A stretch of DNA of 64,000 bases from an uncultured Spirochaetota bacterium. GTDB lineage: Bacteria; Spirochaetota; UBA4802; UBA5550. The stretch lies in contig CAWHAA010000002.1 in NCBI GenBank assembly GCA_963827275.1, positions 276,566 through 340,565 of the forward strand, read 5' to 3'. The translations under genes and the position numbers were made by a program. A model generated the notes under the pieces. It saw only the letters and a list, made by a program, of their open reading frames with translations, had not been told where the DNA came from and ran no database searches. This document shows positions 1-64,000 of the stretch, one piece after another; positions within the stretch are counted from its first letter, which is position 1; each line of letters opens with the position of its first letter.

Positions 1-1
1 A

Positions 2-88
2 AGCGCGGGCGCCGGCCATGACTGGCGGTACTGGGGCGGCCTGGTGCCCGAAGTGCTGGAATTTTTTGATGCGCGGCTTGAAAAGTAA
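2..88 (+). CDS. C-terminal fragment of a putative esterase / alpha-beta hydrolase (runs off window start)
   Basis: Frame 2 reads SAGAGHDWRYWGGLVPEVLEFFDARLEK*; GHDWxYW is typical of putative esterase C-termini. Confidence 0.55.
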   Translation, partial: SAGAGHDWRYWGGLVPEVLEFFDARLEK

Positions 89-93
89 CGACG

Positions 94-600
94 CTACTTC
101 TGCTTTTTTTTCGAAGTGAAGATGCGCTCCCAGAAAGAGACCTCTTCATCCGACACTGCGGGGTTATCCTCTTTTTCTTCCGGGGCCTTTTCCTTCTGCT
201 CGTCCTCGATCGTTCTGGTGACGAATTCGGCGAATTTTTCGCTCGTCATGGTTTTCGCGCTGAAGCGGTTGACATAAAAGAGGATGTCCTTGTCCGAGGT
301 GACCACGGTGGACATCTTCGGGTTCAGGTCCTTCTTGATGAATTCCTTTATGAGGAAGTCCGCGGAGTAATCAATCGAATAATAGACGTCGATGGTGCCG
401 ACCCGCTCGCTGCGGACGGTTTTCGCCGGCCCCTTCCTTCCGTCAAACACGACCCGGATTTTCGATTTTTTCAGCTTCTGGAACTCCTTGAGCCGGTCGA
501 GCAGGCCGGCGCGCGCGTCATCGAGCCTGCCGGTGAGCATCAGCCCCTCGAGGTCGGGAAACTTGTACATGAGGTTGAACCCGTCGATCAGGAGTATCAT
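94..600 (-). CDS. NYN domain (YacP-like) putative ribonuclease
   Basis: LLIDGFN...VVFDG...ADFLI...VVTSD PIN/NYN acidic motifs. Confidence 0.85.
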   Translation of the reverse strand: MILLIDGFNLMYKFPDLEGLMLTGRLDDARAGLLDRLKEFQKLKKSKIRVVFDGRKGPAKTVRSERVGTIDVYYSIDYSADFLIKEFIKKDLNPKMSTVVTSDKDILFYVNRFSAKTMTSEKFAEFVTRTIEDEQKEKAPEEKEDNPAVSDEEVSFWERIFTSKKKQK

Positions 601-609
601 GGAACGCTT

Positions 610-1798
610 CTACAACTGCTTCACGTACCGGTCGATCCGCAGCATCGATTCCCTGATGTTGTCCATCGAGGTAGCGTAGGAGCAGCGGATATTGTATTCA
701 CCGCATTCACCGAACGCCCTCCCCGGCACCACCGCGACTTTTTCTTTCTGGAGGAGGCCCAGGGCGAATTCCCTGCCGGTCAGCCCGGTGGACGATATGT
801 CCGGGAACACGTAGAAGGCGCCTTCGGGGAGAAGGCACGGCAGGCCCGATCTCGTTGAACCTGCTCGAGATGAAGTTCCTCCGCCTGATGTACTCGTTTT
901 TCATCTGGAGGACGTCCTTCGCTCCCCTGGTGAGGGCCTCGATCGCCGCGTACTGGGCCATGGAGGAGGCGCACAGGGCGGTGTACTGGTGGATCTTCAT
1001 CATGATGTCGGTGATGAATTTCGGGCCGGCCACGTACCCGAGGCGCCAGCCGGTCATGGCGTGGGACTTGGAGAAGCCGTTCAGGTAGATGGTGCGCGAT
1101 TTCATTTCGGGGATCGCCGCGATGGAAAAATGGCGCCCCTCGTACGTGAGTGAGCAGTATATCTCGTCGCTGATGACGATGAAGTTGTGCCGCATCGCCA
1201 GCTCGGCGATCCTTTCCAGCGTGTCCCTGTCGATCGTCGCGCCTGTCGGGTTTGACGGGTAGCTCAGGATTATCGCCTTTGTCCTGGGCGTGATCGCCTT
1301 TTTCAGGAGATCGATGTCGATCTTGAACCGGTCCTTCTGGTAGGTGGGGACTATGACCGGCGTCCCGTGGAGAAGTGTCACGTTTGCCGTGTACGATACA
1401 TAGCAGGGCTCGAAGATGATCACCTCGTCGCCGGGATTGATGATGCTCCGCAGCGCAAGGTCGAGGCCCTGGCTCACGCCCAGCGTGACGATCAGCTCCG
1501 AGTCGGGGTCGAAGGTGACATCGTAATCTGCCGCGAGGTAGCGGACGATCAGGTCGCGCAGCTCGGGGAGGCCGCGGTTCGGGGTGTAGTGGGTGTTGCC
1601 GTCCTTGATCGCGTATATGCCGCTGTCGGCAATCCGCCAGGGCGTGGTGAAGTCGGGCTCGCCGACGCCCAGGGATATGCAGTCCGGCGTCGAATAGACA
1701 ATGTCGAAGAATTCACGTATGCCTGACGGGGGAATGGCGCTGCCGGTCCGTGAAACAAGGTTTTCGGGGCTGTTGTGCTGTACCAGTTTTAATTTCAT
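610..1798 (-). CDS. PLP-dependent aminotransferase class I/II, one +1 frameshift near 845
   Basis: SLGVGEPDF, SNPTG, SDEIY, GFSKSHAMTGWRLG; C-terminus PEGAFYVFP...IRCSYA continues in another frame after FNEIG. Confidence 0.88.
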
Positions 1799-1851
1799 AG
1801 TGTTACTCCCGGGCCTTCACTTACTCTGCCGCATCAGGGGCGGGCCGGCGG

Positions 1852-2310
1852 TCACCCCTCCTTTTTCAGCGGAAAGTTTTCCATCATTATCAGATGTTCT
1901 GATTCAGTAAAGCCAAATTTTCTGAAAAATTCGTAGAAATCCGCGTCCCCGGCGGGGACTTCCGCCCTGATCCGGGGACAGTTCCGTTCCGCCATTGATT
2001 GCCTGAAGGCGTTCAGGAGGTCTTCCCTGACGCCGGCGCCATGGAAGGGGGAGGCGCAGAGCCACCGGACGGTCACCGCCCCGCCGGTTTCGGCGTCTTC
2101 CGGGAACGCTATGAGAAAGCCCGCGACCCGCTTTTTGCATATCGCGACGAGGGAGACGTCAAGGCCGCGGACAAGGAGCTCGGCGAGGTCGCGCTCATTC
2201 CATCCACGGTCCGCGGTCCGGCCTGCGGGCGGAAGCGCGTCCCGCCCGAGGAGGAAGACGTCCCTCAGGTCATCGATCCGCATCGGCCGTATCTCGGTCC
2301 CCCGCTTCAT
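1852..2310 (-). CDS. GNAT-family N-acetyltransferase
   Basis: Start MKRGTEIRPMRIDDL overlaps nadB stop (ATGA); VAGFL and FFRKFGF GNAT motifs. Confidence 0.7.
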   Translation of the reverse strand: MKRGTEIRPMRIDDLRDVFLLGRDALPPAGRTADRGWNERDLAELLVRGLDVSLVAICKKRVAGFLIAFPEDAETGGAVTVRWLCASPFHGAGVREDLLNAFRQSMAERNCPRIRAEVPAGDADFYEFFRKFGFTESEHLIMMENFPLKKEG

Positions 2311-3971
2311 TCCGTACCGGCCAGCCTCATGAGCTTCGGCTCGTGCTCCGCCTGGAGCACCACGTTGACTTTCTGGCGCCCCGGCGCCGGGTGGTCGGCG
2401 TTGAAGTGCAGGCCGATGCTGTCCCTCCGTGTCATGGCGCTCTTGATTATGAGTTTTGCCACCGTCGCGAGGTTGCGCAGCTCGACGATGCGCCAGGTTA
2501 TGGTGCTTTTCTTGTAATGGTCGTGTATGTCTTCGGCCAGCATCAGTATCCGCCGGTGCGCCTTCTGGAGCCGCTTGTCTGAGCGCACGATGCCGACGTA
2601 GTCCCACATGAGCCGCTTCACGTCCTCGATGTCGTGCTGGACCAGCACCCACTCCTCCAGGTCGAACGTTCCCTCCTTGCTCCAGTCGGGGAACTCCGGC
2701 ATGGACCCCGCGCGGTCGAAATCGCCGAGGTTCCCGGCGGCCCGCAGGTAGGCCTGGTGGGAAAAGACGATCCCCTCGAGCAGGGAATTGCTGGCGAGCC
2801 GGTTCGCGCCGTGCACGCCGGTGCAGGACGATTCGCCCGAGACGTAGAGGTTCTCGATCGAGGTCTTGCCGTTCAGGTCGCTTACCACGCCGCCGCAGAG
2901 GTAGTGGGCGGCAGGCACGACCGGGATCGGCTCCTTTGAAATGTCAATCCCCTCTTCCAGGCACCTGGCGTAGATGTTCGGGAAGCGTTGCATCAGGAAT
3001 TTTTTGCTCTTCGAGGTGATGTCCAGGTATACGTTGCTGACCCCTGATTTTTTCAGCTCCATGTCGATTGTCCGCGCCACGATGTCCCTGGGCGCGAGGT
3101 CTTTCAGCGGGTGCACGCGGTCCATGAAGCGCTCCCCCCTGGCGTTGACGAGGACGGCGCCCTCGCCGCGCACTGCCTCGCTGATGAGAAAGCGGGGTCC
3201 GCCCGCCTTCGGCAGGTAGAGGGCGGTGGGGTGGAACTGAATGAACTCCATGTCGGCGATCAGGGCCCCGGCGCGGTAGGCCATGGCGATGCCGTCGCCA
3301 GTCGCGATATCGGGATTGGTGGTGTGAAGGTACACCTGGCCGACGCCGCCCGTCGCCAGCAGGGTCATCTTCGCGTTAAAGGTATTGACCATGCCGGTGG
3401 TATTATCGAGGATATAGGCGCCGTAGCAGTGGGTGCCGTGCCGCCGTTTTCTTCTGAGCCGCAGCTGGTGCTCGGTCAGCAGGTCGACGCCGGTGTGGTC
3501 CTCGAAGAGCTGAATGTTCGGGATCTCCGAGACCTTCTGTAATAACGCCCGCTCGACTTCCTGCCCGGTGAGGTCGCGGGCATGAACGATGCGGTTCATC
3601 GAATGACCGCCCTCGCGTCCGAGGTCGAGGACGTTCCCGCCGCCGGGCCGTTTTTTTTCAGAGAAGTGCGTGCCCCACTCTATGAGCTCCAGTATCCGTT
3701 CCGGGCCGGAGCGGACCAGGAGATCGACCGCCTTGCGGTTGCCGAGCCCGGCGCCGGCCTTCATCGTGTCTTCGATATGCTTATCGAATGAATCGGTCGG
3801 GGAGAGGACCGAAGCGATGCCGCCCTGCGCGTAGTTGGTGTTGGAGTCGGACTCCTTTTTCTTGGTGACGATGTTCACCGTCCCGATGCGGGACGCCTTG
3901 ATGGCGAAGGCCAGCCCGGCGATGCCGCTCCCGATGATCAGGAAATCGGATTTAAAGGTTTTTGGCCGCAT
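2307..3971 (-). CDS. nadB: L-aspartate oxidase
   Basis: IIGSGIAG, NTNYAQGGIA, REGGHS, QFHPT, EAVRGEG, AHYLCGG, GVHGANRLASNSLLE. Confidence 0.95.
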   Translation of the reverse strand: MRPKTFKSDFLIIGSGIAGLAFAIKASRIGTVNIVTKKKESDSNTNYAQGGIASVLSPTDSFDKHIEDTMKAGAGLGNRKAVDLLVRSGPERILELIEWGTHFSEKKRPGGGNVLDLGREGGHSMNRIVHARDLTGQEVERALLQKVSEIPNIQLFEDHTGVDLLTEHQLRLRRKRRHGTHCYGAYILDNTTGMVNTFNAKMTLLATGGVGQVYLHTTNPDIATGDGIAMAYRAGALIADMEFIQFHPTALYLPKAGGPRFLISEAVRGEGAVLVNARGERFMDRVHPLKDLAPRDIVARTIDMELKKSGVSNVYLDITSKSKKFLMQRFPNIYARCLEEGIDISKEPIPVVPAAHYLCGGVVSDLNGKTSIENLYVSGESSCTGVHGANRLASNSLLEGIVFSHQAYLRAAGNLGDFDRAGSMPEFPDWSKEGTFDLEEWVLVQHDIEDVKRLMWDYVGIVRSDKRLQKAHRRILMLAEDIHDHYKKSTITWRIVELRNLATVAKLIIKSAMTRRDSIGLHFNADHPAPGRQKVNVVLQAEHEPKLMRLAGTE

Positions 3972-4752
3972 TGCTCACTATCTCCATGAAGTTTTCATAC
4001 ACCGCGCCGGCGATCCGCTCGACCGGCTCGCCCCGGAGGCCGGCGATGTAGCGGTAGGTGTGGATGATATATTCCGACCTGTTCTTTTTCCCGCGCAGCG
4101 GAACGGGTGCCAGGAAGGGCGCGTCGGTCTCAACGAGCAGGCGGTCGAGCGGCACGTAAGCCGCGGATTCGTGGAGCGCCGTTGCGCTCCGGTAGGTGAC
4201 GTTTCCTGCGAAGGAGAGGTAGAACCCGAGGTCCAGCACCTTCCGCGCCGCTTCGCGGTCGCCGGAGAAGCAGTGCATGATCCCGGCGGTCCCCGGGTAC
4301 TCGCTCAGGAGCGCCAGCGTTTCATCCATCGCGTCGCGGGAATGCACGATGACCGGGAGGCCGAGACGGTTGGCCAGGGCGATCTGGAAGCGGAAGGAGC
4401 GCTCCTGCGTCCCGGGGTCCTGGCGCTTCCGGTAGAAGTCGAGGCCGCATTCGCCGATGCCGAAGAGAAGGCGCGCGTCTTCGCCGCGGGCGGTCCGTTC
4501 CGCCAGGTCGCCTATTTCACGGAGGTCGTCGTCGCCGGCTGGCGACGACGGGTGTATGCCGATGGAGAAGAGGACTCCCCGGGCGGCATGCCGCTTCGCG
4601 AAACCGAGGGACCACCGCGCGCTTGCCGTATCGATCGATACCTGGACGACCCGCCGTATCCCGTTTGCGGCCGCCTGTTCCATGAGCGCGTCTTCTGTCA
4701 CATTGGTTTCTTCAAGGGCAAGGTCGAAATGTGCGTGGGAGTCGATATACAT
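3952..4752 (-). CDS. tatD: TatD-family hydrolase
   Basis: IDSHAH, GIHP, IGECGLD, IVHSRDA, HCFSG, ETDAPFLAP; GGAG RBS before ATG 4752. Confidence 0.92.
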   Translation of the reverse strand: MYIDSHAHFDLALEETNVTEDALMEQAAANGIRRVVQVSIDTASARWSLGFAKRHAARGVLFSIGIHPSSPAGDDDLREIGDLAERTARGEDARLLFGIGECGLDFYRKRQDPGTQERSFRFQIALANRLGLPVIVHSRDAMDETLALLSEYPGTAGIMHCFSGDREAARKVLDLGFYLSFAGNVTYRSATALHESAAYVPLDRLLVETDAPFLAPVPLRGKKNRSEYIIHTYRYIAGLRGEPVERIAGAVYENFMEIVSNAAKNL

Positions 4753-4879
4753 GACACTCCTCGGTGAGTAATGCTTCTGTCTCTGTATAGGGAGCGGGGC
4801 CATAATTGCAAGAATAAAATACGCGATTAATTGGTTGAAATTTTTTCATCTGACGGTAGCATGTGCATGCGAGGGGCGT

Positions 4880-5530
4880 GTGAAATTATTCGTTATCGGC
4901 GACATCCACGGTGAAAAAAAGTACATCGGCGCGGCGTCCGGGATGATCGGCTCGGCCGATCTGGTGGTGCTGTGCGGTGATCTCGCGCGATCGGGCTCGC
5001 GCTCGAGCGCCGAGGAGGTGCTGTCGGAAATCGAACGCTATTCGCGTTCAATCGTCGCTGTGCACGGCAACTGGGACGGGGACGATGTCCGCTCGCTGCT
5101 CAACGCCAGGGGCTACAGCGTGCACGGCAAGGGCCGGATCATAGACGGGGTCGGCTTTTTCGGCGTGGGCGGCTCGAGCCAGACGCCGATGAATACTGCC
5201 AGCGAATATTCAGAAGAGGAGATTGCCGGGTTCCTCGACGATGGATACCGCTCGGTCGCGGCTGCCGGGAAAAAGGTCCTGGTGACACACGCCCCGCCGC
5301 GCCAGGTGCGCGACCGCACCTTCCTGGGGCTCCATGGAGGGAGCAGGGCGGTGCGGGACTTCCTGGACGGCGCGGCCGTTGACCTGTGCCTGGCGGGGCA
5401 TATACACGAAGCCTACGGCGCGGAGCGGTACCATGAGTGTCTCGTCGTGAATTCCGGCTCCTTTAAAAAGGGAAGATATTCCTCGATAACTCTGGGGGAG
5501 ACGGTAACGGTGGACCAGGGCAAGCTTTGA
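4880..5530 (+). CDS. Calcineurin-like metallophosphoesterase
   Basis: GDIHG, CGD, GNWD, THAPP, GHIHE motifs; GTG start. Confidence 0.88.
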   Translation: MKLFVIGDIHGEKKYIGAASGMIGSADLVVLCGDLARSGSRSSAEEVLSEIERYSRSIVAVHGNWDGDDVRSLLNARGYSVHGKGRIIDGVGFFGVGGSSQTPMNTASEYSEEEIAGFLDDGYRSVAAAGKKVLVTHAPPRQVRDRTFLGLHGGSRAVRDFLDGAAVDLCLAGHIHEAYGAERYHECLVVNSGSFKKGRYSSITLGETVTVDQGKL

Positions 5531-5593
5531 TCACTTCTGGCGGATGCGTTTCCGCGATGGGCGCCATCGGGCGGACCGTGCGGGCAATACTGA

Positions 5594-5971
5594 ATGACCA
5601 TGGAGGTGCCGCTTGTGACGGCGAGTGAAGAACGGCGGCGATACCACAGGGTAGAGAACGATTTCAATGTCAGGATAGCGCGCGAGGTCCGGGCGAACCA
5701 GTTCAAGGACCTTGTTATCGACACCGGGCGGTCGATCAATGTCAGCGCAAGCGGCATGTCGGTGCACATCAGGGAGCGTCTCGACCCCCGCGAACTCGTG
5801 CGGGTGACCTTTTTAAAGCCGAATACCTTTGAGTTTTTCGAGGGGCTCGCGCGCGTGATCAGGGTGGAGGAGAAGAAAGACAGTACCTTCACGGTGGGGC
5901 TGCATTTTTTTAATCTGTCGACATCTGAGATGAACAACCTGGATTACTATATCAGCTTATGCGGTCACTAA
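5594..5971 (+). CDS. PilZ domain protein (putative c-di-GMP receptor)
   Basis: ERRRYHR and NVSASG motifs (RxxxR, D/NxSxxG). Confidence 0.85.
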   Translation: MTMEVPLVTASEERRRYHRVENDFNVRIAREVRANQFKDLVIDTGRSINVSASGMSVHIRERLDPRELVRVTFLKPNTFEFFEGLARVIRVEEKKDSTFTVGLHFFNLSTSEMNNLDYYISLCGH

Positions 5972-6010
5972 CGTCCCCCGCGCGCAGGCGGCCGGCGGGC
6001 CCGGCGCTCG

Positions 6011-6361
6011 TCATGTTCCCTTCACTGATATGTGTTTCATGGTCCTGACGATCGTTTCCAGCGCCTTGAATGACGCCACCTGCCATTTTGAGCTCCTGTC
6101 GTAGGTAATGGTGGACGTGATGCCGCTCTCTTCAAGGCTCTTTATGAGCAGGATAATCGGCGGTACGGTGGACGAGTTCATGTATTTCAGCTTTTCGAAC
6201 CTGATTTCGAGCGCCCTGTCTTTCAGCCTTTCGAATATGCTTTTAAAATACGGGTTGATGATCGACGAGGGGTCCCGGGCTTCGCTTTTACCGCTCCACG
6301 TTATCGTATTTATCTCTCCTTCCGCGAGGGTTATTTCAAGATCATTGTCCTTCAAGTTCAT
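6011..6361 (-). CDS. SiaC-like / STAS-like regulatory phosphoprotein
   Basis: WSGKS...F..LKYMNSST motif, 116 aa, next to a kinase-like gene. Confidence 0.65.
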   Translation of the reverse strand: MNLKDNDLEITLAEGEINTITWSGKSEARDPSSIINPYFKSIFERLKDRALEIRFEKLKYMNSSTVPPIILLIKSLEESGITSTITYDRSSKWQVASFKALETIVRTMKHISVKGT

Positions 6362-6426
6362 ACAACCGCTCCTGTCGTATCGTGGGTGATGTGGATCATT
6401 GTGCGAGAGGGCGGCCCCTTCCGCGA

Positions 6427-6912
6427 TCATTCATAGGTACGCTCAGCCAGCACTGTTAGTATGCCATCGCGATAGGTACAGTCAAGCGTAAATTCCCCCT
6501 CATACGCTATCCGGTACAGGCCAAGCTGGCTCTCTCCGGGCCGGGGGTCTTCCATCAGCTGCTGGAGGCGCTCGGTATACAGGGCGCCCGGGTCGTCACT
6601 GGACTTGATACGCTCGATGTTCGTCCGCACACGGAGAGCGTCGTCTTCATCCCTGACGCCGTTGGAGACCCTGATCTGCACCCTGTCTGAATCGGCGCCC
6701 AGGTCAAAGTGGATGGTGGCGGTGCCGGCGGCGGATGAACCGTATTTTATCGAGTTTTCAACAAGTTCCACGGCGCACATGATGGTTGATTCGACGACGT
6801 CATGCGCGGCGCCCTTCTGTTTCATGAAGGATTCCGTTTTGTCACGGACTTCCCTCAAAATGCTCCATGTCGGGGTTATGGATAGACTGATTGTCACTTC
6901 ATCATGCTGCAT
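6427..6912 (-). CDS. SiaB-like / anti-sigma-type GHKL kinase
   Basis: ELVENSIKYG N-box and SQLGLYRI G-box-like motif, no HisKA domain. Confidence 0.65.
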   Translation of the reverse strand: MQHDEVTISLSITPTWSILREVRDKTESFMKQKGAAHDVVESTIMCAVELVENSIKYGSSAAGTATIHFDLGADSDRVQIRVSNGVRDEDDALRVRTNIERIKSSDDPGALYTERLQQLMEDPRPGESQLGLYRIAYEGEFTLDCTYRDGILTVLAERTYE

Positions 6913-7203
6913 GTGTCGTTTACCAGGCTGACATGGTCCGTAACGGTGTGAACGGCTTGCGTCACTGCCACACACCATGCCGTTTATATATAGATATACA
7001 TATTTACCGCGTAGTCAATACAAATATTTGAATATGAGGGCACAATGATCTGCCGGCGATACCGGTCGGGACGATCGATGCTGAAAAATCGGGAGAATTT
7101 TCCCGGATATGCGGATTACGGCATCACGCAAAGGAAAAATATTTTTTTAATGAGATAATTAATTTGACAATTTTGCACTCCGCAATAATTATCTTATTTC
7201 GAT

Positions 7204-8193
7204 ATGAATTCCCTCAAAAGAAAAGATCTTCTTGATATCCAGTCGTTATCAATAGAGGAGATTCTTTTAATCTGCCGATCGGCAAAATATTTCAAGGACA
7301 TATTCACCCGTTCAGTCAAAAGCGTCCCGATTCTGCGGGGAAAGACCGTGTGCACGCTCTTTTACGAGCCATCGACACGGACCCGTCTCAGCTTCGAGCT
7401 GGCGGCAAAGCGGCTGTCAGCCGATCTGATAAATTTTTCCGTATCGACGTCCAGCGTCGTCAAGGGGGAATCGCTGATCGATACTGTCCATACCCTTGAA
7501 GCCATGAAAGTGGATTATATCGTAATGAGACATGCGGCGTCAATGGCGCCGCATTTTTTATCTCGTAACATCAACGCATCGGTCATCAACGCGGGAGACG
7601 GGTTCCACGCGCACCCGACCCAGGCGTTGCTGGACGCCTATTCGATCATGGAGCACCTGGGGCGTCTTGCCGCCGGCAGCCTCGAGGGCCTCAACATCGG
7701 CATCATCGGCGACATCAAGCATTCCCGGGTGGCACGCTCGGACATTGAGATATTTAAAAAGCTGGGCGCCAACGTGACCCTGTGCGGCCCGCCCACCCTG
7801 GTGCCTGACAACTTCGCCCTCTACGGCGTCAATATCAGCTACAATCTGGACGACCTGCTGCCCGACCTTGACGTGGTCAATCTCCTGAGGATACAGAAGG
7901 AGCGCCAGAAAGGCTCCCTTCTCCCGTCGCTGCGGGAATACCACCGCCAGTTCGCCCTGACCACAGAGCGGTTCCGCATGTGCCGGGACGATGTCATCGT
8001 CATGCACCCCGGACCGGTGAACCGCGGGATCGAAATCGACGACGCGGTCATGAACAGCCCGAAAGCGATTATCAACGAGCAGGTGACCAACGGGGTCGCG
8101 GTGCGGATGGCCCTCTTCTATCTCCTGGCCGGCGGCGCGCCGTTCGAGGAAATGAACGAGGAACAGCGAGGTACGATTGAAAATAGTAATTAA
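7204..8193 (+). CDS. pyrB: Aspartate carbamoyltransferase catalytic subunit
   Basis: FYEPSTRTR, NAGDGFHAHPTQ, HSRVA, MHPGPVNRG. Confidence 0.97.
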   Translation: MNSLKRKDLLDIQSLSIEEILLICRSAKYFKDIFTRSVKSVPILRGKTVCTLFYEPSTRTRLSFELAAKRLSADLINFSVSTSSVVKGESLIDTVHTLEAMKVDYIVMRHAASMAPHFLSRNINASVINAGDGFHAHPTQALLDAYSIMEHLGRLAAGSLEGLNIGIIGDIKHSRVARSDIEIFKKLGANVTLCGPPTLVPDNFALYGVNISYNLDDLLPDLDVVNLLRIQKERQKGSLLPSLREYHRQFALTTERFRMCRDDVIVMHPGPVNRGIEIDDAVMNSPKAIINEQVTNGVAVRMALFYLLAGGAPFEEMNEEQRGTIENSN

Positions 8194-9454
8194 AAACGGC
8201 CGGCTTATAGACCCGGCATCGAAGACGGACGGGGCGCTGGACCTCCTCGTGGAGGACGACCGGATAGCGGATATCGCGCCGAAGATCACGGCGCGGAGCG
8301 ATTACGGCGTCATCGACGCAGCGGGCTGTCTGGTGCTTCCGGGGCTCATAGACATGCATGTCCATTTCCGCGAGCCTGGCCGCGAAGACGTGGAGACGAT
8401 ATACGGCGGTTCGAAGGTGGCGGCCAAGAGCGGCTTCACCTCGGTGTGCACCATGCCGAACACCGACCCGGTCATCGACAACCAGGCGCTGGTGCGCTTC
8501 ATCAAGCTGGAGGCCGAGAAGGGGCCGATCAACGTCTTCCCCGCCGCCACCATAACGAAGGGGATGAAGGGGGAGGAGATCTCCGAAATGGGTGAGCTGA
8601 TCAGCGCCGGGGCGGTGGCCTTCACCGACGACGGGCTGCCCGTGATGAGCTCAATCCTGATGCGGCGCGCCCTCGAGTATTCGCGCATGTTCGGCGTTCC
8701 CATCATCACCCACTCCGAGGACCTCGGGCTGACCGACGACGGCATCATGAACGAAGGAAAAAACTCGACGCTCCTGGGCCTGAAGGGCATCCCCTCCGAG
8801 GCGGAAGAGGTGATGATCGCGCGCGACGTGATCCTCACCCGCCTGTCGGGCGGCAGGCTCCATGTCGCCCATGTCTCGTCCGGGGGATCGGTCGAGATCA
8901 TCAGGCGCGCCAAGAGCGACGGGATAACGGTGACCTGCGAAACGGCGCCCCATTATTTCTCCCTCACCGATGACGCGGTCGCGGAGTACCTGTCGATGGC
9001 GAAGATGAAGCCGCCCCTCAGGACGGATGACGACCGCAAGGCGATCATCGAGGGGCTCCGGCGCGGCATCATCGACGTGATCGCGACCGACCACGCCCCC
9101 CATTCCATGAATGAAAAAATGCAGGAGCTCGAGTACGCGCCGTTCGGCATCATCGGGCTCGAGACCGCGGTGCCGCTCATCATAACGGTGCTGGTGCGGG
9201 AAAACGGCTTTTCATATATCGAGGCCTTTGAAAAGGTTACCGCGAACCCCGCCAGGATCCTGAAGATCGACCGGGGCGTACTGAAGCCCGGTAAAATCGC
9301 CGACATCACCATCATCGACCCCGAGCGGAAGGTCCAGGTCACCGAGGACTTCATACTTTCCAAATGCAAAAACACCCCCTTTCTCGGCAGGGAGCTGTAC
9401 GGGTCGGTGCAGCACACGCTGTGCAATGGCAACGTGGTCTATTCCCGCCGGTGA
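8177..9454 (+). CDS. pyrC: Dihydroorotase
   Basis: DMHVHFREPG, MPNT, KMKPPLR, IATDHAPH; follows pyrB. Confidence 0.95.
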   Translation: MKIVIKNGRLIDPASKTDGALDLLVEDDRIADIAPKITARSDYGVIDAAGCLVLPGLIDMHVHFREPGREDVETIYGGSKVAAKSGFTSVCTMPNTDPVIDNQALVRFIKLEAEKGPINVFPAATITKGMKGEEISEMGELISAGAVAFTDDGLPVMSSILMRRALEYSRMFGVPIITHSEDLGLTDDGIMNEGKNSTLLGLKGIPSEAEEVMIARDVILTRLSGGRLHVAHVSSGGSVEIIRRAKSDGITVTCETAPHYFSLTDDAVAEYLSMAKMKPPLRTDDDRKAIIEGLRRGIIDVIATDHAPHSMNEKMQELEYAPFGIIGLETAVPLIITVLVRENGFSYIEAFEKVTANPARILKIDRGVLKPGKIADITIIDPERKVQVTEDFILSKCKNTPFLGRELYGSVQHTLCNGNVVYSRR

Positions 9455-9546
9455 CCCATGGGCGTATAATTCATATCCCGGCCGGACGCCGACCTGTAAT
9501 ACCTTTGTATAAAATAACCTGCCGGCTCAATATTGCAGATTTATCC

Positions 9547-9576
9547 TTGACACGCGAAAATCCGCGCGCCTATACT
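9547..9576 (+). promoter_or_regulatory. Sigma70-like promoter
   Basis: TTGACA-N18-TATACT upstream of the 9644 lipoprotein. Confidence 0.55.
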
Positions 9577-9643
9577 TGACCTCTCGTGCGCGGCCATGTG
9601 TGTCCCGTACGATCTGATCGATAACAGTTCACGAGGAGGAAAT

Positions 9644-9925
9644 ATGCGTTTACTTTCGGCTCTGGTGATTATCATGATGGTTTCCGCCCTTGCGGTCTCA
9701 TGCAAGAAAAAGGAGATGACCCTTGAGGACTACGCGAAAATAGAGATCGAGATCAACCTGCCGGACCCGGCGCTCGATGAAGCGAAGGTCGGCGAGGTAG
9801 CCGGTAAATACGGCTATGACTACCGGCAGTACAAGGACATGTTCGACAAGGTGCAGAAGGACGCCGCGCTCAAGGAAAAGCTCGGCGAAATGAGGCTCCA
9901 GGAGCAGAAGGCGGAAGGCAAGTAG
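9644..9925 (+). CDS. Small lipoprotein, unknown function
   Basis: GGAGG RBS, hydrophobic signal ending LAVSC. Confidence 0.8.
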   Translation: MRLLSALVIIMMVSALAVSCKKKEMTLEDYAKIEIEINLPDPALDEAKVGEVAGKYGYDYRQYKDMFDKVQKDAALKEKLGEMRLQEQKAEGK

Positions 9926-9958
9926 CCCCGTCCTGACGGCGCGGCGCACCGCCGCTGG

Positions 9959-10798
9959 TTACCTGACGTCCAGGAGCCGCGCCGCGTTCATCCCCAGAAT
10001 ATCAGCTTTCCATCCCCTTTCGGGGACCGCTCTGTCAATCGAATCCAGGTAACGCCTGTGCGTAAGGAGCGGGTAATCGCTGCCAAAGAGTATCCTTCCC
10101 GGGCCGACGATCCGTGCGGCGGTCCCGTACATTTCATCCGAATAGAGATACGGTGAGGCGGCGGTGTCATAGTAGCAGTGCGCCAGCCCCTTCGATACCT
10201 CCGGCATGAGCTCGTAAAACAGCAGGCCGCCCCCCCAGTGTGACAGGATGATCGTGGCCTCCGGAACAGCGGCCAGCGTTTCGAAAAGCCAGCCCAGGTC
10301 GGGGTCATACTTCCCCGGGTAGCGGTGCCCCACCGGCTCGTTCACGTGCAGGCAGAGGGGGAGCCCGCATGCCTGGACCGCGGCGAGCAGGCGCACCAGG
10401 TGGCGGCGGTTCCCCGGCGTCATGCCGTCGCGGTAGAAGCCCGCCTCGCCCACGCCGGCAAGCCCCATCTCCTTGATCGACCGCACCCACGCCTCGACGT
10501 CGGCCGTGCCGTTCACCGGGACCGACCCGAACGGCAGGACGGCGCCGCCGGAAAGGCGCATAACGTCAGCGAAGTATTCATTCTGCGCGGCGCAGAGGTC
10601 GTCGCGTTCCCAGGGGAAGCCCATCGCCACGGCGCGGTCGATGCCGGACAATCTCATCGACTCCATGAGCGCGCGGTGATCCACGAGGGCGGATTTCCGG
10701 TCTTCGTGTATCACACGGAACTGGCGGTCGGCGAGGGCGCTCTCCCTGTCATCGCAGATGTCGCGGCTGAAGATGTGGGTGTGAACATCTATGACCAT
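9959..10798 (-). CDS. Amidohydrolase family protein (Amidohydro_2-like)
   Basis: IDVHTH, GVGE, ILSHWGG, YDTAA, ILFGSDYP. Confidence 0.9.
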   Translation of the reverse strand: MVIDVHTHIFSRDICDDRESALADRQFRVIHEDRKSALVDHRALMESMRLSGIDRAVAMGFPWERDDLCAAQNEYFADVMRLSGGAVLPFGSVPVNGTADVEAWVRSIKEMGLAGVGEAGFYRDGMTPGNRRHLVRLLAAVQACGLPLCLHVNEPVGHRYPGKYDPDLGWLFETLAAVPEATIILSHWGGGLLFYELMPEVSKGLAHCYYDTAASPYLYSDEMYGTAARIVGPGRILFGSDYPLLTHRRYLDSIDRAVPERGWKADILGMNAARLLDVR

Positions 10799-10893
10799 GG
10801 CAGTGGATGGTATCCGATGATCGCGGCGGCTTCAATAAGTTTTTTATTTGACTTTATAAAATTATTGCTTTACCTTTCTTTCGGGACAGGCCT

Positions 10894-12231
10894 ATGATCG
10901 GTGCAGCGATGAAGAAACACGCGACATTGTATGTTTTGATCTGCCTTCTGGCGGCGGTTGTTCCCGGCGCGCGCGCCGCCGCTGCATCATTTACCATGGG
11001 CAGGATGCAGACCGTCGGTTCCGACGGATCGCTTGACGCGACCCTGAGCCCGTCCCTCCTGACGGCGCAACGGACCGACAACGCCATAGGAGTCCTCCTG
11101 CTCTATGCTCCCTTCGCGTCTCACGGGTACGCGTATGATCATTACCGGGATTCATCCTTCCTGAGGAACCTGACGCTCGACGCCGCCTACAGCGCCGGGA
11201 GCGTGCTCCTCTCCTACAGCAGAAAAACGCCGGCCGGCATTGTGGGACTTGCGCTTGATACCGATGACACTTACGGGGGCGAGTCCAGGCGCTATAAACG
11301 GGCCTATGCCGGCATCTGGATGGGAACTATCTCCTACACCGAGATCAAGGGCAAAACGATGGCGATGTCGCCCCGTGCCGTTTTTTCCTTCGGCGGGACG
11401 GTGAAGGGAGAACATTCATTGGGAGTGCAGTGCGCCGCGGGGTACTCGCTCTCCAGGGATGATACCAATTACAGCGTTGCCATGAACTTCCAGCCGAGCC
11501 AGAAGCACCATGCATCGAAGAGGACGGAGGAGGCCCGGGCGGAACTGTCGTTCGGGTACTCCTACCGGAATCCCGACTCCCAGGCGGGGCTGATGATCCG
11601 ATCCGGCAGGTTCGCCTGGCAGAAGACGAAAATTTATTACAACCATGCGGATTTTTATCCACTGCCATACCTGCCGTTTACTTTTCAGATACTCTACGCC
11701 GGCAGCGTGTCCGAGCCGTACGCCTTCAAGTATGACCGGGGATTCAGCATCATTGCCGGAGGGTATCACCGGCCCGCCAGGTTCATAGCGCTCGCGCTCG
11801 AGGGCGAGCTCCAGGTGCCGATAGCCTATTCCGTTAAGGACCTCCGGTTCGATGAAACGACCTTTTATTTCGGCGTGTTGCACAACCTGGGGATCAGGCG
11901 CTCCGGCGTGATCTGCATAAGGGCCGGTTTTGAAATAATGCCCGCCGGGCCGGTGGTCATCAGCCTCGGGGGATCGGCCCGCATAGCGCGGGAGAGAAAA
12001 AAGGGCGCCTACCTTTCGGAGTCGGTCAAAACGGAAGAGTACAGCGGCACCGTCGGGCTTGATATCAGGGCGGTGGACAACCTGCTCATCATGGCCGGGT
12101 CCCGGCTGACGTACACGCGGGAACGGAAAAAGTCATCGACAAACTACAATTTCTTGGGCTCGGGCTCGTTTGACGGGCTTGCGACGCTGCTTCACGTCGA
12201 TTGCTTTATCGGGACTTCTGTCGGATTTTAG
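10894..12231 (+). CDS. Secreted protein, probable outer-membrane beta-barrel
   Basis: Signal peptide, amphipathic aromatic beta-strands, C-terminal Phe. Confidence 0.6.
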   Translation: MIGAAMKKHATLYVLICLLAAVVPGARAAAASFTMGRMQTVGSDGSLDATLSPSLLTAQRTDNAIGVLLLYAPFASHGYAYDHYRDSSFLRNLTLDAAYSAGSVLLSYSRKTPAGIVGLALDTDDTYGGESRRYKRAYAGIWMGTISYTEIKGKTMAMSPRAVFSFGGTVKGEHSLGVQCAAGYSLSRDDTNYSVAMNFQPSQKHHASKRTEEARAELSFGYSYRNPDSQAGLMIRSGRFAWQKTKIYYNHADFYPLPYLPFTFQILYAGSVSEPYAFKYDRGFSIIAGGYHRPARFIALALEGELQVPIAYSVKDLRFDETTFYFGVLHNLGIRRSGVICIRAGFEIMPAGPVVISLGGSARIARERKKGAYLSESVKTEEYSGTVGLDIRAVDNLLIMAGSRLTYTRERKKSSTNYNFLGSGSFDGLATLLHVDCFIGTSVGF

Positions 12232-12267
12232 CGTCGCGGCGCAACCATTCACGCAGGAGGACATGCC

Positions 12268-13374
12268 ATGGATATAGTTACCGTTCTGGGCATCACATGG
12301 CGCAAGGCGTCGACAGGGGACCTCCTGATCTTTGCCGCGGTCCTGGCGGTGCCGGTCAGCATTTTCATCCTGCTGAAAATAGCCCAGCGATTGAGGGACC
12401 GGCGCATCCATGATGAACAGCTTTTTCTGTTTAAATTGAAGCGCCTCGGCCTCTCGAACTTCCAGATCAAGATCGTGAACAACCTGGTTGAGATCCTCGG
12501 CCTCTCGAACCCGAACCATCTGCTTGAAGATCCCGTGAATTTCGAGCGGGCGATAGGCAGGTTCCTCACGCATGCGCGGGGGAGCGGTCAGGATGAGGAA
12601 TCCCAGTGCATGATCTGCAGGGACATCACCGCCATCTACGACAAGCTCTATTTCAAGCTCCTGTTCAAGAAACCGCTGAAGGGCCTTGCCGACATTGACA
12701 GCGAGCAGCTCCTCTACTTCTCCGCGGGCGGCAACAAGGTGTTCCTGGGGAAGATAATCGCGATGAATGAAAAAGAATTCAGGCTGAAAATCTTCGGGAA
12801 TCCGGCGGCGCTCGCGGCCATGGCCGGCGGTAGTCCCGTGACGTTCCAGATATTCAGGCTGGGCGACGCCGAGTATGAATTCGTCTCCCGGGTCATCGGC
12901 CATGAAGGGGCGGAGCTCAGGGTCGCGGTACCGGCCGAGCTCGTCAGGCGCGAGGAGACGCGGCATCCGTACGTTGACGTCATCATTCCCGCCCGGATTT
13001 CACGAAATGAAACACAGGCGCCGGAAACCGGCGTGAAAGAGAACGCGGAAGGCGGAGAGCCCCCGGCCGGCGACGCCGGCCTGTCCGAGGAAGAAGGCAT
13101 GCTGGCAGACGAGATCAGGCCGGAGATTTTCTCCTGTACCATCTATAAGATCAATGACTTTGAAGCCGTCCTGCGGCTCCAGGAGCGGCTCGATTTCAAC
13201 TACCGCTACCTGCTTGAATTCATGGCGATGGACTTCCAGTTCAAGATCATCGTGAAAGTGATCGCCACGAAAACTGTCGAGGAGGGTGACGTCCTGTATT
13301 ACACGGTCAAGTTCGACGAAATGCCGGACGCCGCCGCAGTGGTGCTGAAAAAATACGTGTACGAGCACCTCTAA
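12268..13374 (+). CDS. Membrane-anchored protein with YcgR/PilZ-like region
   Basis: N-terminal TM helix; YEFVSRV...RREETRHPYVDV resembles a PilZN-PilZ linker. Confidence 0.5.
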   Translation: MDIVTVLGITWRKASTGDLLIFAAVLAVPVSIFILLKIAQRLRDRRIHDEQLFLFKLKRLGLSNFQIKIVNNLVEILGLSNPNHLLEDPVNFERAIGRFLTHARGSGQDEESQCMICRDITAIYDKLYFKLLFKKPLKGLADIDSEQLLYFSAGGNKVFLGKIIAMNEKEFRLKIFGNPAALAAMAGGSPVTFQIFRLGDAEYEFVSRVIGHEGAELRVAVPAELVRREETRHPYVDVIIPARISRNETQAPETGVKENAEGGEPPAGDAGLSEEEGMLADEIRPEIFSCTIYKINDFEAVLRLQERLDFNYRYLLEFMAMDFQFKIIVKVIATKTVEEGDVLYYTVKFDEMPDAAAVVLKKYVYEHL

Positions 13375-14234
13375 AAATAGCCGGGCAGGATCGCCTTGAG
13401 CTTCTTGACCTGCGCCGCGCCCCGCTTATGCCCGGCCGTGATGTGCGCGTACTTCGCGGCTTCTTCACACCCGCAGCCGCGCCCCCTCCCCAGGCGCTCC
13501 AGCAGCAGCTTGAGGAGCCGCTTCGCATTACCCGCGTTGGTCGTGAGGTTGCGCACCACCATGTCGATGGTGACGTGCTCTTCCGTTTCATGCCAGCAGT
13601 CATAGTCGGTGCTCATGCATATGACGGCGTAGCAGATCTCCGCCTCCCGGGCGAGCTTCGCCTCGGGCAGGGTGCTCATATTGATGATGCCGGCGCCCCA
13701 GGAGCGGTAGAGGTTGCTTTCGGCCTTCGTTGAAAACGCCGGTCCCTCCATGCAGATCAGGGTCTCGCCGGTGTGCATGGTCAGGCCGAGCTCGCCTGCG
13801 GCCGGCGTTATGACGGAATGGAGCCTCCCGCAGAACGGGTGCCCGAAAGAGATGTGGGCGGCGACGCCGTTGCCGAAGAACGAGCTCTCGCGCGATTTTG
13901 TCCGGTCGATGACCTGGTCGGGCAGGACGAAGTCGAGCGGCCGGATCGCTTCCTTGAGGCTTCCGACCGCGGAGAAGGCGATGATCTCCTCCACGCCGAT
14001 CATTTTCAGCGCGGCGATGTTTGCGCGGTAGTTCACTTCATGCGGGAGATGGACATGCCCCCTGCCGTGGCGCGGCAGGAACGCCGCCCTGCGGCCATCG
14101 ATGTCGGCGATGACGATGCTGTCCGACGTTTCCCCCCACGGGGTCTTGACGTCGATCTCCTCAATGGTCGTCGCGCCCTCTATTTCATACAGGCCGGAGC
14201 CCCCGATTATGCCGATCGATGCTTTTTTCTCCAT
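13371..14234 (-). CDS. mtnP: S-methyl-5'-thioadenosine phosphorylase
   Basis: GIIGGSGLY, FLPRHG, SAVGSL, EGPAFSTKAES, INMS, STDYDCW. Confidence 0.95.
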   Translation of the reverse strand: MEKKASIGIIGGSGLYEIEGATTIEEIDVKTPWGETSDSIVIADIDGRRAAFLPRHGRGHVHLPHEVNYRANIAALKMIGVEEIIAFSAVGSLKEAIRPLDFVLPDQVIDRTKSRESSFFGNGVAAHISFGHPFCGRLHSVITPAAGELGLTMHTGETLICMEGPAFSTKAESNLYRSWGAGIINMSTLPEAKLAREAEICYAVICMSTDYDCWHETEEHVTIDMVVRNLTTNAGNAKRLLKLLLERLGRGRGCGCEEAAKYAHITAGHKRGAAQVKKLKAILPGYF

Positions 14235-14342
14235 CAGTCGTTCCTCCCTTCGGTGCCGGATGCTACCCGGCCACGGTATTCAACGATGTATGGATAGGAT
14301 GGATTTTATAGCAAGAAAAAAATGTAAATAGGGACAGGGGAG

Positions 14343-14388
14343 GGCATTCTGTTAGCGTGGGGTTTAAACCCCATGCTAACAGAATGCC
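14343..14388. repeat. 46-bp near-perfect palindrome (REP-like)
   Basis: GGCATTCTGTTAGCGTGGGGTTT|AAACCCCATGCTAACAGAATGCC, one G-T mismatch. Confidence 0.8.
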
Positions 14389-14504
14389 GAATGATAGGGC
14401 AAAATGTAAAAAAAATAATTGCCGGCAAAGCCTTTTTGAGGTAGCGTATTACAAATATTTGACATTCTGAATACGCGAGAGAAAACATGCAAAAAGGAGG
14501 GCCT

Positions 14505-14993
14505 ATGAGACTGTCCCGCGTCATTGTACTGTTAATGGCGGCAGCCGCCCTGCTTATGGCCGGCCCGTCAGCTGCGCAGCGGAAGGAGATCCCCAAAGAG
14601 GAGGTGCCGGCGGACGTCATCGAAGTCCTGAACGCCTACATGAAGCTCCTGACGACGAGCCCGACCCTCGAAGCCTGCGGGGTGGCGGTGGAAAAAATCG
14701 CGGCGGGCCACATGCTTTCCATGAACGGTGGCATCTCGGACGACGTGATGCAGTTCAGCCTGAAGAAGGACTACCAGAACGCGAAGTTCTACAGGTTCCC
14801 GGTGGTGATCACAAGGGTGCAGCGCGTCGAGAACGATTATGACGGATTCGGACCGACCCTGTTCAAGGGCACCAGGTACCGGATATGGATTGCCAAGAAG
14901 GAGGGGGTCCCCGGCCTTCCCGCGCCGATCCCGATCATCAAGCCTGCGTCCGGCGGGCCTCCGAAGATCGTCACGACGATCGGCAGCCTGTAA
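14505..14993 (+). CDS. Secreted hypothetical protein
   Basis: GGAGG RBS, signal peptide ending PSAA, host-like codon usage. Confidence 0.75.
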   Translation: MRLSRVIVLLMAAAALLMAGPSAAQRKEIPKEEVPADVIEVLNAYMKLLTTSPTLEACGVAVEKIAAGHMLSMNGGISDDVMQFSLKKDYQNAKFYRFPVVITRVQRVENDYDGFGPTLFKGTRYRIWIAKKEGVPGLPAPIPIIKPASGGPPKIVTTIGSL

Positions 14994-15006
14994 GCCACTT
15001 AGGGTG

Positions 15007-15039
15007 GCCGGCCCCCTCAACCGCCGGCCGGCTTTTTTT
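15007..15039 (+). terminator. Rho-independent terminator
   Basis: GCCGGCC stem followed by T7. Confidence 0.7.
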
Positions 15040-15181
15040 CGCCATCCATGCCGGCGGCCGGGTTACGGATATTGAAAATGTCCTTGCCATTCAGGCTAAC
15101 TGCTGTTGTACTATGAAAAAAACCGGCAGAGGGCTTGCCTGCCCTGTGCCCTGTACGGCAATAGCATACGGTGAGAGATAC

Positions 15182-16069
15182 ATGATGGTTAAAACCCCGG
15201 GCCTCATATTCGCCACGCTGAAAAATATTCGCGCCACGGCCCTTAACCGGGAAATGATCGGATTCTCGATTGAAAGAACACTCGGCCCGGTTACGCCCGG
15301 TCACATCAGGCGGTACGCGCAGGCCACGCGCGACCCGAACCCGGCCTATTGCGGTGTTGACCCGATCGCGCCCCCGTTTTTCCTGTCATGCCTGATATGG
15401 GACCACATGAAAGAAATTTACGTCCACCCCGACCTTCACGTCAACTTTTTCAGGCTGATGCACGCGGAGCAGCGGGTGAGCTGGCACAGCCCGATCCACG
15501 CCGGGGACAGACTGACCGCGCGGATCATGATAAAGGACATCGAGGATACGCGGGCCGGCCAGCTGCTGAAAATATCAGGCTCGGTGATAACGCAGGACGG
15601 GAGCATCGCGGCTGAAGCTACGGCGGGACTCATGATAAAAAATCCCTCGTCTGCGAAAAAAGCAGGGGCACATCCTGCTGCCGAACGTCATCTGCGCGAA
15701 ACGGCCCGCCTCGAGATCAGGACAGAAATTGGGCAGAACCTGGATTACGCAAGGGCATCGGGAGACAGGAGCTTCATCCATATCAGCGACAGGCTCGCCC
15801 GCCTTGCCGGGCTTCCCGGCGCGGTCATGCACGGGGTATGCCTTCTTTCGATGGCCTGCTCGGCCTACACGGGAAGATTCCTGAACGGCGACAGCACGAG
15901 GCTCACCGGGGCATACACCAGGTTTTCATATCCCGCGCTTCCAGGGGAAACCCTTTCCATGATCTGTTTTGAGGGCCCCCCGGGGGAAACGCCATTTACC
16001 CTGGTCAACCGGTCAGGCAGAACAGTTTTATCACGGGGAATAATCACGTATAAAAGAAGTGGAGCATGA
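15182..16069 (+). CDS. MaoC-family double hot-dog dehydratase
   Basis: YAQATRDPNP, MHAEQ, YARASGDRSFIH, VMHG. Confidence 0.82.
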   Translation: MMVKTPGLIFATLKNIRATALNREMIGFSIERTLGPVTPGHIRRYAQATRDPNPAYCGVDPIAPPFFLSCLIWDHMKEIYVHPDLHVNFFRLMHAEQRVSWHSPIHAGDRLTARIMIKDIEDTRAGQLLKISGSVITQDGSIAAEATAGLMIKNPSSAKKAGAHPAAERHLRETARLEIRTEIGQNLDYARASGDRSFIHISDRLARLAGLPGAVMHGVCLLSMACSAYTGRFLNGDSTRLTGAYTRFSYPALPGETLSMICFEGPPGETPFTLVNRSGRTVLSRGIITYKRSGA

Positions 16070-16103
16070 TACAATCAATGCCCTGTGAGGCGCCTGCCCG
16101 ATA

Positions 16104-17489
16104 TTAAAAAATTTTCCCCGGGTTCAGGATCCCCTTCGGGTCAAAGGCCTTCTTTATCCTCTTTAAAAGCTCAATCTCCGCGTCACCGCAGGCGAGGCAG
16201 AGGTAGTCTTTCCTGATGCAGCCGATCCCGTGCTCGCCGGTGATGGTGCCGCCAAGGGCGAGGGCGCGCCGGTAGATTGCGCGTTTCAGCTCGGGAAGGG
16301 CGGCCTTCCACGCATCGTAACCGGTCTCGCCTTTCAGCACGTCGATGTGCACGTTGCCGTCGCCGGCGTGGCCGAACATGACGGAGCGGAGGCCCTTCGA
16401 TTCGAAGTATTCCTTCAACCCGGTCAGGAACTCCGGTATGCGCGAGCGCGGCACCACGCAGTCCTCGGCGAGGAACACCGGGCTCACTGACGTTATGGAT
16501 TCGCGGATCGAGCGGCGCGCCTTCCAGAGCCGTTCACGCTGCGCGGGTGACCCTGCGATGAGCATCTTTTCCTGGTCCACGCTGACGGCCCGGCCGATGC
16601 GCCCGAGGTCCTCCATGACCGCCTGCTCCGAGCTGCCGTCGACCTGGATGAGCAGGTGGGCGCCGGCCGCGGGAAACGGCACCTCGCGCCCCAGGTGCCC
16701 GGCCACCAGGGCGATGGCGTCACGCTCCATGAACTCAATGGTGGCGGGCACGATCCCGCTTTGCAAAATTTCGGTGACGGCCACGGCGGCATCCTGTATC
16801 GAGGTGAAGGGTATCAGCATGTCGATTGAGGCGGAGGGCGCGGGCACCAGGCGCAGAAAAATCTTCGTAACGACCGCGAGGGTGCCCTCGGAGCCGACGA
16901 GTATGCCCGACAGGTTATAACCGGTCGCGTTCTTGACGATTTTTCCGCCAGTCGTGATGACGCTTCCGTCGGCAAGGACGAACTCCAGTCCCAGCACGTA
17001 GTCCTTGGTGGTGCCGTACCGGACGGCGCGGGGGCCGCCGGCGTTTTCTGCCACGTTGCCGCCGATGGAGCAGGAATCCAGGCTTGCCGGATCGGGCGGA
17101 TACATGAGGCCCCGGGCCTGTGCCGCCTCCTGAATGTCGCGGGTGACGGCGCCCGGCTCCACCACCGCCACCATGTTCTCTATGTCGATCTCGATGATGC
17201 GGTTCATCTTTTCAAGGGACAGAACCACTCCTCCCATGACCGGCACTGCGCCGCCGGTGACGCCGGTCCCGGCGCCGCGCGGTATCACGGGTATGCTTCG
17301 CTCGTTGCAGTAGGAAAGCACCAGTCGCACGTCATCGGTCGTTTCGGCACGCACCAGAATATCCGGCATGGCGCGGAGGTCAGAGGTCTCGTCCTTCGCG
17401 TAGGTTTCCAGGATATCGGGATCGGTGACGACCCTGATGTTCCCGCCGAGGCGGGACAGCTCATCTGCGATGCGTGCATAGTCTGTCAT
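16104..17489 (-). CDS. FAD-linked oxidase, GlcD / D-lactate dehydrogenase family
   Basis: PRGAGTG, PPDPAS, IGGNVAENAGG, GSEGTL, GHAGDGNVH, GEHGIG, NPGK. Confidence 0.9.
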   Translation of the reverse strand: MTDYARIADELSRLGGNIRVVTDPDILETYAKDETSDLRAMPDILVRAETTDDVRLVLSYCNERSIPVIPRGAGTGVTGGAVPVMGGVVLSLEKMNRIIEIDIENMVAVVEPGAVTRDIQEAAQARGLMYPPDPASLDSCSIGGNVAENAGGPRAVRYGTTKDYVLGLEFVLADGSVITTGGKIVKNATGYNLSGILVGSEGTLAVVTKIFLRLVPAPSASIDMLIPFTSIQDAAVAVTEILQSGIVPATIEFMERDAIALVAGHLGREVPFPAAGAHLLIQVDGSSEQAVMEDLGRIGRAVSVDQEKMLIAGSPAQRERLWKARRSIRESITSVSPVFLAEDCVVPRSRIPEFLTGLKEYFESKGLRSVMFGHAGDGNVHIDVLKGETGYDAWKAALPELKRAIYRRALALGGTITGEHGIGCIRKDYLCLACGDAEIELLKRIKKAFDPKGILNPGKIF

Positions 17490-17756
17490 GCGGGTACCTG
17501 CCGTTATCACGGTAATGGTGGCAGAAGAATCATGTCAAGGATTTATACGGCGTCTGCGCGGTAATGTGAGAATGCCTCTCCCGTCACCCGCCGTCATGCC
17601 GGCGGGGTGTGAATAATAAAATCCTTGATTTCTTCCGCCGCACCCCGCATAGTTGATGGCAGCGGCACTCCCCGTTGCGTCCTCATGCCGGGATGCCACG
17701 AATGGGAGGATGGACCCGCGTCATATTAAATTTCTAGATGAAAGGGGAACACGCAT

Positions 17757-17867
17757 ATGGGAAAATCACAGGATGCAAAAAAATCGGAGAAGAAAAAACC
17801 GCAAAAAACCGCGAAAGAGAAAAAGCTGGAAAAGCTGGAAAAGAAAAAATTAAGTAAGTACGAATAG
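17757..17867 (+). CDS. 36-aa lysine-rich small protein (missing from ORF track)
   Basis: AAGGGG RBS; MGKSQDAKKSEKKKPQKTAKEKKLEKLEKKKLSKYE*; GC hairpin follows. Confidence 0.65.
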   Translation: MGKSQDAKKSEKKKPQKTAKEKKLEKLEKKKLSKYE

Positions 17868-18278
17868 TGTCATTCAACCTGCCCGCCCCTGCACGCAACG
17901 CCCGGGGCGGGCAGAGATTCAATGCTCGATCACCGGAACTTACCGCGGATGCCTGGAGCCGGACGCATCAATAGTAACTGCCCCTGCAAAGCTACATAAC
18001 AAGACAATTCATGCTTTTCTGTTTATTTTTAATCTTTTATATAGAAAAATATCATCTTTATATCAGGTTAATTAATAAAACTGAAGGGTCATTTTTTGAT
18101 ATATCAGACTCAGGCCAGACCTGCCCCCTTCTTTGTGTATATATTTCCCCTACATGAAGGGTGTTTTATTATATGATTTTAATATACCGGCCAGACGGTT
18201 ATTGGCAATTTAATAGAAAACAAACAGTATTACAAATTAGTGATTATTAAAGATTAAAACAAAAAGGGGGGAAAAACA

Positions 18279-19217
18279 ATGAATGCAAACGCACTTAAAG
18301 AAAATATAACCCGCCCCATCGAACAGGAGGCTTCCCGCCCCGAACAGATCCCGGTCACCAGCCAGGACTATTTTTTGATCCATAATAAAGGATTCAATTA
18401 TTATGGCATCGACCTGAGCGGTGTTGATATCGGCAGGCTGGAAGACATCATCAGCGCGTGCGAAACGGTCGAAAAAAGCACCTGGACCGCGCAGGAAAAC
18501 TTTTACGAATACTTCAGGAAGTGCAATCTTCTCATTTACGCGGAGAAGGACGGGCACGTGGTGGGATTCTGCCTCGCTTCGCTGCTCCTTATCAACGAAT
18601 ATTGCTTCTTCACCAACGACGAGACCATGGTCCTCAAGGATTACCAGGGGTTCAACATCGCCCTCTATATCGTCACCACGGCGTTCCTCTATTTCATGAA
18701 GAAGCTTGACCTGGGGAAATCGATAAAGAAATTCATCTATGTCTCCATTTCAGCAAATCCGCAGGTGGTGAACGGCTATTTCCAGAACATCTACTGGAAC
18801 AAGTTCGACAATTCCTACCATCCCTCGAAGGAGCTGGTCGGCATCCACCACGCGTACCTTGAAAAGTACAACATGTCGCTTGTCGATCATGACTATCCCT
18901 TCTGCGTGAAGAACCTCTTTCCCGGCTCGCAGCACCTGGACTGGACGAAGAAGAAGTTCCAGTTCAAGGACGAGGTGAAAAAGCTCATGCCGTCTGAATT
19001 CGACCACAAGGAGCGGGGCGACGCGTGGGCGTTCATGTTCATGACGAACATGCGGGGGGCCTACAAGCTTTTCCTGTATATGGCCATCGCTTTTATCGGC
19101 AGGAAGACATTTTTCAACGAGCGGCTCGGACTGTTCAGGAGGAAGAAGCGCCTGCTGGTCAAACCGAAGCTGACCAGGGTGCGCCTGATCGACGGAAGGT
19201 TCGTCGAGCAGTATTGA
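18279..19217 (+). CDS. Hypothetical protein, possibly GNAT-like fold
   Basis: Long ORF with RBS; AEKDGHVVGF and VLKDYQG resemble GNAT motifs. Confidence 0.55.
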   Translation: MNANALKENITRPIEQEASRPEQIPVTSQDYFLIHNKGFNYYGIDLSGVDIGRLEDIISACETVEKSTWTAQENFYEYFRKCNLLIYAEKDGHVVGFCLASLLLINEYCFFTNDETMVLKDYQGFNIALYIVTTAFLYFMKKLDLGKSIKKFIYVSISANPQVVNGYFQNIYWNKFDNSYHPSKELVGIHHAYLEKYNMSLVDHDYPFCVKNLFPGSQHLDWTKKKFQFKDEVKKLMPSEFDHKERGDAWAFMFMTNMRGAYKLFLYMAIAFIGRKTFFNERLGLFRRKKRLLVKPKLTRVRLIDGRFVEQY

Positions 19218-19229
19218 TCCGGCGCTTCA

Positions 19230-19930
19230 TCACTGGACAAGGGACCGGAGGTAGCGTTTCAGCTCCTCCGGTTCTTTTTGCCTCCTGACCGCCTCGGTGC
19301 CCACCACATACCCGTCGCCGATCGCGCAGGCCTGCCGCGCGTCGCTCCCGGTCTTGACGCCGAACCCGATGATCACCTTCTTGTCGGTATTGTCCCGTAT
19401 CATTGTTATTTTATCGACCAGCTCGGGAGCGGTGAAATCCGACCGCGCGCCGGTGATGCCGCGGACCCCGACGAAGTAGATGATCTCGCTCGCCGATTCA
19501 TTCATCAGCGCCAGGTCGGAGGCGCGGGTCTCGAGGGTGGCGAGGGGGACGATCGGCAGGGCGAAGCCGCCGTCGTAAAAAAGCCGGGCCATCCTGTTGG
19601 GGACATCGGGGATGATAACCCCGTCAAGCAGCCCCGCCATGTCGTCAGAGAAGCGCTTCAATCCGCATGCGTGTATGATGTTTGCGTAGGTCATCACGTA
19701 TTTTTTTATGCCGCTGCCCCGCAGCGCCCTGATGCCGTCCATGACCGACGGCGGTGTCACGCCGGCGGCAAGGGAATCGTGGATCGCCCCGGCGATCACC
19801 GGGCCGTCCGCTATCGGGTCATTGAAGGGGATGCCCACCTCGATGAAATCAAAGCCGGCAGAAACGACCGCGTTGAAGCACTCAATGAATGTCGCCATGT
19901 CAGGATACCCGCCGGCAAGATATATTCCTT

Positions 19931-19934
<4 letters not shown>
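19230..19934 (-). CDS. trpA: Tryptophan synthase alpha chain
   Basis: [32 protein letters not shown]. Confidence 0.92.
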
Positions 19935-21093
<1,159 letters not shown>

Positions 21094-21107
<14 letters not shown>

Positions 21108-21636
21108 GGCGCACCTCTGCAATAAACGTTTCCATAAGACGGTAGTCCTTTGTTCCCCTGGTCTTCTCCACCCCGCTCGATACATCGATCCCGAAGGGCC
21201 GGTAGCCGCGGATGACACGCGAAACATTTTCCGGCGTGAGACCGCCGGATATGATAAGCCGTTCCCTGATGCCATGGAGCCATGGCGGGAATTCGGCGCT
21301 TGCTCCCGAGCCCCTGCTCGCGTCGAACATGAAGAGCGGCCGGGACCCTGCCGGCGGCTCTTTGTCGCCGGCGTAAATATACCGGTCCAGGTCGCGGAAT
21401 TCATACGCCTGCACGTAATCGAAATCCTCGCGACAGGCCGAGACCTCGTCATAGCTGAGGCCGACCGCGACCGTCAGTATCCTGCCGCGGGCGTAGCGCG
21501 CGAGCTTCCGCGCGCGGTCCGGGCCGCAGTGGCGGGGGCTCGGCCGGTGCATCACGACGCCGATCGCCGAATAGCCGAGAATGACCGCCTGGTCGACCTG
21601 CTCGGCGGAGGTTATGCCGCACACCTTTACGAACAC
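21094..21636 (-). CDS. trpF: Phosphoribosylanthranilate isomerase
   Basis: [25 protein letters not shown]. Confidence 0.92.
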
Positions 21637-22388
21637 GGCCCCTCCAGGGCGCTGTAGAATCCGCGGAGCGTTGCTGCCGGATCATCTGAGGTCATGAGGG
21701 AGGTGCCGATCAGGAAGGCGTCCGCGCCGGCGCGGCTGAAGTTTCGTATGTCATCCGGCGTTTCTATGCCGCTTTCCGCGATTTTCAAAAAATTTCCATT
21801 GAGGGACCCGAGGACGTCCATCGCCTTTTCTTTGTCGATCGCGAACGTGGCAAGGTCGCGGGAATTGACGCCGACCAGCTGGGGGTCCAGGCCCTGTATC
21901 TTTTCAAACTCGTCAGCCGCGTGGATTTCGAACAGGACCTTCATGGAGTAGCGGCGCGCCCTGCGCGAAAGTATCATCAGCTCGCGTGCGGAGAGAACTG
22001 ACGTGATCAGGAGTATGAAGTCTGCGCCGTGCAGGTAGGCGTTGTCCACCTGTATCTCGCTGATGATGAAATCCTTGCAGAGCAGCGGCAGGGCGACGCT
22101 CCCCGAAATGCGCGTCAGGTAATCGAAGCTTCCGCTGAAATAGGTTGCGTCGGTGAGGACGCTCACGGCGCCGGCCCCGCCCGTTTCGTATCGCCGCGCC
22201 CGGTCGACAATGTCCGCACCGGCGTTGATCTCTCCCCGGGTGGGGGAGGACTTCTTGATCTCGGCGATAAACGGCCGCTGCCTGAGGACCGGGCAGGGGT
22301 CCATGACGGCGCGTGTCCGGTGGAACCCGGCGCGCCTGAGGGTCGCTATCTCCTTTCGCTTGTGTTCAAGTATCCGGTCCAGGTACAT
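21627..22388 (-). CDS. trpC: Indole-3-glycerol phosphate synthase
   Basis: IAEIKKSSP, SVLTD, KDFI, GVNSRDL, AESGI. Confidence 0.94.
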   Translation of the reverse strand: MYLDRILEHKRKEIATLRRAGFHRTRAVMDPCPVLRQRPFIAEIKKSSPTRGEINAGADIVDRARRYETGGAGAVSVLTDATYFSGSFDYLTRISGSVALPLLCKDFIISEIQVDNAYLHGADFILLITSVLSARELMILSRRARRYSMKVLFEIHAADEFEKIQGLDPQLVGVNSRDLATFAIDKEKAMDVLGSLNGNFLKIAESGIETPDDIRNFSRAGADAFLIGTSLMTSDDPAATLRGFYSALEGPCS

Positions 22389-22395
22389 GATGCCC

Positions 22396-23406
22396 TCACA
22401 CCGCCGCCTGGCAGGAACTGCCGCTGCCCGCCAGCTCCTGCAGCTTGCGGACGACGGCCCCGGAAGCGATATGCTCTTTCACCGCGAGGTAGCCGTCGCG
22501 CATCCCGCACCGCTCCATGGTGCGGAGCGCCAGGGCCGCGTTCAGCGCGAAGAGGTCGGCGACGCGTCCGTCCGCTCCGGAGATCCCCTCCAGGAAGAGC
22601 TTCTTGGCCTCGCCGCGGTCCTTCACCACCGGCATCGGGAAAGGCTCGAAGAAATCGGACGGGTCGATGCTGAAATTACGACTGTTCCCGTCGCCGATAT
22701 AAATGCACTCGGTCGTGTCCTTCGAGGAGACCTCGTCGTAGCCGTCCTTCGACGCATACAGCGTGATATTTTTCCTGCCGATTTTCCGCACCACCTGCGC
22801 GAGGAATTCCAGCCGGTCTTTCCGGTTGATGCCGATGACCTGGTACTCGGGGTCCGCCGGGTTGATGAGGGGGCCCACGAAGTTGAAGATGGTGGGAACC
22901 CTGAGCTCCCGCCGCACCCTGCCGATTCCCTTCAGCGCCGGGTGATAGCTGGGCGCGAGCATGAAGACGTAGCCGTGTTTCGTGAAAAATTCCTCCGGTG
23001 ATGATCCCCCGTAGTTCAGGTCCATCCCGAGGTCGGCGAGGATGTCGGCGGACCCGACCACGCCGCTCTGGGCGGTGTTCCCGTGCTTGACCACGCGGCA
23101 GCCGAGCGATGAAAGGATGATGCTCACCGCGGTCGAGACGTTGACCGTTGATTTTCCGTCGCCGCCGGTGCCGCAGGTATCGATGGTGCCGGTTGAGGCG
23201 GACGGGAACACGCGTTTGTGTGCGTCCAGCGTCAGGGCCAGGGCGGCGACCTCGTCCACGGTCTCGCGGCGTATCTTGATGGCGATGAGCGACGAGGCGA
23301 TCTGGGAATCGGGCATCCCCCCGCCGACCATCCCCTCGAAAAAACGGAGCCCTTCGTCGAAGCTGAGCCGCTCCCCTGAGTTGACTTTTTTTACCAGTGT
23401 GTCCAT
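22396..23406 (-). CDS. trpD: Anthranilate phosphoribosyltransferase
   Basis: DTCGTGGDG, NVST, KHGN, GSADIL, PTIFN..GPL.NP. Confidence 0.94.
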   Translation of the reverse strand: MDTLVKKVNSGERLSFDEGLRFFEGMVGGGMPDSQIASSLIAIKIRRETVDEVAALALTLDAHKRVFPSASTGTIDTCGTGGDGKSTVNVSTAVSIILSSLGCRVVKHGNTAQSGVVGSADILADLGMDLNYGGSSPEEFFTKHGYVFMLAPSYHPALKGIGRVRRELRVPTIFNFVGPLINPADPEYQVIGINRKDRLEFLAQVVRKIGRKNITLYASKDGYDEVSSKDTTECIYIGDGNSRNFSIDPSDFFEPFPMPVVKDRGEAKKLFLEGISGADGRVADLFALNAALALRTMERCGMRDGYLAVKEHIASGAVVRKLQELAGSGSSCQAAV

Positions 23407-23408
23407 GG

Positions 23409-23996
23409 TTATGCCCCCTGCCGGTATTCCGCCGGCCGGGCGCACCCGGCGGCGTACTCGAGAAAATTGCGGACGATCTGCCCGCCGTACTCGCTCAAGA
23501 TCGATTCGGGGTGGAACTGCACACCGAAGAACATCCGTTCCGGGTCCTCTATCGACATCACCGTGCCGTCGTCCTCCGACCGCGCGGTGACAAAGCGCCC
23601 GTCGATGTCGACCGCCAGCGAATGGTAGCGCACCGCGGAGAAGCGGTCCGGCATGCCGGCGAACAGGACCGATTGCTTCGTCACCGCGATCCGGTCGAGC
23701 TTGCCGTGCTTCACGGTGCGCGCGCCGACGATCCCGTAGCCGAGTGAATAGGCCAGGGACTGCATTCCCAGGCACACGCCGAACATCGGCATGCGGCCAA
23801 GGTAATCAGCGATGTAGCGCAGGGTGGTGCCGGCGTTTTTGGGCGAGGACGGGCCGGGGGAAAGGATCAGGCCCTCGTAACGGTCCGCCGGGACAAACAC
23901 ATTGTTTTTTATGACCGCGACCTCCGCCCCGTTCTGATTGAAGAGGGCGAGCAGGTTATAGGTGAAGGAATCGTAGTTATCGATCAGTAAATACAT
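23409..23996 (-). CDS. trpG: Anthranilate synthase component II
   Basis: IDNYDSFTYN, SPGP, GVCLGMQ, RYHSL, GVQFHPES. Confidence 0.94.
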   Translation of the reverse strand: MYLLIDNYDSFTYNLLALFNQNGAEVAVIKNNVFVPADRYEGLILSPGPSSPKNAGTTLRYIADYLGRMPMFGVCLGMQSLAYSLGYGIVGARTVKHGKLDRIAVTKQSVLFAGMPDRFSAVRYHSLAVDIDGRFVTARSEDDGTVMSIEDPERMFFGVQFHPESILSEYGGQIVRNFLEYAAGCARPAEYRQGA

Positions 23997-25455
23997 TTTT
24001 TTTCTCCAGGGTGTGAATTTTTTTGATGGCCTGAAACATGGCTCCCAGCTTGTTTCCCACCTCCCCGTATTCCTTTTCCGGGACGCTGTCGTACACGATG
24101 CCTGCGCCGGCGCGGACGATCACCCGGTCGCGCGTGACATACGCGCTCCGTATTATGATGCAGGTGTCGATGTCCTGACTGTATGAAAAATACCCGGCGC
24201 ATCCCGCGTAAAATCCGCGCGGCGACTTTTCGTGCCGGTCGATCAGCTCCATGGCCCTGACCTTGGGCGCGCCGGACACGGTGCCGGCGGGAAAGGTGTT
24301 GCAGAAGAGCCGGAGGGGCGAGATGTCCTCGCGCATGCGGCCGCGCACCTCGGAGACGATGTGAATGAGATGTGAGTAGACCTCCGGCTGGAACGAGCTC
24401 ACCACCTCGACCGAATCGGGAGCGCACCCGGTGTAGAGGTCGTTGCGGGCCAGGTCGAGGAGCATGAGGTGCTCGGCGCGCTCCTTCTCGTCCGAAAGGA
24501 GGCCGGCGGTTATCGTCTCGACGGGCCTGCCGTCAAGCCGGTACGTGCCCGCGATCGGCTTCAGGGTTGCGACCCGGTCCTCGATCTTCAGGTGAATCTC
24601 GGGTGAGGTGCCGCACAGTACGTCATCGCCTGACTTGATGTAGAACATGTAGGGAGACGGATTGATGTTGCGGAGAAGGCGGTACAGGCTGATGGGGTTC
24701 ACCGCGCAGGCGATCTCGTACCTGTTGGAGAGGACCGCCTGGATGCATTCCCCGGCGATGATCTCGTCCCTGAGGGTCTCCACCGCGCCGATGAACGATT
24801 CACGGTCGAATTCCTGCGTCTGTTCCACGTCGCCGCCGGGCAGAAAGAATTTCGTGCGGCTGTAGAGTATCTCCGCGGCCATCGCCATCGTGCGGTCTTC
24901 GGCGGCGCGGTAGGCGGCATCCGGATCGGGGCCGGCGGGGGCCGAACAGGCGGCGTAGAGCCTGCCCATGCGGTTATCAAATACGTAGAATTCATCGACC
25001 TGGAAAAAGAGCATGGACGGGTAGGCGGTATCTTCCCGCACCGGCTCCCTGAGGACCCCCATGTAATTTACCATGTCATACCCGATGTAGCCGACATAGC
25101 CGCCGCAGAAATTTCCCATGTCCGCGTTCTTGTTCGACCGCTCTCCCTCCAGCTCCCGGGCGAGGTAATCGAGCGGGTTCGCGTCGATACGCTCGACGCC
25201 CCGCTCCCGGGACTCGACGGTCAGGATCCCGGCGCGGAACGTGATGGTCCTCCGGGGCCGGATTCCGAAAAAGGTATAGCGGGAAAAGCTTTTGTCCAGG
25301 TTCGCGCTCTCCAGGAGAAAAAGGCGGTCGGCGTCGGAAAAATTATTCAGCAGGCTGATCGGCGTCACGCAGTCCCCCGCGATCTCCCGGTACACCACCA
25401 CGCGGCTGAAATCCCGCGAAAGCTCCCTGAATTCATCTAATGTAGGATATATCAT
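23977..25455 (-). CDS. trpE: Anthranilate synthase component I
   Basis: FLLES, NPSPY, SPE, PIAGT, KERAEHLMLLDLARND, FPAGTVSGAPK. Confidence 0.95.
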   Translation of the reverse strand: MIYPTLDEFRELSRDFSRVVVYREIAGDCVTPISLLNNFSDADRLFLLESANLDKSFSRYTFFGIRPRRTITFRAGILTVESRERGVERIDANPLDYLARELEGERSNKNADMGNFCGGYVGYIGYDMVNYMGVLREPVREDTAYPSMLFFQVDEFYVFDNRMGRLYAACSAPAGPDPDAAYRAAEDRTMAMAAEILYSRTKFFLPGGDVEQTQEFDRESFIGAVETLRDEIIAGECIQAVLSNRYEIACAVNPISLYRLLRNINPSPYMFYIKSGDDVLCGTSPEIHLKIEDRVATLKPIAGTYRLDGRPVETITAGLLSDEKERAEHLMLLDLARNDLYTGCAPDSVEVVSSFQPEVYSHLIHIVSEVRGRMREDISPLRLFCNTFPAGTVSGAPKVRAMELIDRHEKSPRGFYAGCAGYFSYSQDIDTCIIIRSAYVTRDRVIVRAGAGIVYDSVPEKEYGEVGNKLGAMFQAIKKIHTLEKKNVFTDR

Positions 25456-25510
25456 CACCCGTTCCTCTCCGTCACGCGGTTTGTGCCGCGTCTGTTGTTT
25501 CCGGCCTGCG

Positions 25511-25549
25511 GACAAAAAAAGTGCGGCCGGCCGCCGCACTTTTTTTGTC
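25511..25549 (-). terminator. trp attenuator terminator hairpin
   Basis: GACAAAAAAAGTGCGGC...GCCGCACTTTTTTTGTC between leader and trpE. Confidence 0.85.
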
Positions 25550-25571
25550 GCACACATGACGTCCCGCCTGT

Positions 25572-25637
25572 CTATTGAAAGGTGTCTCCCCGCCACCACC
25601 AGGGCGCGGCAATCGTTATAGAGGCGTGTTTCATCAT
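25572..25637 (-). CDS. trpL: trp operon leader peptide
   Basis: MMKHASITIAAPWWWRGDTFQ* with three tandem TGG codons; alternative in-frame ATG at 25646. Confidence 0.88.
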   Translation of the reverse strand: MMKHASITIAAPWWWRGDTFQ

Positions 25638-25915
25638 TTCATCCATCGTTATTTTACAATATGTTTCTTTAAATAGAAACATAGTTACTATGTATAGAAA
25701 CATCGTAATAACGTCAATAAAAAATTTAAAAAATTTTATTTTTTATTCTTTTTTTCGCAGGCGGTGCCTGCATGGTAGGGGCAGGAAGCGCAGGCATCGG
25801 GGGTGCAACCGCCGTCAGGACCGCGCCTGCGGAAAAAACGGTAGAGCTTTACCGCGGCGGCCGCGGCGGCAAGGAGGACCAGCAGTATGACGATTACGGT
25901 CTGAACCATGTTCAC

Positions 25916-28441
25916 CTACATTAAAAGCGAGCCTGCCTGGTGGATGATGAAGGCGGCGATCCACGCGAGGCCGATTGAAAATACGGCGGATAACGCAGGC
26001 CATTTCCAGCTCCCCGACTCCCGCCGCATGGTGGCCAGGGTCGCCATGCAGGGCACATACAGCAGCACGAAGACCATGTAGCCGAGCGCTGCAAGGGGAC
26101 CGAAGACCCTCTGGCCGGCCCGCGGGCCTGATTCGTAGCGCTGTTCCCTGATCGTGGTCGCAAGAGAATGGCGGCCGTCGCGGCCGTCGCCGTGATAGAG
26201 AATGCCCAGGGTGCTTACCGCGATCTCCTTCGCGGCCAGGCCGGCGATAAGGCTCACGCCCATCTTCCAGTCAAAGCCGAGCGGGGCCATCACCGGCTCG
26301 GCCATCTTACCGATTGCGCCGATGAAGGAGCGCTCCAGGCGCTGTTTTTCCGCGTCATGCGCGGCTGCCGCCGCGGCATTGTCCGCGGCGCCGCGCGCTA
26401 CCGCGTCGGACGCCGGTTGGTAGCGTTCCTCCGCCGCCTCCACCATCGCGTCGAAATTATTAATAATATGCAGGTCGGCCGGGAAGCGGCTGAGCGCCCA
26501 GATCAGCACCGCGGCGATCAGGACGATGCCCCCTATCTTCCTTAAATATTCCATGCCGCGCTCCCACATGTGGCGGAGAGTGTTCCTGATGCGGGGCGCG
26601 CGGTAGGGCGGGAGCTCCATGACGAAGGGGACCTCCGCCCTGCGGAACAGGGTCTTCTTCATCACCATGGCGACGGAGACCGCGACGGCGATACCGGTCA
26701 GGTAGAGCGCGAAGAGCACGGTGGCCGCGTGCGCGGGGAAGAAGGCGCCGATGAAAAGCAGGTAGATCGGCAGCCGCGCGCTGCATGACATGAAGGGGAT
26801 GATCAGCATGGTAAGTATGCGGTCCTTTCTGCTCTCCAGGGTGCGGGTGGCCATGATCGCCGGGACGTTGCACCCGAACCCCATGAGCAGCGGGATGAAC
26901 GACTTCCCGTGCAGGCCGATGGCGTGCATCAGGCGGTCCATGATGAAGGCGGCGCGGGCCATGTAGCCGGTGTCTTCCATGAGCGATATCATGAAAAAGA
27001 GGATCAGGATGCTCGGGACGAAGACAATAACGCCGCCGACGCCGGCGATGATCCCGTCGACGAGGAGCTCCCGCAACAGGCCCGGCTGCAGCGATGAGGC
27101 GACAAAGGCGGAGAGGTGGCCGACGCCCGCCTCGATCCAGTTCATGGGGTGCTGTCCCACTGCGAAGGTAAGCTGGAAGGTGGCCCACATGAACAGGAAG
27201 AAGATCGGCAGCCCGAACACCTGGTGCGTCAGAAAGCGGTCGATTTTTTCGCTGGGCGTGACCGCCGGCCGCGCCGCGGGGCGGTAGGTCTCCCTGAGGG
27301 CGCCGGCGATAAACCCGTACCGCGCGTCGGCGAGAAGGGTCGCGGTGTCCTCTTTCAGCGCCGATTCAAGCTCGCCGATATGCTTCCGCGCCAGGCTGAC
27401 CGCGTCGCACCCGGCCGGCCCGGAGGCGGCGAAATGGTCCTCCATTGCCGAGTCTTTTTCCAGGAGCTTGACCGCTGCATAGCGAGGGGTGACCGCGCTG
27501 CCCCGCGCCTCGGACACCGCCGCGCTATTCTGTACCGCGGCGATCGCCTTTTCCACGTCCGCGCCGTAGTTGATGTTAATGGCGCGCGTGACCTCGTTCC
27601 GGTCCTGGTGCACCGCGATGATCGCGTCGAACAGCCCGTCAAAGCCGACGCCGGCGTGGCCTATCGTGGGGATGAAGGGTATGCCGAGGAGTTTCCCGAG
27701 GGTCTCATGGTCGAGATAATCCCGCTTCTTTTCAAGCTCGTCGTACATGTTAAGGGCCACGACAACTTTCAGGCCCATCTCTATCAGCTGCGCGGTCAGG
27801 TAAAGGTTCCTCTCGAGGTTCGCCGCGTCGATGATGTTTACGATAACGTCGGGCCTGTCCTCGATGATATGCTTTCTGACAAAAAGCTCCTCAGGCGAAT
27901 ACGCGGTCATCGAGTAGGTGCCGGGGAGGTCGGTGACATGGAAGGTGTGCCCGCTGCGGATGAAGCGCGCCTCCTTCGCCTCGATGGTGACCCCGCCGTA
28001 GTTCCCGACCCGCTCCTGCGAGCCGGAGAGCTGGTTGAAGATGCTCGTCTTCCCGCTGTTCGGGTTGCCCACCAGCGCCACCCGTATGGCTCCGGGACGG
28101 GTGTTCGTGTCCTGCCTGCCCTTCCCGCCGCGGTAGCGGCCGCCGGGACGCTCCCGCATCCGCCGCGGACCGCCGGTGGCGTCCCCTGTGGAATCATCGG
28201 CGCAGACCGGCGCGCGCTCCAGGACATCGACATCGATCAGCGCGGCTTCCTTTCTCCTGAGGGAGATGTTGTAATCGAGTATCTTGTATTCAATCGGGTC
28301 ACGCATCGGGGCGTTTTTTATCACCGTGACCGTCTTGCCCTTTACAAATCCCATTTCGGTGATGCGCTTGCGAAAGGGCCCGCTGCCCCTGACGCGCCTG
28401 ATAACGCCTTTCTGACCGTTTTTTAATTCAGCAAGATTCAT
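25916..28441 (-). CDS. feoB: Ferrous iron transporter B with N-terminal FeoA fusion
   Basis: FeoA SH3-like N-terminus (EMGF..G..V.V.KNAP.RDP), GNPNSGKT, DLPGTYS, NMYD, GFGCNVPA, CSARLP. Confidence 0.95.
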   Translation of the reverse strand: MNLAELKNGQKGVIRRVRGSGPFRKRITEMGFVKGKTVTVIKNAPMRDPIEYKILDYNISLRRKEAALIDVDVLERAPVCADDSTGDATGGPRRMRERPGGRYRGGKGRQDTNTRPGAIRVALVGNPNSGKTSIFNQLSGSQERVGNYGGVTIEAKEARFIRSGHTFHVTDLPGTYSMTAYSPEELFVRKHIIEDRPDVIVNIIDAANLERNLYLTAQLIEMGLKVVVALNMYDELEKKRDYLDHETLGKLLGIPFIPTIGHAGVGFDGLFDAIIAVHQDRNEVTRAININYGADVEKAIAAVQNSAAVSEARGSAVTPRYAAVKLLEKDSAMEDHFAASGPAGCDAVSLARKHIGELESALKEDTATLLADARYGFIAGALRETYRPAARPAVTPSEKIDRFLTHQVFGLPIFFLFMWATFQLTFAVGQHPMNWIEAGVGHLSAFVASSLQPGLLRELLVDGIIAGVGGVIVFVPSILILFFMISLMEDTGYMARAAFIMDRLMHAIGLHGKSFIPLLMGFGCNVPAIMATRTLESRKDRILTMLIIPFMSCSARLPIYLLFIGAFFPAHAATVLFALYLTGIAVAVSVAMVMKKTLFRRAEVPFVMELPPYRAPRIRNTLRHMWERGMEYLRKIGGIVLIAAVLIWALSRFPADLHIINNFDAMVEAAEERYQPASDAVARGAADNAAAAAAHDAEKQRLERSFIGAIGKMAEPVMAPLGFDWKMGVSLIAGLAAKEIAVSTLGILYHGDGRDGRHSLATTIREQRYESGPRAGQRVFGPLAALGYMVFVLLYVPCMATLATMRRESGSWKWPALSAVFSIGLAWIAAFIIHQAGSLLM

Positions 28442-28495
28442 TATTTTTTCATAACTGCATACATTAATATTAGAAAAAAATACAACAAAAATAAG

Positions 28496-28535
28496 TTAGA
28501 TGCAACTAATTTATTTAGAATAATCTAAATAAATT
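28496..28535. promoter_or_regulatory. Tandem TTAG-N6-CTAA palindromic operator upstream of feoAB
   Basis: TTAGATGCAACTAA (28496-28509) overlapping AATTTATTTAGA-ATAA-TCTAAATAAATT (28508-28535, 12-bp perfect arms). Confidence 0.7.
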
Positions 28536-28654
28536 TTTCAGACTGCACGAGAGCTTCCCGAAACACCATCGAAAAGGCCCCCGGGTAATTATTATGTCAC
28601 AGAAGGGGCGGTTCGGTCGATAATAGTATCAATAACATTTCCATCGATGGCGGA

Positions 28655-30208
28655 ATGGACAGTAACGGCATCACATACAGGATAGAAAAATCACGGGGCG
28701 GGGCTGACACCCTCATTGTCACGGCAGGGGGGAGGGACGTGCCGCTCCACAGCAGGGTGGACCCGGAACGCGAGTCCGGGGCCTTCAGGGACCGGCTTGA
28801 CCCCGGGCGCTATGACCTCGTCATCGCCCTGGGGGTGGGGCTCGGCTATCACCTGCTCCCGGCCAGGGAGCGCCTGGACGAATATTACCACCTGGTCCTC
28901 GTGGACGCGCTGCCGGGGCTTGAAGGCCCCCTGCGGCAGAACCCCCTGACATCATTCCTGCTTGGATCGCCGCGGGTCACCCTGCTTTCGGGAAGGCCCG
29001 CGGGCGACGTAGCGGCGTTCCTGTCAGGGATCATCGACCTGGACCTGGTGCGCGGCATTTCCGTGATAGAACACCCGGCGTCCCTGCGCCTCTTCGGGGA
29101 CTATTACGCGGGCATAAAAAAATCGATCGACGACATGGTCACCGTCAGGGCGGGTAACAGGGCCACGCGGCAGGCGTTCGGGCCGCTGTTTATGAGGAAC
29201 ATCCTGAAAAATTTTGAACGGCTCGGTGAGGCCCTGCCCGTGCGGGACCTCTTCGGCGCGTTCGCAGGTTTCCCCGCGGTGATTGCCGGTTCCGGGCCCT
29301 CGCTCGGCGGCGATATCGGGGCCCTCGCGCGGCACCAGGACAGGATGTTCATCGTGGCCGCCGATTCGGCGCTCCCCGTCCTGCGCGGGAGCGGCATCGC
29401 GCCGGACATCGTCGTCACCATCGACCCCCAGCCGTACGTGCGCGAGCACTTCATGGCGGCTGACGCGGGCGACGCGATCCGCGTGTTTTCGATAACCTCC
29501 CACCCCTCGGTCATGGCACCCGGGGCAGGATACCTCTCGCTGAACTCGCACCCGTTCGCGCAGCTTGCCGATGAGGCCTACGGCGGCTCGATCGGCTCGA
29601 TAGACTCGGCGACCGGGAACGTGGCGGGCGACGCGCTCGATCTCTGCCTGAAATGCGGCTTTTCCGCCGTCGGCATCACGGGGTTCGATTTTTCGTTCCC
29701 GGATTTCGAGATTTACGCCAGGGGCACGGCCTACCAGAGGCGGTACGGGACCTATTTCCAGGACAGGCTCGATACCGTCGAGGGGTGGAACGCGCGCTAT
29801 ATCCGCAAGAACAGCGGCGGGCTTCGCCAGGCGGGGAGGTTCACCAGGAGGTCCTTCCTCCATTACCGGCAGGCGCTCGAGGACTATGTCAGGAAGAGCG
29901 GCGTGCAAAACCTCCATTCCCTCAACGACCGGGGCCTCCCGGTCCCCGGCGTCCGGGTGACGGGCGTTGACAAATTCATGGATGCGTTCTGCGCTGACGC
30001 CATCGAAAAAAAGGGGATGATGGGGCCGGTGCGTTCGCGCGGGCGGAAGATAGGGTCCGGTCCGATCAGGGAGGCCCTCCGCATGGCCGCAGGCGGCCCG
30101 CTCATGGATGAACTGCTGGCCGCGTCCCTCGGCGGCGCGGGGGCCCGGCAGATGAAGCGATACCGGGAGATGGCCGGGGTCCTGGCCCTTACGGCGGGCG
30201 GAAAATAA
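28655..30208 (+). CDS. Motility-associated factor (Maf/DUF115) family protein
   Basis: LHSRVDPERE, LGVGLGY, AGSGPSL, AADSA, TIDPQ, GFDFSF. Confidence 0.85.
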   Translation: MDSNGITYRIEKSRGGADTLIVTAGGRDVPLHSRVDPERESGAFRDRLDPGRYDLVIALGVGLGYHLLPARERLDEYYHLVLVDALPGLEGPLRQNPLTSFLLGSPRVTLLSGRPAGDVAAFLSGIIDLDLVRGISVIEHPASLRLFGDYYAGIKKSIDDMVTVRAGNRATRQAFGPLFMRNILKNFERLGEALPVRDLFGAFAGFPAVIAGSGPSLGGDIGALARHQDRMFIVAADSALPVLRGSGIAPDIVVTIDPQPYVREHFMAADAGDAIRVFSITSHPSVMAPGAGYLSLNSHPFAQLADEAYGGSIGSIDSATGNVAGDALDLCLKCGFSAVGITGFDFSFPDFEIYARGTAYQRRYGTYFQDRLDTVEGWNARYIRKNSGGLRQAGRFTRRSFLHYRQALEDYVRKSGVQNLHSLNDRGLPVPGVRVTGVDKFMDAFCADAIEKKGMMGPVRSRGRKIGSGPIREALRMAAGGPLMDELLAASLGGAGARQMKRYREMAGVLALTAGGK

Positions 30209-30308
30209 TGGTTTCCTGCCTTAAATTTATTTAATTGTAAAAAATCATTCGGCCGATCATGTAATTGTATATTCAGTATTGCGATAATTCTGAAAGGCAG
30301 GTCGTTGT

Positions 30309-31178
30309 ATGGAACAATTTGACATTCCCCACCAGAGGGTAAAGGAAAAAAACATGTATATGCTCAACCTTGACGCGCCGAGGATCGTTTTGATCGTGGC
30401 GGCCGTCATCGGCATCGTCGTTGTATCATTCCTTCTGGGCATGAATTTCATCAGGGGAGGCGAAGGCGCGAAGACCCTCCTGACAAAAAATGATATTTTC
30501 GACAGTCAGAAAGAGCTTGATCTGCTGAAGACCACGATACCGCCCGCGCCCGACGAGGACGAGCTGTCAAAGCCCCTTGACGACAGCCTGGGCGCTCTCG
30601 AAAAAGAGGACCGCGGCGCCGTCATAAAGGGCGACCCTGACACCGCCGGCGCGGAAAAGCACGCGCGGGATGACCTGGCAGCGATTGACGGGAACGAATC
30701 ATCGAACACCCTGACGAGCGACAATGTCAGCCAGACCGTGGCGGTGAGGAAGCCGGCGGTTAAAAAATCCTCACGGCCGGACGATGATGAAAAACAGCTG
30801 TCACGCTCCGATGACGTGGAGCCTTCATTAAAACACGTCAGAAAAGCCACGGTCAGGGGCGATGTGAAAAAGAAAAAGAGCGGCAGGTCAAAGGTGGTCG
30901 CGGTTTCCGGGGACAGGATGGAATATTCGAAAGTGAACGGCTCCGGCGGGTACACGATACAGGTCGCGTCGCTGGACAACAAGAGCCGCGCCCAGACCGA
31001 AGTCCGCTCCCTGAGGGAGATGAGCTATGACGCGTATCTCGACGACACGCAGGTGAACGGAAAGAGGTTTTACCGCGTGCGCATCGGGCCGGTCGCTTCC
31101 AGGAAAAAGGCGCTGGACCTCCTGAATGATTTCCAGGGAAAGGACCGGTACCGCGAAAGCTACATGGTGCGCGAATAG
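30309..31178 (+). CDS. SPOR domain cell-division-type protein
   Basis: Single TM, charged linker, YTIQVASL...YRVRIGP. Confidence 0.88.
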   Translation: MEQFDIPHQRVKEKNMYMLNLDAPRIVLIVAAVIGIVVVSFLLGMNFIRGGEGAKTLLTKNDIFDSQKELDLLKTTIPPAPDEDELSKPLDDSLGALEKEDRGAVIKGDPDTAGAEKHARDDLAAIDGNESSNTLTSDNVSQTVAVRKPAVKKSSRPDDDEKQLSRSDDVEPSLKHVRKATVRGDVKKKKSGRSKVVAVSGDRMEYSKVNGSGGYTIQVASLDNKSRAQTEVRSLREMSYDAYLDDTQVNGKRFYRVRIGPVASRKKALDLLNDFQGKDRYRESYMVRE

Positions 31179-31186
31179 CGCGTGAT

Positions 31187-31219
31187 AAAAAAAGCAGGCC
31201 TGGCAGCCTGCTTTTTTTT
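31187..31219. terminator. Bidirectional terminator
   Basis: A7-GCAGGC-loop-GCCTGC-T8 between convergent genes. Confidence 0.85.
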
Positions 31220-31249
31220 ATGGGCCGCGCTCCCGCGCGATGGCCTGGT

Positions 31250-31654
31250 TCAGTAGATATTGTCCTTGATGAGCATCTCTTCCAGCTCGTCCCCCTTTGC
31301 GGCGATAAACGAGAGTGATTTCATGAAGCGGACGGGGTCGCAGTCTTTCAGCAAAATGCTGTCGCGCAGGATCAGCGTGTCGTTCAGCAGCGATATTGAG
31401 CCGTAATCGAGCGTGGTGTTGAGCTGGAGGCAGTACTTGTACAGCTCGCACAGGTCCTGTTTGAGCTTGCCGATTATGGAATAGTAGTTTATCATCCGGT
31501 CCCCCGACTCGTCCTTGGTGAGGGTGATGAGGACTTCCTGCGAGCGGTTGTTGTCGAACTCGATGTGCGTCGTGTAGCTGCCCTGCGCGTCCTTGTGAAA
31601 GCGTATCTTGAATTCACTCGCGATGGCTGATATAAACCCGTCGAAAACTTCCAT
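31250..31654 (-). CDS. YbjN / type III chaperone-like small protein
   Basis: 134 aa, RSQEV...LQLN...GS...IAAKGDELE pattern; GAGG RBS. Confidence 0.6.
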   Translation of the reverse strand: MEVFDGFISAIASEFKIRFHKDAQGSYTTHIEFDNNRSQEVLITLTKDESGDRMINYYSIIGKLKQDLCELYKYCLQLNTTLDYGSISLLNDTLILRDSILLKDCDPVRFMKSLSFIAAKGDELEEMLIKDNIY

Positions 31655-31860
31655 TATAGGACCTCGTGCTCCCGCTGGTATCGATAGACCGCGGCGGCGC
31701 CGGCCGAAAGCCGGTATGACGCTGAATATCACCGCTCCCGCATCATCTACGGTAAGTATGGACGATAAACATATTAAGTCAAGAAATAAGTGTGAAAAAT
31801 CCTTGAAAAATAATGATTCCCGCTGTTGAGTGTCTCTAATTTCTTGAAGGACCTCATCAT

Positions 31861-32766
31861 ATGATCCCGTTCATTTCAGATCGTTCCCGCGAAACACGGA
31901 GGGTCGTCCGGAACACGCAAGACATCATCCACCACCTTTCTGTGGACATCGGCGAGCGGACGATCAGGAAGTACGAAAACCTCGAGGAGTCCCGGCGGTA
32001 TATCATCGATTATTTCACGCGCTACGGGGGCCTTCCCCGGGAGGAAGCGTACGTCGCGTCGGGCCACAGGGTCGCCAACATCATCGCCGAGATCAGGGGG
32101 ACGGAACACCCGGAGCAGATACTGCTCGTGGGCGCGCATTACGACACCATAGAGGACACGCCGGGCGCCGATGACAACGCGTCGGGCATTGCCGGCCTGC
32201 TGGAAATGTACCGTCTCGTTTCCGGGTCCCGGTATAAAAAGACGGCGCGGTTCGTCGCCTTCACCCTGGAAGAGCCGCCGTTTTTTTCAACGGACCTGAT
32301 GGGAAGCATGGTGCACGCCAGGAATTGCCGGAAGCGCAAGGACCGGATTGATCTGATGGTCTGCCTGGAGATGATGGGCTTCGGCTCCCGGCGCTGCCAC
32401 CAGGATTACCCCGTGAACCACAACCGCGAAGAATACCCGGTGTACGGGAGCTACATGAGCGTCATCTCCCTGCCCTCGAATGCGGGGTCGGTGCATGAAT
32501 GGAGGAAGGTCTACAACGATCATGCCCGGTGCAAGATATATGAATACATCGGGCCTGCGTCGATTCCCGGGATGGACCTTTCGGATCACATGTCGTTCAT
32601 ACGTTCGGGCTATCCCGCGATCATGCTGTCAGACACGGGATTTTACCGGAACAAGCACTACCATTCTCCGGACGACACCTACGAAACAATAAATTTCAGG
32701 TTTTTGAGCGAATCAATCGTCACCTCAAGCGAGGCCCTGAAAGAGCTCCTCAACCGGGACGCATAG
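31861..32766 (+). CDS. M28 family metallopeptidase
   Basis: GAHYD, PGADDNASG, FTLEE, SDH, YH. Confidence 0.9.
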   Translation: MIPFISDRSRETRRVVRNTQDIIHHLSVDIGERTIRKYENLEESRRYIIDYFTRYGGLPREEAYVASGHRVANIIAEIRGTEHPEQILLVGAHYDTIEDTPGADDNASGIAGLLEMYRLVSGSRYKKTARFVAFTLEEPPFFSTDLMGSMVHARNCRKRKDRIDLMVCLEMMGFGSRRCHQDYPVNHNREEYPVYGSYMSVISLPSNAGSVHEWRKVYNDHARCKIYEYIGPASIPGMDLSDHMSFIRSGYPAIMLSDTGFYRNKHYHSPDDTYETINFRFLSESIVTSSEALKELLNRDA

Positions 32767-32778
32767 CAGGCGGGCCGG

Positions 32779-33918
32779 TCAGGCCCGCTTCAGCACCCCG
32801 AGCAGCTCCACGTGCGGGGTCTGGGGGAACATGTCGAACGCCTCTACTGACACAAGACGGTAATTTTGTAAAACTGCTACGTCGTCCCTGAAGGTCTTCG
32901 GATTGCAGGACATGTACACGATCGTACCGGCGGTCATCCTGTCGATCTGCTCCATGACCTTTTGCTGCATCCCGCTTCGCGGGGGGTCAAGGACGATGGT
33001 ATCGTACCCGTCCGGGCCTGATGAAAGGAAATTCCTCACGTCGGCCTGCACGAATTCGGCGTTCCCGATGCCGTTGATGCCGGCGCTGGCGCGCGCGGTC
33101 TCCACCGCCTCGCCGTTCACCTCGACGCCCGTCACGCGCTCCGCCGTCCCCGCGATGAAGAGGGAGATGCTCCCCACGCCGGCGCAGAGGTCGAGCGTCT
33201 TTCCCCGCACCTCGTCGCGGATCCTCCGGTACATCATGAGCGCAATCTCGGCGTTGGACTGGAAAAAGGAATTGGGGGTGATCCGGTAGCGGACCCCGTC
33301 GAACGACTCGTCGATGTGGCCGCGCTTCACGGTCTCCATGATCTCTCCGAAGCTCAGGTCGGCCAGGCCGCCGTTGTGGATGAGGCTTATCGAGTCGGCG
33401 TCGCCTTCGATCGCGGCGAGCAGCTCCCCGAGCCGGTTTTCCCGCTCCGCGACAACAAAGCTCGCCATGACCTCGCCGGTGTAGCACGTTTCCCGGAGCA
33501 CCGCGTAGCGGAGATAGCCCTTGTGGCGCAGGTAGTCGTATCCCTCGACTGCCTCGACAAGGGGCCGCATCTTTTTAAGCAGCGCGTCGGACTTTTCCCT
33601 CATGATGCTGCAGCCGCCGAGGTCAACCACGACGCGGAAGCTCCCGCCGCGGCGGAGGCCGAACCTGCCGAACGCGGCCACCAGGTCCATCCTGCTCCGG
33701 TAGCGGTAGGGATTCGAGGGGACGACCCGGTCAACGGCGCCCAGGGCGCCCAGCGTGTCGTTCACCATCCGCTTTTTCAGCGCGAGCTGGCCCTCATAGG
33801 GAATGTCCTGAAACAGGCAGCCGCCGCATTCGCCGAAGTGCGGGCAGGCAGGCGCCGCACCCTCCCCGCGGTACTCGTCGGCGAGTTTCCGGATAAATGT
33901 CTTTTCCTTTTTTTTCAT
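32779..33918 (-). CDS. rlmD: RNA m5U methyltransferase, RlmD/TrmA family
   Basis: CPHFGECGGC, FFQSN, LDPPRSG, YMSCNP, DMFPQTPHVE. Confidence 0.85.
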   Translation of the reverse strand: MKKKEKTFIRKLADEYRGEGAAPACPHFGECGGCLFQDIPYEGQLALKKRMVNDTLGALGAVDRVVPSNPYRYRSRMDLVAAFGRFGLRRGGSFRVVVDLGGCSIMREKSDALLKKMRPLVEAVEGYDYLRHKGYLRYAVLRETCYTGEVMASFVVAERENRLGELLAAIEGDADSISLIHNGGLADLSFGEIMETVKRGHIDESFDGVRYRITPNSFFQSNAEIALMMYRRIRDEVRGKTLDLCAGVGSISLFIAGTAERVTGVEVNGEAVETARASAGINGIGNAEFVQADVRNFLSSGPDGYDTIVLDPPRSGMQQKVMEQIDRMTAGTIVYMSCNPKTFRDDVAVLQNYRLVSVEAFDMFPQTPHVELLGVLKRA

Positions 33919-34039
33919 GATTGTATCGCTGAACCAGCATTGAAAAACATGGGGCATTGTTCAACACAAAAAAAGTGCCGGATAAGAGATTAAATTTTTT
34001 CTCTCGCAGAGGCGCAAAGACGCAGAGATATAATTATAA

Positions 34040-34157
34040 GGAATTTTCTACCTCTATAGATAAGGCCCAGGGGACACAACGCGTTTTATCTGTACCTGCC
34101 ACCTGTCAGATACGTCCCTTTCTAGAACAAAAAGCGCCGAACAGGAGCCTTGAAATT
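34040..34157. repeat. 118-bp diverged direct repeat, copy 1
   Basis: Ungapped match to 35464-35581, about 87/118 by manual count, 43/50 in the first 50 bp. Confidence 0.8.
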
Positions 34158-34199
34158 TGCCCGACCAACCAGTGCCGCGGTTCCCCGGATAGTCAAGAT

Positions 34200-35309
34200 T
34201 CATCTGCGGATGACCGGTGACAGCTTTTCCCATATATCATCGAGAAACAGAAACGGCACCGGCACTGAAGTCGGCTCCTCACCCATCCGCACAAGCACCA
34301 GGTTCTCCGACGGGACAATGCTCAGGTATTGGCCGTCTCTGCCAATGGCGCAGAACATATCGCCAGGAGCATGGGGGACAAGGCTTCCCGGAAAGACGAT
34401 CTGCGTTTCAGGGGCCATAAATGACTCCTTGCCATTGAGCCACCAGAGATACCCGTAGCTCAGGTTAAGGCCCTGGGAGGTTTTGACCATATCGTTAACG
34501 TATGCGGAATACCGCAGTATCGTACTGTTGTTCCAGGCCCCATGGTTTGCTATAAGCAGTCCGAACCTGGCCATGGAACGCGGGGTGCTGTAGTACACGT
34601 GGTCATCGCCGTTCCACAGCCAGAACCCGTCCATTCCGATTGTATCGCGGATGAAGGTGTTGAAATAATCGTTAAAATCCAGTCCCGAAGCGCTCGCAAA
34701 AACAGACTCAAGCAGGGTGTAGGGCCCGTTGTGATATGCCCACCGTGTTCCCGCGTCCGCCTTGTATACGAGGTCCTCCGGCAGGGTGCTGTGGCTGTTC
34801 GCGACTGCATCGTCAAGCCCTGTCGTCATCGTCAACTGGTGCCTGACGGTTATGAGGTCCTCCTGTCCCGGGTCCAGCGACGTCCATCCTGTTCCCAGAT
34901 AATCAGAGGTTTTATCGTGGATGGAAAGATACCCGTCCTCAACCGCTTTTCCTATCACGGCTGCCGTAAGCGTTTTGCCGGCCGAGGCCCAGTACCAGAT
35001 CGTGTTCATGTCAAACGGAGCGGTACCAGCATAATTATTCCCGAAGTACTCCTCTATCACAACATATCCGTTTTTCAAAACAATGAATGCCCGCGTTCCA
35101 TTGTCTTCCAGAAGAGTGAGAAGCGCGGGGAGCGCCGCTGTGTCCCAGCCCAGCGAATCAGGGTGTATTGTTTCCCATTCAGAACCGACAATGGGCGGGA
35201 AATACGATGCGCCGGGTATGAATACCAGGCTGTCCTGGCTTTCATCTGCACATGACATAGATGCGGCGACAAGAAAGGAGAAGATCAGGTTTCTTATAAG
35301 CTTATTCAT
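34200..35309 (-). CDS. Serine hydrolase, beta-lactamase-related lipoprotein
   Basis: SMSC lipobox-like site, SAGK (SxxK), WAYHN, YGYLWW. Confidence 0.85.
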   Translation of the reverse strand: MNKLIRNLIFSFLVAASMSCADESQDSLVFIPGASYFPPIVGSEWETIHPDSLGWDTAALPALLTLLEDNGTRAFIVLKNGYVVIEEYFGNNYAGTAPFDMNTIWYWASAGKTLTAAVIGKAVEDGYLSIHDKTSDYLGTGWTSLDPGQEDLITVRHQLTMTTGLDDAVANSHSTLPEDLVYKADAGTRWAYHNGPYTLLESVFASASGLDFNDYFNTFIRDTIGMDGFWLWNGDDHVYYSTPRSMARFGLLIANHGAWNNSTILRYSAYVNDMVKTSQGLNLSYGYLWWLNGKESFMAPETQIVFPGSLVPHAPGDMFCAIGRDGQYLSIVPSENLVLVRMGEEPTSVPVPFLFLDDIWEKLSPVIRR

Positions 35310-35463
35310 CAATTTTTCTGAAATACGCATCTCTATAAGAAAATCAGAACAGGGCAAATTTCACCGCCCGGTCCGGGAGCCGAAATGGGCTTCAATTATA
35401 AATAATATATCCTGCCAGGAGACGCGCGACAAACAAAAAGATCCATATTATTTATTATATAGT

Positions 35464-35581
35464 GGAATTTTCTAGTTCTCTATATAAGGCCCAATGGACA
35501 CAAAGCGTTTTATATGAAGCTGCTCCCTCTCATGTGAAACCCCCTCCGGCAGAAAAAGCGCTGGACAGAGGGCTTAAAATT
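35464..35581. repeat. 118-bp diverged direct repeat, copy 2
   Basis: GGAATTTTCTA...ATAAGGCCCA..GGACACAA.GCGTTTTAT shared with copy 1. Confidence 0.8.
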
Positions 35582-35699
35582 CTTGTCCTGAGCCTGTCGA
35601 AGGATCGCACGCGCCCCCTTCGGGGGACGGGGGGGGTGGTCCGATTCCGCAAGCGGGAAGGGGGGCAAGAGGTGGGGCGGCTCCATTACGGAGATGCCC

Positions 35700-37356
35700 T
35701 CAATCAAACAGCACAACTTTCTTCCCGGGAATAAACGCCGCGCAGCGGCGGCCCTGCAGGCATGCCCGCGCGAATTCGTCCGATTCTGCCCTGAAAAAAA
35801 CGGCCCGTTCAAGGTGGGCAATACGGAATTCCGCGCCCTGATAGCGGACTGTTTCTCCCTCCGCGCGCTCCCTGAAGAAGGACCACCCGTGTTTTGTTAT
35901 ATCAGCGGCACGGTCCGGCCTGAGCAGGGCCGGGTACCGGCGCGATCCCGTGCCGGCGCACCAGTCCCAGCGGAGGGCGTCGAGGAAAAAGCTTTTTTCC
36001 AGCGGAAACCGGGCGGCCGCGGCAGCGAGGAGGAATGCGGCGCAGGCCTCCCTGCTCCTGGTGGACGGCCCGGCGGGCGCGCCTGCGGCCAGGTCGCGAT
36101 ACAGGTCGAAGGGCGACCCGTAGCGCGCCGCCAGGGCGCCGAGGGTGACGGGAACATGCCCGGTATTGTACAGGCGGTCGACGAGATAGGCTATGCGTTC
36201 GAGCAGGCGCATTTCCTCCGCAGTGATCCAGCGCGTCGCTGAGGTCTGGTACGGCGCGTACGGTGAGAAGGAGATGCCGCACTCGTCCGCGCGCTCGCGC
36301 ATTTCGGTGCCGGGGAGCATCTTGAGGAAGCCGAGCTGGAGGTGGTGGGGCCCGAGCGCGTAGAGCGCGTTGAAGGAGCGCGCGACAGAGTCCATGTCGT
36401 CGTACGGCAGGCCGGCAATCAGGTCGAGGTGCACGTGGATGTTCCCCGGGCTGACAAGACGCCCGATCGCGGAGCGGTCGCGCTCCCATGCCCCGCCGCG
36501 GCGCACCGCGTCCCGTGCTGCCGGGTTCGTCGACTGCACGCCGATCTCGAACTGGAACAGACCCCCGGGACAGCGGGAGAGGAGCGCGAAATCCTCTTCA
36601 TCGAGATGCGAGGGATGGATTTCGAAGTGAAAGGTCGTTGGACCGCCGCGGTATTCATCGATAAGAAAATCCCATATCGCGCGGTAGCGGTCACGGTCCA
36701 GGTTGAAGGTGCGGTCCACGAACTTCAGGAGTTTCGGCCCGTGGGCCAGGATGAAACGGAGCTCCTCTTTCACGGTTTCCGCGCTTTTCGCCTCCGGCTT
36801 CTGGTCGGCCCGCGAGGAGAGACAGTAGGAGCAGCGGAACGGGCAGCCGCGGCTCGATTCGTAATAGACGTAGCGGCCGGCGAGCCCGTCAAGGTCGCCG
36901 TGCGCGTAGGGGAGCGGCAGGTCCGCGAACGGCGGATTTGGCTGGCTGATGATCTTCTCGCCGTGCCGGAAGCCCGCGTTCAACGAGGAGCCTGAAGGCC
37001 GCCTCTCCCGGTCCGGTTATGATGTAATCGATGAAGGGAAAATCCGCGAGCCATGACGCGGGGTTGTAGCTCACTTCCGGGCCGCCCAGAATGATGGCGC
37101 ACACCGGGAGGGCCGCGTGGAGCGCGGGCACTATCTCTTTTACCAGCTCCGTATTCCAGATGTAGACCGAGAGTGCGACCGCGTCTGGCCGCGCGGCGGC
37201 GAGGTCCGCCGCGATTGCCGCGGCCCCCCGGTTGATCGAGTATTCGCGAATGGCGATGTCAGCGCCGGCGCCGCGCGCGTACGACTTCAGGCAGTAGAGC
37301 GCGAGGCAGGAATGGGTATAGCGCGCGTTTACGGCGGCGAGGATGATTTTTTTCAT
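35700..37356 (-). CDS. B12-binding radical SAM protein, +1 frameshift near 36975
   Basis: LSVYIWN, LGGPEVS, then ESSRGCPFRCSYC, VDRTFN, LDLIAGLP. Confidence 0.88.
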
Positions 37357-37516
37357 TCTTGAGGTCCTCTCTGGTCTTGCCCGGGCTTTGCTATAGCATG
37401 CCGGTCCGCCGTAGCAAGGAAAAAATGATGCGGTGCCATATTCTTGACAGAAATCGTCCTGTATGATAGGGTGCATAAAAGCTCTTACTGATATTGTATA
37501 TGCAGGTGTTGCTGTC

Positions 37517-38862
37517 ATGCGAGTGGTGATTCTCGGCGCGGGCGTCGTGGGAATGCAGATCGCCTCCCAGCTGATTTCGGAAGGCAAGGATGTCGTTATC
37601 ATAGAGAAGGACCCGGAGCGGGCGAAATACGTCTCGGGCAGGCTCGATTGCATCGTCGTGAAGGAGGAGGGCACCGGCATGGCGGCCCTCAGGCACGCGG
37701 GCATGGATGACGCGTCCATATTCATCAGCGTCACCAACTCGGACGAGGTCAACATGATCGCCTGCGGCCTGGTGACGAGCGAGTTCAAGGTGCCGGTGAA
37801 AATCGCCCGCGTCAGGAACCTCGACTATTCCAACGCGAAGATAATGGAAAAATCGTTCCTGGGCATCGATTTCATCGTCAACTCGGAGGTGGAGACGGCG
37901 CGGCAGATCGCCAACACCATCGCCCTGGGCGCGGACAGCGACGTGATGCTCTTCGAGAACACTGACCTCCAGCTGCGGAACGTCGTGGTGCACATGGGGT
38001 CTTATTTCGCGAACAGGACCGTAAAGGAGATACGGAACCGTATCCGCGAGCCGTTCCTGATCGCGGGGATCATGCGCGAGGATGAATTCATTATCCCGAC
38101 AGGCGACACCGTCGTCATGGTGAATGACAATCTCTATCTCCTGGCGACGCGCAAGGATTTCACCAGGATCTTCATCAAGGCGGGCAAGAAGCAGGAGACG
38201 ATAGACCGCATCGCCATCGTGGGCGGGGGGCGCATCGGCGAGCTGGCGTGCGAGTACCTTATCAGGACCGGGAGGAAGATCACCATCATCGAAACGAACT
38301 ACGACCGCTGCAAGGTCCTCTCGGACCGCTTCCCCGACGCGCTGGTGCTCAATGCCGACATATCCGATGAGAGTATATTCGAGGAAGAGGAGATCGGGAG
38401 CCGCGACCTCATGGTCACCGTCACGGACAACCAGGAGCTCAACATGCTGACGTGCCTCTACGCCAAAATCATGGGGGTCAAGCGCACGATCGCGCTGGTG
38501 ACCAATGCCGGTTATCTCTCGATCGCCTCGCGCCTCGACATCGACGTGGCCATCAGCCCCAAGAACAGCACGGTTGACGCGATCTTGAAGTACATCCGGA
38601 GGGGGAACATCAAGGGCCTCCACAGCCTCTTCGGCGGCAAGGCGGAGGTGATTGAATTTATCGCCAACGAAAAGAGCGGCCTGATCGGGCAGACGTCTCA
38701 AGGACCTGTCCTTTCCCGAAAACACGCTCATTCTCTCCGTGGTCCGCGGGGAAAAGAACATCCTGCCCGGACGGGGATCTCGTCATAGAGCCGGGCGATC
38801 TGGTCATAATGATCGCGGCAAAGGAATCGATCTCGCAGATTGAAAGCTTTATACAGGGATGA
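37517..38862 (+). CDS. trkA: Trk potassium uptake NAD-binding subunit, frameshifts near 38690 and 38769
   Basis: Two RCK GxGxxG motifs (LGAGVVG, VGGGRIG), VTNSDEVN; C-terminus restored by removing two bases. Confidence 0.9.
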
Positions 38863-38875
38863 AAGACGGCGTGCC

Positions 38876-40332
38876 ATGAATCCCCTGATTCTCGTAAAAA
38901 TCATTTCAATACTGCTCGTCATCCTTTCCGGGTTCATGGCGGTGCCGGCCGGCATCGCGCTCTTCTGCGGCGAGGTCCTCTCGGCACACGCGTTCGCGGG
39001 CACGATGGCGGCCACAATCGCGGTTTGCCGGCGCCGTGCTCATTATCCTCCGTAAATACAGGGCTGACGTAATTTCGACCAGGGACGGGTTTCTCATGGT
39101 CACCCTGAGCTGGGTGATGGCGTCCGCCATCGGGGCGATGCCCTTTTACCTTTCCGGCGCCATTCCTTCGTATACGGACGCTTTTTTTGAGACGATCTCC
39201 GGGTTCTCGACCACCGGCGCTTCCATCCTCACCGACATAGAGTCCCTGCCGCGGTCTCTCCTCTTCTGGCGCTCCCTGACCCACTGGCTGGGCGGCATGG
39301 GGATCGTCGTTCTCGCCGTGGCGGTGCTGCCGCTCATGGGCATCGGCGGCCTCCAGCTGATCAAGGCGGAGGCGCCCGGCCCCACGGTCGACCGACTTAC
39401 GCCCCGCATCACCGGGACCGCCAAGCTGCTCTGGTTCATCTATATCGGGTTTACGGCCGCGCAGACCCTTCTCCTTATGCTGGGCGGGATGGACCTGTTC
39501 GACGCGTTGACGCACACGTTCGGCACCATGGCGACCGGCGGGTTTTCGGTGAAAAACGCCGGCGTGGGCTATTACAATTCAGCGTATATCGACGGGGTCA
39601 TCACGCTGTTCATGCTGCTCGCCGGCATCAATTTCACGCTCCATTACCGCCTCCTGACCGGCAGGCTCAAGCACTATACGGCGGGACTCGCGAATTAAAG
39701 GCGTATCTCCTGATCTTCGCGGCATCGACGGCGGTGGTGGCTTTTTCCCTGTACGGGACAACCTGCAAAACCGTCGGGGAGTGCCTGAGGTACGCCTCGT
39801 TCCAGACCGCCAGCATCATGACCACGACCGGGTTCGCCACCGCTGATTTCGAACAATGGCCGCTGCTCGGCCAGGTCGTTCTGTTTACTCTCATGTTCGT
39901 GGGCGGCTGTTCCGGCTCGACCGGCGGCGGGATCAAGGTGATGCGGCTGGTGATACTGTTCAAGCAGGCCGTCAACGAGATGAAGACTCCTCCTCCACCC
40001 GCGCGGCGTATTCGCGCTGAAGATGAGCGGCAGCATGGTGAAAAAGGACATCGTCTATTCCGTGTCCGGGTTCTTTTTCCTCTACGCGGCGGTGCTGCTC
40101 ACGGTCACCGCCATCGCCGCCTCCGCCGGGACACGATATCACCACCTCTTTTACCGCCGCCCTCACGACCCTCGGCAATATCGGTCCCGGCTTCGGAACG
40201 ATCGGGCCCATGGAAAACTTTTCGTTTTTCGAGGACTACGTCAAGTGGACCCTGTCGTTCGCCATGCTGGTGGGGCGTCTTGAGCTGTATACCGTCCTCG
40301 TGATCTTCCTGCCCCGGTTCTGGCGACCGTAA
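38876..40332 (+). CDS. trkH: Trk potassium uptake membrane subunit, several frameshifts
   Basis: [54 protein letters not shown] spread over shifted frames. Confidence 0.88.
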
Positions 40333-40452
40333 AAACCGCCTGCAAATCCCCCGCGGGGGCCTTTCACGCTGGTTCTATATGAAGGATTAATGTAAATAAT
40401 TTGGTTGAAAAATTTATGGCATGATTTTGTATTACACCTGACACAATTTCCC

Positions 40453-40503
40453 GGGGATGGAGTCCCCCCATAACCGCCGTTACAGACGGCTGATGACTCC
40501 TGC
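40453..40503 (+). ncRNA. Fluoride riboswitch (crcB motif)
   Basis: GGGGATGGAGTCCCCCCATAACCGCC...GGCTGATGACTCCTGC matches the GATGG(A/T)GT...GCTGATGAC(T/G)CCT(A/G)C pseudoknot core. Confidence 0.92.
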
Positions 40504-40535
40504 CGCGTTCGCGCGGCGGGGTCTGCATATATGCC

Positions 40536-40564
40536 AAATCCGCCGCACGGCGGATTTTTTTATT
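40536..40564 (+). terminator. Riboswitch expression-platform terminator
   Basis: AAATCCGCCG-loop-CGGCGGATTTTTTT directly before the GGAGG RBS. Confidence 0.75.
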
Positions 40565-40574
40565 GGAGGACCCC

Positions 40575-41822
40575 ATGCTCGATATGTTCATTATCGCCAC
40601 GGCCTGGCTCGCCCTGGCGGTGCTTTCAACGATCCTTGCCAACCGTCTCAAGATATCGATGGCGCTCATGGAAATATGCGTGGGCGCCCTGGCCGGGTAC
40701 ATCGCCACACGTTTTTTCGATCCCGACATATTAACGCCGAACGCGGAATGGATGCGGTTCATCGCCGGGTCCGGCGCCGTTCTCCTGACCTTTCTGGCGG
40801 GGGCGGAGCTCGATCCCGTTTCCGTCCGGAAAAAAATCAGGGAGGTTTCCGTCGTGGGCCTCATCGGTTTTTTCGCCCCCTTTATCGGCTGTTCGGCGCT
40901 TGCCTATTTTGTCCTCGGGTGGGACCCCCGCGCGAGCTTGCTCGGCGGTATTGCCCTTTCCACCACCTCCATGGCGGTGGTCTATGCGGTCATGCTGGAA
41001 TACGGCTTCAACAAGACTGAATACGGCAAGGGGATCCTCGGCGCCTGTTTCGTCAACGACCTCGGCACGGTCATCGCGCTGGGACTCATCTTTGCGCCCT
41101 TTACCTATAAAACGATCATCCTTTTTGCCTCGTGCATTGCTCTCATCTTTGTGCTCCCCCCGATTACGGCCCGGCTCACGCGCATCTACGGGAACCGGAC
41201 GGCCGCCATCCGCACGAAATGGATCGTTTTCGTGCTCTTCGGTCTTGGCGCCCTTGCGCTCTGGGCCGGGAGCGAGCCGGTCCTCCCGGCGTACATCGCC
41301 GGCATGGTGCTTGCCGGAAGCGTCGCGCGCGACGAGTTCTTCGTCCGGAGGCTCAGGACCCTTACGATCGGGTTCCTTACGCCGATCTACTTCCTCCGCG
41401 CCGGCTTCCTGGTTTCGATACCGGCGGTACTCGCGGCCCCGCTTGTGTTCCTGGCCCTGTTCGGCGGCAAGGTGATATCGAAAATATTCGGCCTCTACCC
41501 GGTGATCGGCAGGTTCAGGGAGAGCAAAAAGGAGCGCTGGTACTACACTCTGCTCATGTCAACCGGCCTCACCTTCGGATCAATCTCAGCGCTCTACGGC
41601 CTGACGCACGGGATCGTCACGCGCGACCAGTACTCGTTCCTGATCGCCGCGGTCATCGCGAGCGCGGTGGTGCCGACCATTATCGCCAACAAGGTCTTCC
41701 TGCCCGAGCATCTGCTCGCGGCACCCATGGCTGATGAAGAGGTGCCCCAGCTCGACATGGTAACGGACGATTGGGAAAGCGGTGATCTTGATAATTATTT
41801 GAAAAGGAAAGTGAAACGATAA
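40575..41822 (+). CDS. Cation:proton antiporter (CPA2/KefB-like)
   Basis: Multiple TM helices, FLAGAELD, LSTTSMAVV, FVND. Confidence 0.88.
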   Translation: MLDMFIIATAWLALAVLSTILANRLKISMALMEICVGALAGYIATRFFDPDILTPNAEWMRFIAGSGAVLLTFLAGAELDPVSVRKKIREVSVVGLIGFFAPFIGCSALAYFVLGWDPRASLLGGIALSTTSMAVVYAVMLEYGFNKTEYGKGILGACFVNDLGTVIALGLIFAPFTYKTIILFASCIALIFVLPPITARLTRIYGNRTAAIRTKWIVFVLFGLGALALWAGSEPVLPAYIAGMVLAGSVARDEFFVRRLRTLTIGFLTPIYFLRAGFLVSIPAVLAAPLVFLALFGGKVISKIFGLYPVIGRFRESKKERWYYTLLMSTGLTFGSISALYGLTHGIVTRDQYSFLIAAVIASAVVPTIIANKVFLPEHLLAAPMADEEVPQLDMVTDDWESGDLDNYLKRKVKR

Positions 41823-42059
41823 CGTTCATTAGTTATCAAGTTATCTATCGCTATCATTACAACGATATCTGTAAATTCGCTAAAATACTTATTTCACTGC
41901 ATTTATGGGTAACGGAGTCCTTCATAAATTGCAGAATTGTTATTGACTCTCAGAGTGGTGAAATATGCTTATTGTTATGAGAGCTTGATTTGCATGCATT
42001 ATTTATGTACAATTTTGAAAAACTTTGTAGTAAATATCAGGAAAAAAAGAGGTTTTACT

Positions 42060-42752
42060 ATGATTTACAGCCATGAGATTGAAACAATGTGCCCTGTTGC
42101 AAAAGGGGCAAATCACGGCCCCGCGCCAATACCGCAAGAGGGCAAATGGACGCAGGCAAAGGAAGTAAAGGATATATCTGGCCTGACGCATGGTATCGGC
42201 TGGTGCGCTCCGCAGCAGGGCGCATGCAAGCTTACGTTGAACGTAAAAGATGGAATAATCCAGGAAGCGTTGGTTGAAACATTAGGCTGTTCCGGCATGA
42301 CCCATTCCGCGGCCATGGCATCTGAAATATTGATCGGAAAGACAATTCTTGAGGCATTGAACACCGACCTGGTCTGTGATGCCATCAACACCGCGATGAG
42401 GGAATTGTTCCTTCAAATCGTCTATGGCAGGACCCAGACGGCATTTTCAGAAGGCGGGCTGCCGATAGGGGCTGGCCTGGAAGACCTCGGCAAGGGACTG
42501 CGAAGCACGATCGGAACAATGTACGGGACATTGTCAAAAGGGCCCCGCTATATGGAAATGGCCGAGGGGTATGTGACGCATATCGGCCTTGATGCCAACA
42601 ATGAAATCATAGGGTATGAATTTGTGCATCTTGGAAAAATGATGGACATGATTAAAAAAGGGACCGATGCCAATGAAGCGTTGAAAAAGGCTTCAGGAAA
42701 ATACGGGCGCATCGACGAGGCGGCCAAGGTCATTGACCCGCGGCATGAATAG
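42060..42752 (+). CDS. NifU/IscU-like protein associated with GGGtGRT
   Basis: GWCAPQQGACKLTL, GCSGMTHSA, DLVCDAIN. Confidence 0.85.
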   Translation: MIYSHEIETMCPVAKGANHGPAPIPQEGKWTQAKEVKDISGLTHGIGWCAPQQGACKLTLNVKDGIIQEALVETLGCSGMTHSAAMASEILIGKTILEALNTDLVCDAINTAMRELFLQIVYGRTQTAFSEGGLPIGAGLEDLGKGLRSTIGTMYGTLSKGPRYMEMAEGYVTHIGLDANNEIIGYEFVHLGKMMDMIKKGTDANEALKKASGKYGRIDEAAKVIDPRHE

Positions 42753-42772
42753 GAAAAGGGAGGAATATAACG

Positions 42773-43772
42773 ATGGCACTTTTTGAAAGCTATGACAGAA
42801 GAATAAGCCAGGTAAATGCAGCGCTGAAAAAAAACGGGATAGATTCCCTGGAACAGGCAAAAAAGATCTGTGACGACAGGGGCATAGATCCGTACAGCCA
42901 TAGCGAAAGGCATTCAACCGATATGTTTTGAAAATGTTTGCTGGGCGTATATAGCAGGTGCGGCAATAGCGATAAAGAAGGGTAATAAAAAAGCCGCCGA
43001 AGCTGCGGAAGCAATAGGCGAAGGACTGCAGGCTTTTTGCATCCCGGGTTCAGTCGCGGATGACAGGAAAGTCGGATTGGGACATGGAAACCTCGCGGCA
43101 ATGCTCCTGCGCGATGAAACGAAATGCTTCGCCTTCCTCGCCGGGCATGAATCGTTTGCGGCCGCCGAAGGTGCAATCGGAATTGCGCGGTCGGCAAATA
43201 AAATAAGAAAACAACCCCTGAAGGTAATATTAAACGGACTTGGAAAGGACGCCGCGCAGATTATATCAAGGATAAACGGCTTTACCTATGTGCAGACGAA
43301 ATTTGACTACTATTCCGGAAAACTGACTATCGTCAAAGAGACGCAGTATTCAAAGGGCGATAAGGCGAAAGTCAGGTGCTACGGCGCGGATGACGTGCGG
43401 GAAGGCGTCGCTATCATGCACCACGAAGGTGTTGACGTGTCGATTACGGGAAATTCAACCAACCCGACGCGATTCCAGCACCCTGTCGCGGGAACATACA
43501 AGAAAGAATGCCATGAGCAGGGCAAAAAGTATTTTTCCGTTGCTTCGGGCGGCGGCACCGGGAGAACGCTTCATCCCGATAACATGGCGGCGGGTCCCGC
43601 GTCATATGGAATGACGGACACCATGGGACGGATGCATTCGGACGCCCAGTTCGCCGGTTCTTCTTCAGTCCCGGCCCATGTTGAAATGATGGGGTTCCTC
43701 GGAATGGGCAATAATCCCATGGTCGGGGCAACGGTAGCCGTTGCCGTGGCGGTTGAAGAGGCCATGAAGTAG
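42773..43772 (+). CDS. GGGtGRT protein, +1 frameshift near 42899
   Basis: MALFESYDRR start after GGGAGG; SGGGTGRTLHPDN signature. Confidence 0.9.
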
Positions 43773-43903
43773 CGGGTCCGCTTACGACAGCTCCGGACAT
43801 GATAAAAAAATAATTCAATTATTCGAATATCTTGCTATGCGCATCGAATAATACGTTGTAATCTTCGAGATAATACGTCCCGTTGGATGGGGTAGCATTC
43901 GCG

Positions 43904-45010
43904 ATGCAAGAGTTCAATTACTACATGCCCACAAAAGTCTTCTGGGGCCCGGAGTGCCTGAAAAAACAGGGCAATGCAATCCGGTCGATCGGGAAACGGG
44001 CGCTCGTGGTGACCGGGAAACGGTCCGCCCGCGCTTCGGGAGTGCTGGATGATATCACCGGGACCCTCGGCGGGGCAGGCGTCCACTTCGCGGTTTTTGA
44101 CGACATCGAGCCGAACCCGTCCATAGCGACCGCCCGGCGCGCGGGAAAGGCCGCCCGGTCATTCGGCGCGGACATGATCGTGGCGGCCGGGGGCGGGTCC
44201 CCGCTTGACGCGGGAAAGGCGGCCGCCGTCATGGCGGCGAACGACCGCGAGGATGACGACCTCTTTGCCGGGCGATATGCCGGCCCGGTACTGCCGGTTG
44301 TCGCGGTCCCGACGACGGCCGGGACCGGCTCCGAGGTGACGCCCTATTCAATACTGACCGATCCGGCCATGAAGACGAAGCGGAACCTGAAATCGGACAG
44401 GCTGTTCCCGGTCCTGGCGTTCCTCGATTCGCGCTACACTGATTCCCTTCCGCCCGAGGTCACGGCGCACACGGCGGTCGACGCGCTCACGCACGCGGTG
44501 GAAGGGTTTCTCTCCACGCGCTCTACCCCTGTGGCGGACACGCTTGCGCTCAGGAGCATGGAGCTGCTTGGTGTTGAGCTCCCGAAACTCCGCTCAGGAG
44601 CGCCGGACAGGGACGGCAGGGAGAACCTCCTCTTTGCCTCCCTCCTCGCGGGATACGTGATCGCGCAGACCGGGACGACCGTGCTGCATGCAATGGGATA
44701 TCATCTCACCTTTTTTCATGGCGTGGAGCATGGCAGGGCAAACGGTCTGCTGCTCGCACCCTATCTCCGGCATGTCAGGAACGGGCAGCCTGAGCGGGTG
44801 CGTTCGGTGCTCGCCTCCCTCGGGTGCGAAGACCTGGCGGAGCTTGAGGCAATGCTGGGGGTTCTGCTGAAAAAGGATGTCATGCTGACTGAACGCGAAG
44901 CCGGGGAGTATTCACTGATTGCGTCACAGGCCGCCGGCGCCGCGAGCACCGATCCGCGCCCGGACGCTGATGATGTTCGTTCAATGTATAATGCCATGCT
45001 CCGTGCATGA
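43904..45010 (+). CDS. Iron-containing alcohol dehydrogenase
   Basis: EPNP, GGGSPLD, PTTAGTGSE, DALTHAVE, HAMGY, HG. Confidence 0.9.
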   Translation: MQEFNYYMPTKVFWGPECLKKQGNAIRSIGKRALVVTGKRSARASGVLDDITGTLGGAGVHFAVFDDIEPNPSIATARRAGKAARSFGADMIVAAGGGSPLDAGKAAAVMAANDREDDDLFAGRYAGPVLPVVAVPTTAGTGSEVTPYSILTDPAMKTKRNLKSDRLFPVLAFLDSRYTDSLPPEVTAHTAVDALTHAVEGFLSTRSTPVADTLALRSMELLGVELPKLRSGAPDRDGRENLLFASLLAGYVIAQTGTTVLHAMGYHLTFFHGVEHGRANGLLLAPYLRHVRNGQPERVRSVLASLGCEDLAELEAMLGVLLKKDVMLTEREAGEYSLIASQAAGAASTDPRPDADDVRSMYNAMLRA

Positions 45011-45052
45011 CCGGTGTGTGCGATGCGGGAATCGCTATTTAGATGATGAGGG

Positions 45053-46462
45053 ATGAAATTCAAAATGAAAATCGAAGCCAAGAAGTATAAATACAGCCTG
45101 AACAAAAACGACGGCAATCGGCCGGCACAACCGGTCACAGCGGAGCGGGCGCCGCGCGCCGCCGAAGCTGAACGGCCGCGGCTGCGCCTGCCCGGGATCA
45201 CTCTCCCGAAAATCAGGTTTCCGAAAATTACCATCCCGCGCGTCGCGCTGCCGAAGATGACGATGCCGGACATGACGATTTCGAGGTTCAAGGCGCCGCA
45301 GCTCCGGGGGCGGCGCTCCCTGCGCATTGCCGCGTTCCTGGCCGGGGTGCCGGCGGCCATCATCATCGCGTGGCTCGGGGTGAACCTCATCCACCGTCCC
45401 GTGCCGCCGCCGCTTTTCACCGAACGCGACCTTCAACAGCTGCCGCCGGCGGAATCCAACGGCTATGCGTATATATACGATGACCGGATCGCCGGTGAGT
45501 ACGCCGCGAAGGACATCAGCGACAATTATCTTTTCAGGAACGCCGCGTCACTGGAGCTTTTCCTCGACAAGACGCGCGGAGAATATTCCATGGCGCGGAC
45601 CCTGGCCGTCCGCGAGGACGTTAAGAAAATGATCGGCCTCTACGGCGATATCATGAAAAAGCAGGTGTTCGCTGACATGACCATGCCGCAGGGGAACGAC
45701 CTCCAGAAAGCACGGGCCTTCTATGCGCTGCATAACGCGATGACCGCTACCATCATTGCGCGCATGCAGGAAAAAAAACCGGGGGCGGCCCTCGCGATGA
45801 TGAAGGACCAGCTGGACCTCACCGTCCGGTACGCCAGCTCGGCCCGGTCGATGTTCAATTACACAGGGGCGCTTCAGGCGTATGATAAATCTCTCGATAT
45901 ACTGAAATCGATGCTGGCCGTGAGCGGCGGGGCGATGGGAAAAGACGCGATCGCCTCCTGCAGGGAGATCGCCGGTGTGGCGCGCTCGTTCAATCCCGCC
46001 ACCATCCCGCTCGACCGGATTGTCGTGTTTGAATATATCATCTCCTGGCGGCGCGCATTCGACCCGTCGATACCGCACCCGGAGGAGTCAGTCCGCCGCG
46101 GCATGAAATACAAAAAGCTCGCCTTCTTCGACCGCGGGGCCACCCAGCGCCTGTACGACAGGCGCTGGAAGGAGCTGCATGACTACGCGAAGAGCCCGAA
46201 TGAACAGGGATTCGGCGAATTGATGAAGCTGCGCGAAGGGCGCTATGCGGCGGGTGGCTTCTGGTGGCTTAATAACGCGGTGGGAAAAAAATATCTCGAT
46301 ACCATCGGGATCCCCGCGTACCAGCTCTTCCTCGAATCAAAAAGCCGCGGTGACGCCATCATGCGGAAGCAGGGGGAGATCGTGCCGGTCATCGACGCGC
46401 TCAAGGAGGCCGCGCCCGGGAAGAAGGCGGTGAAGGGAAAGGGGAAGAGGAGAGCCCGTTGA
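45053..46462 (+). CDS. Single-pass membrane hypothetical protein
   Basis: Pro-periodic N-terminus, one TM helix, helical extracytoplasmic region. Confidence 0.65.
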   Translation: MKFKMKIEAKKYKYSLNKNDGNRPAQPVTAERAPRAAEAERPRLRLPGITLPKIRFPKITIPRVALPKMTMPDMTISRFKAPQLRGRRSLRIAAFLAGVPAAIIIAWLGVNLIHRPVPPPLFTERDLQQLPPAESNGYAYIYDDRIAGEYAAKDISDNYLFRNAASLELFLDKTRGEYSMARTLAVREDVKKMIGLYGDIMKKQVFADMTMPQGNDLQKARAFYALHNAMTATIIARMQEKKPGAALAMMKDQLDLTVRYASSARSMFNYTGALQAYDKSLDILKSMLAVSGGAMGKDAIASCREIAGVARSFNPATIPLDRIVVFEYIISWRRAFDPSIPHPEESVRRGMKYKKLAFFDRGATQRLYDRRWKELHDYAKSPNEQGFGELMKLREGRYAAGGFWWLNNAVGKKYLDTIGIPAYQLFLESKSRGDAIMRKQGEIVPVIDALKEAAPGKKAVKGKGKRRAR

Positions 46463-46483
46463 TGAAGATGCGGCCCCGTCCGG

Positions 46484-48586
46484 CTATACGATAAGCTTCA
46501 CGATCTCTATCTTTTTCTCCTTGCCCTTGACCTCGATGGCCGGGCAGACCTGGTGGCGGTACCTGTTCTTGACCTGGCTGAACAGGTGCCGCGACACGAT
46601 GATTTCACCCGCCAGCGCGGAGGAACAGAGCCGTGACGTCAGGTTGACGGTGTCCCCGACGCTGGTAAAATCCATCCTGGAGCTTGAGCCTATATTCCCC
46701 ACCACGACGTCCCCGGAGTGGACCCCGATGCCGATCTCGAACACGGGCAGGTTTTTCGCCGTCCGCGTCCTGTTCGCCTTCACGACTTCGGTCATTATTT
46801 CGATCGCGACGGAAACCGCGCGGTCGGCCTTGGTGTCCCCGGAAAAGTGGGCCATGATCTGGTCGCCCACGTAATCGTCGATGTCCCCCAGGGCTTTCTT
46901 GATTATCCTGGACTGCAGCTCGAGATAGAAATTCAGGATTTCAACGACGGTTTCAGGCTTTTCCCTTTCGGAAAACGAGGTGAAGCCGCGTATGTCCGAA
47001 AATATGAACGCGAAATTCTTCCTGCCGGTGACCCCGAGGTCGATGCTGCCGCCGGAGGACGAGCTGTGCTTCTCGATCATGCTCCTGGTCGACCGCGATA
47101 CGTACTTCTCGAGGTGGTATTTCTTTTTGATTTCGCCGATCATGTAGTTGGTGATGTCGCCGAGCCGTCCGATCTCGTCGTTCGCCGCTATGTCGATCTT
47201 TTCGTCGAGGTTCCCCTTGCTGACCGACAGCGCCCAGTCCTCGAGCTTTTTCAGGTTCTTCACGTTGTGGTTGAGTACGAAAAAAATGACGAAGCCGCTC
47301 ATCAGGGTGATCGCCAGCGCGATGGAGACGACCTGCCTGATGTTCCGCTGCGACGACTGCTTGATGATGTCCACGTTGAAGACGATGCCGAGCGCGCCGA
47401 GTTTGCGGCAGGCGTCGGCGCGGACATACATCGTCTTGAAGTTCGCGATTATCGCGTCGTCGATCTCCTTTGCCTTCGCGGACGCGTCCTCGATATAGGC
47501 GGCGTTTTTCTTTTCCTTCAGGTCGAAGAGCCACCTTTCTTTCCACATCCACGCTTCCTTCGCGGGGATCACCCTGTTCCGCAGCTTCATGCAGTGGTGC
47601 AGGAGGGACAGGAAAAGAAAATCGGCGTCATTTTCCCTCGTTACCTGCGCGGGGATGGCCCTGTTTTTTTGCGGGGGAGCGGCGGCGGTTTTTTTCTTCT
47701 TCGCGGGCTCATCGCCTCCGCCGAGTATCTCCCGGTACTTGTTTGTCAGGTATAAATAGATCTGGGCCTTCCTTTTCAGGCCGGCGGTGTGATATTCGTC
47801 GAACAGGCGGTCGAAATCGTTCAGGATGCTGATGATGTCCCCGTCACGGAGGAACAGGGGATAGGTTATGGCGCGGTACCTGGCTGTCTTTTTTTTGCGC
47901 TTCGTTTTGTCCCATGCCTCATTGGTGTAGTCATACGATAAGAGCTTTTCTTTCTCCTGCAGCAGGCCCTGCTTGATGTAGGGCGGTATGTCCCTGCGGT
48001 AATAGTCCTGCTTCAGCGTGCTGAACTTCACCCTCCCGAACTCGTTGGTCAGCACGATCTTCACGATATCATCGTTGTAGCTGATGAAATTTTTTGATTC
48101 GCGCTCTATGATCTCGTATTTCGTGGCGATCTCCTCTTTCGAGGTCTCTATGTCCTTGTCAAGGTAGAACTCGGCGGGGCCGGCCAGTATGCGCGTGAGC
48201 GCGATCGCCTTCGCGTTCTTCTCTTCCTCCACGAGCTTCCGGTTGTTGAGGTAAATGGTTATGGTGAGGGCCGCTATTATTACGATGATCACCAGCATCA
48301 GCAGGGCGAAGACCCGCGCGCGCAGGCCGAACCATACCTCGCGGATGTTCCCGCCCATTTCGCTTACCAGCTTGTTCTTCTTGAAGAAAAAATGCAGGAT
48401 GCGTTTTAACAAGGATTGGTTGCCGTTTTTCAAGGTATGCGGCCTCTCAGAATGTTTTAGTGTGTGAAACAGCGAACTATCCAGCCCCGTGCGGCCGGGC
48501 TGCAGCTCGATGCATTGTATTGCAACAAGCAGTGATAGTGCAAAAAGAAAAAGCAAGTGATATTTAGCAGTTTCTTTTGCTGGCAT
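46484..48586 (-). CDS. Membrane adenylate/guanylate cyclase with HAMP domain
   Basis: DEIGRL HAMP, FSDIRGFT, YVGDQIMA, GIGVHSG, GDTVNLTSRL. Confidence 0.9.
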   Translation of the reverse strand: MPAKETAKYHLLFLFALSLLVAIQCIELQPGRTGLDSSLFHTLKHSERPHTLKNGNQSLLKRILHFFFKKNKLVSEMGGNIREVWFGLRARVFALLMLVIIVIIAALTITIYLNNRKLVEEEKNAKAIALTRILAGPAEFYLDKDIETSKEEIATKYEIIERESKNFISYNDDIVKIVLTNEFGRVKFSTLKQDYYRRDIPPYIKQGLLQEKEKLLSYDYTNEAWDKTKRKKKTARYRAITYPLFLRDGDIISILNDFDRLFDEYHTAGLKRKAQIYLYLTNKYREILGGGDEPAKKKKTAAAPPQKNRAIPAQVTRENDADFLFLSLLHHCMKLRNRVIPAKEAWMWKERWLFDLKEKKNAAYIEDASAKAKEIDDAIIANFKTMYVRADACRKLGALGIVFNVDIIKQSSQRNIRQVVSIALAITLMSGFVIFFVLNHNVKNLKKLEDWALSVSKGNLDEKIDIAANDEIGRLGDITNYMIGEIKKKYHLEKYVSRSTRSMIEKHSSSSGGSIDLGVTGRKNFAFIFSDIRGFTSFSEREKPETVVEILNFYLELQSRIIKKALGDIDDYVGDQIMAHFSGDTKADRAVSVAIEIMTEVVKANRTRTAKNLPVFEIGIGVHSGDVVVGNIGSSSRMDFTSVGDTVNLTSRLCSSALAGEIIVSRHLFSQVKNRYRHQVCPAIEVKGKEKKIEIVKLIV

Positions 48587-49055
48587 TTCATTTGCCCTGT
48601 ATGGCTTTCTGCGCGGCCGGCATGGGCTGAACCTGCACCCCGCGGATTTACCGACGATGCCTCTGAATTACACAACGAAGGAGTGATCTATCTCTCCAAT
48701 ATTCAATAGTGCTCGCACAATGCTTCAGTCGGCCTGTGCCGTCGGACCTGTATTCTTACAGGTATATAGTCCAAATAAAATGAATAAATAATTAAAAAAG
48801 ACTATTTATTCTATAGACGACGGCAGACAAAAAATCCTGTTCTGTCCCTGGTTTGCCGGGACCCGGGTATTTTTTGTTAAATAATATATCAGGATTTATA
48901 AATATTGTTGAATCCAGGCTTAAAGAAGGCTATGTTTAAATAAATTCCGGATGGACGGATTTTAAACATTATAAGTGAAATATTACGTTCAGATGCATGT
49001 AACCCGAAACATAAAAATTCAAGGTGAACAATAAAGATCAGGGGAGGATTGTACC

Positions 49056-50535
49056 GTGTTACGCTCAATGAAAAATATAAAAAAGCATTCCGTTCTTCTT
49101 ACCATTGTTTTTTTTGTATTTATCTGTACCTCTTGTGAGGAGCAAAAGTCAATGTCCTCACTCCTGGGTATTACAGGTGCAAATAATGCAGAAAATGAAA
49201 GCACTAACTGACAATGGGAGCAATGATACAGGCACTGGTGCAATCACCGGGAGCCAGACCGTCATTTATACCGCTGTTACTGAAGATAATGTCGAGTTGA
49301 AACTTATGCGGTATCGTCCGTCTACTGACGTCCCATTTAATGAAAAGCGTCAGCCCGTTCTCCTGCTTGGCGGAATCTTCATGAACAATGACGAGTTCAC
49401 GCCTCATACCACGGAACTGATGAAGGAAAAATATTCAGAGATGAAGCTCCCTGACAACATGGCCGCCTGGGCCGTGGGTGATCCATATATCGCGAATGAC
49501 CATATGATGTATTACAGTCTTGGCTACTATCTCTGGAAAAAGGGCTTCGATCCCTGGTTCGGCAACTACCGGGGCACGGGACGGGGTGAAATGAAAAGCG
49601 GGAGCCCCACGGACATATCGACCCTGGACGTACCCGGCTGCCTCGATGTGCCGGCGTTTGTAAAAAAAGTCACGGCGGTCACGGGCCTCAAGCCGTTCAT
49701 CGGCGGCCACAGCACCGGCGCCCTTAACTGCTATGTGTACCTGCAGGGCGCATATCTGGATCCCGCCGAAGTGATAAAAGGGAGAACCTCGAAACCTAAA
49801 TATATTCCCCATGTGAGAGTAAACGCCGAGCTTGCAAAAGAGAGAAACAACAGCGTCAAGGGATACATCGGCATAGACCCCGCGGTCGCGCCGCCGCTTC
49901 CCGCGGAACTTGATGCGTACTGGGTATGGTGGCTGCTGGACGGGCCGATTACGCTCCCGATGGATGCCATGATGGAGGCGCTGGAAGTTAAATCCGGGTA
50001 CACCGGAATGGAGTTCAGCGAAATTTGTGATTATCTGTTCAATGGCCTTGACAACCTGGCCATCCAGTACCCGGACTCGGTTTTTCAATATCTCCAGTTC
50101 TTCAAGACAGGAAGCGTGGACCCCTTCGTCCTTGATTATTTCATCAGATACGCGGTTTCAAACGGCTACCTGAGGATGATCGCCCAGTATGCTGACTGGG
50201 GTGTTAATCTGGTAATGAGGGAAGGATATAACAACGGCCCGGAAAATGCCGGTTCTAACGTCAGGCCAAAAGAGAGAACAGACGGCGACGGTTTCTACTA
50301 CTATGAGGACCATATGAGCAATATAACGGCGCCCATGATCTGCCTGCTGTCCGAAGCAAACGGACTGGTGGCGACCGAGCTCGTAACCAGGTACCTGATT
50401 GACTTGAAGACTCCGCACAGCCTGGACTATGTTTACGAGGTTCCCGGTACCGCCCATGCCGATCTGCCGATCGGGTACGCTGCGCCGCGCTTGATGTTCC
50501 CCGCGATGAGCAACTGGCTTGACCAGGTAAAATAA
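49056..50535 (+). CDS. Lipoprotein alpha/beta hydrolase, +1 frameshift near 49209
   Basis: GGGGAGG RBS, signal ...VFICTSC, nucleophile elbow GHSTG, C-terminal GTAHAD. Confidence 0.75.
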
Positions 50536-50556
50536 CATCACGGACGGATCCTTTGT

Positions 50557-50593
50557 AAAAAAAAGCCCCTGATATAATCAGGGGCTTTTCTGC
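50557..50593. repeat. 37-bp direct repeat copy 1 (terminator hairpin / putative att core)
   Basis: AAAAAAAAGCCCCTGATATAATCAGGGGCTTTTCTGC identical to 60943-60979. Confidence 0.95.
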
Positions 50594-50690
50594 TTTGTCT
50601 GGGAATGGGCCCGGGGTTCGTGACAATGGATGCGCAAGGTACCGTTGCTTTATGCTTTCCCGCGCCTGCATGGCCGGGCAAGATGAATCA

Positions 50691-52709
50691 TCATAGTGCC
50701 CCTCCAAGAAAGCCGGTATCACCGGAACTGCCGGTCAGTACGCCGTTTGACAGTCCCCCGGCGCCGCCGGCGCCATGCGCCAGCTGAGTAGCGGATAGTA
50801 TGGCTCCCGATGACCAGCCATGTTTATATATCGCAAAAGAAGGGCCACCGGCGCCGCCGCCGCCAGGGCCACCGGCGCCGCCTTTTCCTCCATTACCACC
50901 ATTGCCGCCGGCACCGACTTCATCAGTAGCATTGTCGCCGCCGTTACCAGCGTTGCCGCCGCTGCCGCCGTTGCCGCCGTTACCGCCATTGCCGCCGCTG
51001 CCGCCATTGCCGCTTATGATTATACACTTAGCAACAGTGACGGTCGATTCGATCAGGAGGACTCCGAATGAAGCGCCGCCGCCGCCGCCGCAGATGCCGC
51101 CATTGCCGCCGCTGCCGCCGCCACCGCCGCCGCCGCCACCGTTGCCTTCACCTGCAAGATAATAGAATTCAGCTGCCCAGAATTGGCCGCCGCCGCCGCC
51201 ACCGCCGCCGCCACCGTTGCCCGGATTGCCTTTTCCTCCATTAGCTCCTATAGAAGAGATCCAAAGATTACCGGTTATGGCACCTGATGATCCGCCTGAC
51301 CCATTGGAGCCGGGAGATCCGTCCGTTCCATTGCTTCCGTGAAACCCATCGGTACCGGGGTTTATTGTCAACCCGCCGGCACCTCCCGGAGTACCATTGA
51401 TTCCCGGACTGCCATCACCGCCATCCATTGAGTCCCCCAATAAACACCATCCCCCAAAACCTCCATTACCGCCGTTTCTTCCAGCAGCGGAAGTTCCGCC
51501 ATCTCCTCCGTAAACATTAGCATCGGCAAGTGGGCCGATATCAGCTATCCCGCTGCCGCCCGTACTCCCGTTGCCTCCCGGCGCTCCTTCCGAACCGGTT
51601 GATCCATCGTGGCCCGGCGCGCCGTTCCCGGCCGTAATCCTGCAGTCCCTCAGCGTTACGGTGCTGTTAATAAGGCGCACGCCGTAGGAGCCGCCGCCGT
51701 AATTTGCGGCGTTCGAGCTGGCGATGGAAAAGCCGTCGATGATGCAATCGCCGACGCCGCTGCCGTCAAGGGCGATAGTGCCGCCCTGTATCTTGACCTG
51801 GTACGACGCCGTGTCGCGCTCCCAGGTCCCGTGAAGAAACCCGCCGTACATGCTCACCCCGCTCGCCAGGGACACGCTTTCAGCATAGTCCCCGCCGCTC
51901 ACGTACACGTCAGAGCCGGATGCCAGGGCCGCGGTCACTGCGGCCTGGATCGTTTTTTTGGGCGCGGCCCGGTCGGTGCCGTCATTGGCGTCGTCGCCGC
52001 TGACCGCGACATATATGCCGGCACCGGCCTCTTCCATGACAAAGATATACACGCGGTCCGGGAGGCTGTTTCCGGAGCCGTCATCCACCTGAAGATCGTA
52101 CGCGATCGTGCACACTTCCGACGGGGCGGTAAAGCTGGGGCTGACGCCCGTGAGCGTGCCCGTGCCGATCCTCGGCCCGTGTATCTGGGTCCAGGTGCAG
52201 GCGAGGGGATCGTTTTCGGGATCGCTGCTGCCGCTCCCGTCCAGGGTTATCGTGGCGTTGATGCTCACCTCCTGGTCGGTCCCGGCGTCGGCCGCTGGCC
52301 CGTTATTTTCGGATACGTATACGGTCGCCAGGTCGGCAATCGTGCGTGACCCGTCATTCACGGTGAGCCTGACTTCATACGTCCCTTCCGCGTCAAAGGT
52401 AAGCGTGGTCACGGCCGCGGCAGGATCGGCACATGAGGCAGTGCTCCCCGCGGGCTGATGCACCACTTCCCATAAATAGGTGAGGGCGTCCCCGTCGGGA
52501 TCGTAGCTCGCGGACCCGTCGAGACCGGCGCTTCCGGCGGCGCCGCCGTACAGGTTCGCGTTCTGGTCGGCGCCGGCGTCGGCAACCGGCGCGCGGTTGG
52601 TGGATTTCAGTATCAGTCCCTGCCTGCTGTTTTCATCGTCGCATGCCGCAACGATACCGCATGCGGTGAGTAGTGCGATACAGGCGAGATGTGTGCAGAG
52701 CTTCTTCAT
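50691..52709 (-). CDS. Polyglycine-rich surface lipoprotein C (2x PKD, DUF1565/beta-helix-like, PGRS-like)
   Basis: IVAAC lipobox, PVADAG...LDGS.S.DP.GD.L.Y.W PKD motifs, YV...GDDANDGT...PKKTIQAA, Gly-rich C-half. Confidence 0.82.
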
Positions 52710-52723
52710 GTCGTTCTCCTCTG

Positions 52724-54726
52724 TCAGTCGCTTGCCCCGGGGTACAGGTCGGCTTCGCCGGGATCGCCTGCGCCGCCCCCCGATCCGCCCCCGGCGCCGC
52801 CGCTTCCTCCGGCGCCGCACGTCAGGGTATTTCCGTTCAGGTATATTATTGAAAGCAATCCGTATTTATATATCGCGAACGATGGGCCGCCCGCGCCGCC
52901 GCCGCCGTCGCCCCCTGCGCCGCCGTTCCCGCCCGTGCCGCCGTCTCCCGCCGGGTCCTGCTCGTCATTGTTTCTGTCGCCGCCGTTCCCGCCCGCGCCG
53001 CCGAAGCCGCCGTAACCGCCGTTCCCGCCCGCGCCGCCGTTCCCGCCGCTGCCGCTGGTAATGACGCAATTCTCTACCGCAACGCTTGATTCGCTCAGGA
53101 AGAGGCCGAAGGACCCGCCGCCGCCCTGGCCGCCCCCGCCGCCGGTTCCCCCCGCGCCTCCCGCGCCGCCGCCCCCCCCGCCGTTGCCTTTATAAAAAAC
53201 GCCGTCTATTCCCCAGGTGCCGCTTCCGCCGCCGCCCCCGCCGCCGTTGCCGGGGATGCCGTCCGTTCCATCGACCCCGGAAGATGATACCCAGAGGCTG
53301 TTTTTTACTATACCGGACGAACCGCCCGCGCCGTCGGCGCCGTCAGCGCCGTTCGATCCGTTGCCGCCGTCATGGCCCGGGTGAACGCCCATTGCGCCGC
53401 CGCTGCCGCCCGGGGTCCCTATCCGCCCTTCGCCGCCCGGCTGCCCCGCGTACACTTCGCCGAATCCGCCGGTCCCGCCCCAGCCGCCGCTTCTTCCGAT
53501 ATCAGATGCGCCCCCGGCCCCACCGACGCCGATCGTCACCGGGTCCTCGGAGTACCTGTCGCTGCTCCCCCATCCGCCGGCGGACCCGGCGGTGCCGTTC
53601 GCGGCGCGCGCTGCGACGTCCGTTCCATCGATTCCACCGGCGCCGTTTCCCGCGGTTATGATGCAGTCTTTCAGCGTAACGCTGCTGTATTTCAGGTGCA
53701 CGCCGCAGGAGCTTTCTCCCGGTATTATGGCGTTCGTGCTGGTGATGGTAAGGCCGTCAATCACGACTTCGCCGACGCCGTTTCCGTCAAGGGCGATGGT
53801 GCCTCCCTGTATAGACGTCTGATATGATGCCCTGTCGCGCTCCCAGGTCCCGTGCAGAAAGCCGCCGTATATGCTCACCCGGTTCGCCAGAGCCACGCTT
53901 TCGGCATAGTCCCCGTCGCTCACGTACAGGTCAAAGCCTGACGCCCGGGCCGCGGTCACCGCCGCCTGGATGGTTTTTTTGGGTGCGGACCGGTCGGTGC
54001 CCTCGTTGGCATCGTCGCCAAGCAGGGATGAGACATATATGCCGGCCCCGGTCTTTTCCATGACATAGATATACACCCGGTCGGGCAGGCTGTTGCCCCC
54101 GCCGTCGTTTACCTGCAGGTCGAAGACGAGCGTGCAGACTTCGGACGGGGCGGTAAAGGTCGGGGCGGCGCCGGAGAGCGTGCCCGTGCCGATGGCCGGC
54201 CCGGTTATCTGGGTCCAGGTGTAGGTGAGGGCGCTGTTTTCGGGATCGGCGCTGCCGCTCCCGTCAAGGGCCACGAGGTCGCCACGGCCCGCCTCCAGGT
54301 CGGGTCCCGCGTCAGCGGTCGGTCCCTGGTTGTCGGCAACATGCACGGTCACCAGGTCGGACGCCGCGCGCAGGCCGTAACTCACGGTAAGTTTTATTTC
54401 ATACGTTCCGATTGCGTCAAAGGTGAACAGGGTCGTAACCGCGGCCGGGTCGGCAAAAGAGACCGTGCTTCCCGCGGGCTGATATACCACTTCCCATGAA
54501 TAGGCGAGGGCGTCCCCGTCAGGATTATAGCTCCCGGTCCCGTCGAGATACGAACTTCCGCTGCTCCCGGAGGTCAGATACGCGGCCTGATCGGCCCCGG
54601 CGTCGGCGACGGGGCACGTTTGAACATATCAATTAAAAATCCGGTCTTTTTGTTTTCACCGCATGCGGAAAGAATGGCACAGGCGGTGATCGCGGCGATA
54701 ATGGAAATGGTTGTTCTCTGCTTCAT
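52724..54726 (-). CDS. Polyglycine-rich surface lipoprotein B, -1 frameshift near 54612
   Basis: ILSAC lipobox; adding one base at KRAP restores PVADAG; same architecture as paralogs. Confidence 0.8.
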
Positions 54727-54742
54727 CGCGTCATTTCCCGCT

Positions 54743-56755
54743 TCAGTTGCTGTCCCCATACTCCCCATCCTTGCCGGGGTTCCCCGCTGATGCCCCTCCC
54801 GTTCCTCCCGTCCCGGGGATTACCCTGGTGACGGTTATTATCACCGATGACGATACGCTGCTTTTGTATATCGCGAAGGAAGGGCCGCCCGCGCCGCCGC
54901 CGCCGCTGCCCCCGTTCTTGCCATAGCCTCCCGCGCCGCCGTTACCCCCGGCGCCAATCTCATCCGTTCCGTAGGTGGCGCCGGTGCCGCCACCGCCGCC
55001 TGCCGCTCCCGCGCCGCCGCCGCCTCCGGAACCGCCGTTGCCGCCGTTGCCGCTCGTGATATCGCACTCGGTGACGTAGACGAAAGAACCGATCAGGAAA
55101 AGGCCGAGAGACGCGCCGCCGCCGGTTCCGCCGACGCCGCCAACGCCGCCCCCGCCGCCCCCACCGCCGCTGCCGCCGCCGTTGCCGGTGCCGTCAGAAG
55201 AAAACGCGGTGTCAACGACATCCTGGCCGCTGCCGCCCCCGCCGCCCCCGCCGCCGTTGCCGGCATCGCCGTCCGCTCCATCGACTCCGGAGGATGACAC
55301 CCAGAGGTTGTTTACAACAGAGCCCGAGGAACCGCCCGCTCCGTTTGCGCCGATGCTCGCGCCGTCAAGCCCGTTTGCGCCATTGCTCCCCGGCTCGCCC
55401 GTATAGCACCACACTGAATCACATACGCCTCCCAAGCCACCCGCAGACCCGACAAGTCCCACACCGCCATCATCGCCGTCATCACTGCTGTATCCTCCGT
55501 TGCCTCCCTTGCCGCCCGTCCTTGGCACCTGGGTCGTGTAGAGAGCGCCGATGTTGCCGCCTTCTCCGCCGGCATACCCCAAGCCGTTTCTATGATGATC
55601 TTTAGACCCGTCCTGGCCGTCTGTTCCTCTGTCACCGGCACGGCCGTTCGCTCCGTTGGCACCTTCCTGGCCCGGTGCCCCGTTACCGGACGCAATAATG
55701 CAGCCTTTGATCTCCGCGCTGCTGTTGATCAGGCGCACTCCGTATGAGCCTGTTCCTGCCATGGTTGCGTTCGCGCTGAAGATGCTGAGCCCGTCAAGGA
55801 CGACGCCGTGTACGCCGTTACCGTCAACCGCAATGGTGCCGCCCCGTATTCTGCTCTCAAAGGAGGCCGTATTGCGCACCCATGTGCCGGGATCAAAGCC
55901 GCCGTAGATGCCAACCCCGCTCGCCAGGGTCACGCTTTCGTCATACTCGCCCGCGCTCACGTACACGTCGCAGCCCAGCTCCAGGCCCGCGATGACCGCG
56001 GCCTGGACATGACGTTTGGGCAGAGATCGGTCAGTCCCCTCGTTGGCGTCGTTACCGGTTGTCGCGACAAAGATGCCGGCGCCTGGCTTTATACTGACAT
56101 ATATATACACGCGGTCCGGCAGGCTGTTTCCGGAGCCGTCATCCACCTGAAGATCGTACGCGATCGTGCACACTTCAGACGGGGCGGTAAAGCTGGGGTT
56201 GACGCCCGTGAGCGTGCCCGTGCCGATCCTCGGCCCGTGTATCTGGGTCCAGGTATAGGTGAGGGGGTCGCCTTCGGGATCGGTGCTGCCGCTCCCGTCC
56301 AGCATCACGATGTCGCCGGAGCCCACCTCCTGCCCGGCTCCCGCTTCCGCCATGGGCCCCTGGTTGATTGAGACATTGATGGTCACCATGTCCGACGCCT
56401 TGTGCGAGCCGTCATTCACGGTGAGCATGATTTCGTAGGTCCCGACCGTGTCAAAGGTGAACAGGGTCGTGACCGCGGAAGGGTCGGCAAATGAGGCGGC
56501 GCTTCCCGCGGGTTGATATACCATTTCCCATGTATAGGCAAGGTCCCCTCCGTCGGGGTCCGAGCTCCCCGACCCGTTGAGATCGACGCTGCCGGCGTAC
56601 AGGTACACGTTCTGGTCGTCGCCGGCATCGGCGACCGGCGGCCGGGTCAGAGACCCCACCATCAGTCCATGCCGGTCGCTTTCATAATCGCAAACGGTAA
56701 TGATACTGCACGCCATGATTGCCGCGAACATAGCGAAGTTGTTACGATGTTTCAT
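54743..56755 (-). CDS. Polyglycine-rich surface lipoprotein A
   Basis: IITVC lipobox-like site, 2x PKD, DUF1565-like motif, Gly-rich C-half. Confidence 0.8.
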   Translation of the reverse strand: MKHRNNFAMFAAIMACSIITVCDYESDRHGLMVGSLTRPPVADAGDDQNVYLYAGSVDLNGSGSSDPDGGDLAYTWEMVYQPAGSAASFADPSAVTTLFTFDTVGTYEIMLTVNDGSHKASDMVTINVSINQGPMAEAGAGQEVGSGDIVMLDGSGSTDPEGDPLTYTWTQIHGPRIGTGTLTGVNPSFTAPSEVCTIAYDLQVDDGSGNSLPDRVYIYVSIKPGAGIFVATTGNDANEGTDRSLPKRHVQAAVIAGLELGCDVYVSAGEYDESVTLASGVGIYGGFDPGTWVRNTASFESRIRGGTIAVDGNGVHGVVLDGLSIFSANATMAGTGSYGVRLINSSAEIKGCIIASGNGAPGQEGANGANGRAGDRGTDGQDGSKDHHRNGLGYAGGEGGNIGALYTTQVPRTGGKGGNGGYSSDDGDDGGVGLVGSAGGLGGVCDSVWCYTGEPGSNGANGLDGASIGANGAGGSSGSVVNNLWVSSSGVDGADGDAGNGGGGGGGGSGQDVVDTAFSSDGTGNGGGSGGGGGGGGVGGVGGTGGGASLGLFLIGSFVYVTECDITSGNGGNGGSGGGGGAGAAGGGGGTGATYGTDEIGAGGNGGAGGYGKNGGSGGGGAGGPSFAIYKSSVSSSVIITVTRVIPGTGGTGGASAGNPGKDGEYGDSN

Positions 56756-56778
56756 CGCGCCCATTTCCTTTTTGTGAT

Positions 56779-57666
56779 CTACCTTTCCTGAATATCCTTT
56801 TCCGCTTCTTTCTGTCCGGTAATTTTCGGTTTCTGGGCGTCTTTTGCCGGCGCAGCCTGCTTCTGGAGACTGTTGTCCGGCGCCTGCTGTTCCGTTTTTT
56901 CTTTATCCGGATTTTCCTGCTTCATGGTTTCCTTTTGCGTGGACTGTTGTTTTTTAATCTCCTTTTCCGGAAGCAGCATGAGGTGCCTTTGCAGATTCTG
57001 ATCGCTTTCCTGTTTGACCCTGAATAAAATTCCCACGGACAGATAGCAGTTGAGTGAATTCATGTAATCCAGGTTGTCCTGGGGCGCGGCCCATTCGTAT
57101 GTGAGGCCGCATTCGAAAAAGAAAGACATCAATCTGTTAAAATTGTAGTTCAATCCAAGAACGACGCCCGGAACAAAAAACCGGGGGAAAAAGATATTGC
57201 TGTTCATGCTTGAAAGATTGTTGGGATAATAGAAGGCGGATATGCTGAACCCGGCCCATGCGCGGAATACATTGTTCCGGAAGAACGCAAAGCCGAATGT
57301 ATTTTTAAGGCTCAGTCGAAAGGCATGGCCCTGAGACATGTCGGTCTTGTAATTATATTCCGCCCAGATTATATCAGGCGCTTTCGGATATCTGAATTCA
57401 TCAAATCCCAGCTGCAGCCTGTAGTTGAACAGGTAATCGTCCCCCATGCAGGTGTCGAACACTACACCCGCGCCGATTAAATAATTTGTGCCTTTGAAAT
57501 AGTAATCGATGTAAACGGGCGGCGGTGAGTAAAAATAATATTTTTTTACTCTGGATTCCCCGATGCCGCCGCTGAAATACGCGCCGATACCATGAGCGGA
57601 AAGCGGCGTGGAAAAACTGGTCAGAGCGAGGCAGGTGAGCGCGATTAATAACAGCCTGGTCTTCAA
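56779..57666 (-). CDS. Small outer-membrane beta-barrel protein with Q/K/E-rich tail
   Basis: AAGGAG RBS plus TTG start, signal peptide (LSA), aromatic amphipathic strands ending SVGILF. Confidence 0.7.
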   Translation of the reverse strand: MKTRLLLIALTCLALTSFSTPLSAHGIGAYFSGGIGESRVKKYYFYSPPPVYIDYYFKGTNYLIGAGVVFDTCMGDDYLFNYRLQLGFDEFRYPKAPDIIWAEYNYKTDMSQGHAFRLSLKNTFGFAFFRNNVFRAWAGFSISAFYYPNNLSSMNSNIFFPRFFVPGVVLGLNYNFNRLMSFFFECGLTYEWAAPQDNLDYMNSLNCYLSVGILFRVKQESDQNLQRHLMLLPEKEIKKQQSTQKETMKQENPDKEKTEQQAPDNSLQKQAAPAKDAQKPKITGQKEAEKDIQER

Positions 57667-57937
57667 GATATAGCTCCTTATCTGCGTGAAAAAATGTCAT
57701 CAACGCAAAAGCACGGGTCCGGGATTGAATACGCCAAATTTTCCGTTCCGCCGCATGGTGATGCGTGGTCCCGGTTCCCGGCCATGCGATATAACAACAT
57801 CGGAATTGGATTGCCATCCCGTGACGGACCCCATGACAACATCCCGCGGGAGTCCTGGACATGGAATATGATCACGTAACCATAAAAACATATGTAAATT
57901 TTTAATAAAGAAAATTTTACCGGCGCGGCGGCAGGCC

Positions 57938-57975
57938 GGGAATGAACTGTGCGTCAAGGGGAATGAACTGTGCGT
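57938..57975 (-). promoter_or_regulatory. LytTR-type operator: 17-bp direct repeat with 21-bp period
   Basis: Minus strand ACGCACAGTTCATTCCC twice; core ACAGTTCAT-N12-ACAGTTCAT fits [TA][AC][CA]GTTN[AG][TG]. Confidence 0.85.
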
Positions 57976-57979
57976 GATA

Positions 57980-60838
57980 TTAAATTTTTTTTCTCAGGCT
58001 CTCGAGATATGCCGGGCCAACCGGGAGCTCCGTGTAAACATTGTCGCGGAGGCGTACCCGGTAGCGTCCTGAACGCACGTGGGAGATGCTGTGGACGTAA
58101 TTGATGTTGATGATATGGCTTTTATGGATCCTGAGGAACATGTCCGGCGGGAACCGCTCGATGATCTCCTTCATCATCGCGGGCACCTCGACGTCGCCGG
58201 CGGCGGTGTGTATCACGCTGTTCTTCGAATGCGACGTGATGCGGATGATGTCGCTGAACTTGAAGGAATACGCCCTGTTCCAGCCGCGGATGGTGATGCC
58301 TTCGGCGGTCGATCTCCGTATGTTCCTGAGCTTCAGCATCGTGCCCACTCGCGCGAGGAGCTCCCGTATCCTGAAGGGCTTCACGATGTAATCGTTCGCC
58401 CCGGCATCGAAGGCGGCGTTGATGTCGGCCATCATGTTCTTTGCGGTGAGCATTATCACCGGGAGCTCCTCCGGGGAGCGGCTGGCGCGTATCCTTTTAC
58501 ACACGTCGTACCCTGACATGGCCGGCATCATGATGTCGAGGAGCACCAGGTCGATGGCGTTGTCCCGATCGATGATGTCGAGGGCGCGTATTCCGTCGCT
58601 CGCGGTTTTCACGACACAGCGTTTTGATTCGAAATAGTTCTGTATCACCCGTATGCAGACCGGGTCGTCGTCGACGACGAGAATCACCGGGTTGCCGTCG
58701 AGGGCGACGTCGTACGTCCCGGCCCCCGCCTGCGCTTCGCCCGCCTGCGGCGTGTCGTCCATGCCCCCGATGATGACCGGCTCCGGAACGTCGGGCGCGG
58801 GGCCATTTGAAACGGGCAGGGTGAAGGTGAACACGGAGCCGCCGCCCGCTCCCGGCGCGACAGTAATGGCGCCGTTGTGCAGCTCCACGATCTGCTTCAC
58901 TATGGTGAGCCCCAGGCCCGTGCCCGGATATGCGCGCGTGTCGCCGCCGTCCGCCTGCCGGTACGGCTCGAATATCTTTTCCCTGAATTCGTCCGGGACG
59001 CCGATGCCCGTGTCCGACACGTTGACCTCGATCATCTCTCCTGGCATCGCGTTACAGCCGTTGTCCGGCCGCTGGAGTACCCGCGCGGACAGCTCTATTG
59101 TCCCCCTGTTCGTGAATTTGATCGCGTTGCCGACGAGGTTGCACAGCACCTGCCGTATCCGGTCTTCGTCCGCGTGCGCCGCGGGAGTGCCCGGCGCGAT
59201 GGTGTTTATGATCTTCAGCGACTTTCCCCCGACGAGCGGCAGTGAAAGCTTCACGACCATTTCGCTCAGCGAGTGCAGATCAACGGGCCGCAGGTTCAGG
59301 CTCAGGCCCTCGTCCTGTATCTTCGCCATGTCCAGCAGGTCGTTGACCATGTTCGCCAGACGGTGACCGCTCGCGGCGATGAGGGAGAGGTTTTCGGCCA
59401 CCTTCGGGGTGAGGCCGCCCGCGGCTCCTTCAAGCATGGATTCCGACAGGCCGATCATGCCATGAAGGGGCGTGCGAAGCTCGTGAGAGGTGCTGGCCAG
59501 GAACTGGTCCTTGAGCCGGTCCATTTTCATGAGGGTTATGTTTTTCTCCGCGAGGTCCTCGGACAGCTCCTCCACCGTTTTGAGCGCCCTGGAATACCTC
59601 TGTGATATGATCATGGTAATCACGATACAGTGTATGACCACTCCATACTGGGTAACATTGGTGGTGTCAATCATCCACGACACGTAGAGCAGGTCATTGA
59701 TGCCCCCTATTAACAGCGGGGTAAATCCTGCAAGAAAAATTATCGCATCTTTTCTCCTGTGCACTATGGCTCTGATCAGGACAACTACACTGTAACAAAT
59801 CAAGATGAACATTATGATGAAATAAAATTTCATTATTTGCTCTGCGGTCCTGAAACCGACGGGGATAAGGACGATAAAGAATACTGCTGTTATGATAGTT
59901 ATAAGCTTAAGCAAAAATGGTGAAAAATCATAGGGGAACATCGACCTGATGGTCGTCATGTACATTGAGAAGGCCAGGATCACCGTCAGATAATTGATTA
60001 TGAGGGGATTCCGGGGATATGAAATGCAGCCGGACAGGATTGGGTAATGGTGGTTAAACGTATTTATCGCTATGGCAAGGCAGAATAATCCAAAATAGAG
60101 CGATGAGGCGTCCTGCCTCCTGAAAAAATAGAACAGGATGTTATAAATGGAAGCGAACATCAGCAGGCCGAAAACGATCATTTCTGCCGTATAGTATTGA
60201 AATTTTTTCTGTTCGAGAATTTCTTTATCGTCCAGCAGGATTGAGCTGTCAATGCCCCCCGAATCATAGTCATGGTTAAATACCTGGATGATAATCTCAT
60301 TCATGCCCTTGTTGAGGACGAAGGATGAATATCTTTTATTGTGAATGAAGATGTAATTGTCACGGAATTTCGATGTCCCGCCCACCTTTCCCATTTCATC
60401 CATCAGCGTATTATTGATCCAGAGCGTATACGCTGAATATATGCGGTGAATGGTCAGGGTTTTCGGCCTGGCGTCGGGACCGGCTATGATTGTTAATCGG
60501 TAGGTGGCGCGGCCCTTTCCGGGCAGGATCACGCCATTGACCGGGCGCCCTTCCCACGACCCGGGCACGCGTATAAATCCGCAGCCATTTTTGTCGCCCT
60601 GTGTTGAAAAATCAGACGGGCCCGGAAGGCGGTCCCAGCAGAATTCCCAATCGCCGTCAAGGCGCAGAGACCCGTCCCTTTCGAGGTTCCAGCCCCTGAG
60701 GTCAAGAACGCCTTTCACGGCGACAGGCTTTTTTGTCTTCATGGAGCCGCTGTCACACGAGGACAATGCTGGAAATATTAAAAAGAAAAGAATGGCCGGA
60801 AGCGAAACGATTTTGTTTATCGGGAGGCGCAATCTCAT
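57980..60838 (-). CDS. Hybrid sensor kinase: sugar-binding-like/7TM-DISM, HisKA, HATPase, REC, LytTR
   Basis: LDGDWEF/VPGSW/ATYRL, TM helices, SHELRTPL, NLVGNAIKFT, GTGLGL, VVDD/LLDIMMP/KPF, FLRIHKSHIININYV...LPVG. Confidence 0.9.
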   Translation of the reverse strand: MRLRLPINKIVSLPAILFFLIFPALSSCDSGSMKTKKPVAVKGVLDLRGWNLERDGSLRLDGDWEFCWDRLPGPSDFSTQGDKNGCGFIRVPGSWEGRPVNGVILPGKGRATYRLTIIAGPDARPKTLTIHRIYSAYTLWINNTLMDEMGKVGGTSKFRDNYIFIHNKRYSSFVLNKGMNEIIIQVFNHDYDSGGIDSSILLDDKEILEQKKFQYYTAEMIVFGLLMFASIYNILFYFFRRQDASSLYFGLFCLAIAINTFNHHYPILSGCISYPRNPLIINYLTVILAFSMYMTTIRSMFPYDFSPFLLKLITIITAVFFIVLIPVGFRTAEQIMKFYFIIMFILICYSVVVLIRAIVHRRKDAIIFLAGFTPLLIGGINDLLYVSWMIDTTNVTQYGVVIHCIVITMIISQRYSRALKTVEELSEDLAEKNITLMKMDRLKDQFLASTSHELRTPLHGMIGLSESMLEGAAGGLTPKVAENLSLIAASGHRLANMVNDLLDMAKIQDEGLSLNLRPVDLHSLSEMVVKLSLPLVGGKSLKIINTIAPGTPAAHADEDRIRQVLCNLVGNAIKFTNRGTIELSARVLQRPDNGCNAMPGEMIEVNVSDTGIGVPDEFREKIFEPYRQADGGDTRAYPGTGLGLTIVKQIVELHNGAITVAPGAGGGSVFTFTLPVSNGPAPDVPEPVIIGGMDDTPQAGEAQAGAGTYDVALDGNPVILVVDDDPVCIRVIQNYFESKRCVVKTASDGIRALDIIDRDNAIDLVLLDIMMPAMSGYDVCKRIRASRSPEELPVIMLTAKNMMADINAAFDAGANDYIVKPFRIRELLARVGTMLKLRNIRRSTAEGITIRGWNRAYSFKFSDIIRITSHSKNSVIHTAAGDVEVPAMMKEIIERFPPDMFLRIHKSHIININYVHSISHVRSGRYRVRLRDNVYTELPVGPAYLESLRKKI

Positions 60839-60942
60839 ATGCTGATCAGAATTTCTATATTTCCTGTTGTCAATACATTTCGTTAAAAGTGCGTTCCCGC
60901 TGCTTGTACCTGATTTTTTCAAGATTGTCGGCAAATTCATCA

Positions 60943-60979
60943 AAAAAAAAGCCCCTGATATAATCAGGGGCTTTTCTGC
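60943..60979. repeat. 37-bp direct repeat copy 2 (tRNA terminator)
   Basis: Identical to 50557-50593. Confidence 0.95.
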
Positions 60980-61022
60980 GCGCCCGGCAGGAGTCGAACC
61001 TGCGACCTACGGATTCGTAGTC
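60979..61022 (-). pseudogene. tRNA-Arg(ACG) 3' half only (att-site remnant)
   Basis: GACTACGAATCCGTAGGTCGCAGGTTCGACTCCTGCCGGGCGCG: anticodon loop, T-arm, acceptor 3' strand; no D-arm or 5' acceptor strand upstream. Confidence 0.88.
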
Positions 61023-61328
61023 GATGAATAGCAAGAGGCTTATCATTAGTGGATATTCGTTGCGATATATTATTTTATGTTGCTATGAATATCATTAAAA
61101 AACATACATATTAAACGAAAAATTAATTAAAAAAGGTTCTATTATTGGCGTATGTTGCTATTTGATTTTTTATGTGTTTTTGATTGGTCAATATTTGGTC
61201 AAATGATTTTGGGCATATTACAGGCAAGGATAAAAATATTCTGATTTGCGGGTTATTTATTAGTAAACCCTCTGTAATTTTTTATAGGATATACTCAAAA
61301 TATGAATATTAATTAAAAGGCGGTTTAT

Positions 61329-61763
61329 ATGGGATATGAATTAAAATCACTTTCTTCAGAAAAACGTTGTAAAAAATGCATTAAAGATGGAGACAATACG
61401 ATTAATTGTACTTATTGTCAGGTTGCATTTTTTACGTTCCATGTGCTCGATTGGCGGCCATTATTACTCTTGGCACAGCTGTATGGGTGGCAACCATTCG
61501 GAATTCCGAATCACGTGGGAAATAAAGTTAATGGTTATTGCGGTAATGATTGGGAGATTGTTGAAAGAGAAGATGCCTCTAATTTATCTGATGCTCTGGA
61601 AAAAGCAGTTAATGATCTCCCAGAAAGCAAAACGGTTATTCAACAAGAAAATAATGCAACTTCAAGAGAGGGGTTATTAAAGTATTTTTCTGGAATAGAA
61701 ATGAGGAATATGATAGTGAAGTTTATTGATTTTTGTCGACTCGATGGATTTATTATTTATTAG
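61329..61763 (+). CDS. AT-rich hypothetical protein
   Basis: ORF in low-GC block, CKKC and CTYC pairs near the N-terminus. Confidence 0.6.
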   Translation: MGYELKSLSSEKRCKKCIKDGDNTINCTYCQVAFFTFHVLDWRPLLLLAQLYGWQPFGIPNHVGNKVNGYCGNDWEIVEREDASNLSDALEKAVNDLPESKTVIQQENNATSREGLLKYFSGIEMRNMIVKFIDFCRLDGFIIY

Positions 61764-61808
61764 ATGAGATACGATTATTTATTTACATTTAATACTCAGG
61801 GAAATACA

Positions 61809-63070
61809 CCGCACAATTCCGCCACGCTGGGCAACCGCATACTCAAGCAGGACGGCGAGGCCGGCGTCTGCCTCGTCTGCCACAACGGCAATGTGGCGAC
61901 CGGTTCCAAGGACATCAACTACGCGCTCGACAATTCGGCGTATGTCCATCCGGGTCAAGACTACCAGCGGTCGCCACAAGCCCCAGCGCATGGCCGACGG
62001 CTACATCCGTGAGGACCAGGAGGACCTCGCCAACCGGCACGCCGAGTGCGAGGACTGCCACAACCCCCATGCGGTGTCACCCGGCGTCTCGCCCAACGTG
62101 AAAAGCGGTACGCCGACGACCAATCTCGCCGCGAACGTGCTTAGGGGCACCTGGGGCGTGGAGCCGAACAACTACCGCACGGGCGGCCTGCCGGCCTGGA
62201 CGGTGGCAGCGCAATCCGGCGGGTACACCGAGATCAACAACATCCGGCCCGGGGTCGATTACCAGTACCAGCTCTGCCTCAAGTGCCATTCCTCCTACGC
62301 CTTCGATCTGAGCCCGCCGATGTCGCCCTACAACAATCCGGCTTTGGGCATCGGTCCGGCCGGCAGCTACAATAGCGACCAGGCCAAGGAATTCAACCCC
62401 AACAACGTCTCCTTCCACCCGGTGGTCACCACGGGCAAGAATAACTTTTACAGCGAGGCGATAGGATACGACTACAGTTCTTCGCTGATCGACGGCATGA
62501 CGCCCAACAGCGTGATGGGCTGCTCCGACTGCCACTCGGACAGCCAGAATCCCTCCGGCCTCAAGGGGCCGCACGGCGCGGATTACTGGCCGATCATCTG
62601 GGGGCCTTATACAAAAAATACAGGTATGACAGGCACCCAGAACGATCTGTGCTTCAAGTGCCATGACTGGACAGTCTATGCGGAAGGCGATGCCATTGCA
62701 GCGGCCAACAAAACCGGTTTCCGGGCAGAAACCGGCTCTGGCGGGAATGTTAAAATAAAAAACATGCACATACGTCATGTTGAGGTACGCAATATGCCCT
62801 GCCTCGCCTGTCATGCGGCCGTTCCGCATGGCATGCCGCAACGCGCTTTGCTGGTCTGACGGCCGCGGTGCGTAGCAAGACGCCCGAGCCCTACAATGCG
62901 CAAAGCCAGGTTCCCATCTGCGGTACGGCTCCGGCCTGTTACAAATACGCTTGTGTTGATTCTACCGATTACGGCATCAATTCGAATGTCACCAACGTTA
63001 AGACTATCGTCAGCGGCAACTGGAAGAGAACCGACTGCCATAACGGCTCCGGCATCGGCTCTTGCGCGAG
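61809..63070 (+). CDS. Multiheme cytochrome c, 5'-truncated and frameshifted (near 61952, 62858)
   Basis: CLVCH, CEDCH, CLKCH, CSDCH, CFKCH, CLACH; 3' end uncertain. Confidence 0.8.
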
Positions 63071-63082
63071 GACTGCACTACC

Positions 63083-64000
63083 CATGGTCAGGGGTGGCGG
63101 CGTTGGCTGGCCTCGGCCCGACTGGGGTTGGCGCTGCTCGCGCTGCTGGCACTGGCGGTAGTAGCCGGCGGCACGCTGCCCCAGTTGGGGCGGCTGTCCT
63201 CTGCGGAACTGAACACCTGGCAAACTTCCTGGCCGCTGTTCGCGCAGAGCGCTGCAATGGCTGGGCCTGTCCGGGGTTTACGCTTCGTGGTGGTTCGCCG
63301 TCCTGTGCCTGCTGCTGGTGGTGAACATGACGGCAGCCATGCTGGTGCATGGCTTGCGCATCTTCGCCTGGCTGCGAGGTGAAGCGGAACCCAGTCACCG
63401 CATGGCCGGCGCGGGACCCGCTCCATCCGCGCTCGTCCGGCAGATTGACGCGCAGCAGGGTTCCCTGCTACACCGTGTCGGACTGCTCGGCGTGCCGCTG
63501 CTGCACCTCGGGGTGATCATCCTCATCGCCGGGGCGGCGCTGAACGCTTCCGGCCGCTTTGCCGCCCATCTGGAACTGAGCGAGGGCGAGATCTTCGCCG
63601 GCCAGCCGGACAAGCTGATCGTCGAATCCGAGGGGGATCGCAGCAACCATGCGCCGGCCTTCCGCCTGCGCCTCGACCGGTTGCACGTGGCCATTGGCGA
63701 AGGCAAGCATCTGGCCGAATTGCAGGCAAAGCTCACGGTGCGCGACAATGGGGTCATTTATCATGCCGAAGTGGAGGTCAATCACCCCCTGATGCCGTCG
63801 GCCCTTATTCGGTGTACCTCGACAAGACCTTGGGCCAGACGGCGATTTTCGACCGGCTGCTGACCGACGGGCGGAAATTCCGGTTGCTGATCAATTTCCC
63901 CGTTTCCATCGCGGCCTGGGAAACCGCCGCGCCCTTGCAGCGCGGTGAGATGAGTCGAGCTCGACGGCGTGCCCATTTTTTACCGCATGGCGCTTACACC
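63083..64000 (+). CDS. Cytochrome c biogenesis ResB/Ccs1-like protein, frameshifted, runs off window
   Basis: LAS.RL.LALL...GTLPQ, LGL..VYASWWF, LLHLGVIILIAG, VNHP across frames; start uncertain. Confidence 0.7.

Follow-up and report, generated by a model that had tools for sequence, protein, structure and literature searches.

A one-piece LytTR sensor-regulator with a putative operator of its own probably controls variable cargo, here predicted surface lipoproteins, in a recurring spirochaete cassette

The window analysed here, a stretch of 64,000 nucleotides from an uncultured Spirochaetota bacterium, probably carries one copy of a cassette that recurs among spirochaetes: sensor, kinase and regulator form a single polypeptide, what is likely its own operator follows, and the genes probably activated from it, here a predicted outer-membrane barrel and three lipoproteins predicted to bind at the surface, lie behind (Table 1). 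The actual unit is larger than the module of the window: the hybrid and its putative operator with variable cargo, often Ig-stalked lipoproteins. A sequence-only reading had described the locus as a self-contained sense-and-display island, an interpretation that is partly supported overall. Its account of the layout held up: the open reading frame list and Pfam place five same-direction minus-strand genes within perfect 37-bp repeats, the gaps between barrel and lipoproteins 1, 2 and 3 are 23, 16 and 14 bp (about 14-23 bp had been claimed), a membrane hybrid kinase terminates in LytTR according to Pfam, and a site of LytTR consensus follows its stop codon directly. Between hybrid and barrel, the gap is 313 bp.

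Table 1. Features of the cassette and its surroundings (positions within the window)
Feature	Position	Strand	Remarks
Degenerate (79%) older copy of tRNA-Arg 3' half	48606-48648	minus	context, outside the module
Left 37-bp repeat	50557-50593	minus	second copy of tRNA-Arg(ACG) end and terminator
Lipoprotein 3, 672 aa	50691-52709	minus	58% identity to lipoprotein 1
Lipoprotein 2	52724-54726	minus	one-base frameshift near 54613 in the assembly
Lipoprotein 1, 670 aa	54743-56755	minus	signal peptide, Cys22, two PKD/Ig domains, predicted beta-helix
Predicted small outer-membrane beta-barrel	56779-57666	minus	ESM Atlas, alignments, orthologues
LytTR-type operator (putative)	57938-57975	minus	perfect 17-bp direct repeat, 21-bp period
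Hybrid sensor-regulator, 952 aa	57980-60838	minus	Pfam, motifs, N-termini
Right 37-bp repeat	60943-60979	minus	tRNA-Arg(ACG) last bases and terminator hairpin
Displaced tRNA-Arg(ACG) 3' half, anticodon arm onward	60978-61022	minus	

A signal peptide with a lipobox-like Cys28 opens the hybrid, and its domains are, in order, a GH2_N-like outer domain, 7TMR-DISM_7TM, HisKA, HATPase_c, REC and LytTR (Pfam and sensor-domain searches), with the motifs at His452 (HisKA) and Asp769 (REC) intact. Having a transmembrane sensor, HisKA, HATPase_c, REC and a DNA-binding domain in a single chain, it is a hybrid transmembrane transcription regulator in the broad sense. The outer domain, residues 30-215, resembles the GH2 sugar-binding domain, which is matched by 14 of 33 members (best E 1.4e-6), and beta-galactosidase 3bga (E 2.3e-4); the GH2_N score of the hybrid in the window is sub-threshold (18.1 bits at a Pfam cut-off of 28), and a single-sequence PDB search with the sensor domain reached only E 0.072 at best. 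A carbohydrate-sensing role is attributed to the 7TMR-DISM family. Of 122 genomes examined from the class, 29 encode a hybrid of this kind; the gene is split in G007 and G016, and in G101 and G119 another hybrid is the gene behind the operator.

The operator comprises two 9-mers with a 12-bp spacer, starts 4 bp past the hybrid stop codon and is the sole match in the genome to the LytTR consensus. It fits the definition of LytTR direct-repeat operators, i.e. two 9-11-bp repeats and an 11-13-bp spacer (PMC4847170). When an operator is called at a score of at least 17/24 within 110 bp of the stop, a 21-bp-period repeat stands behind the hybrid stop codon in 26 of 40 hybrid-clade loci (the present one included), whereas none of 20 other LytTR genes and only 18 of 20,000 random windows reach this score, the consensus being built from the same hybrid loci, of which related ones are not independent. 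The operator has the LytTR geometry expected beforehand and is specific to the hybrid clade, and the repeat is likely the hybrid's own operator, a pairing suggested by their co-distribution. The other 14 of the 40 loci fall under the mark, that of G016 because of a 22-bp spacing. The layout given in PMC6193735 (9 bp, 12-bp spacer, 10 bp to the -35) matches the hybrid-clade operators, and TTGA occurs at the expected spacing, 10 bp past the repeat, in 16 of the 26 operator-bearing loci. The present copy lacks a TTGA -35, and no indel at its -35 region is among the read differences listed, so that its promoter may be weak or decaying. A genome-wide regulon was considered and rejected: at a score of at least 19/24, the scan of this genome returned, apart from the operator, one further site, a match on contig C7 that appears to lie inside a gene.

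Along the coding strand, the order is sensor gene, operator, cargo, so that the site precedes the cargo and not the sensor. Relics of the sensor tail precede orphan operators in G008, G010 and G101, and the operator is near-perfect even after sensor loss; that of G010 is the same variant as the one accompanying an intact hybrid elsewhere, sister to a barrel-cargo hybrid (the sensor tree came from a short search with SH-aLRT support only). Among metagenome contigs, a strict operator pattern, too strict to inform, returned three loci, two of them behind a hybrid tail and the third an orphan operator ahead of a barrel and a lipoprotein.

Among 16 other genomes of the genus, 5 contain the module; its sites there are unrelated to the present one, and the 37-bp repeats are absent. 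Close orthologues of the barrel number seven among 121 other genomes; all seven lie behind the operator, and six are then followed by these lipoproteins, the seventh stopping at a contig end. The proposed co-occurrence of the genes stands in so far as other genomes show the same order and the same operator, but the combination is not fixed, and other cargoes occur. A close lipoprotein homologue in G120 adjoins neither barrel nor sensor, four distant lipoprotein loci (with short flanks) likewise have neither, and in G103 a different putative barrel precedes two distant homologues (a weak match, E 0.0027). The same sensor and operator are found ahead of many other cargoes: 7 of 18 cargo proteins scanned carry Ig-like stalks (Flg_new, He_PIG, Big_2), and the remaining domains are DUF5122, MACPF, FecR, Lcl_C and cyclase. 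Several operators precede cyclase-like and other membrane genes, not a lipoprotein, and one G039 contig contains four tandem sensor-operator-lipoprotein units.

The predicted barrel has a ~200-aa domain with conserved Tyr/Pro-rich loops and a charged C-terminal tail, as seen in alignments; its identity (OMP_b-brl/DUF2715-like) rests on ESM Atlas neighbours at 0.96, and searches of Pfam and NCBIfam gave no match. A small barrel of this type would have about 8 amphipathic strands behind a signal peptide, and the alignment pattern offers a tentative hint of them. A domain of ~200 aa is small for a translocon of folded proteins; rather than a protein translocon, the most likely role is that of a surface partner or receptor expressed together with the lipoproteins. 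Prediction of a barrel-lipoprotein complex gave no support, scoring 0.00 in two runs. A 22-nt hairpin look-alike within the barrel gene (57363-57384) was dismissed as coincidence because it encodes a loop conserved in orthologues.

In lipoprotein 1, the conserved cysteine and the two PKD/Ig domains are followed by Gly-rich inserts with hypervariable loops. Of the domains anticipated for the lipoproteins, PKD and the Gly-rich part were recovered; DUF1565 was not, there being no Pfam call at E<=0.01, and the beta-helix comes from structure prediction. The contigs of 4/4 independent runs have one extra base at the frameshift of lipoprotein 2 and lack the frameshift, which argues against a pseudogene or phase-variable gene; a strain-specific mutation is less likely, and with the base supported by the reads included, none of the three lipoprotein frames is interrupted. 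The tip, residues 222-670 (model pLDDT 91.3, pTM 0.80), is predicted to be a pectin-lyase-like right-handed beta-helix interrupted by Gly-rich inserts. About 160-200 of its 448 residues align to beta-helices, the best individual match being 6kfn (Z 14.5, rmsd 2.3, 158 aligned), and Foldseek with the full-length lipoprotein model returned Ig domains only. The GXX periodicity, the high pLDDT and the absence of DSSP structure suggest a polyglycine-II (PGII) lattice in the inserts. With Gly left out, identity drops from 57-68% in PKD and beta-helix to 22-25% in the Gly-rich inserts, and across 20 aligned homologues the Gly framework is invariant while 17-20 of them have differing loops; the lipoproteins are indeed diversified, as had been claimed, and the variation is concentrated in the loops between Gly motifs. 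Homologous tips occur in Myxococcota, Acidobacteriota and Bacteroidota records.

In structure, the tip is matched best by PL31/PL9 lyases, a GH and pectin methylesterases (Z 13-14.5), which, together with the GH2_N-like sensor domain and the response of Bacteroides hybrid regulators to sugars (PMC10269533), would suit a minimal polysaccharide-utilisation unit, i.e. a glycan sensor, beta-helix enzymes or glycan-capturing lipoproteins, and a barrel importing small products. We consider such a unit unlikely. A common fold is no proof of function, and across 15 distant homologues the sequence alignment retains few conserved polar residues (D236, N238, Y265, Y271, W292, R294, S337, Y338, S549, S626), among which no Lys/Asp catalytic cluster is obvious. 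Open reading frames and Pfam reveal no TonB-dependent transporter, SusD or recognised CAZyme in the module, and the alternative cargoes are Ig-repeat and beta-propeller lipoproteins, not CAZymes.

The 37-bp repeat, present in only two copies in the 4.13-Mb genome (<=5 mismatches over a 29-bp core), is the 3' end of tRNA-Arg(ACG) with its terminator hairpin; the 5' half of this tRNA lies at the start of contig C4, and the left repeat is placed to terminate both the operon and a convergent hydrolase gene. The DNA downstream of tRNA-Arg(ACG) is variable across the genus: the displaced 3' half is the attachment-site scar of a neighbouring cytochrome-c island, and the degenerate copy, just before an adenylate cyclase gene, is the scar of an earlier insertion. 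An empty site, which the sequence-only reading had suggested looking for, exists in G009, where an intact tRNA-Arg and a near-identical terminator run straight into the cyclase gene. The repeats thus mark the insertion in this genome at an island hotspot, not the system.

In a self-contained mobile island, by comparison, the repeats would be recombination ends, and the barrel would export or anchor the lipoproteins. The repeats are perfect and unique, their hairpin has 11-bp arms and a 7-bp spacer resembling the core geometry of tyrosine recombinases, G009 offers the empty site, the module is patchy and its sites differ, barrel and lipoproteins are tightly linked, and G103 has its weakly matching different barrel before two distant homologues. 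We nevertheless hold this to be quite improbable. The same genes without the repeats, an observation named beforehand as speaking against the island, were found in 4/4 relatives with both flanks (G007, G008, G010 and G016), where no shared flank repeat exceeds 11 bp; as a system-specific recombination site, the 37-bp repeats were accordingly rejected. Between them, open reading frames and Pfam show no recombinase (four PF00589 matches lie on other contigs), and self-containment as a property of the system falls with this and with their identity as a tRNA terminator. Read depth is flat across the module in four runs, the 15 joints listed (39 more exist) include none from an excision, lipoprotein homologues also occur without the barrel, and the barrel domain is small for the export of folded proteins.

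A merely autoregulatory or decaying repeat, with constitutive or silent passenger genes behind it and paralogues that are plain tandem duplicates with no differences in specificity, is very unlikely, since, against the missing -35 of the present copy, the lost or split sensors and the second hybrids behind operators, the operator stands ahead of the cargo, stays near-perfect where the sensor is lost, and is followed by three open lipoprotein frames whose loops vary around an invariant Gly framework.

The cassette could operate in the following manner: a periplasmic ligand, probably a carbohydrate or an envelope fragment, would bind the GH2_N-like domain, and the hybrid kinase would phosphorylate its own REC domain. 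Two LytTR domains may then occupy the repeats, which would lie directly ahead of a sigma-70 promoter, and recruit RNA polymerase for transcription of a single operon. Its lipoproteins would be lipid-anchored, with the two PKD domains as a stalk and the beta-helix presenting the PGII lattice, whose variable loops would set binding specificity without catalysis; the barrel would act as their co-expressed surface partner or receptor. Cargo exchange probably occurs via recombination near the conserved LytTR tail and the operator, and in this genome, insertion of the cassette into the tRNA-Arg(ACG) hotspot would have produced the second copy of the tRNA terminator. A bolder version, rather doubtful as a whole, is a plug-and-play surface-recognition system run by uncultured spirochaetes, in which jointly (i) the gene of a lipid-anchored one-piece sensor would carry its operator and promoter at the 3' end; (ii) the conserved LytTR tail and operator would be a recombination hinge swapping adhesin cargo; (iii) the polyglycine sandwich of phage gp38 would have a cellular counterpart in one cargo; and (iv) tips with antibody-like hypervariable loops would grip other cells or particles on cue.

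We regard the module as a so far undescribed form of hybrid two-component regulation whose cargo is unusual; the island framing itself is ordinary. A literature search, with most subscription papers outside it, returned no description of the hybrid, operator or lipoprotein family and no characterisation of the hybrid architecture. The cassette is order-wide in an uncultured spirochaete lineage, has a predicted operator and adds LytTR output to the range of hybrid two-component regulators. A further lead is a family of cellular proteins in which a beta-helix apparently bears a grafted polyglycine lattice with variable loops, and as the literature examined holds only few natural polyglycine bundles, the tip could be a new binding scaffold.

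As in tRNA-targeted genomic islands, the tRNA 3' half is displaced, a relative has the empty site, and the DNA beyond tRNA-Arg(ACG) varies across the genus; in contrast to these, the duplication by the module covers the last tRNA bases and terminator only, there is no integrase, and other copies of the module lie away from tRNAs. Bacteroides hybrid two-component systems have an AraC-type output and a beta-propeller/Y_Y_Y sensor, and polysaccharide-utilisation loci contain a SusC/SusD pair with CAZymes. Neither feature of the former is in our hybrid, for which Pfam calls LytTR and 7TMR-DISM_7TM only, with a GH2_N-like domain and a lipobox-like Cys in addition, and a SusC/SusD pair with CAZymes was not found in the module by open reading frames and Pfam. 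Shared with the Bacteroides systems (PMC10269533) is a single polypeptide that combines membrane sensor, HisKA, HATPase, REC and DNA-binding domain, encoded by a gene adjoining those it probably controls. One of the 23 LytTR rows in File S3 of that paper reads 7TMR-DISMED2-7TM-HisKA-HATPase-REC-LytTR, so the hybrid architecture is already catalogued.

The known LytTR operators (YpdB, HdrR/BrsR LRS, AgrA-type) likewise have two 9-11-bp direct repeats with a 12-bp spacer, 10 bp upstream of the -35, the latter here in relatives only (PMC4847170, PMC6193735). LRS are described in the latter as a LytTR regulator with a membrane inhibitor and autoregulatory repeats upstream of its own operon. Our module lies outside this definition: regulator and kinase form one membrane-bound chain, the genome has a single site of this type, which lies downstream, at the regulator stop codon before variable cargo, and neither a membrane inhibitor nor a peptide signal gene is present.

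The predicted core fold of the tip is shared with pectin-lyase-like proteins (alginate lyase 6kfn, Pel9A 1ru4 and adhesin PfbA 3zpp; Z 12-14.5 over 158-181 residues), from which the tip differs by ~250 Gly-rich residues inserted between rungs, aligning to none of them, and by the lack of a detected catalytic set. The tip model and alignments suggest the design of the host-gripping adhesin gp38 of Salmonella phage S16 and T-even phages (PDB 6F45), in which turns of a beta-helix are extended into glycine-rich motifs, long poly-G runs among them, with hypervariable segments in between (PMC6851490; bioRxiv 10.1101/2023.11.25.568672). The gp38, ALK and snow-flea folds are not among the matches listed for the tip, one poor BFVD row named Gp38 has TM 0.12 and rmsd 32.6, and tblastn against 50,697 phage records gave no match; the likeness is therefore one of analogy, homology not being shown. 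Compared with gp38, a ~450-aa tip with several inserts on a pectin-lyase-type beta-helix is predicted here, carried by a cellular lipoprotein on a PKD stalk.

All the elements named by the sequence-only reading are present: two perfect 37-bp repeats, the only copies in the studied genome (G000), enclose five minus-strand genes, namely a hybrid sensor-regulator with intact His and Asp motifs, a barrel candidate and three lipoproteins, together with an operator. In each lipoprotein, a signal peptide carrying a conserved Cys is followed by two PKD domains, and the C-terminal two-thirds is rich in Gly. The operator is a perfect 17-bp repeat with a 21-bp period that starts four bases past the hybrid stop codon, and it is the sole match in the genome to what we take to be the LytTR consensus. 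Gene order, operator and variability can be read directly in the DNA. Probably, these parts work in the following manner: a ligand at the outer domain would start signalling by His-to-Asp transfer inside the membrane-bound hybrid, whose LytTR domains would bind the repeat and activate transcription from a promoter serving the barrel and three stalked binding proteins, each of different specificity, for surface display and adhesion.

Features of the window and of related DNA (G, genomes, of which all but G000 are relatives of its genus or class; C, contigs; L, single stretches of DNA)
Feature	Location	Strand	Details
Window	G000:C2:276566-340565		genome 4.13 Mb, 11 contigs
Adenylate cyclase gene	46484-48586
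Degenerate tRNA half	48606-48648
Older layer	48606-50556		between degenerate tRNA half and left repeat; lower-GC; 476-aa alpha/beta-hydrolase-like gene (weak Hydrolase_4), single copy in genome; low cover in run X9
Left repeat	50557-50593
Lipoproteins 1-3		minus	paralogous; intergenic gaps 23, 16, 14 bp
Barrel candidate		minus	295 aa
Hybrid		minus	952 aa; 7TMR-DISM_7TM, HisKA, HATPase_c, REC, LytTR
Right repeat	60943-60979
tRNA-Arg(ACG) 3' half	60978-61022
Right-hand island	61023-64000		strain-specific, in tRNA-Arg(ACG); AT-rich start; 144-aa ORF without Pfam family, multiheme cytochrome c, downstream ORFs; reaches contig end at window end
Spaced tRNA-Arg(ACG) matches	L045/L060 (G013), L053 (G010), L047/L065 (G012)		intact tRNA and second 3'-half match 11-34 kb apart in three relatives; genus-wide island hotspot
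Split relatives of hybrid	G000:C11 33900-30144; C4 76168-78796		7TM-DISM kinase, then separate REC-LytTR gene; without the module's operator
Different LytTR gene	G000:C8 ~534650 (L086); L088 (G009)		own imperfect repeat overlapping stop codon, then TTGACA and promoter-like site, ahead of flavodoxin-like gene (label by eye)
Orphan operator	L103:9328-10527 (G004:C30)		TTGACA, no sensor relic, ahead of Lcl_C-domain gene; possible target regulated in trans
MACPF lipoprotein	L100:8531-10174 (G014)		downstream of hybrid-operator cassette
Four tandem sensor-operator-lipoprotein units	L138-L139 (G039:C17:1-28000)		lipoproteins 890-1270 aa, near-identical N-terminus in common, InlB-repeat-like motifs
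Tandem hybrids	L140 (G119:C3), L143 (G101:C157)		operator of first positioned to drive second; possible signalling cascade
Different putative barrel	L184:5567-10596 (G103)		then two distant beta-helix/Gly-rich lipoproteins; possibly independent association (weak profile match, E 0.0027)
Tip-like genes	L028 (Bacteroidota record)		large, tandem; same beta-helix start and Gly-rich motifs; suggests tip use in secreted Bacteroidota proteins too

HK-REC-LytTR fusions occur in 83 of the best 120 protein clusters for the REC-LytTR region, and all taxon-named clusters with the fusion (14/14) are Spirochaetes or Spirochaetota. Within the class, the hybrid-type tail (E <= 3.2e-30) is found in 29 of 122 genomes and five of seven families. 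Operators were scored over 110 bp past the stop codon at the hybrid loci fetched, a subset of all matches; with a consensus built from the scored loci themselves, and with related loci that are not independent, the mark of 17/24 was reached by 26 of 40 hybrid loci, by none of 20 other LytTR genes (22 controls less two partial hybrid rows, one of which scored 24) and by 18 of 20,000 random windows. The operator's fixed position is hard to obtain by chance. TTGA lies ten bases past the second 9-mer in 16 of the 26 operator-bearing loci; the G000 copy is without this -35. The same layout is described for LytTR activators (PMC6193735, PMC4847170).

Behind hybrid and operator, the cargo differs between loci. 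It includes, for instance, InlB-B-repeat lipoproteins with DUF5122 propellers, He_PIG and lactonase-propeller lipoproteins (1300-1500 aa), FecR with fn3-barrel and Big_2 lipoprotein, or a lipoprotein with MACPF; at other loci it consists of cyclase-like membrane genes or of another hybrid. In a tree of 33 hybrids (short search), the barrel-cargo sensors form two separate groups, one of which has a sister with different cargo, a pattern consistent with swapping of cargo close to the LytTR tail.

The sensor itself may be lipidated, as suggested by a Cys past the signal peptide in 53 of 72 family members (crude pattern). A carbohydrate-like ligand is plausible because 14 of 33 members match Glyco_hydro_2_N in their outer domain, which by profile also matches beta-galactosidases. 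These matches could also speak for a glycan-degrading unit, which we consider unlikely; no catalytic cluster is evident in the tip, the C-terminal part of the lipoprotein after the PKD stalk, among the homologues aligned. The AlphaFold2 model of the tip (448 aa, 35 sequences; pLDDT 91.3, pTM 0.80) predicts beta-strand rungs separated by long stretches without helix or strand. Pectin-lyase-like beta-helices align to ~160-200 tip residues scattered from start to end (best match Z 14.5, rmsd 2.3, 158 aligned), and the remainder is made up of GXX or poly-G runs, 11 in all, each 10-25 residues long. Gly positions aside, 20 homologues show 57-68% identity in PKD and beta-helix versus 22-25% in the inserts, and six tip loops differ in both length and sequence in 17-20 of the 20 rows. 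The lipoprotein tree groups paralogues partly by genome and partly by position, consistent with duplication and inherited triplets; homologous tips also occur beyond spirochaetes, joined to other N-terminal parts.

The co-occurrence in other genomes that the sequence-only reading proposed to check is found. All seven close barrel orthologues (54-71%; six genomes) follow an operator, lipoproteins come after six, the seventh standing at a contig end, and a sensor lies upstream at four loci (two in G004, one each in G007 and G016). The sensor gene is split in G007 and G016; before the operator in G008, G010 and G101 it is reduced to relics of its last codons, and each of these three genomes has an intact hybrid elsewhere. 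Of the 16 other genomes in the genus, five have strong lipoprotein homologues (54-63%) in tandem; among 121 other genomes of the class, G013 additionally has a fragment, G120 a single close copy and G103 a distant match. The G120 lipoprotein has no barrel or sensor alongside, which counts against an obligate unit.

The module had also been taken for an autonomous island bounded by its repeats, with the barrel as exporter. An empty site, sought in relatives, does exist in G009, where an intact tRNA and a near-identical terminator precede the adenylate cyclase gene; the 37-bp repeat is the last bases of tRNA-Arg(ACG) plus the terminator hairpin. The right copy runs on into the 3' half of this tRNA, whose 5' half lies right at the beginning of contig C4, and no complete copy is detected by ARAGORN in the G000 genome. 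This 3' half was left as a scar by the right-hand island (cytochrome c genes), which is nearly missing, with almost no cover, from four of four read sets; loose ends at 61022 lead into an intact tRNA in three of the four runs. The degenerate third half marks an older insertion, which carries the hydrolase gene. Three layers have thus accumulated at a tRNA hotspot, the module being one of them. The module holds no recombinase. The boundary does not extend to relatives: in G007, G008, G010 and G016 the module is surrounded by unrelated genes, the stretches examined contain no tRNA, and no flank repeat exceeds 11 bp. The repeats thus date the insertion in G000 and do not define the system, and the island with an exporting barrel appears quite doubtful. 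The duplication of only 37 bp may reflect a crossover inside the hairpin by a trans-acting recombinase, or a longer attachment site partly lost.

A decaying passenger locus is highly improbable. The lipoprotein 2 frame is broken near 54613 in the assembly, but contigs from four of four runs (four studies) carry one additional base there, which makes an assembly error the most likely cause of the break. Near-identical DNA occurs in 20 of 24 runs listed (12 studies), and the 18 runs with at least half of the words are metagenomes from bioreactors, manure, sediment, freshwater, soil, wastewater and wetland. The closest lipoprotein homologues come from records whose titles name uncultured Spirochaetota, Spirochaetes or Leptospirales.

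In the literature searched, neither the hybrid family with its operator nor the fold of the lipoproteins was found described. In gp38 of phage S16, according to two accounts (PMC6851490; bioRxiv 10.1101/2023.11.25.568672), beta-helix turns are extended into a polyglycine sandwich whose loops are hypervariable, and the predicted tip would share a beta-helix with Gly-rich extensions and hypervariable loops; we file this likeness as an analogy because homology was not detected by tblastn of phage records or among the listed structural matches. Hybrid transmembrane regulators are already known, and among 23 LytTR-bearing rows in the supplement of one survey (PMC10269533, File S3) one protein has nearly the same architecture, except that 7TMR-DISMED2 stands where the module's hybrid has its GH2_N-like domain.

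What the first reader, a model, noticed from the sequence alone, without database searches (positions are those of the whole stretch)
50691..56755. Three lipoproteins with conserved glycine scaffold and hypervariable loops, like phage gp38 adhesins
Seen: the paralogs align in their GxGG-type runs and anchors (GNGAxG, GGSSG...LWxSSx[11 protein letters not shown], GGxSxGxxL). The loops between runs are unrelated: [13 protein letters not shown] / [12 protein letters not shown] / [20 protein letters not shown] / FGEVYA / [18 protein letters not shown] / [10 protein letters not shown] / QDVVDTAFSSDGT. Gly blocks follow repeated CxIxxGxG beta-rung motifs. Established: T-even gp38 (phage S16) uses a polyglycine-II sandwich with hypervariable loops for receptor binding. 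Inference: these are bacterial PGII-bundle receptors or adhesins of differing specificity on PKD stalks.
Basis: partly seen in the sequence, partly recalled or inferred. Interest (0 to 1): 0.82.

Follow-up and report, generated by a model that had tools for sequence, protein, structure and literature searches.

The report
Bacterial phage-tip-like glycine brush adhesins
An uncultured spirochaete carries a three-gene set of surface proteins predicted to end in a glycine-helix brush with five swappable tip loops, the design phages use to pick their hosts; what the bacterium binds with it is unknown.

Summary
The three minus-strand paralogs have the layout signal peptide+Cys, 2 PKD domains and a ~440-aa module. 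The middle gene's frameshift is absent in 4 of 4 independent runs. AlphaFold2 (pLDDT 96.7) gives a short pectin-lyase-type beta-helix with glycine segments looping out; folded alone, those segments match PPII/PGII bundles best (Z 3.1-4.4, weak). Sequence counting gives a 10-helix head with five tip loops, as in S16 gp38. Cysteine pairing in 144 homologs (137 even, 77 expected) independently puts loops on one face. Across 18 array paralogs the loops are 15% identical against 54% for the beta-helix, and heads are swapped between genes. No sequence homology to gp38 was found: it works like gp38 but is not a member. The unnamed module is widespread (383 clusters at E<=1e-30; Myxococcota, Actinomycetota, Planctomycetota). 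New beyond the finding: all 7 arrays in the genus have three genes (2 inferred across contig gaps), sit behind a dedicated small outer-membrane barrel and a LytTR-type repeat, and keep position-specific last rungs. Binding is inferred, not shown.

The parts
57980..60943 (-). Hybrid sensor: 7TMR-DISM 7TM, HisKA, HATPase, receiver, LytTR; likely regulator of the cassette
   Evidence: Pfam; ortholog adjacent in 5 of 7 array loci
57942..57971 (-). LytTR-type direct repeat ACAGTTCAT-12 bp-ACAGTTCAT
   Evidence: Conserved upstream of the barrel in 7 of 7 loci; exact 9-12-9 in 5 of 7; 1 strict site in the 4.1-Mb genome
56779..57666 (-). Small outer-membrane beta-barrel gene with long aromatic loops and a charged C-terminal tail
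   Evidence: Atlas look-alikes OMP_b-brl / DUF2715 at 0.97; no Pfam or NCBIfam hit; close orthologs only at the arrays
54743..56755 (-). Brush lipoprotein 1 (670 aa): signal+Cys, 2 PKD, beta-helix/PGII module
52724..54726 (-). Brush lipoprotein 2; out of frame near 54613 in this assembly, in frame in other samples
50691..52709 (-). Brush lipoprotein 3 (672 aa); its module (50694-52022) was the one modelled
51633..52022 (-). Gene 3: cap and first rungs of the right-handed beta-helix (module 1-130)
51072..51632 (-). Gene 3: long Gly insertion (module 131-317), eight inferred PGII helices, tip loops L1-L4; the unit that is swapped between genes
50838..51014 (-). Gene 3: second Gly insertion (module 337-395), two inferred PGII helices, tip loop L5
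50778..50837 (-). Gene 3: last beta-rung with the position-specific YKxG loop
50561..50589 (.). 13-pair hairpin with T runs on both sides: likely two-way terminator closing the operon
   Evidence: listed on +; the T run on the - strand is seen directly

Best explanation
The cassette makes a set of lipid-anchored surface binding proteins of differing specificity. Each is held out by two PKD domains and a short beta-helix. Three beta-helix turns are extended into Gly-rich polyglycine-II helices. Six long ones (21-28 aa) form a stalk; four short ones join at the far end to give a 10-helix head that presents five loops on one face. The Gly lattice is the fixed frame. The acidic, Tyr/Trp-rich loops are the binding site and diversify by mutation and by recombination that swaps the whole insert. 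The sensor-LytTR protein probably switches the barrel-plus-three-genes operon on. Shown by computation: gene layout, predicted fold, loop variability, loop co-location in homologs, mosaicism, conserved repeat. Inferred: helix-by-helix topology (counted from sequence, model coordinates not seen), surface exposure, binding, regulation. The ligand is unknown; surface polymers or outer-membrane proteins of other cells are my best guess.
For: Model pLDDT 96.7, pTM 0.87, no helix or strand in the Gly segments. Beta-helix match Pel9A Z 15.8, rmsd 2.6, 175 aligned spread over 1-443. Insert alone pLDDT 96.3; the top 4 of 22 chains at Z>=2 are Gly-rich bundles: 2PNE Z 4.4 rmsd 1.5/54, 7JJV 3.4, Pam3 fibre 3.3/118, Bxb1 tip 3.1/128. 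Cys total over L1-L5 even in 137 of 144 homologs against a permutation mean of 77, max 95; L1-L5 parity OR 78; on the tree 6.2 v 0.1 of 8 independent pairs, median p 0.03, control null. Loop identity 15% in array pairs v 23% in wide-family pairs although beta-helix identity is 54% v 31%; Tyr+Trp 9% v 3%. Head swaps. In the wide family the module is C-terminal in 133 of 143, on Ig, PKD, CARDB, Calx-beta or MopE stalks in those of the 57 scanned that had a Pfam hit.
Against: No binding or expression data. The Z-scores for the Gly domain are below the tool's noise level of 7-8. The window's own proteins have few loop cysteines, so co-location is carried over from homologs. The L3-L4 pairing was not significant on the tree (median p 0.5) and T1-H8 only p 0.06. 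Only 2 of 4 AU tests rejected, and the groups were chosen after seeing identities. Strain differences show no loop hypermutation: 14 non-synonymous of 37 codons, 2 in tip loops, from 40 of 126 rows shown. The residue before the Cys is often non-canonical for a lipobox. Loop divergence could also be relaxed constraint.
Confidence: 0.65

Rival explanations
1. Same fold, but the loops vary to escape: the proteins are exposed structures that phages or predators recognise, or decoys for them, and have one fixed structural or adhesive job.
For: Loops in the arrays diverge faster than across phyla. The cassette is patchy: full arrays in 5 of 16 other genomes of the genus, a deletion remnant in 1.
Against: Array loops are enriched in Tyr/Trp and are longer, as for binding sites. 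The same head is shared at 89-96% DNA identity by genes of two species. Little loop change among strains.
Confidence: 0.15
2. Self/non-self recognition between cells, like the Myxococcus TraA/TraB pair of polymorphic adhesin plus outer-membrane barrel (recalled): heads bind like heads, or the barrel loops, on neighbouring cells.
For: Dedicated barrel at 7 of 7 arrays. gp38 heads bind the loops of outer-membrane barrels such as OmpA (PMC12032242 passages). The wide family is commonest in Myxococcota.
Against: Barrels stay 56-66% identical while heads are exchanged, so no lock-and-key co-evolution is evident. Strongly acidic loops (D/E 19%, K/R 3%) disfavour like-with-like binding without cations.
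Confidence: 0.1
3. A polysaccharide-degrading enzyme: the beta-helix is a lyase or hydrolase and the Gly domain is an accessory.
For: Best fold matches are Pel9A, BT_1002, alginate lyase and pectin methylesterase, Z 15-16. The sensor is of the 7TMR-DISM type, associated with carbohydrate sensing (recalled).
Against: Only about 175 residues align, covering the first half of those enzymes (Pel9A 40-240 of 400). Conserved polar residues lie mostly in the N-terminal cap motif and at insert junctions. Variation concentrates in the tip loops. Catalytic positions were not superposed.
Confidence: 0.06
4. A surface-active protein that binds ice or minerals through the flat PPII face, like springtail antifreeze proteins.
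For: The top two fold hits are springtail antifreeze proteins, rmsd 1.5; the loops are acidic.
Against: Only 54-55 residues align. Outward positions of the helices are not conserved (non-Gly identity 0.2-0.5). This does not explain three heads or head swapping. The holders that were laid are bioreactor, sediment, manure and freshwater runs.
Confidence: 0.04

Closest known systems
T-even phage gp38 adhesin (S16, PDB 6F45)
   Same: A beta-helix whose extended turns form 10 Gly-rich PGII helices with five distal hypervariable loops (PMC6851490 passages); Gly motifs suggested as recombination points for module shuffling (PMC12032242 passages).
   Different: Cell-encoded, lipoprotein-type signal and PKD stalk instead of the Trp attachment domain. 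Inserts are 8+2 (+2 short) rather than 2+8. Six helices about three times longer form a stalk. No detectable homology.
Phage polyglycine-rich or 'brush' domains (Pam3 gp24, Bxb1 tip, LSH1)
   Same: Gly lattice with variable distal tip (PMC9608196 passages); beta-helix with brush fingers in LSH1 (PMC13243795 passage); weak fold hits to 7YPX and 9D93.
   Different: Those are virion parts; Pam3 gp24 uses a TNF-like base.
Mycobacterial PE_PGRS
   Same: Bacterial surface proteins with predicted PGII sandwiches and variable loops (PMC9436101 passages). One Atlas cluster near this module carries the automatic name 'PE-PGRS family protein' (score 0.84).
   Different: No PE domain; a compact bundle on a beta-helix, not a flat sail of up to 54 helices.
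DUF1565 / Leptospira LIC10774-LIC10365 surface proteins (NF047854)
   Same: Same beta-helix cap: partial hits in 4 of 7 relatives scanned. LIC10774 binds host components (PMC8657130 passages and a reference title).
   Different: Scores 28-52 bits against a cut-off of 380, none for the window's proteins; the matches cover only the cap region of the profile.
ALK/LTK glycine-rich domain
   Same: Multilayer PGII bundle (bioRxiv 2023.11.25.568672, parts 1-2 of 4 read).
   Different: Base is TNF-like (PMC9608196 passage) rather than a beta-helix; not among the fold hits.

Membership tests
gp38 adhesin | Bundle of about 10 Gly-rich PGII helices | tested here: met
   Confident model without H/E in the Gly segments, PPII-bundle top hits, helix count from sequence; dihedrals not seen
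gp38 adhesin | Bundle formed by extended turns of a beta-helix | tested here: met
   175 aligned residues spread over 1-443
gp38 adhesin | Five hypervariable loops at the distal face | tested here: met
   L1-L5 best supported, L2 and L3 by counting and weaker pairing
gp38 adhesin | Sequence homology to GP38 | tested here: not met
   No Pfam or PHROG gp38 hit; hhalign probability 0.4% on a shallow gp38 alignment; family profiles miss gp38
gp38 adhesin | N-terminal Trp attachment domain, phage tail gene context | tested here: not met
   Signal peptide, PKD stalk and chromosomal operon
gp38 adhesin | Structural superposition on 6F45 | tested here: inconclusive
   Not among 22 chains at Z>=2 nor 2 Foldseek rows
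gp38 adhesin | Loop-dependent binding to a cell-surface receptor | not testable with these tools
   needs an assay
ALK/LTK glycine-rich domain | PGII bundle on a TNF-like domain | tested here: not met
   Base is a right-handed beta-helix; no Pfam hit on the module
PE_PGRS | PE domain and GRPLI linker before the PGRS sail | tested here: not met
LIC10774/DUF1565 surface proteins | Full-length match to NF047854 | tested here: not met
   Cap-only hits in relatives, far below cut-off; none in the window
Beta-helix polysaccharide lyases/esterases | Catalytic groove residues | not tested
Spirochaetal lipoproteins | Hydrophobic signal ending in a conserved Cys | tested here: inconclusive
   Cys 19-23 residues before PKD1 in 17 of 17 genes read from the start, and in gene 2's first frame; the -1 residue is varied; no predictor run
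LytTR regulon | 9-bp direct repeat, 12-bp spacer, about 10 bp before a -35 box | tested here: met
   Exact 9-12-9 in 5 of 7 loci, near-match in 2; TTGA at +10 in 3 of those 5, not in the window; pattern as tabulated in PMC6193735

The most novel reading that the evidence does not exclude
The cassette builds a regulated, combinatorial recognition organ: three different brush lipoproteins assemble in fixed order through their position-specific last rungs, are docked or displayed by their own outer-membrane barrel, and draw new heads from a pool shared between species by recombination at the Gly borders. This would be a cellular counterpart of the phage tail-tip adhesin, used to recognise other cells, and the array form of an unnamed cross-phylum adhesin module.
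Probability: 0.2. Interest if true: 0.85.

Novelty: new variant of a known kind. Interest (0 to 1): 0.64.

Why it matters
PGII bundles with variable tips are known as host-recognition tips of phages, and in bacteria from PE_PGRS and a few enzymes. This module shows the beta-helix-plus-brush design in cell-encoded surface proteins of several phyla, mostly filed as 'hypothetical', with no Pfam or NCBIfam model found for it. It offers a natural loop-display scaffold with documented head swapping, and it raises a testable question: did phages and cells share this design or reach it twice? The constant triplet, the barrel and the LytTR box make the locus testable as one operon in a lab host.

Tried and rejected
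Complex prediction of the three heads was not available, so the heterotrimer and barrel-docking ideas are untested. PDB sequence searches gave only collagen-type composition hits and weak beta-helix hits; 8ZXL/9IUS is collagen. Foldseek on the insert found 2 weak rows; S16 gp38 and ALK were not listed, which shows nothing either way. The viral fold search had a gp38-domain protein only at rank 41, probability 0.13. A genome scan with Gly patterns confirmed 0 of 605 stretches. No RNA holder was listed. No other copy of the module was found in the genome, so there is no template for a DGR-like or silent-cassette mechanism. Earlier findings: nothing returned. The ten literature searches returned no description of this bacterial module; subscription papers (Dunne 2018, the mycobacteriophage AlphaFold surveys) were not seen, nor any supplements. 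PMC13419713 held too little text to read. PF26696, seen on some relatives, could not be named and is absent from most. A true pseudogene for gene 2 was rejected.
Full report
What is there. Three tandem genes lie on the minus strand: 56755-54743, 54726-52724 and 52709-50691. They are 59-62% identical. Each has a hydrophobic signal ending in Cys, two PKD domains and a C-terminal module of about 440 aa with no Pfam or NCBIfam match. The middle gene changes frame near 54613 in the window. Contigs from 4 of 4 runs of 4 studies carry one more base there, so this is almost surely an assembly error. Close relatives in the genome collection are titled uncultured Spirochaetota or Leptospirales.

Fold. 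AlphaFold2 on a 114-sequence alignment models the gene 3 module at pLDDT 96.7, pTM 0.87, with no helix or strand assigned in the Gly segments. VIA-align finds a pectin-lyase-type right-handed beta-helix: Pel9A Z 15.8, rmsd 2.6, 175 residues aligned but spread over 1-443. So the Gly blocks are insertions in the turns of one short beta-helix. Residues 126-397 folded alone give pLDDT 96.3. Of 48,161 chains, 22 reach Z>=2 and none Z>=5; the top four are the two springtail antifreeze proteins (Z 4.4 and 3.4, rmsd 1.5 over 54-55), the Pam3 fibre (Z 3.3, 118 aligned) and the Bxb1 tail tip (Z 3.1, 128 aligned). These scores are weak, but Pam3 gp24 is a Gly lattice with a hypervariable tip (PMC9608196, passages) and Bxb1 has polyglycine-rich domains (PMC13252515, passage). 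S16 gp38 and ALK were not listed.

Topology, inferred from sequence. Six Gly segments of 21-28 residues have Gly at every third position in 78-100% of triplets, and their length hardly varies. Four short segments lie between the first and second of them. S16 gp38 has a five-ring beta-helix with two extended turns giving 2+8 PGII helices and five distal loops (PMC6851490, passages); here the order is 8+2, plus a short third pair.

Independent test that the loops meet. Among 144 homologous modules the total Cys count over the five loops is even in 137; shuffling loops between proteins gives 77 on average, at most 95. L1 and L5, 200 residues apart, gain and lose Cys together (94 odd-odd, 30 even-even, 20 discordant). 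Of the 18 with L1 odd and L5 even, 13 have L4 alone odd. A second pair links the first proximal turn to the middle of helix 8 (139 of 144 concordant), as expected if the short helices occupy only the far half. On a tree of the beta-helix alone, L1-L5 holds (6.2 v 0.1 of 8 pairs, median p 0.03); T1-H8 reaches p 0.06, L3-L4 p 0.5, and a control pair is null. The window's own loops have few Cys, so this is carried over by homology.

Variation. In 18 paralogs of the genus the five loops have 0.14-0.25 identity and vary in length. Array pairs share 54% in the beta-helix but 15% in the loops; pairs from the wide family share 31% and 23%. So loop divergence is specific to the arrays, and their loops are longer, more acidic (19% D/E) and richer in Tyr/Trp (9% v 3%). 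Heads move as units: gene 1 of G010 and of G004 are 63-87% identical in DNA over stalk and beta-helix and 89-96% over the long insert, while G010 and G007 are 70-92% before it and 44-68% in it. AU tests rejected 2 of 4 cross-placements (p 0.002 and 0.004; the others 0.10), with groups chosen after seeing the data. Among strains there is no sign of hypermutation: 14 non-synonymous of 37 codons, 2 in tip loops, from the 40 of 126 rows shown.

The cassette. Full arrays occur in 5 of 16 other genomes of the genus, twice in G004; G013 keeps a remnant with the Gly insert deleted. All 7 arrays have three genes; the two in G004 are inferred across contig ends, and gene 3 of G016 is out of frame. The gene upstream is a small outer-membrane barrel (Atlas 0.97, OMP_b-brl and DUF2715 clusters). 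Its close orthologs (56-66%, E<1e-60) occur at exactly these 7 places among 61 genomes; all other hits are 42% or less over short stretches. The last beta-rung is specific to array position (YK[SN]G; [YF]KYG; YK[HG]GW), with the nearest neighbour at the same position in 17 of 21 genes against about 6 by chance; G008 departs from this. Upstream of the barrel all 7 loci keep a direct repeat, exact 9-12-9 in 5, the LytTR pattern (PMC6193735, table). The strict motif at this spacing occurs once in the genome, though single hits also occur at 3 of 11 other spacings. A 7TMR-DISM sensor with a LytTR domain is adjacent in 5 of 7. These genomes are kin, so seven is not seven independent cases; but a constant count despite recombination asks for an explanation.

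The wide family. phmmer finds 383 clusters at E<=1e-30; 144 of the best 150 match along the module. It is C-terminal in 133 of 143, behind varied stalks (57 scanned). Named carriers verified for the full module include Sorangium, Sandaracinus, other Myxococcota, Solirubrobacter, a Planctomycetota genome and T9SS-tailed proteins, mostly 'hypothetical'. In the host phylum 9 of 401 genomes match; three from another family hold a single-copy lipoprotein with the consensus head in the stretch seen, and one match is a beta-helix without the insert.

Mechanism and comparison. The best reading is a set of surface binding proteins: lipid anchor, PKD spacer, beta-helix base, PGII frame and five loops that set specificity, made from one LytTR-controlled operon with a helper barrel (0.65). 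Escape-driven variation (0.15), kin recognition (0.10), enzyme (0.06) and ice or mineral binding (0.04) remain. It works like gp38 but fails membership: no homology by Pfam, PHROGs, hhalign or family profiles (the gp38 alignment was shallow), no attachment domain, no phage context. Beta-helix-plus-brush domains are known in phages (PMC13243795, passage) and PGII sandwiches in PE_PGRS (PMC9436101, passages). Ten literature searches found no account of this bacterial module; closed papers and supplements were not seen.

Verdict. A real feature; a new variant of a known kind; interest 0.64. Binding, surface display and any complex are untested.

Noticed in passing
L029 about 8500-8900 (G013): Remnant of a brush gene: part of the beta-helix runs straight into the C-terminal GGPS rung with the Gly insert deleted, and the frame is broken. 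The LytTR repeat was not found in this locus.
   Followed up: partly
L024:11500-13389: Gene 1 of G007 lacks most of the second insert (helices 9-10 and loop 5), so an eight-helix head may be tolerated.
   Followed up: no
window 52040-52195 and about 56075-56250: The second PKD domains of genes 1 and 3 are 98% identical in DNA over one 90-base block, with a 56-base exact match: recent gene conversion in the stalk.
   Followed up: partly
window 61000-64000: G+C drops to 31-44% at 61001-62000, then a multiheme cytochrome c gene (61891-62859) and broken frames follow up to the contig end; possibly foreign DNA or a poor contig end.
   Followed up: no
G000 C8:78316-79011, C4:505345-506022, C1:18448-19149, C7:296683-297591: Four distant paralogs of the small barrel elsewhere in the genome; such barrels occur in 16 of 16 other genomes of the genus. 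Only the C8 copy has an obvious exported-protein neighbour.
   Followed up: partly
protein P0006: One 1330-aa protein carries two complete modules in tandem with a distinct Cys-rich head subtype.
   Followed up: no
window 49105-50535: Alpha/beta-hydrolase-like gene converging on the array and sharing the terminator hairpin; the gene downstream of the array differs between genomes.
   Followed up: no
L021:13779-13888 region versus L021 and L023 upstream flanks: G008 and G010 keep the LytTR-type repeat although no ortholog of the sensor lies within the fetched flanks; it may act from elsewhere or have been lost.
   Followed up: no
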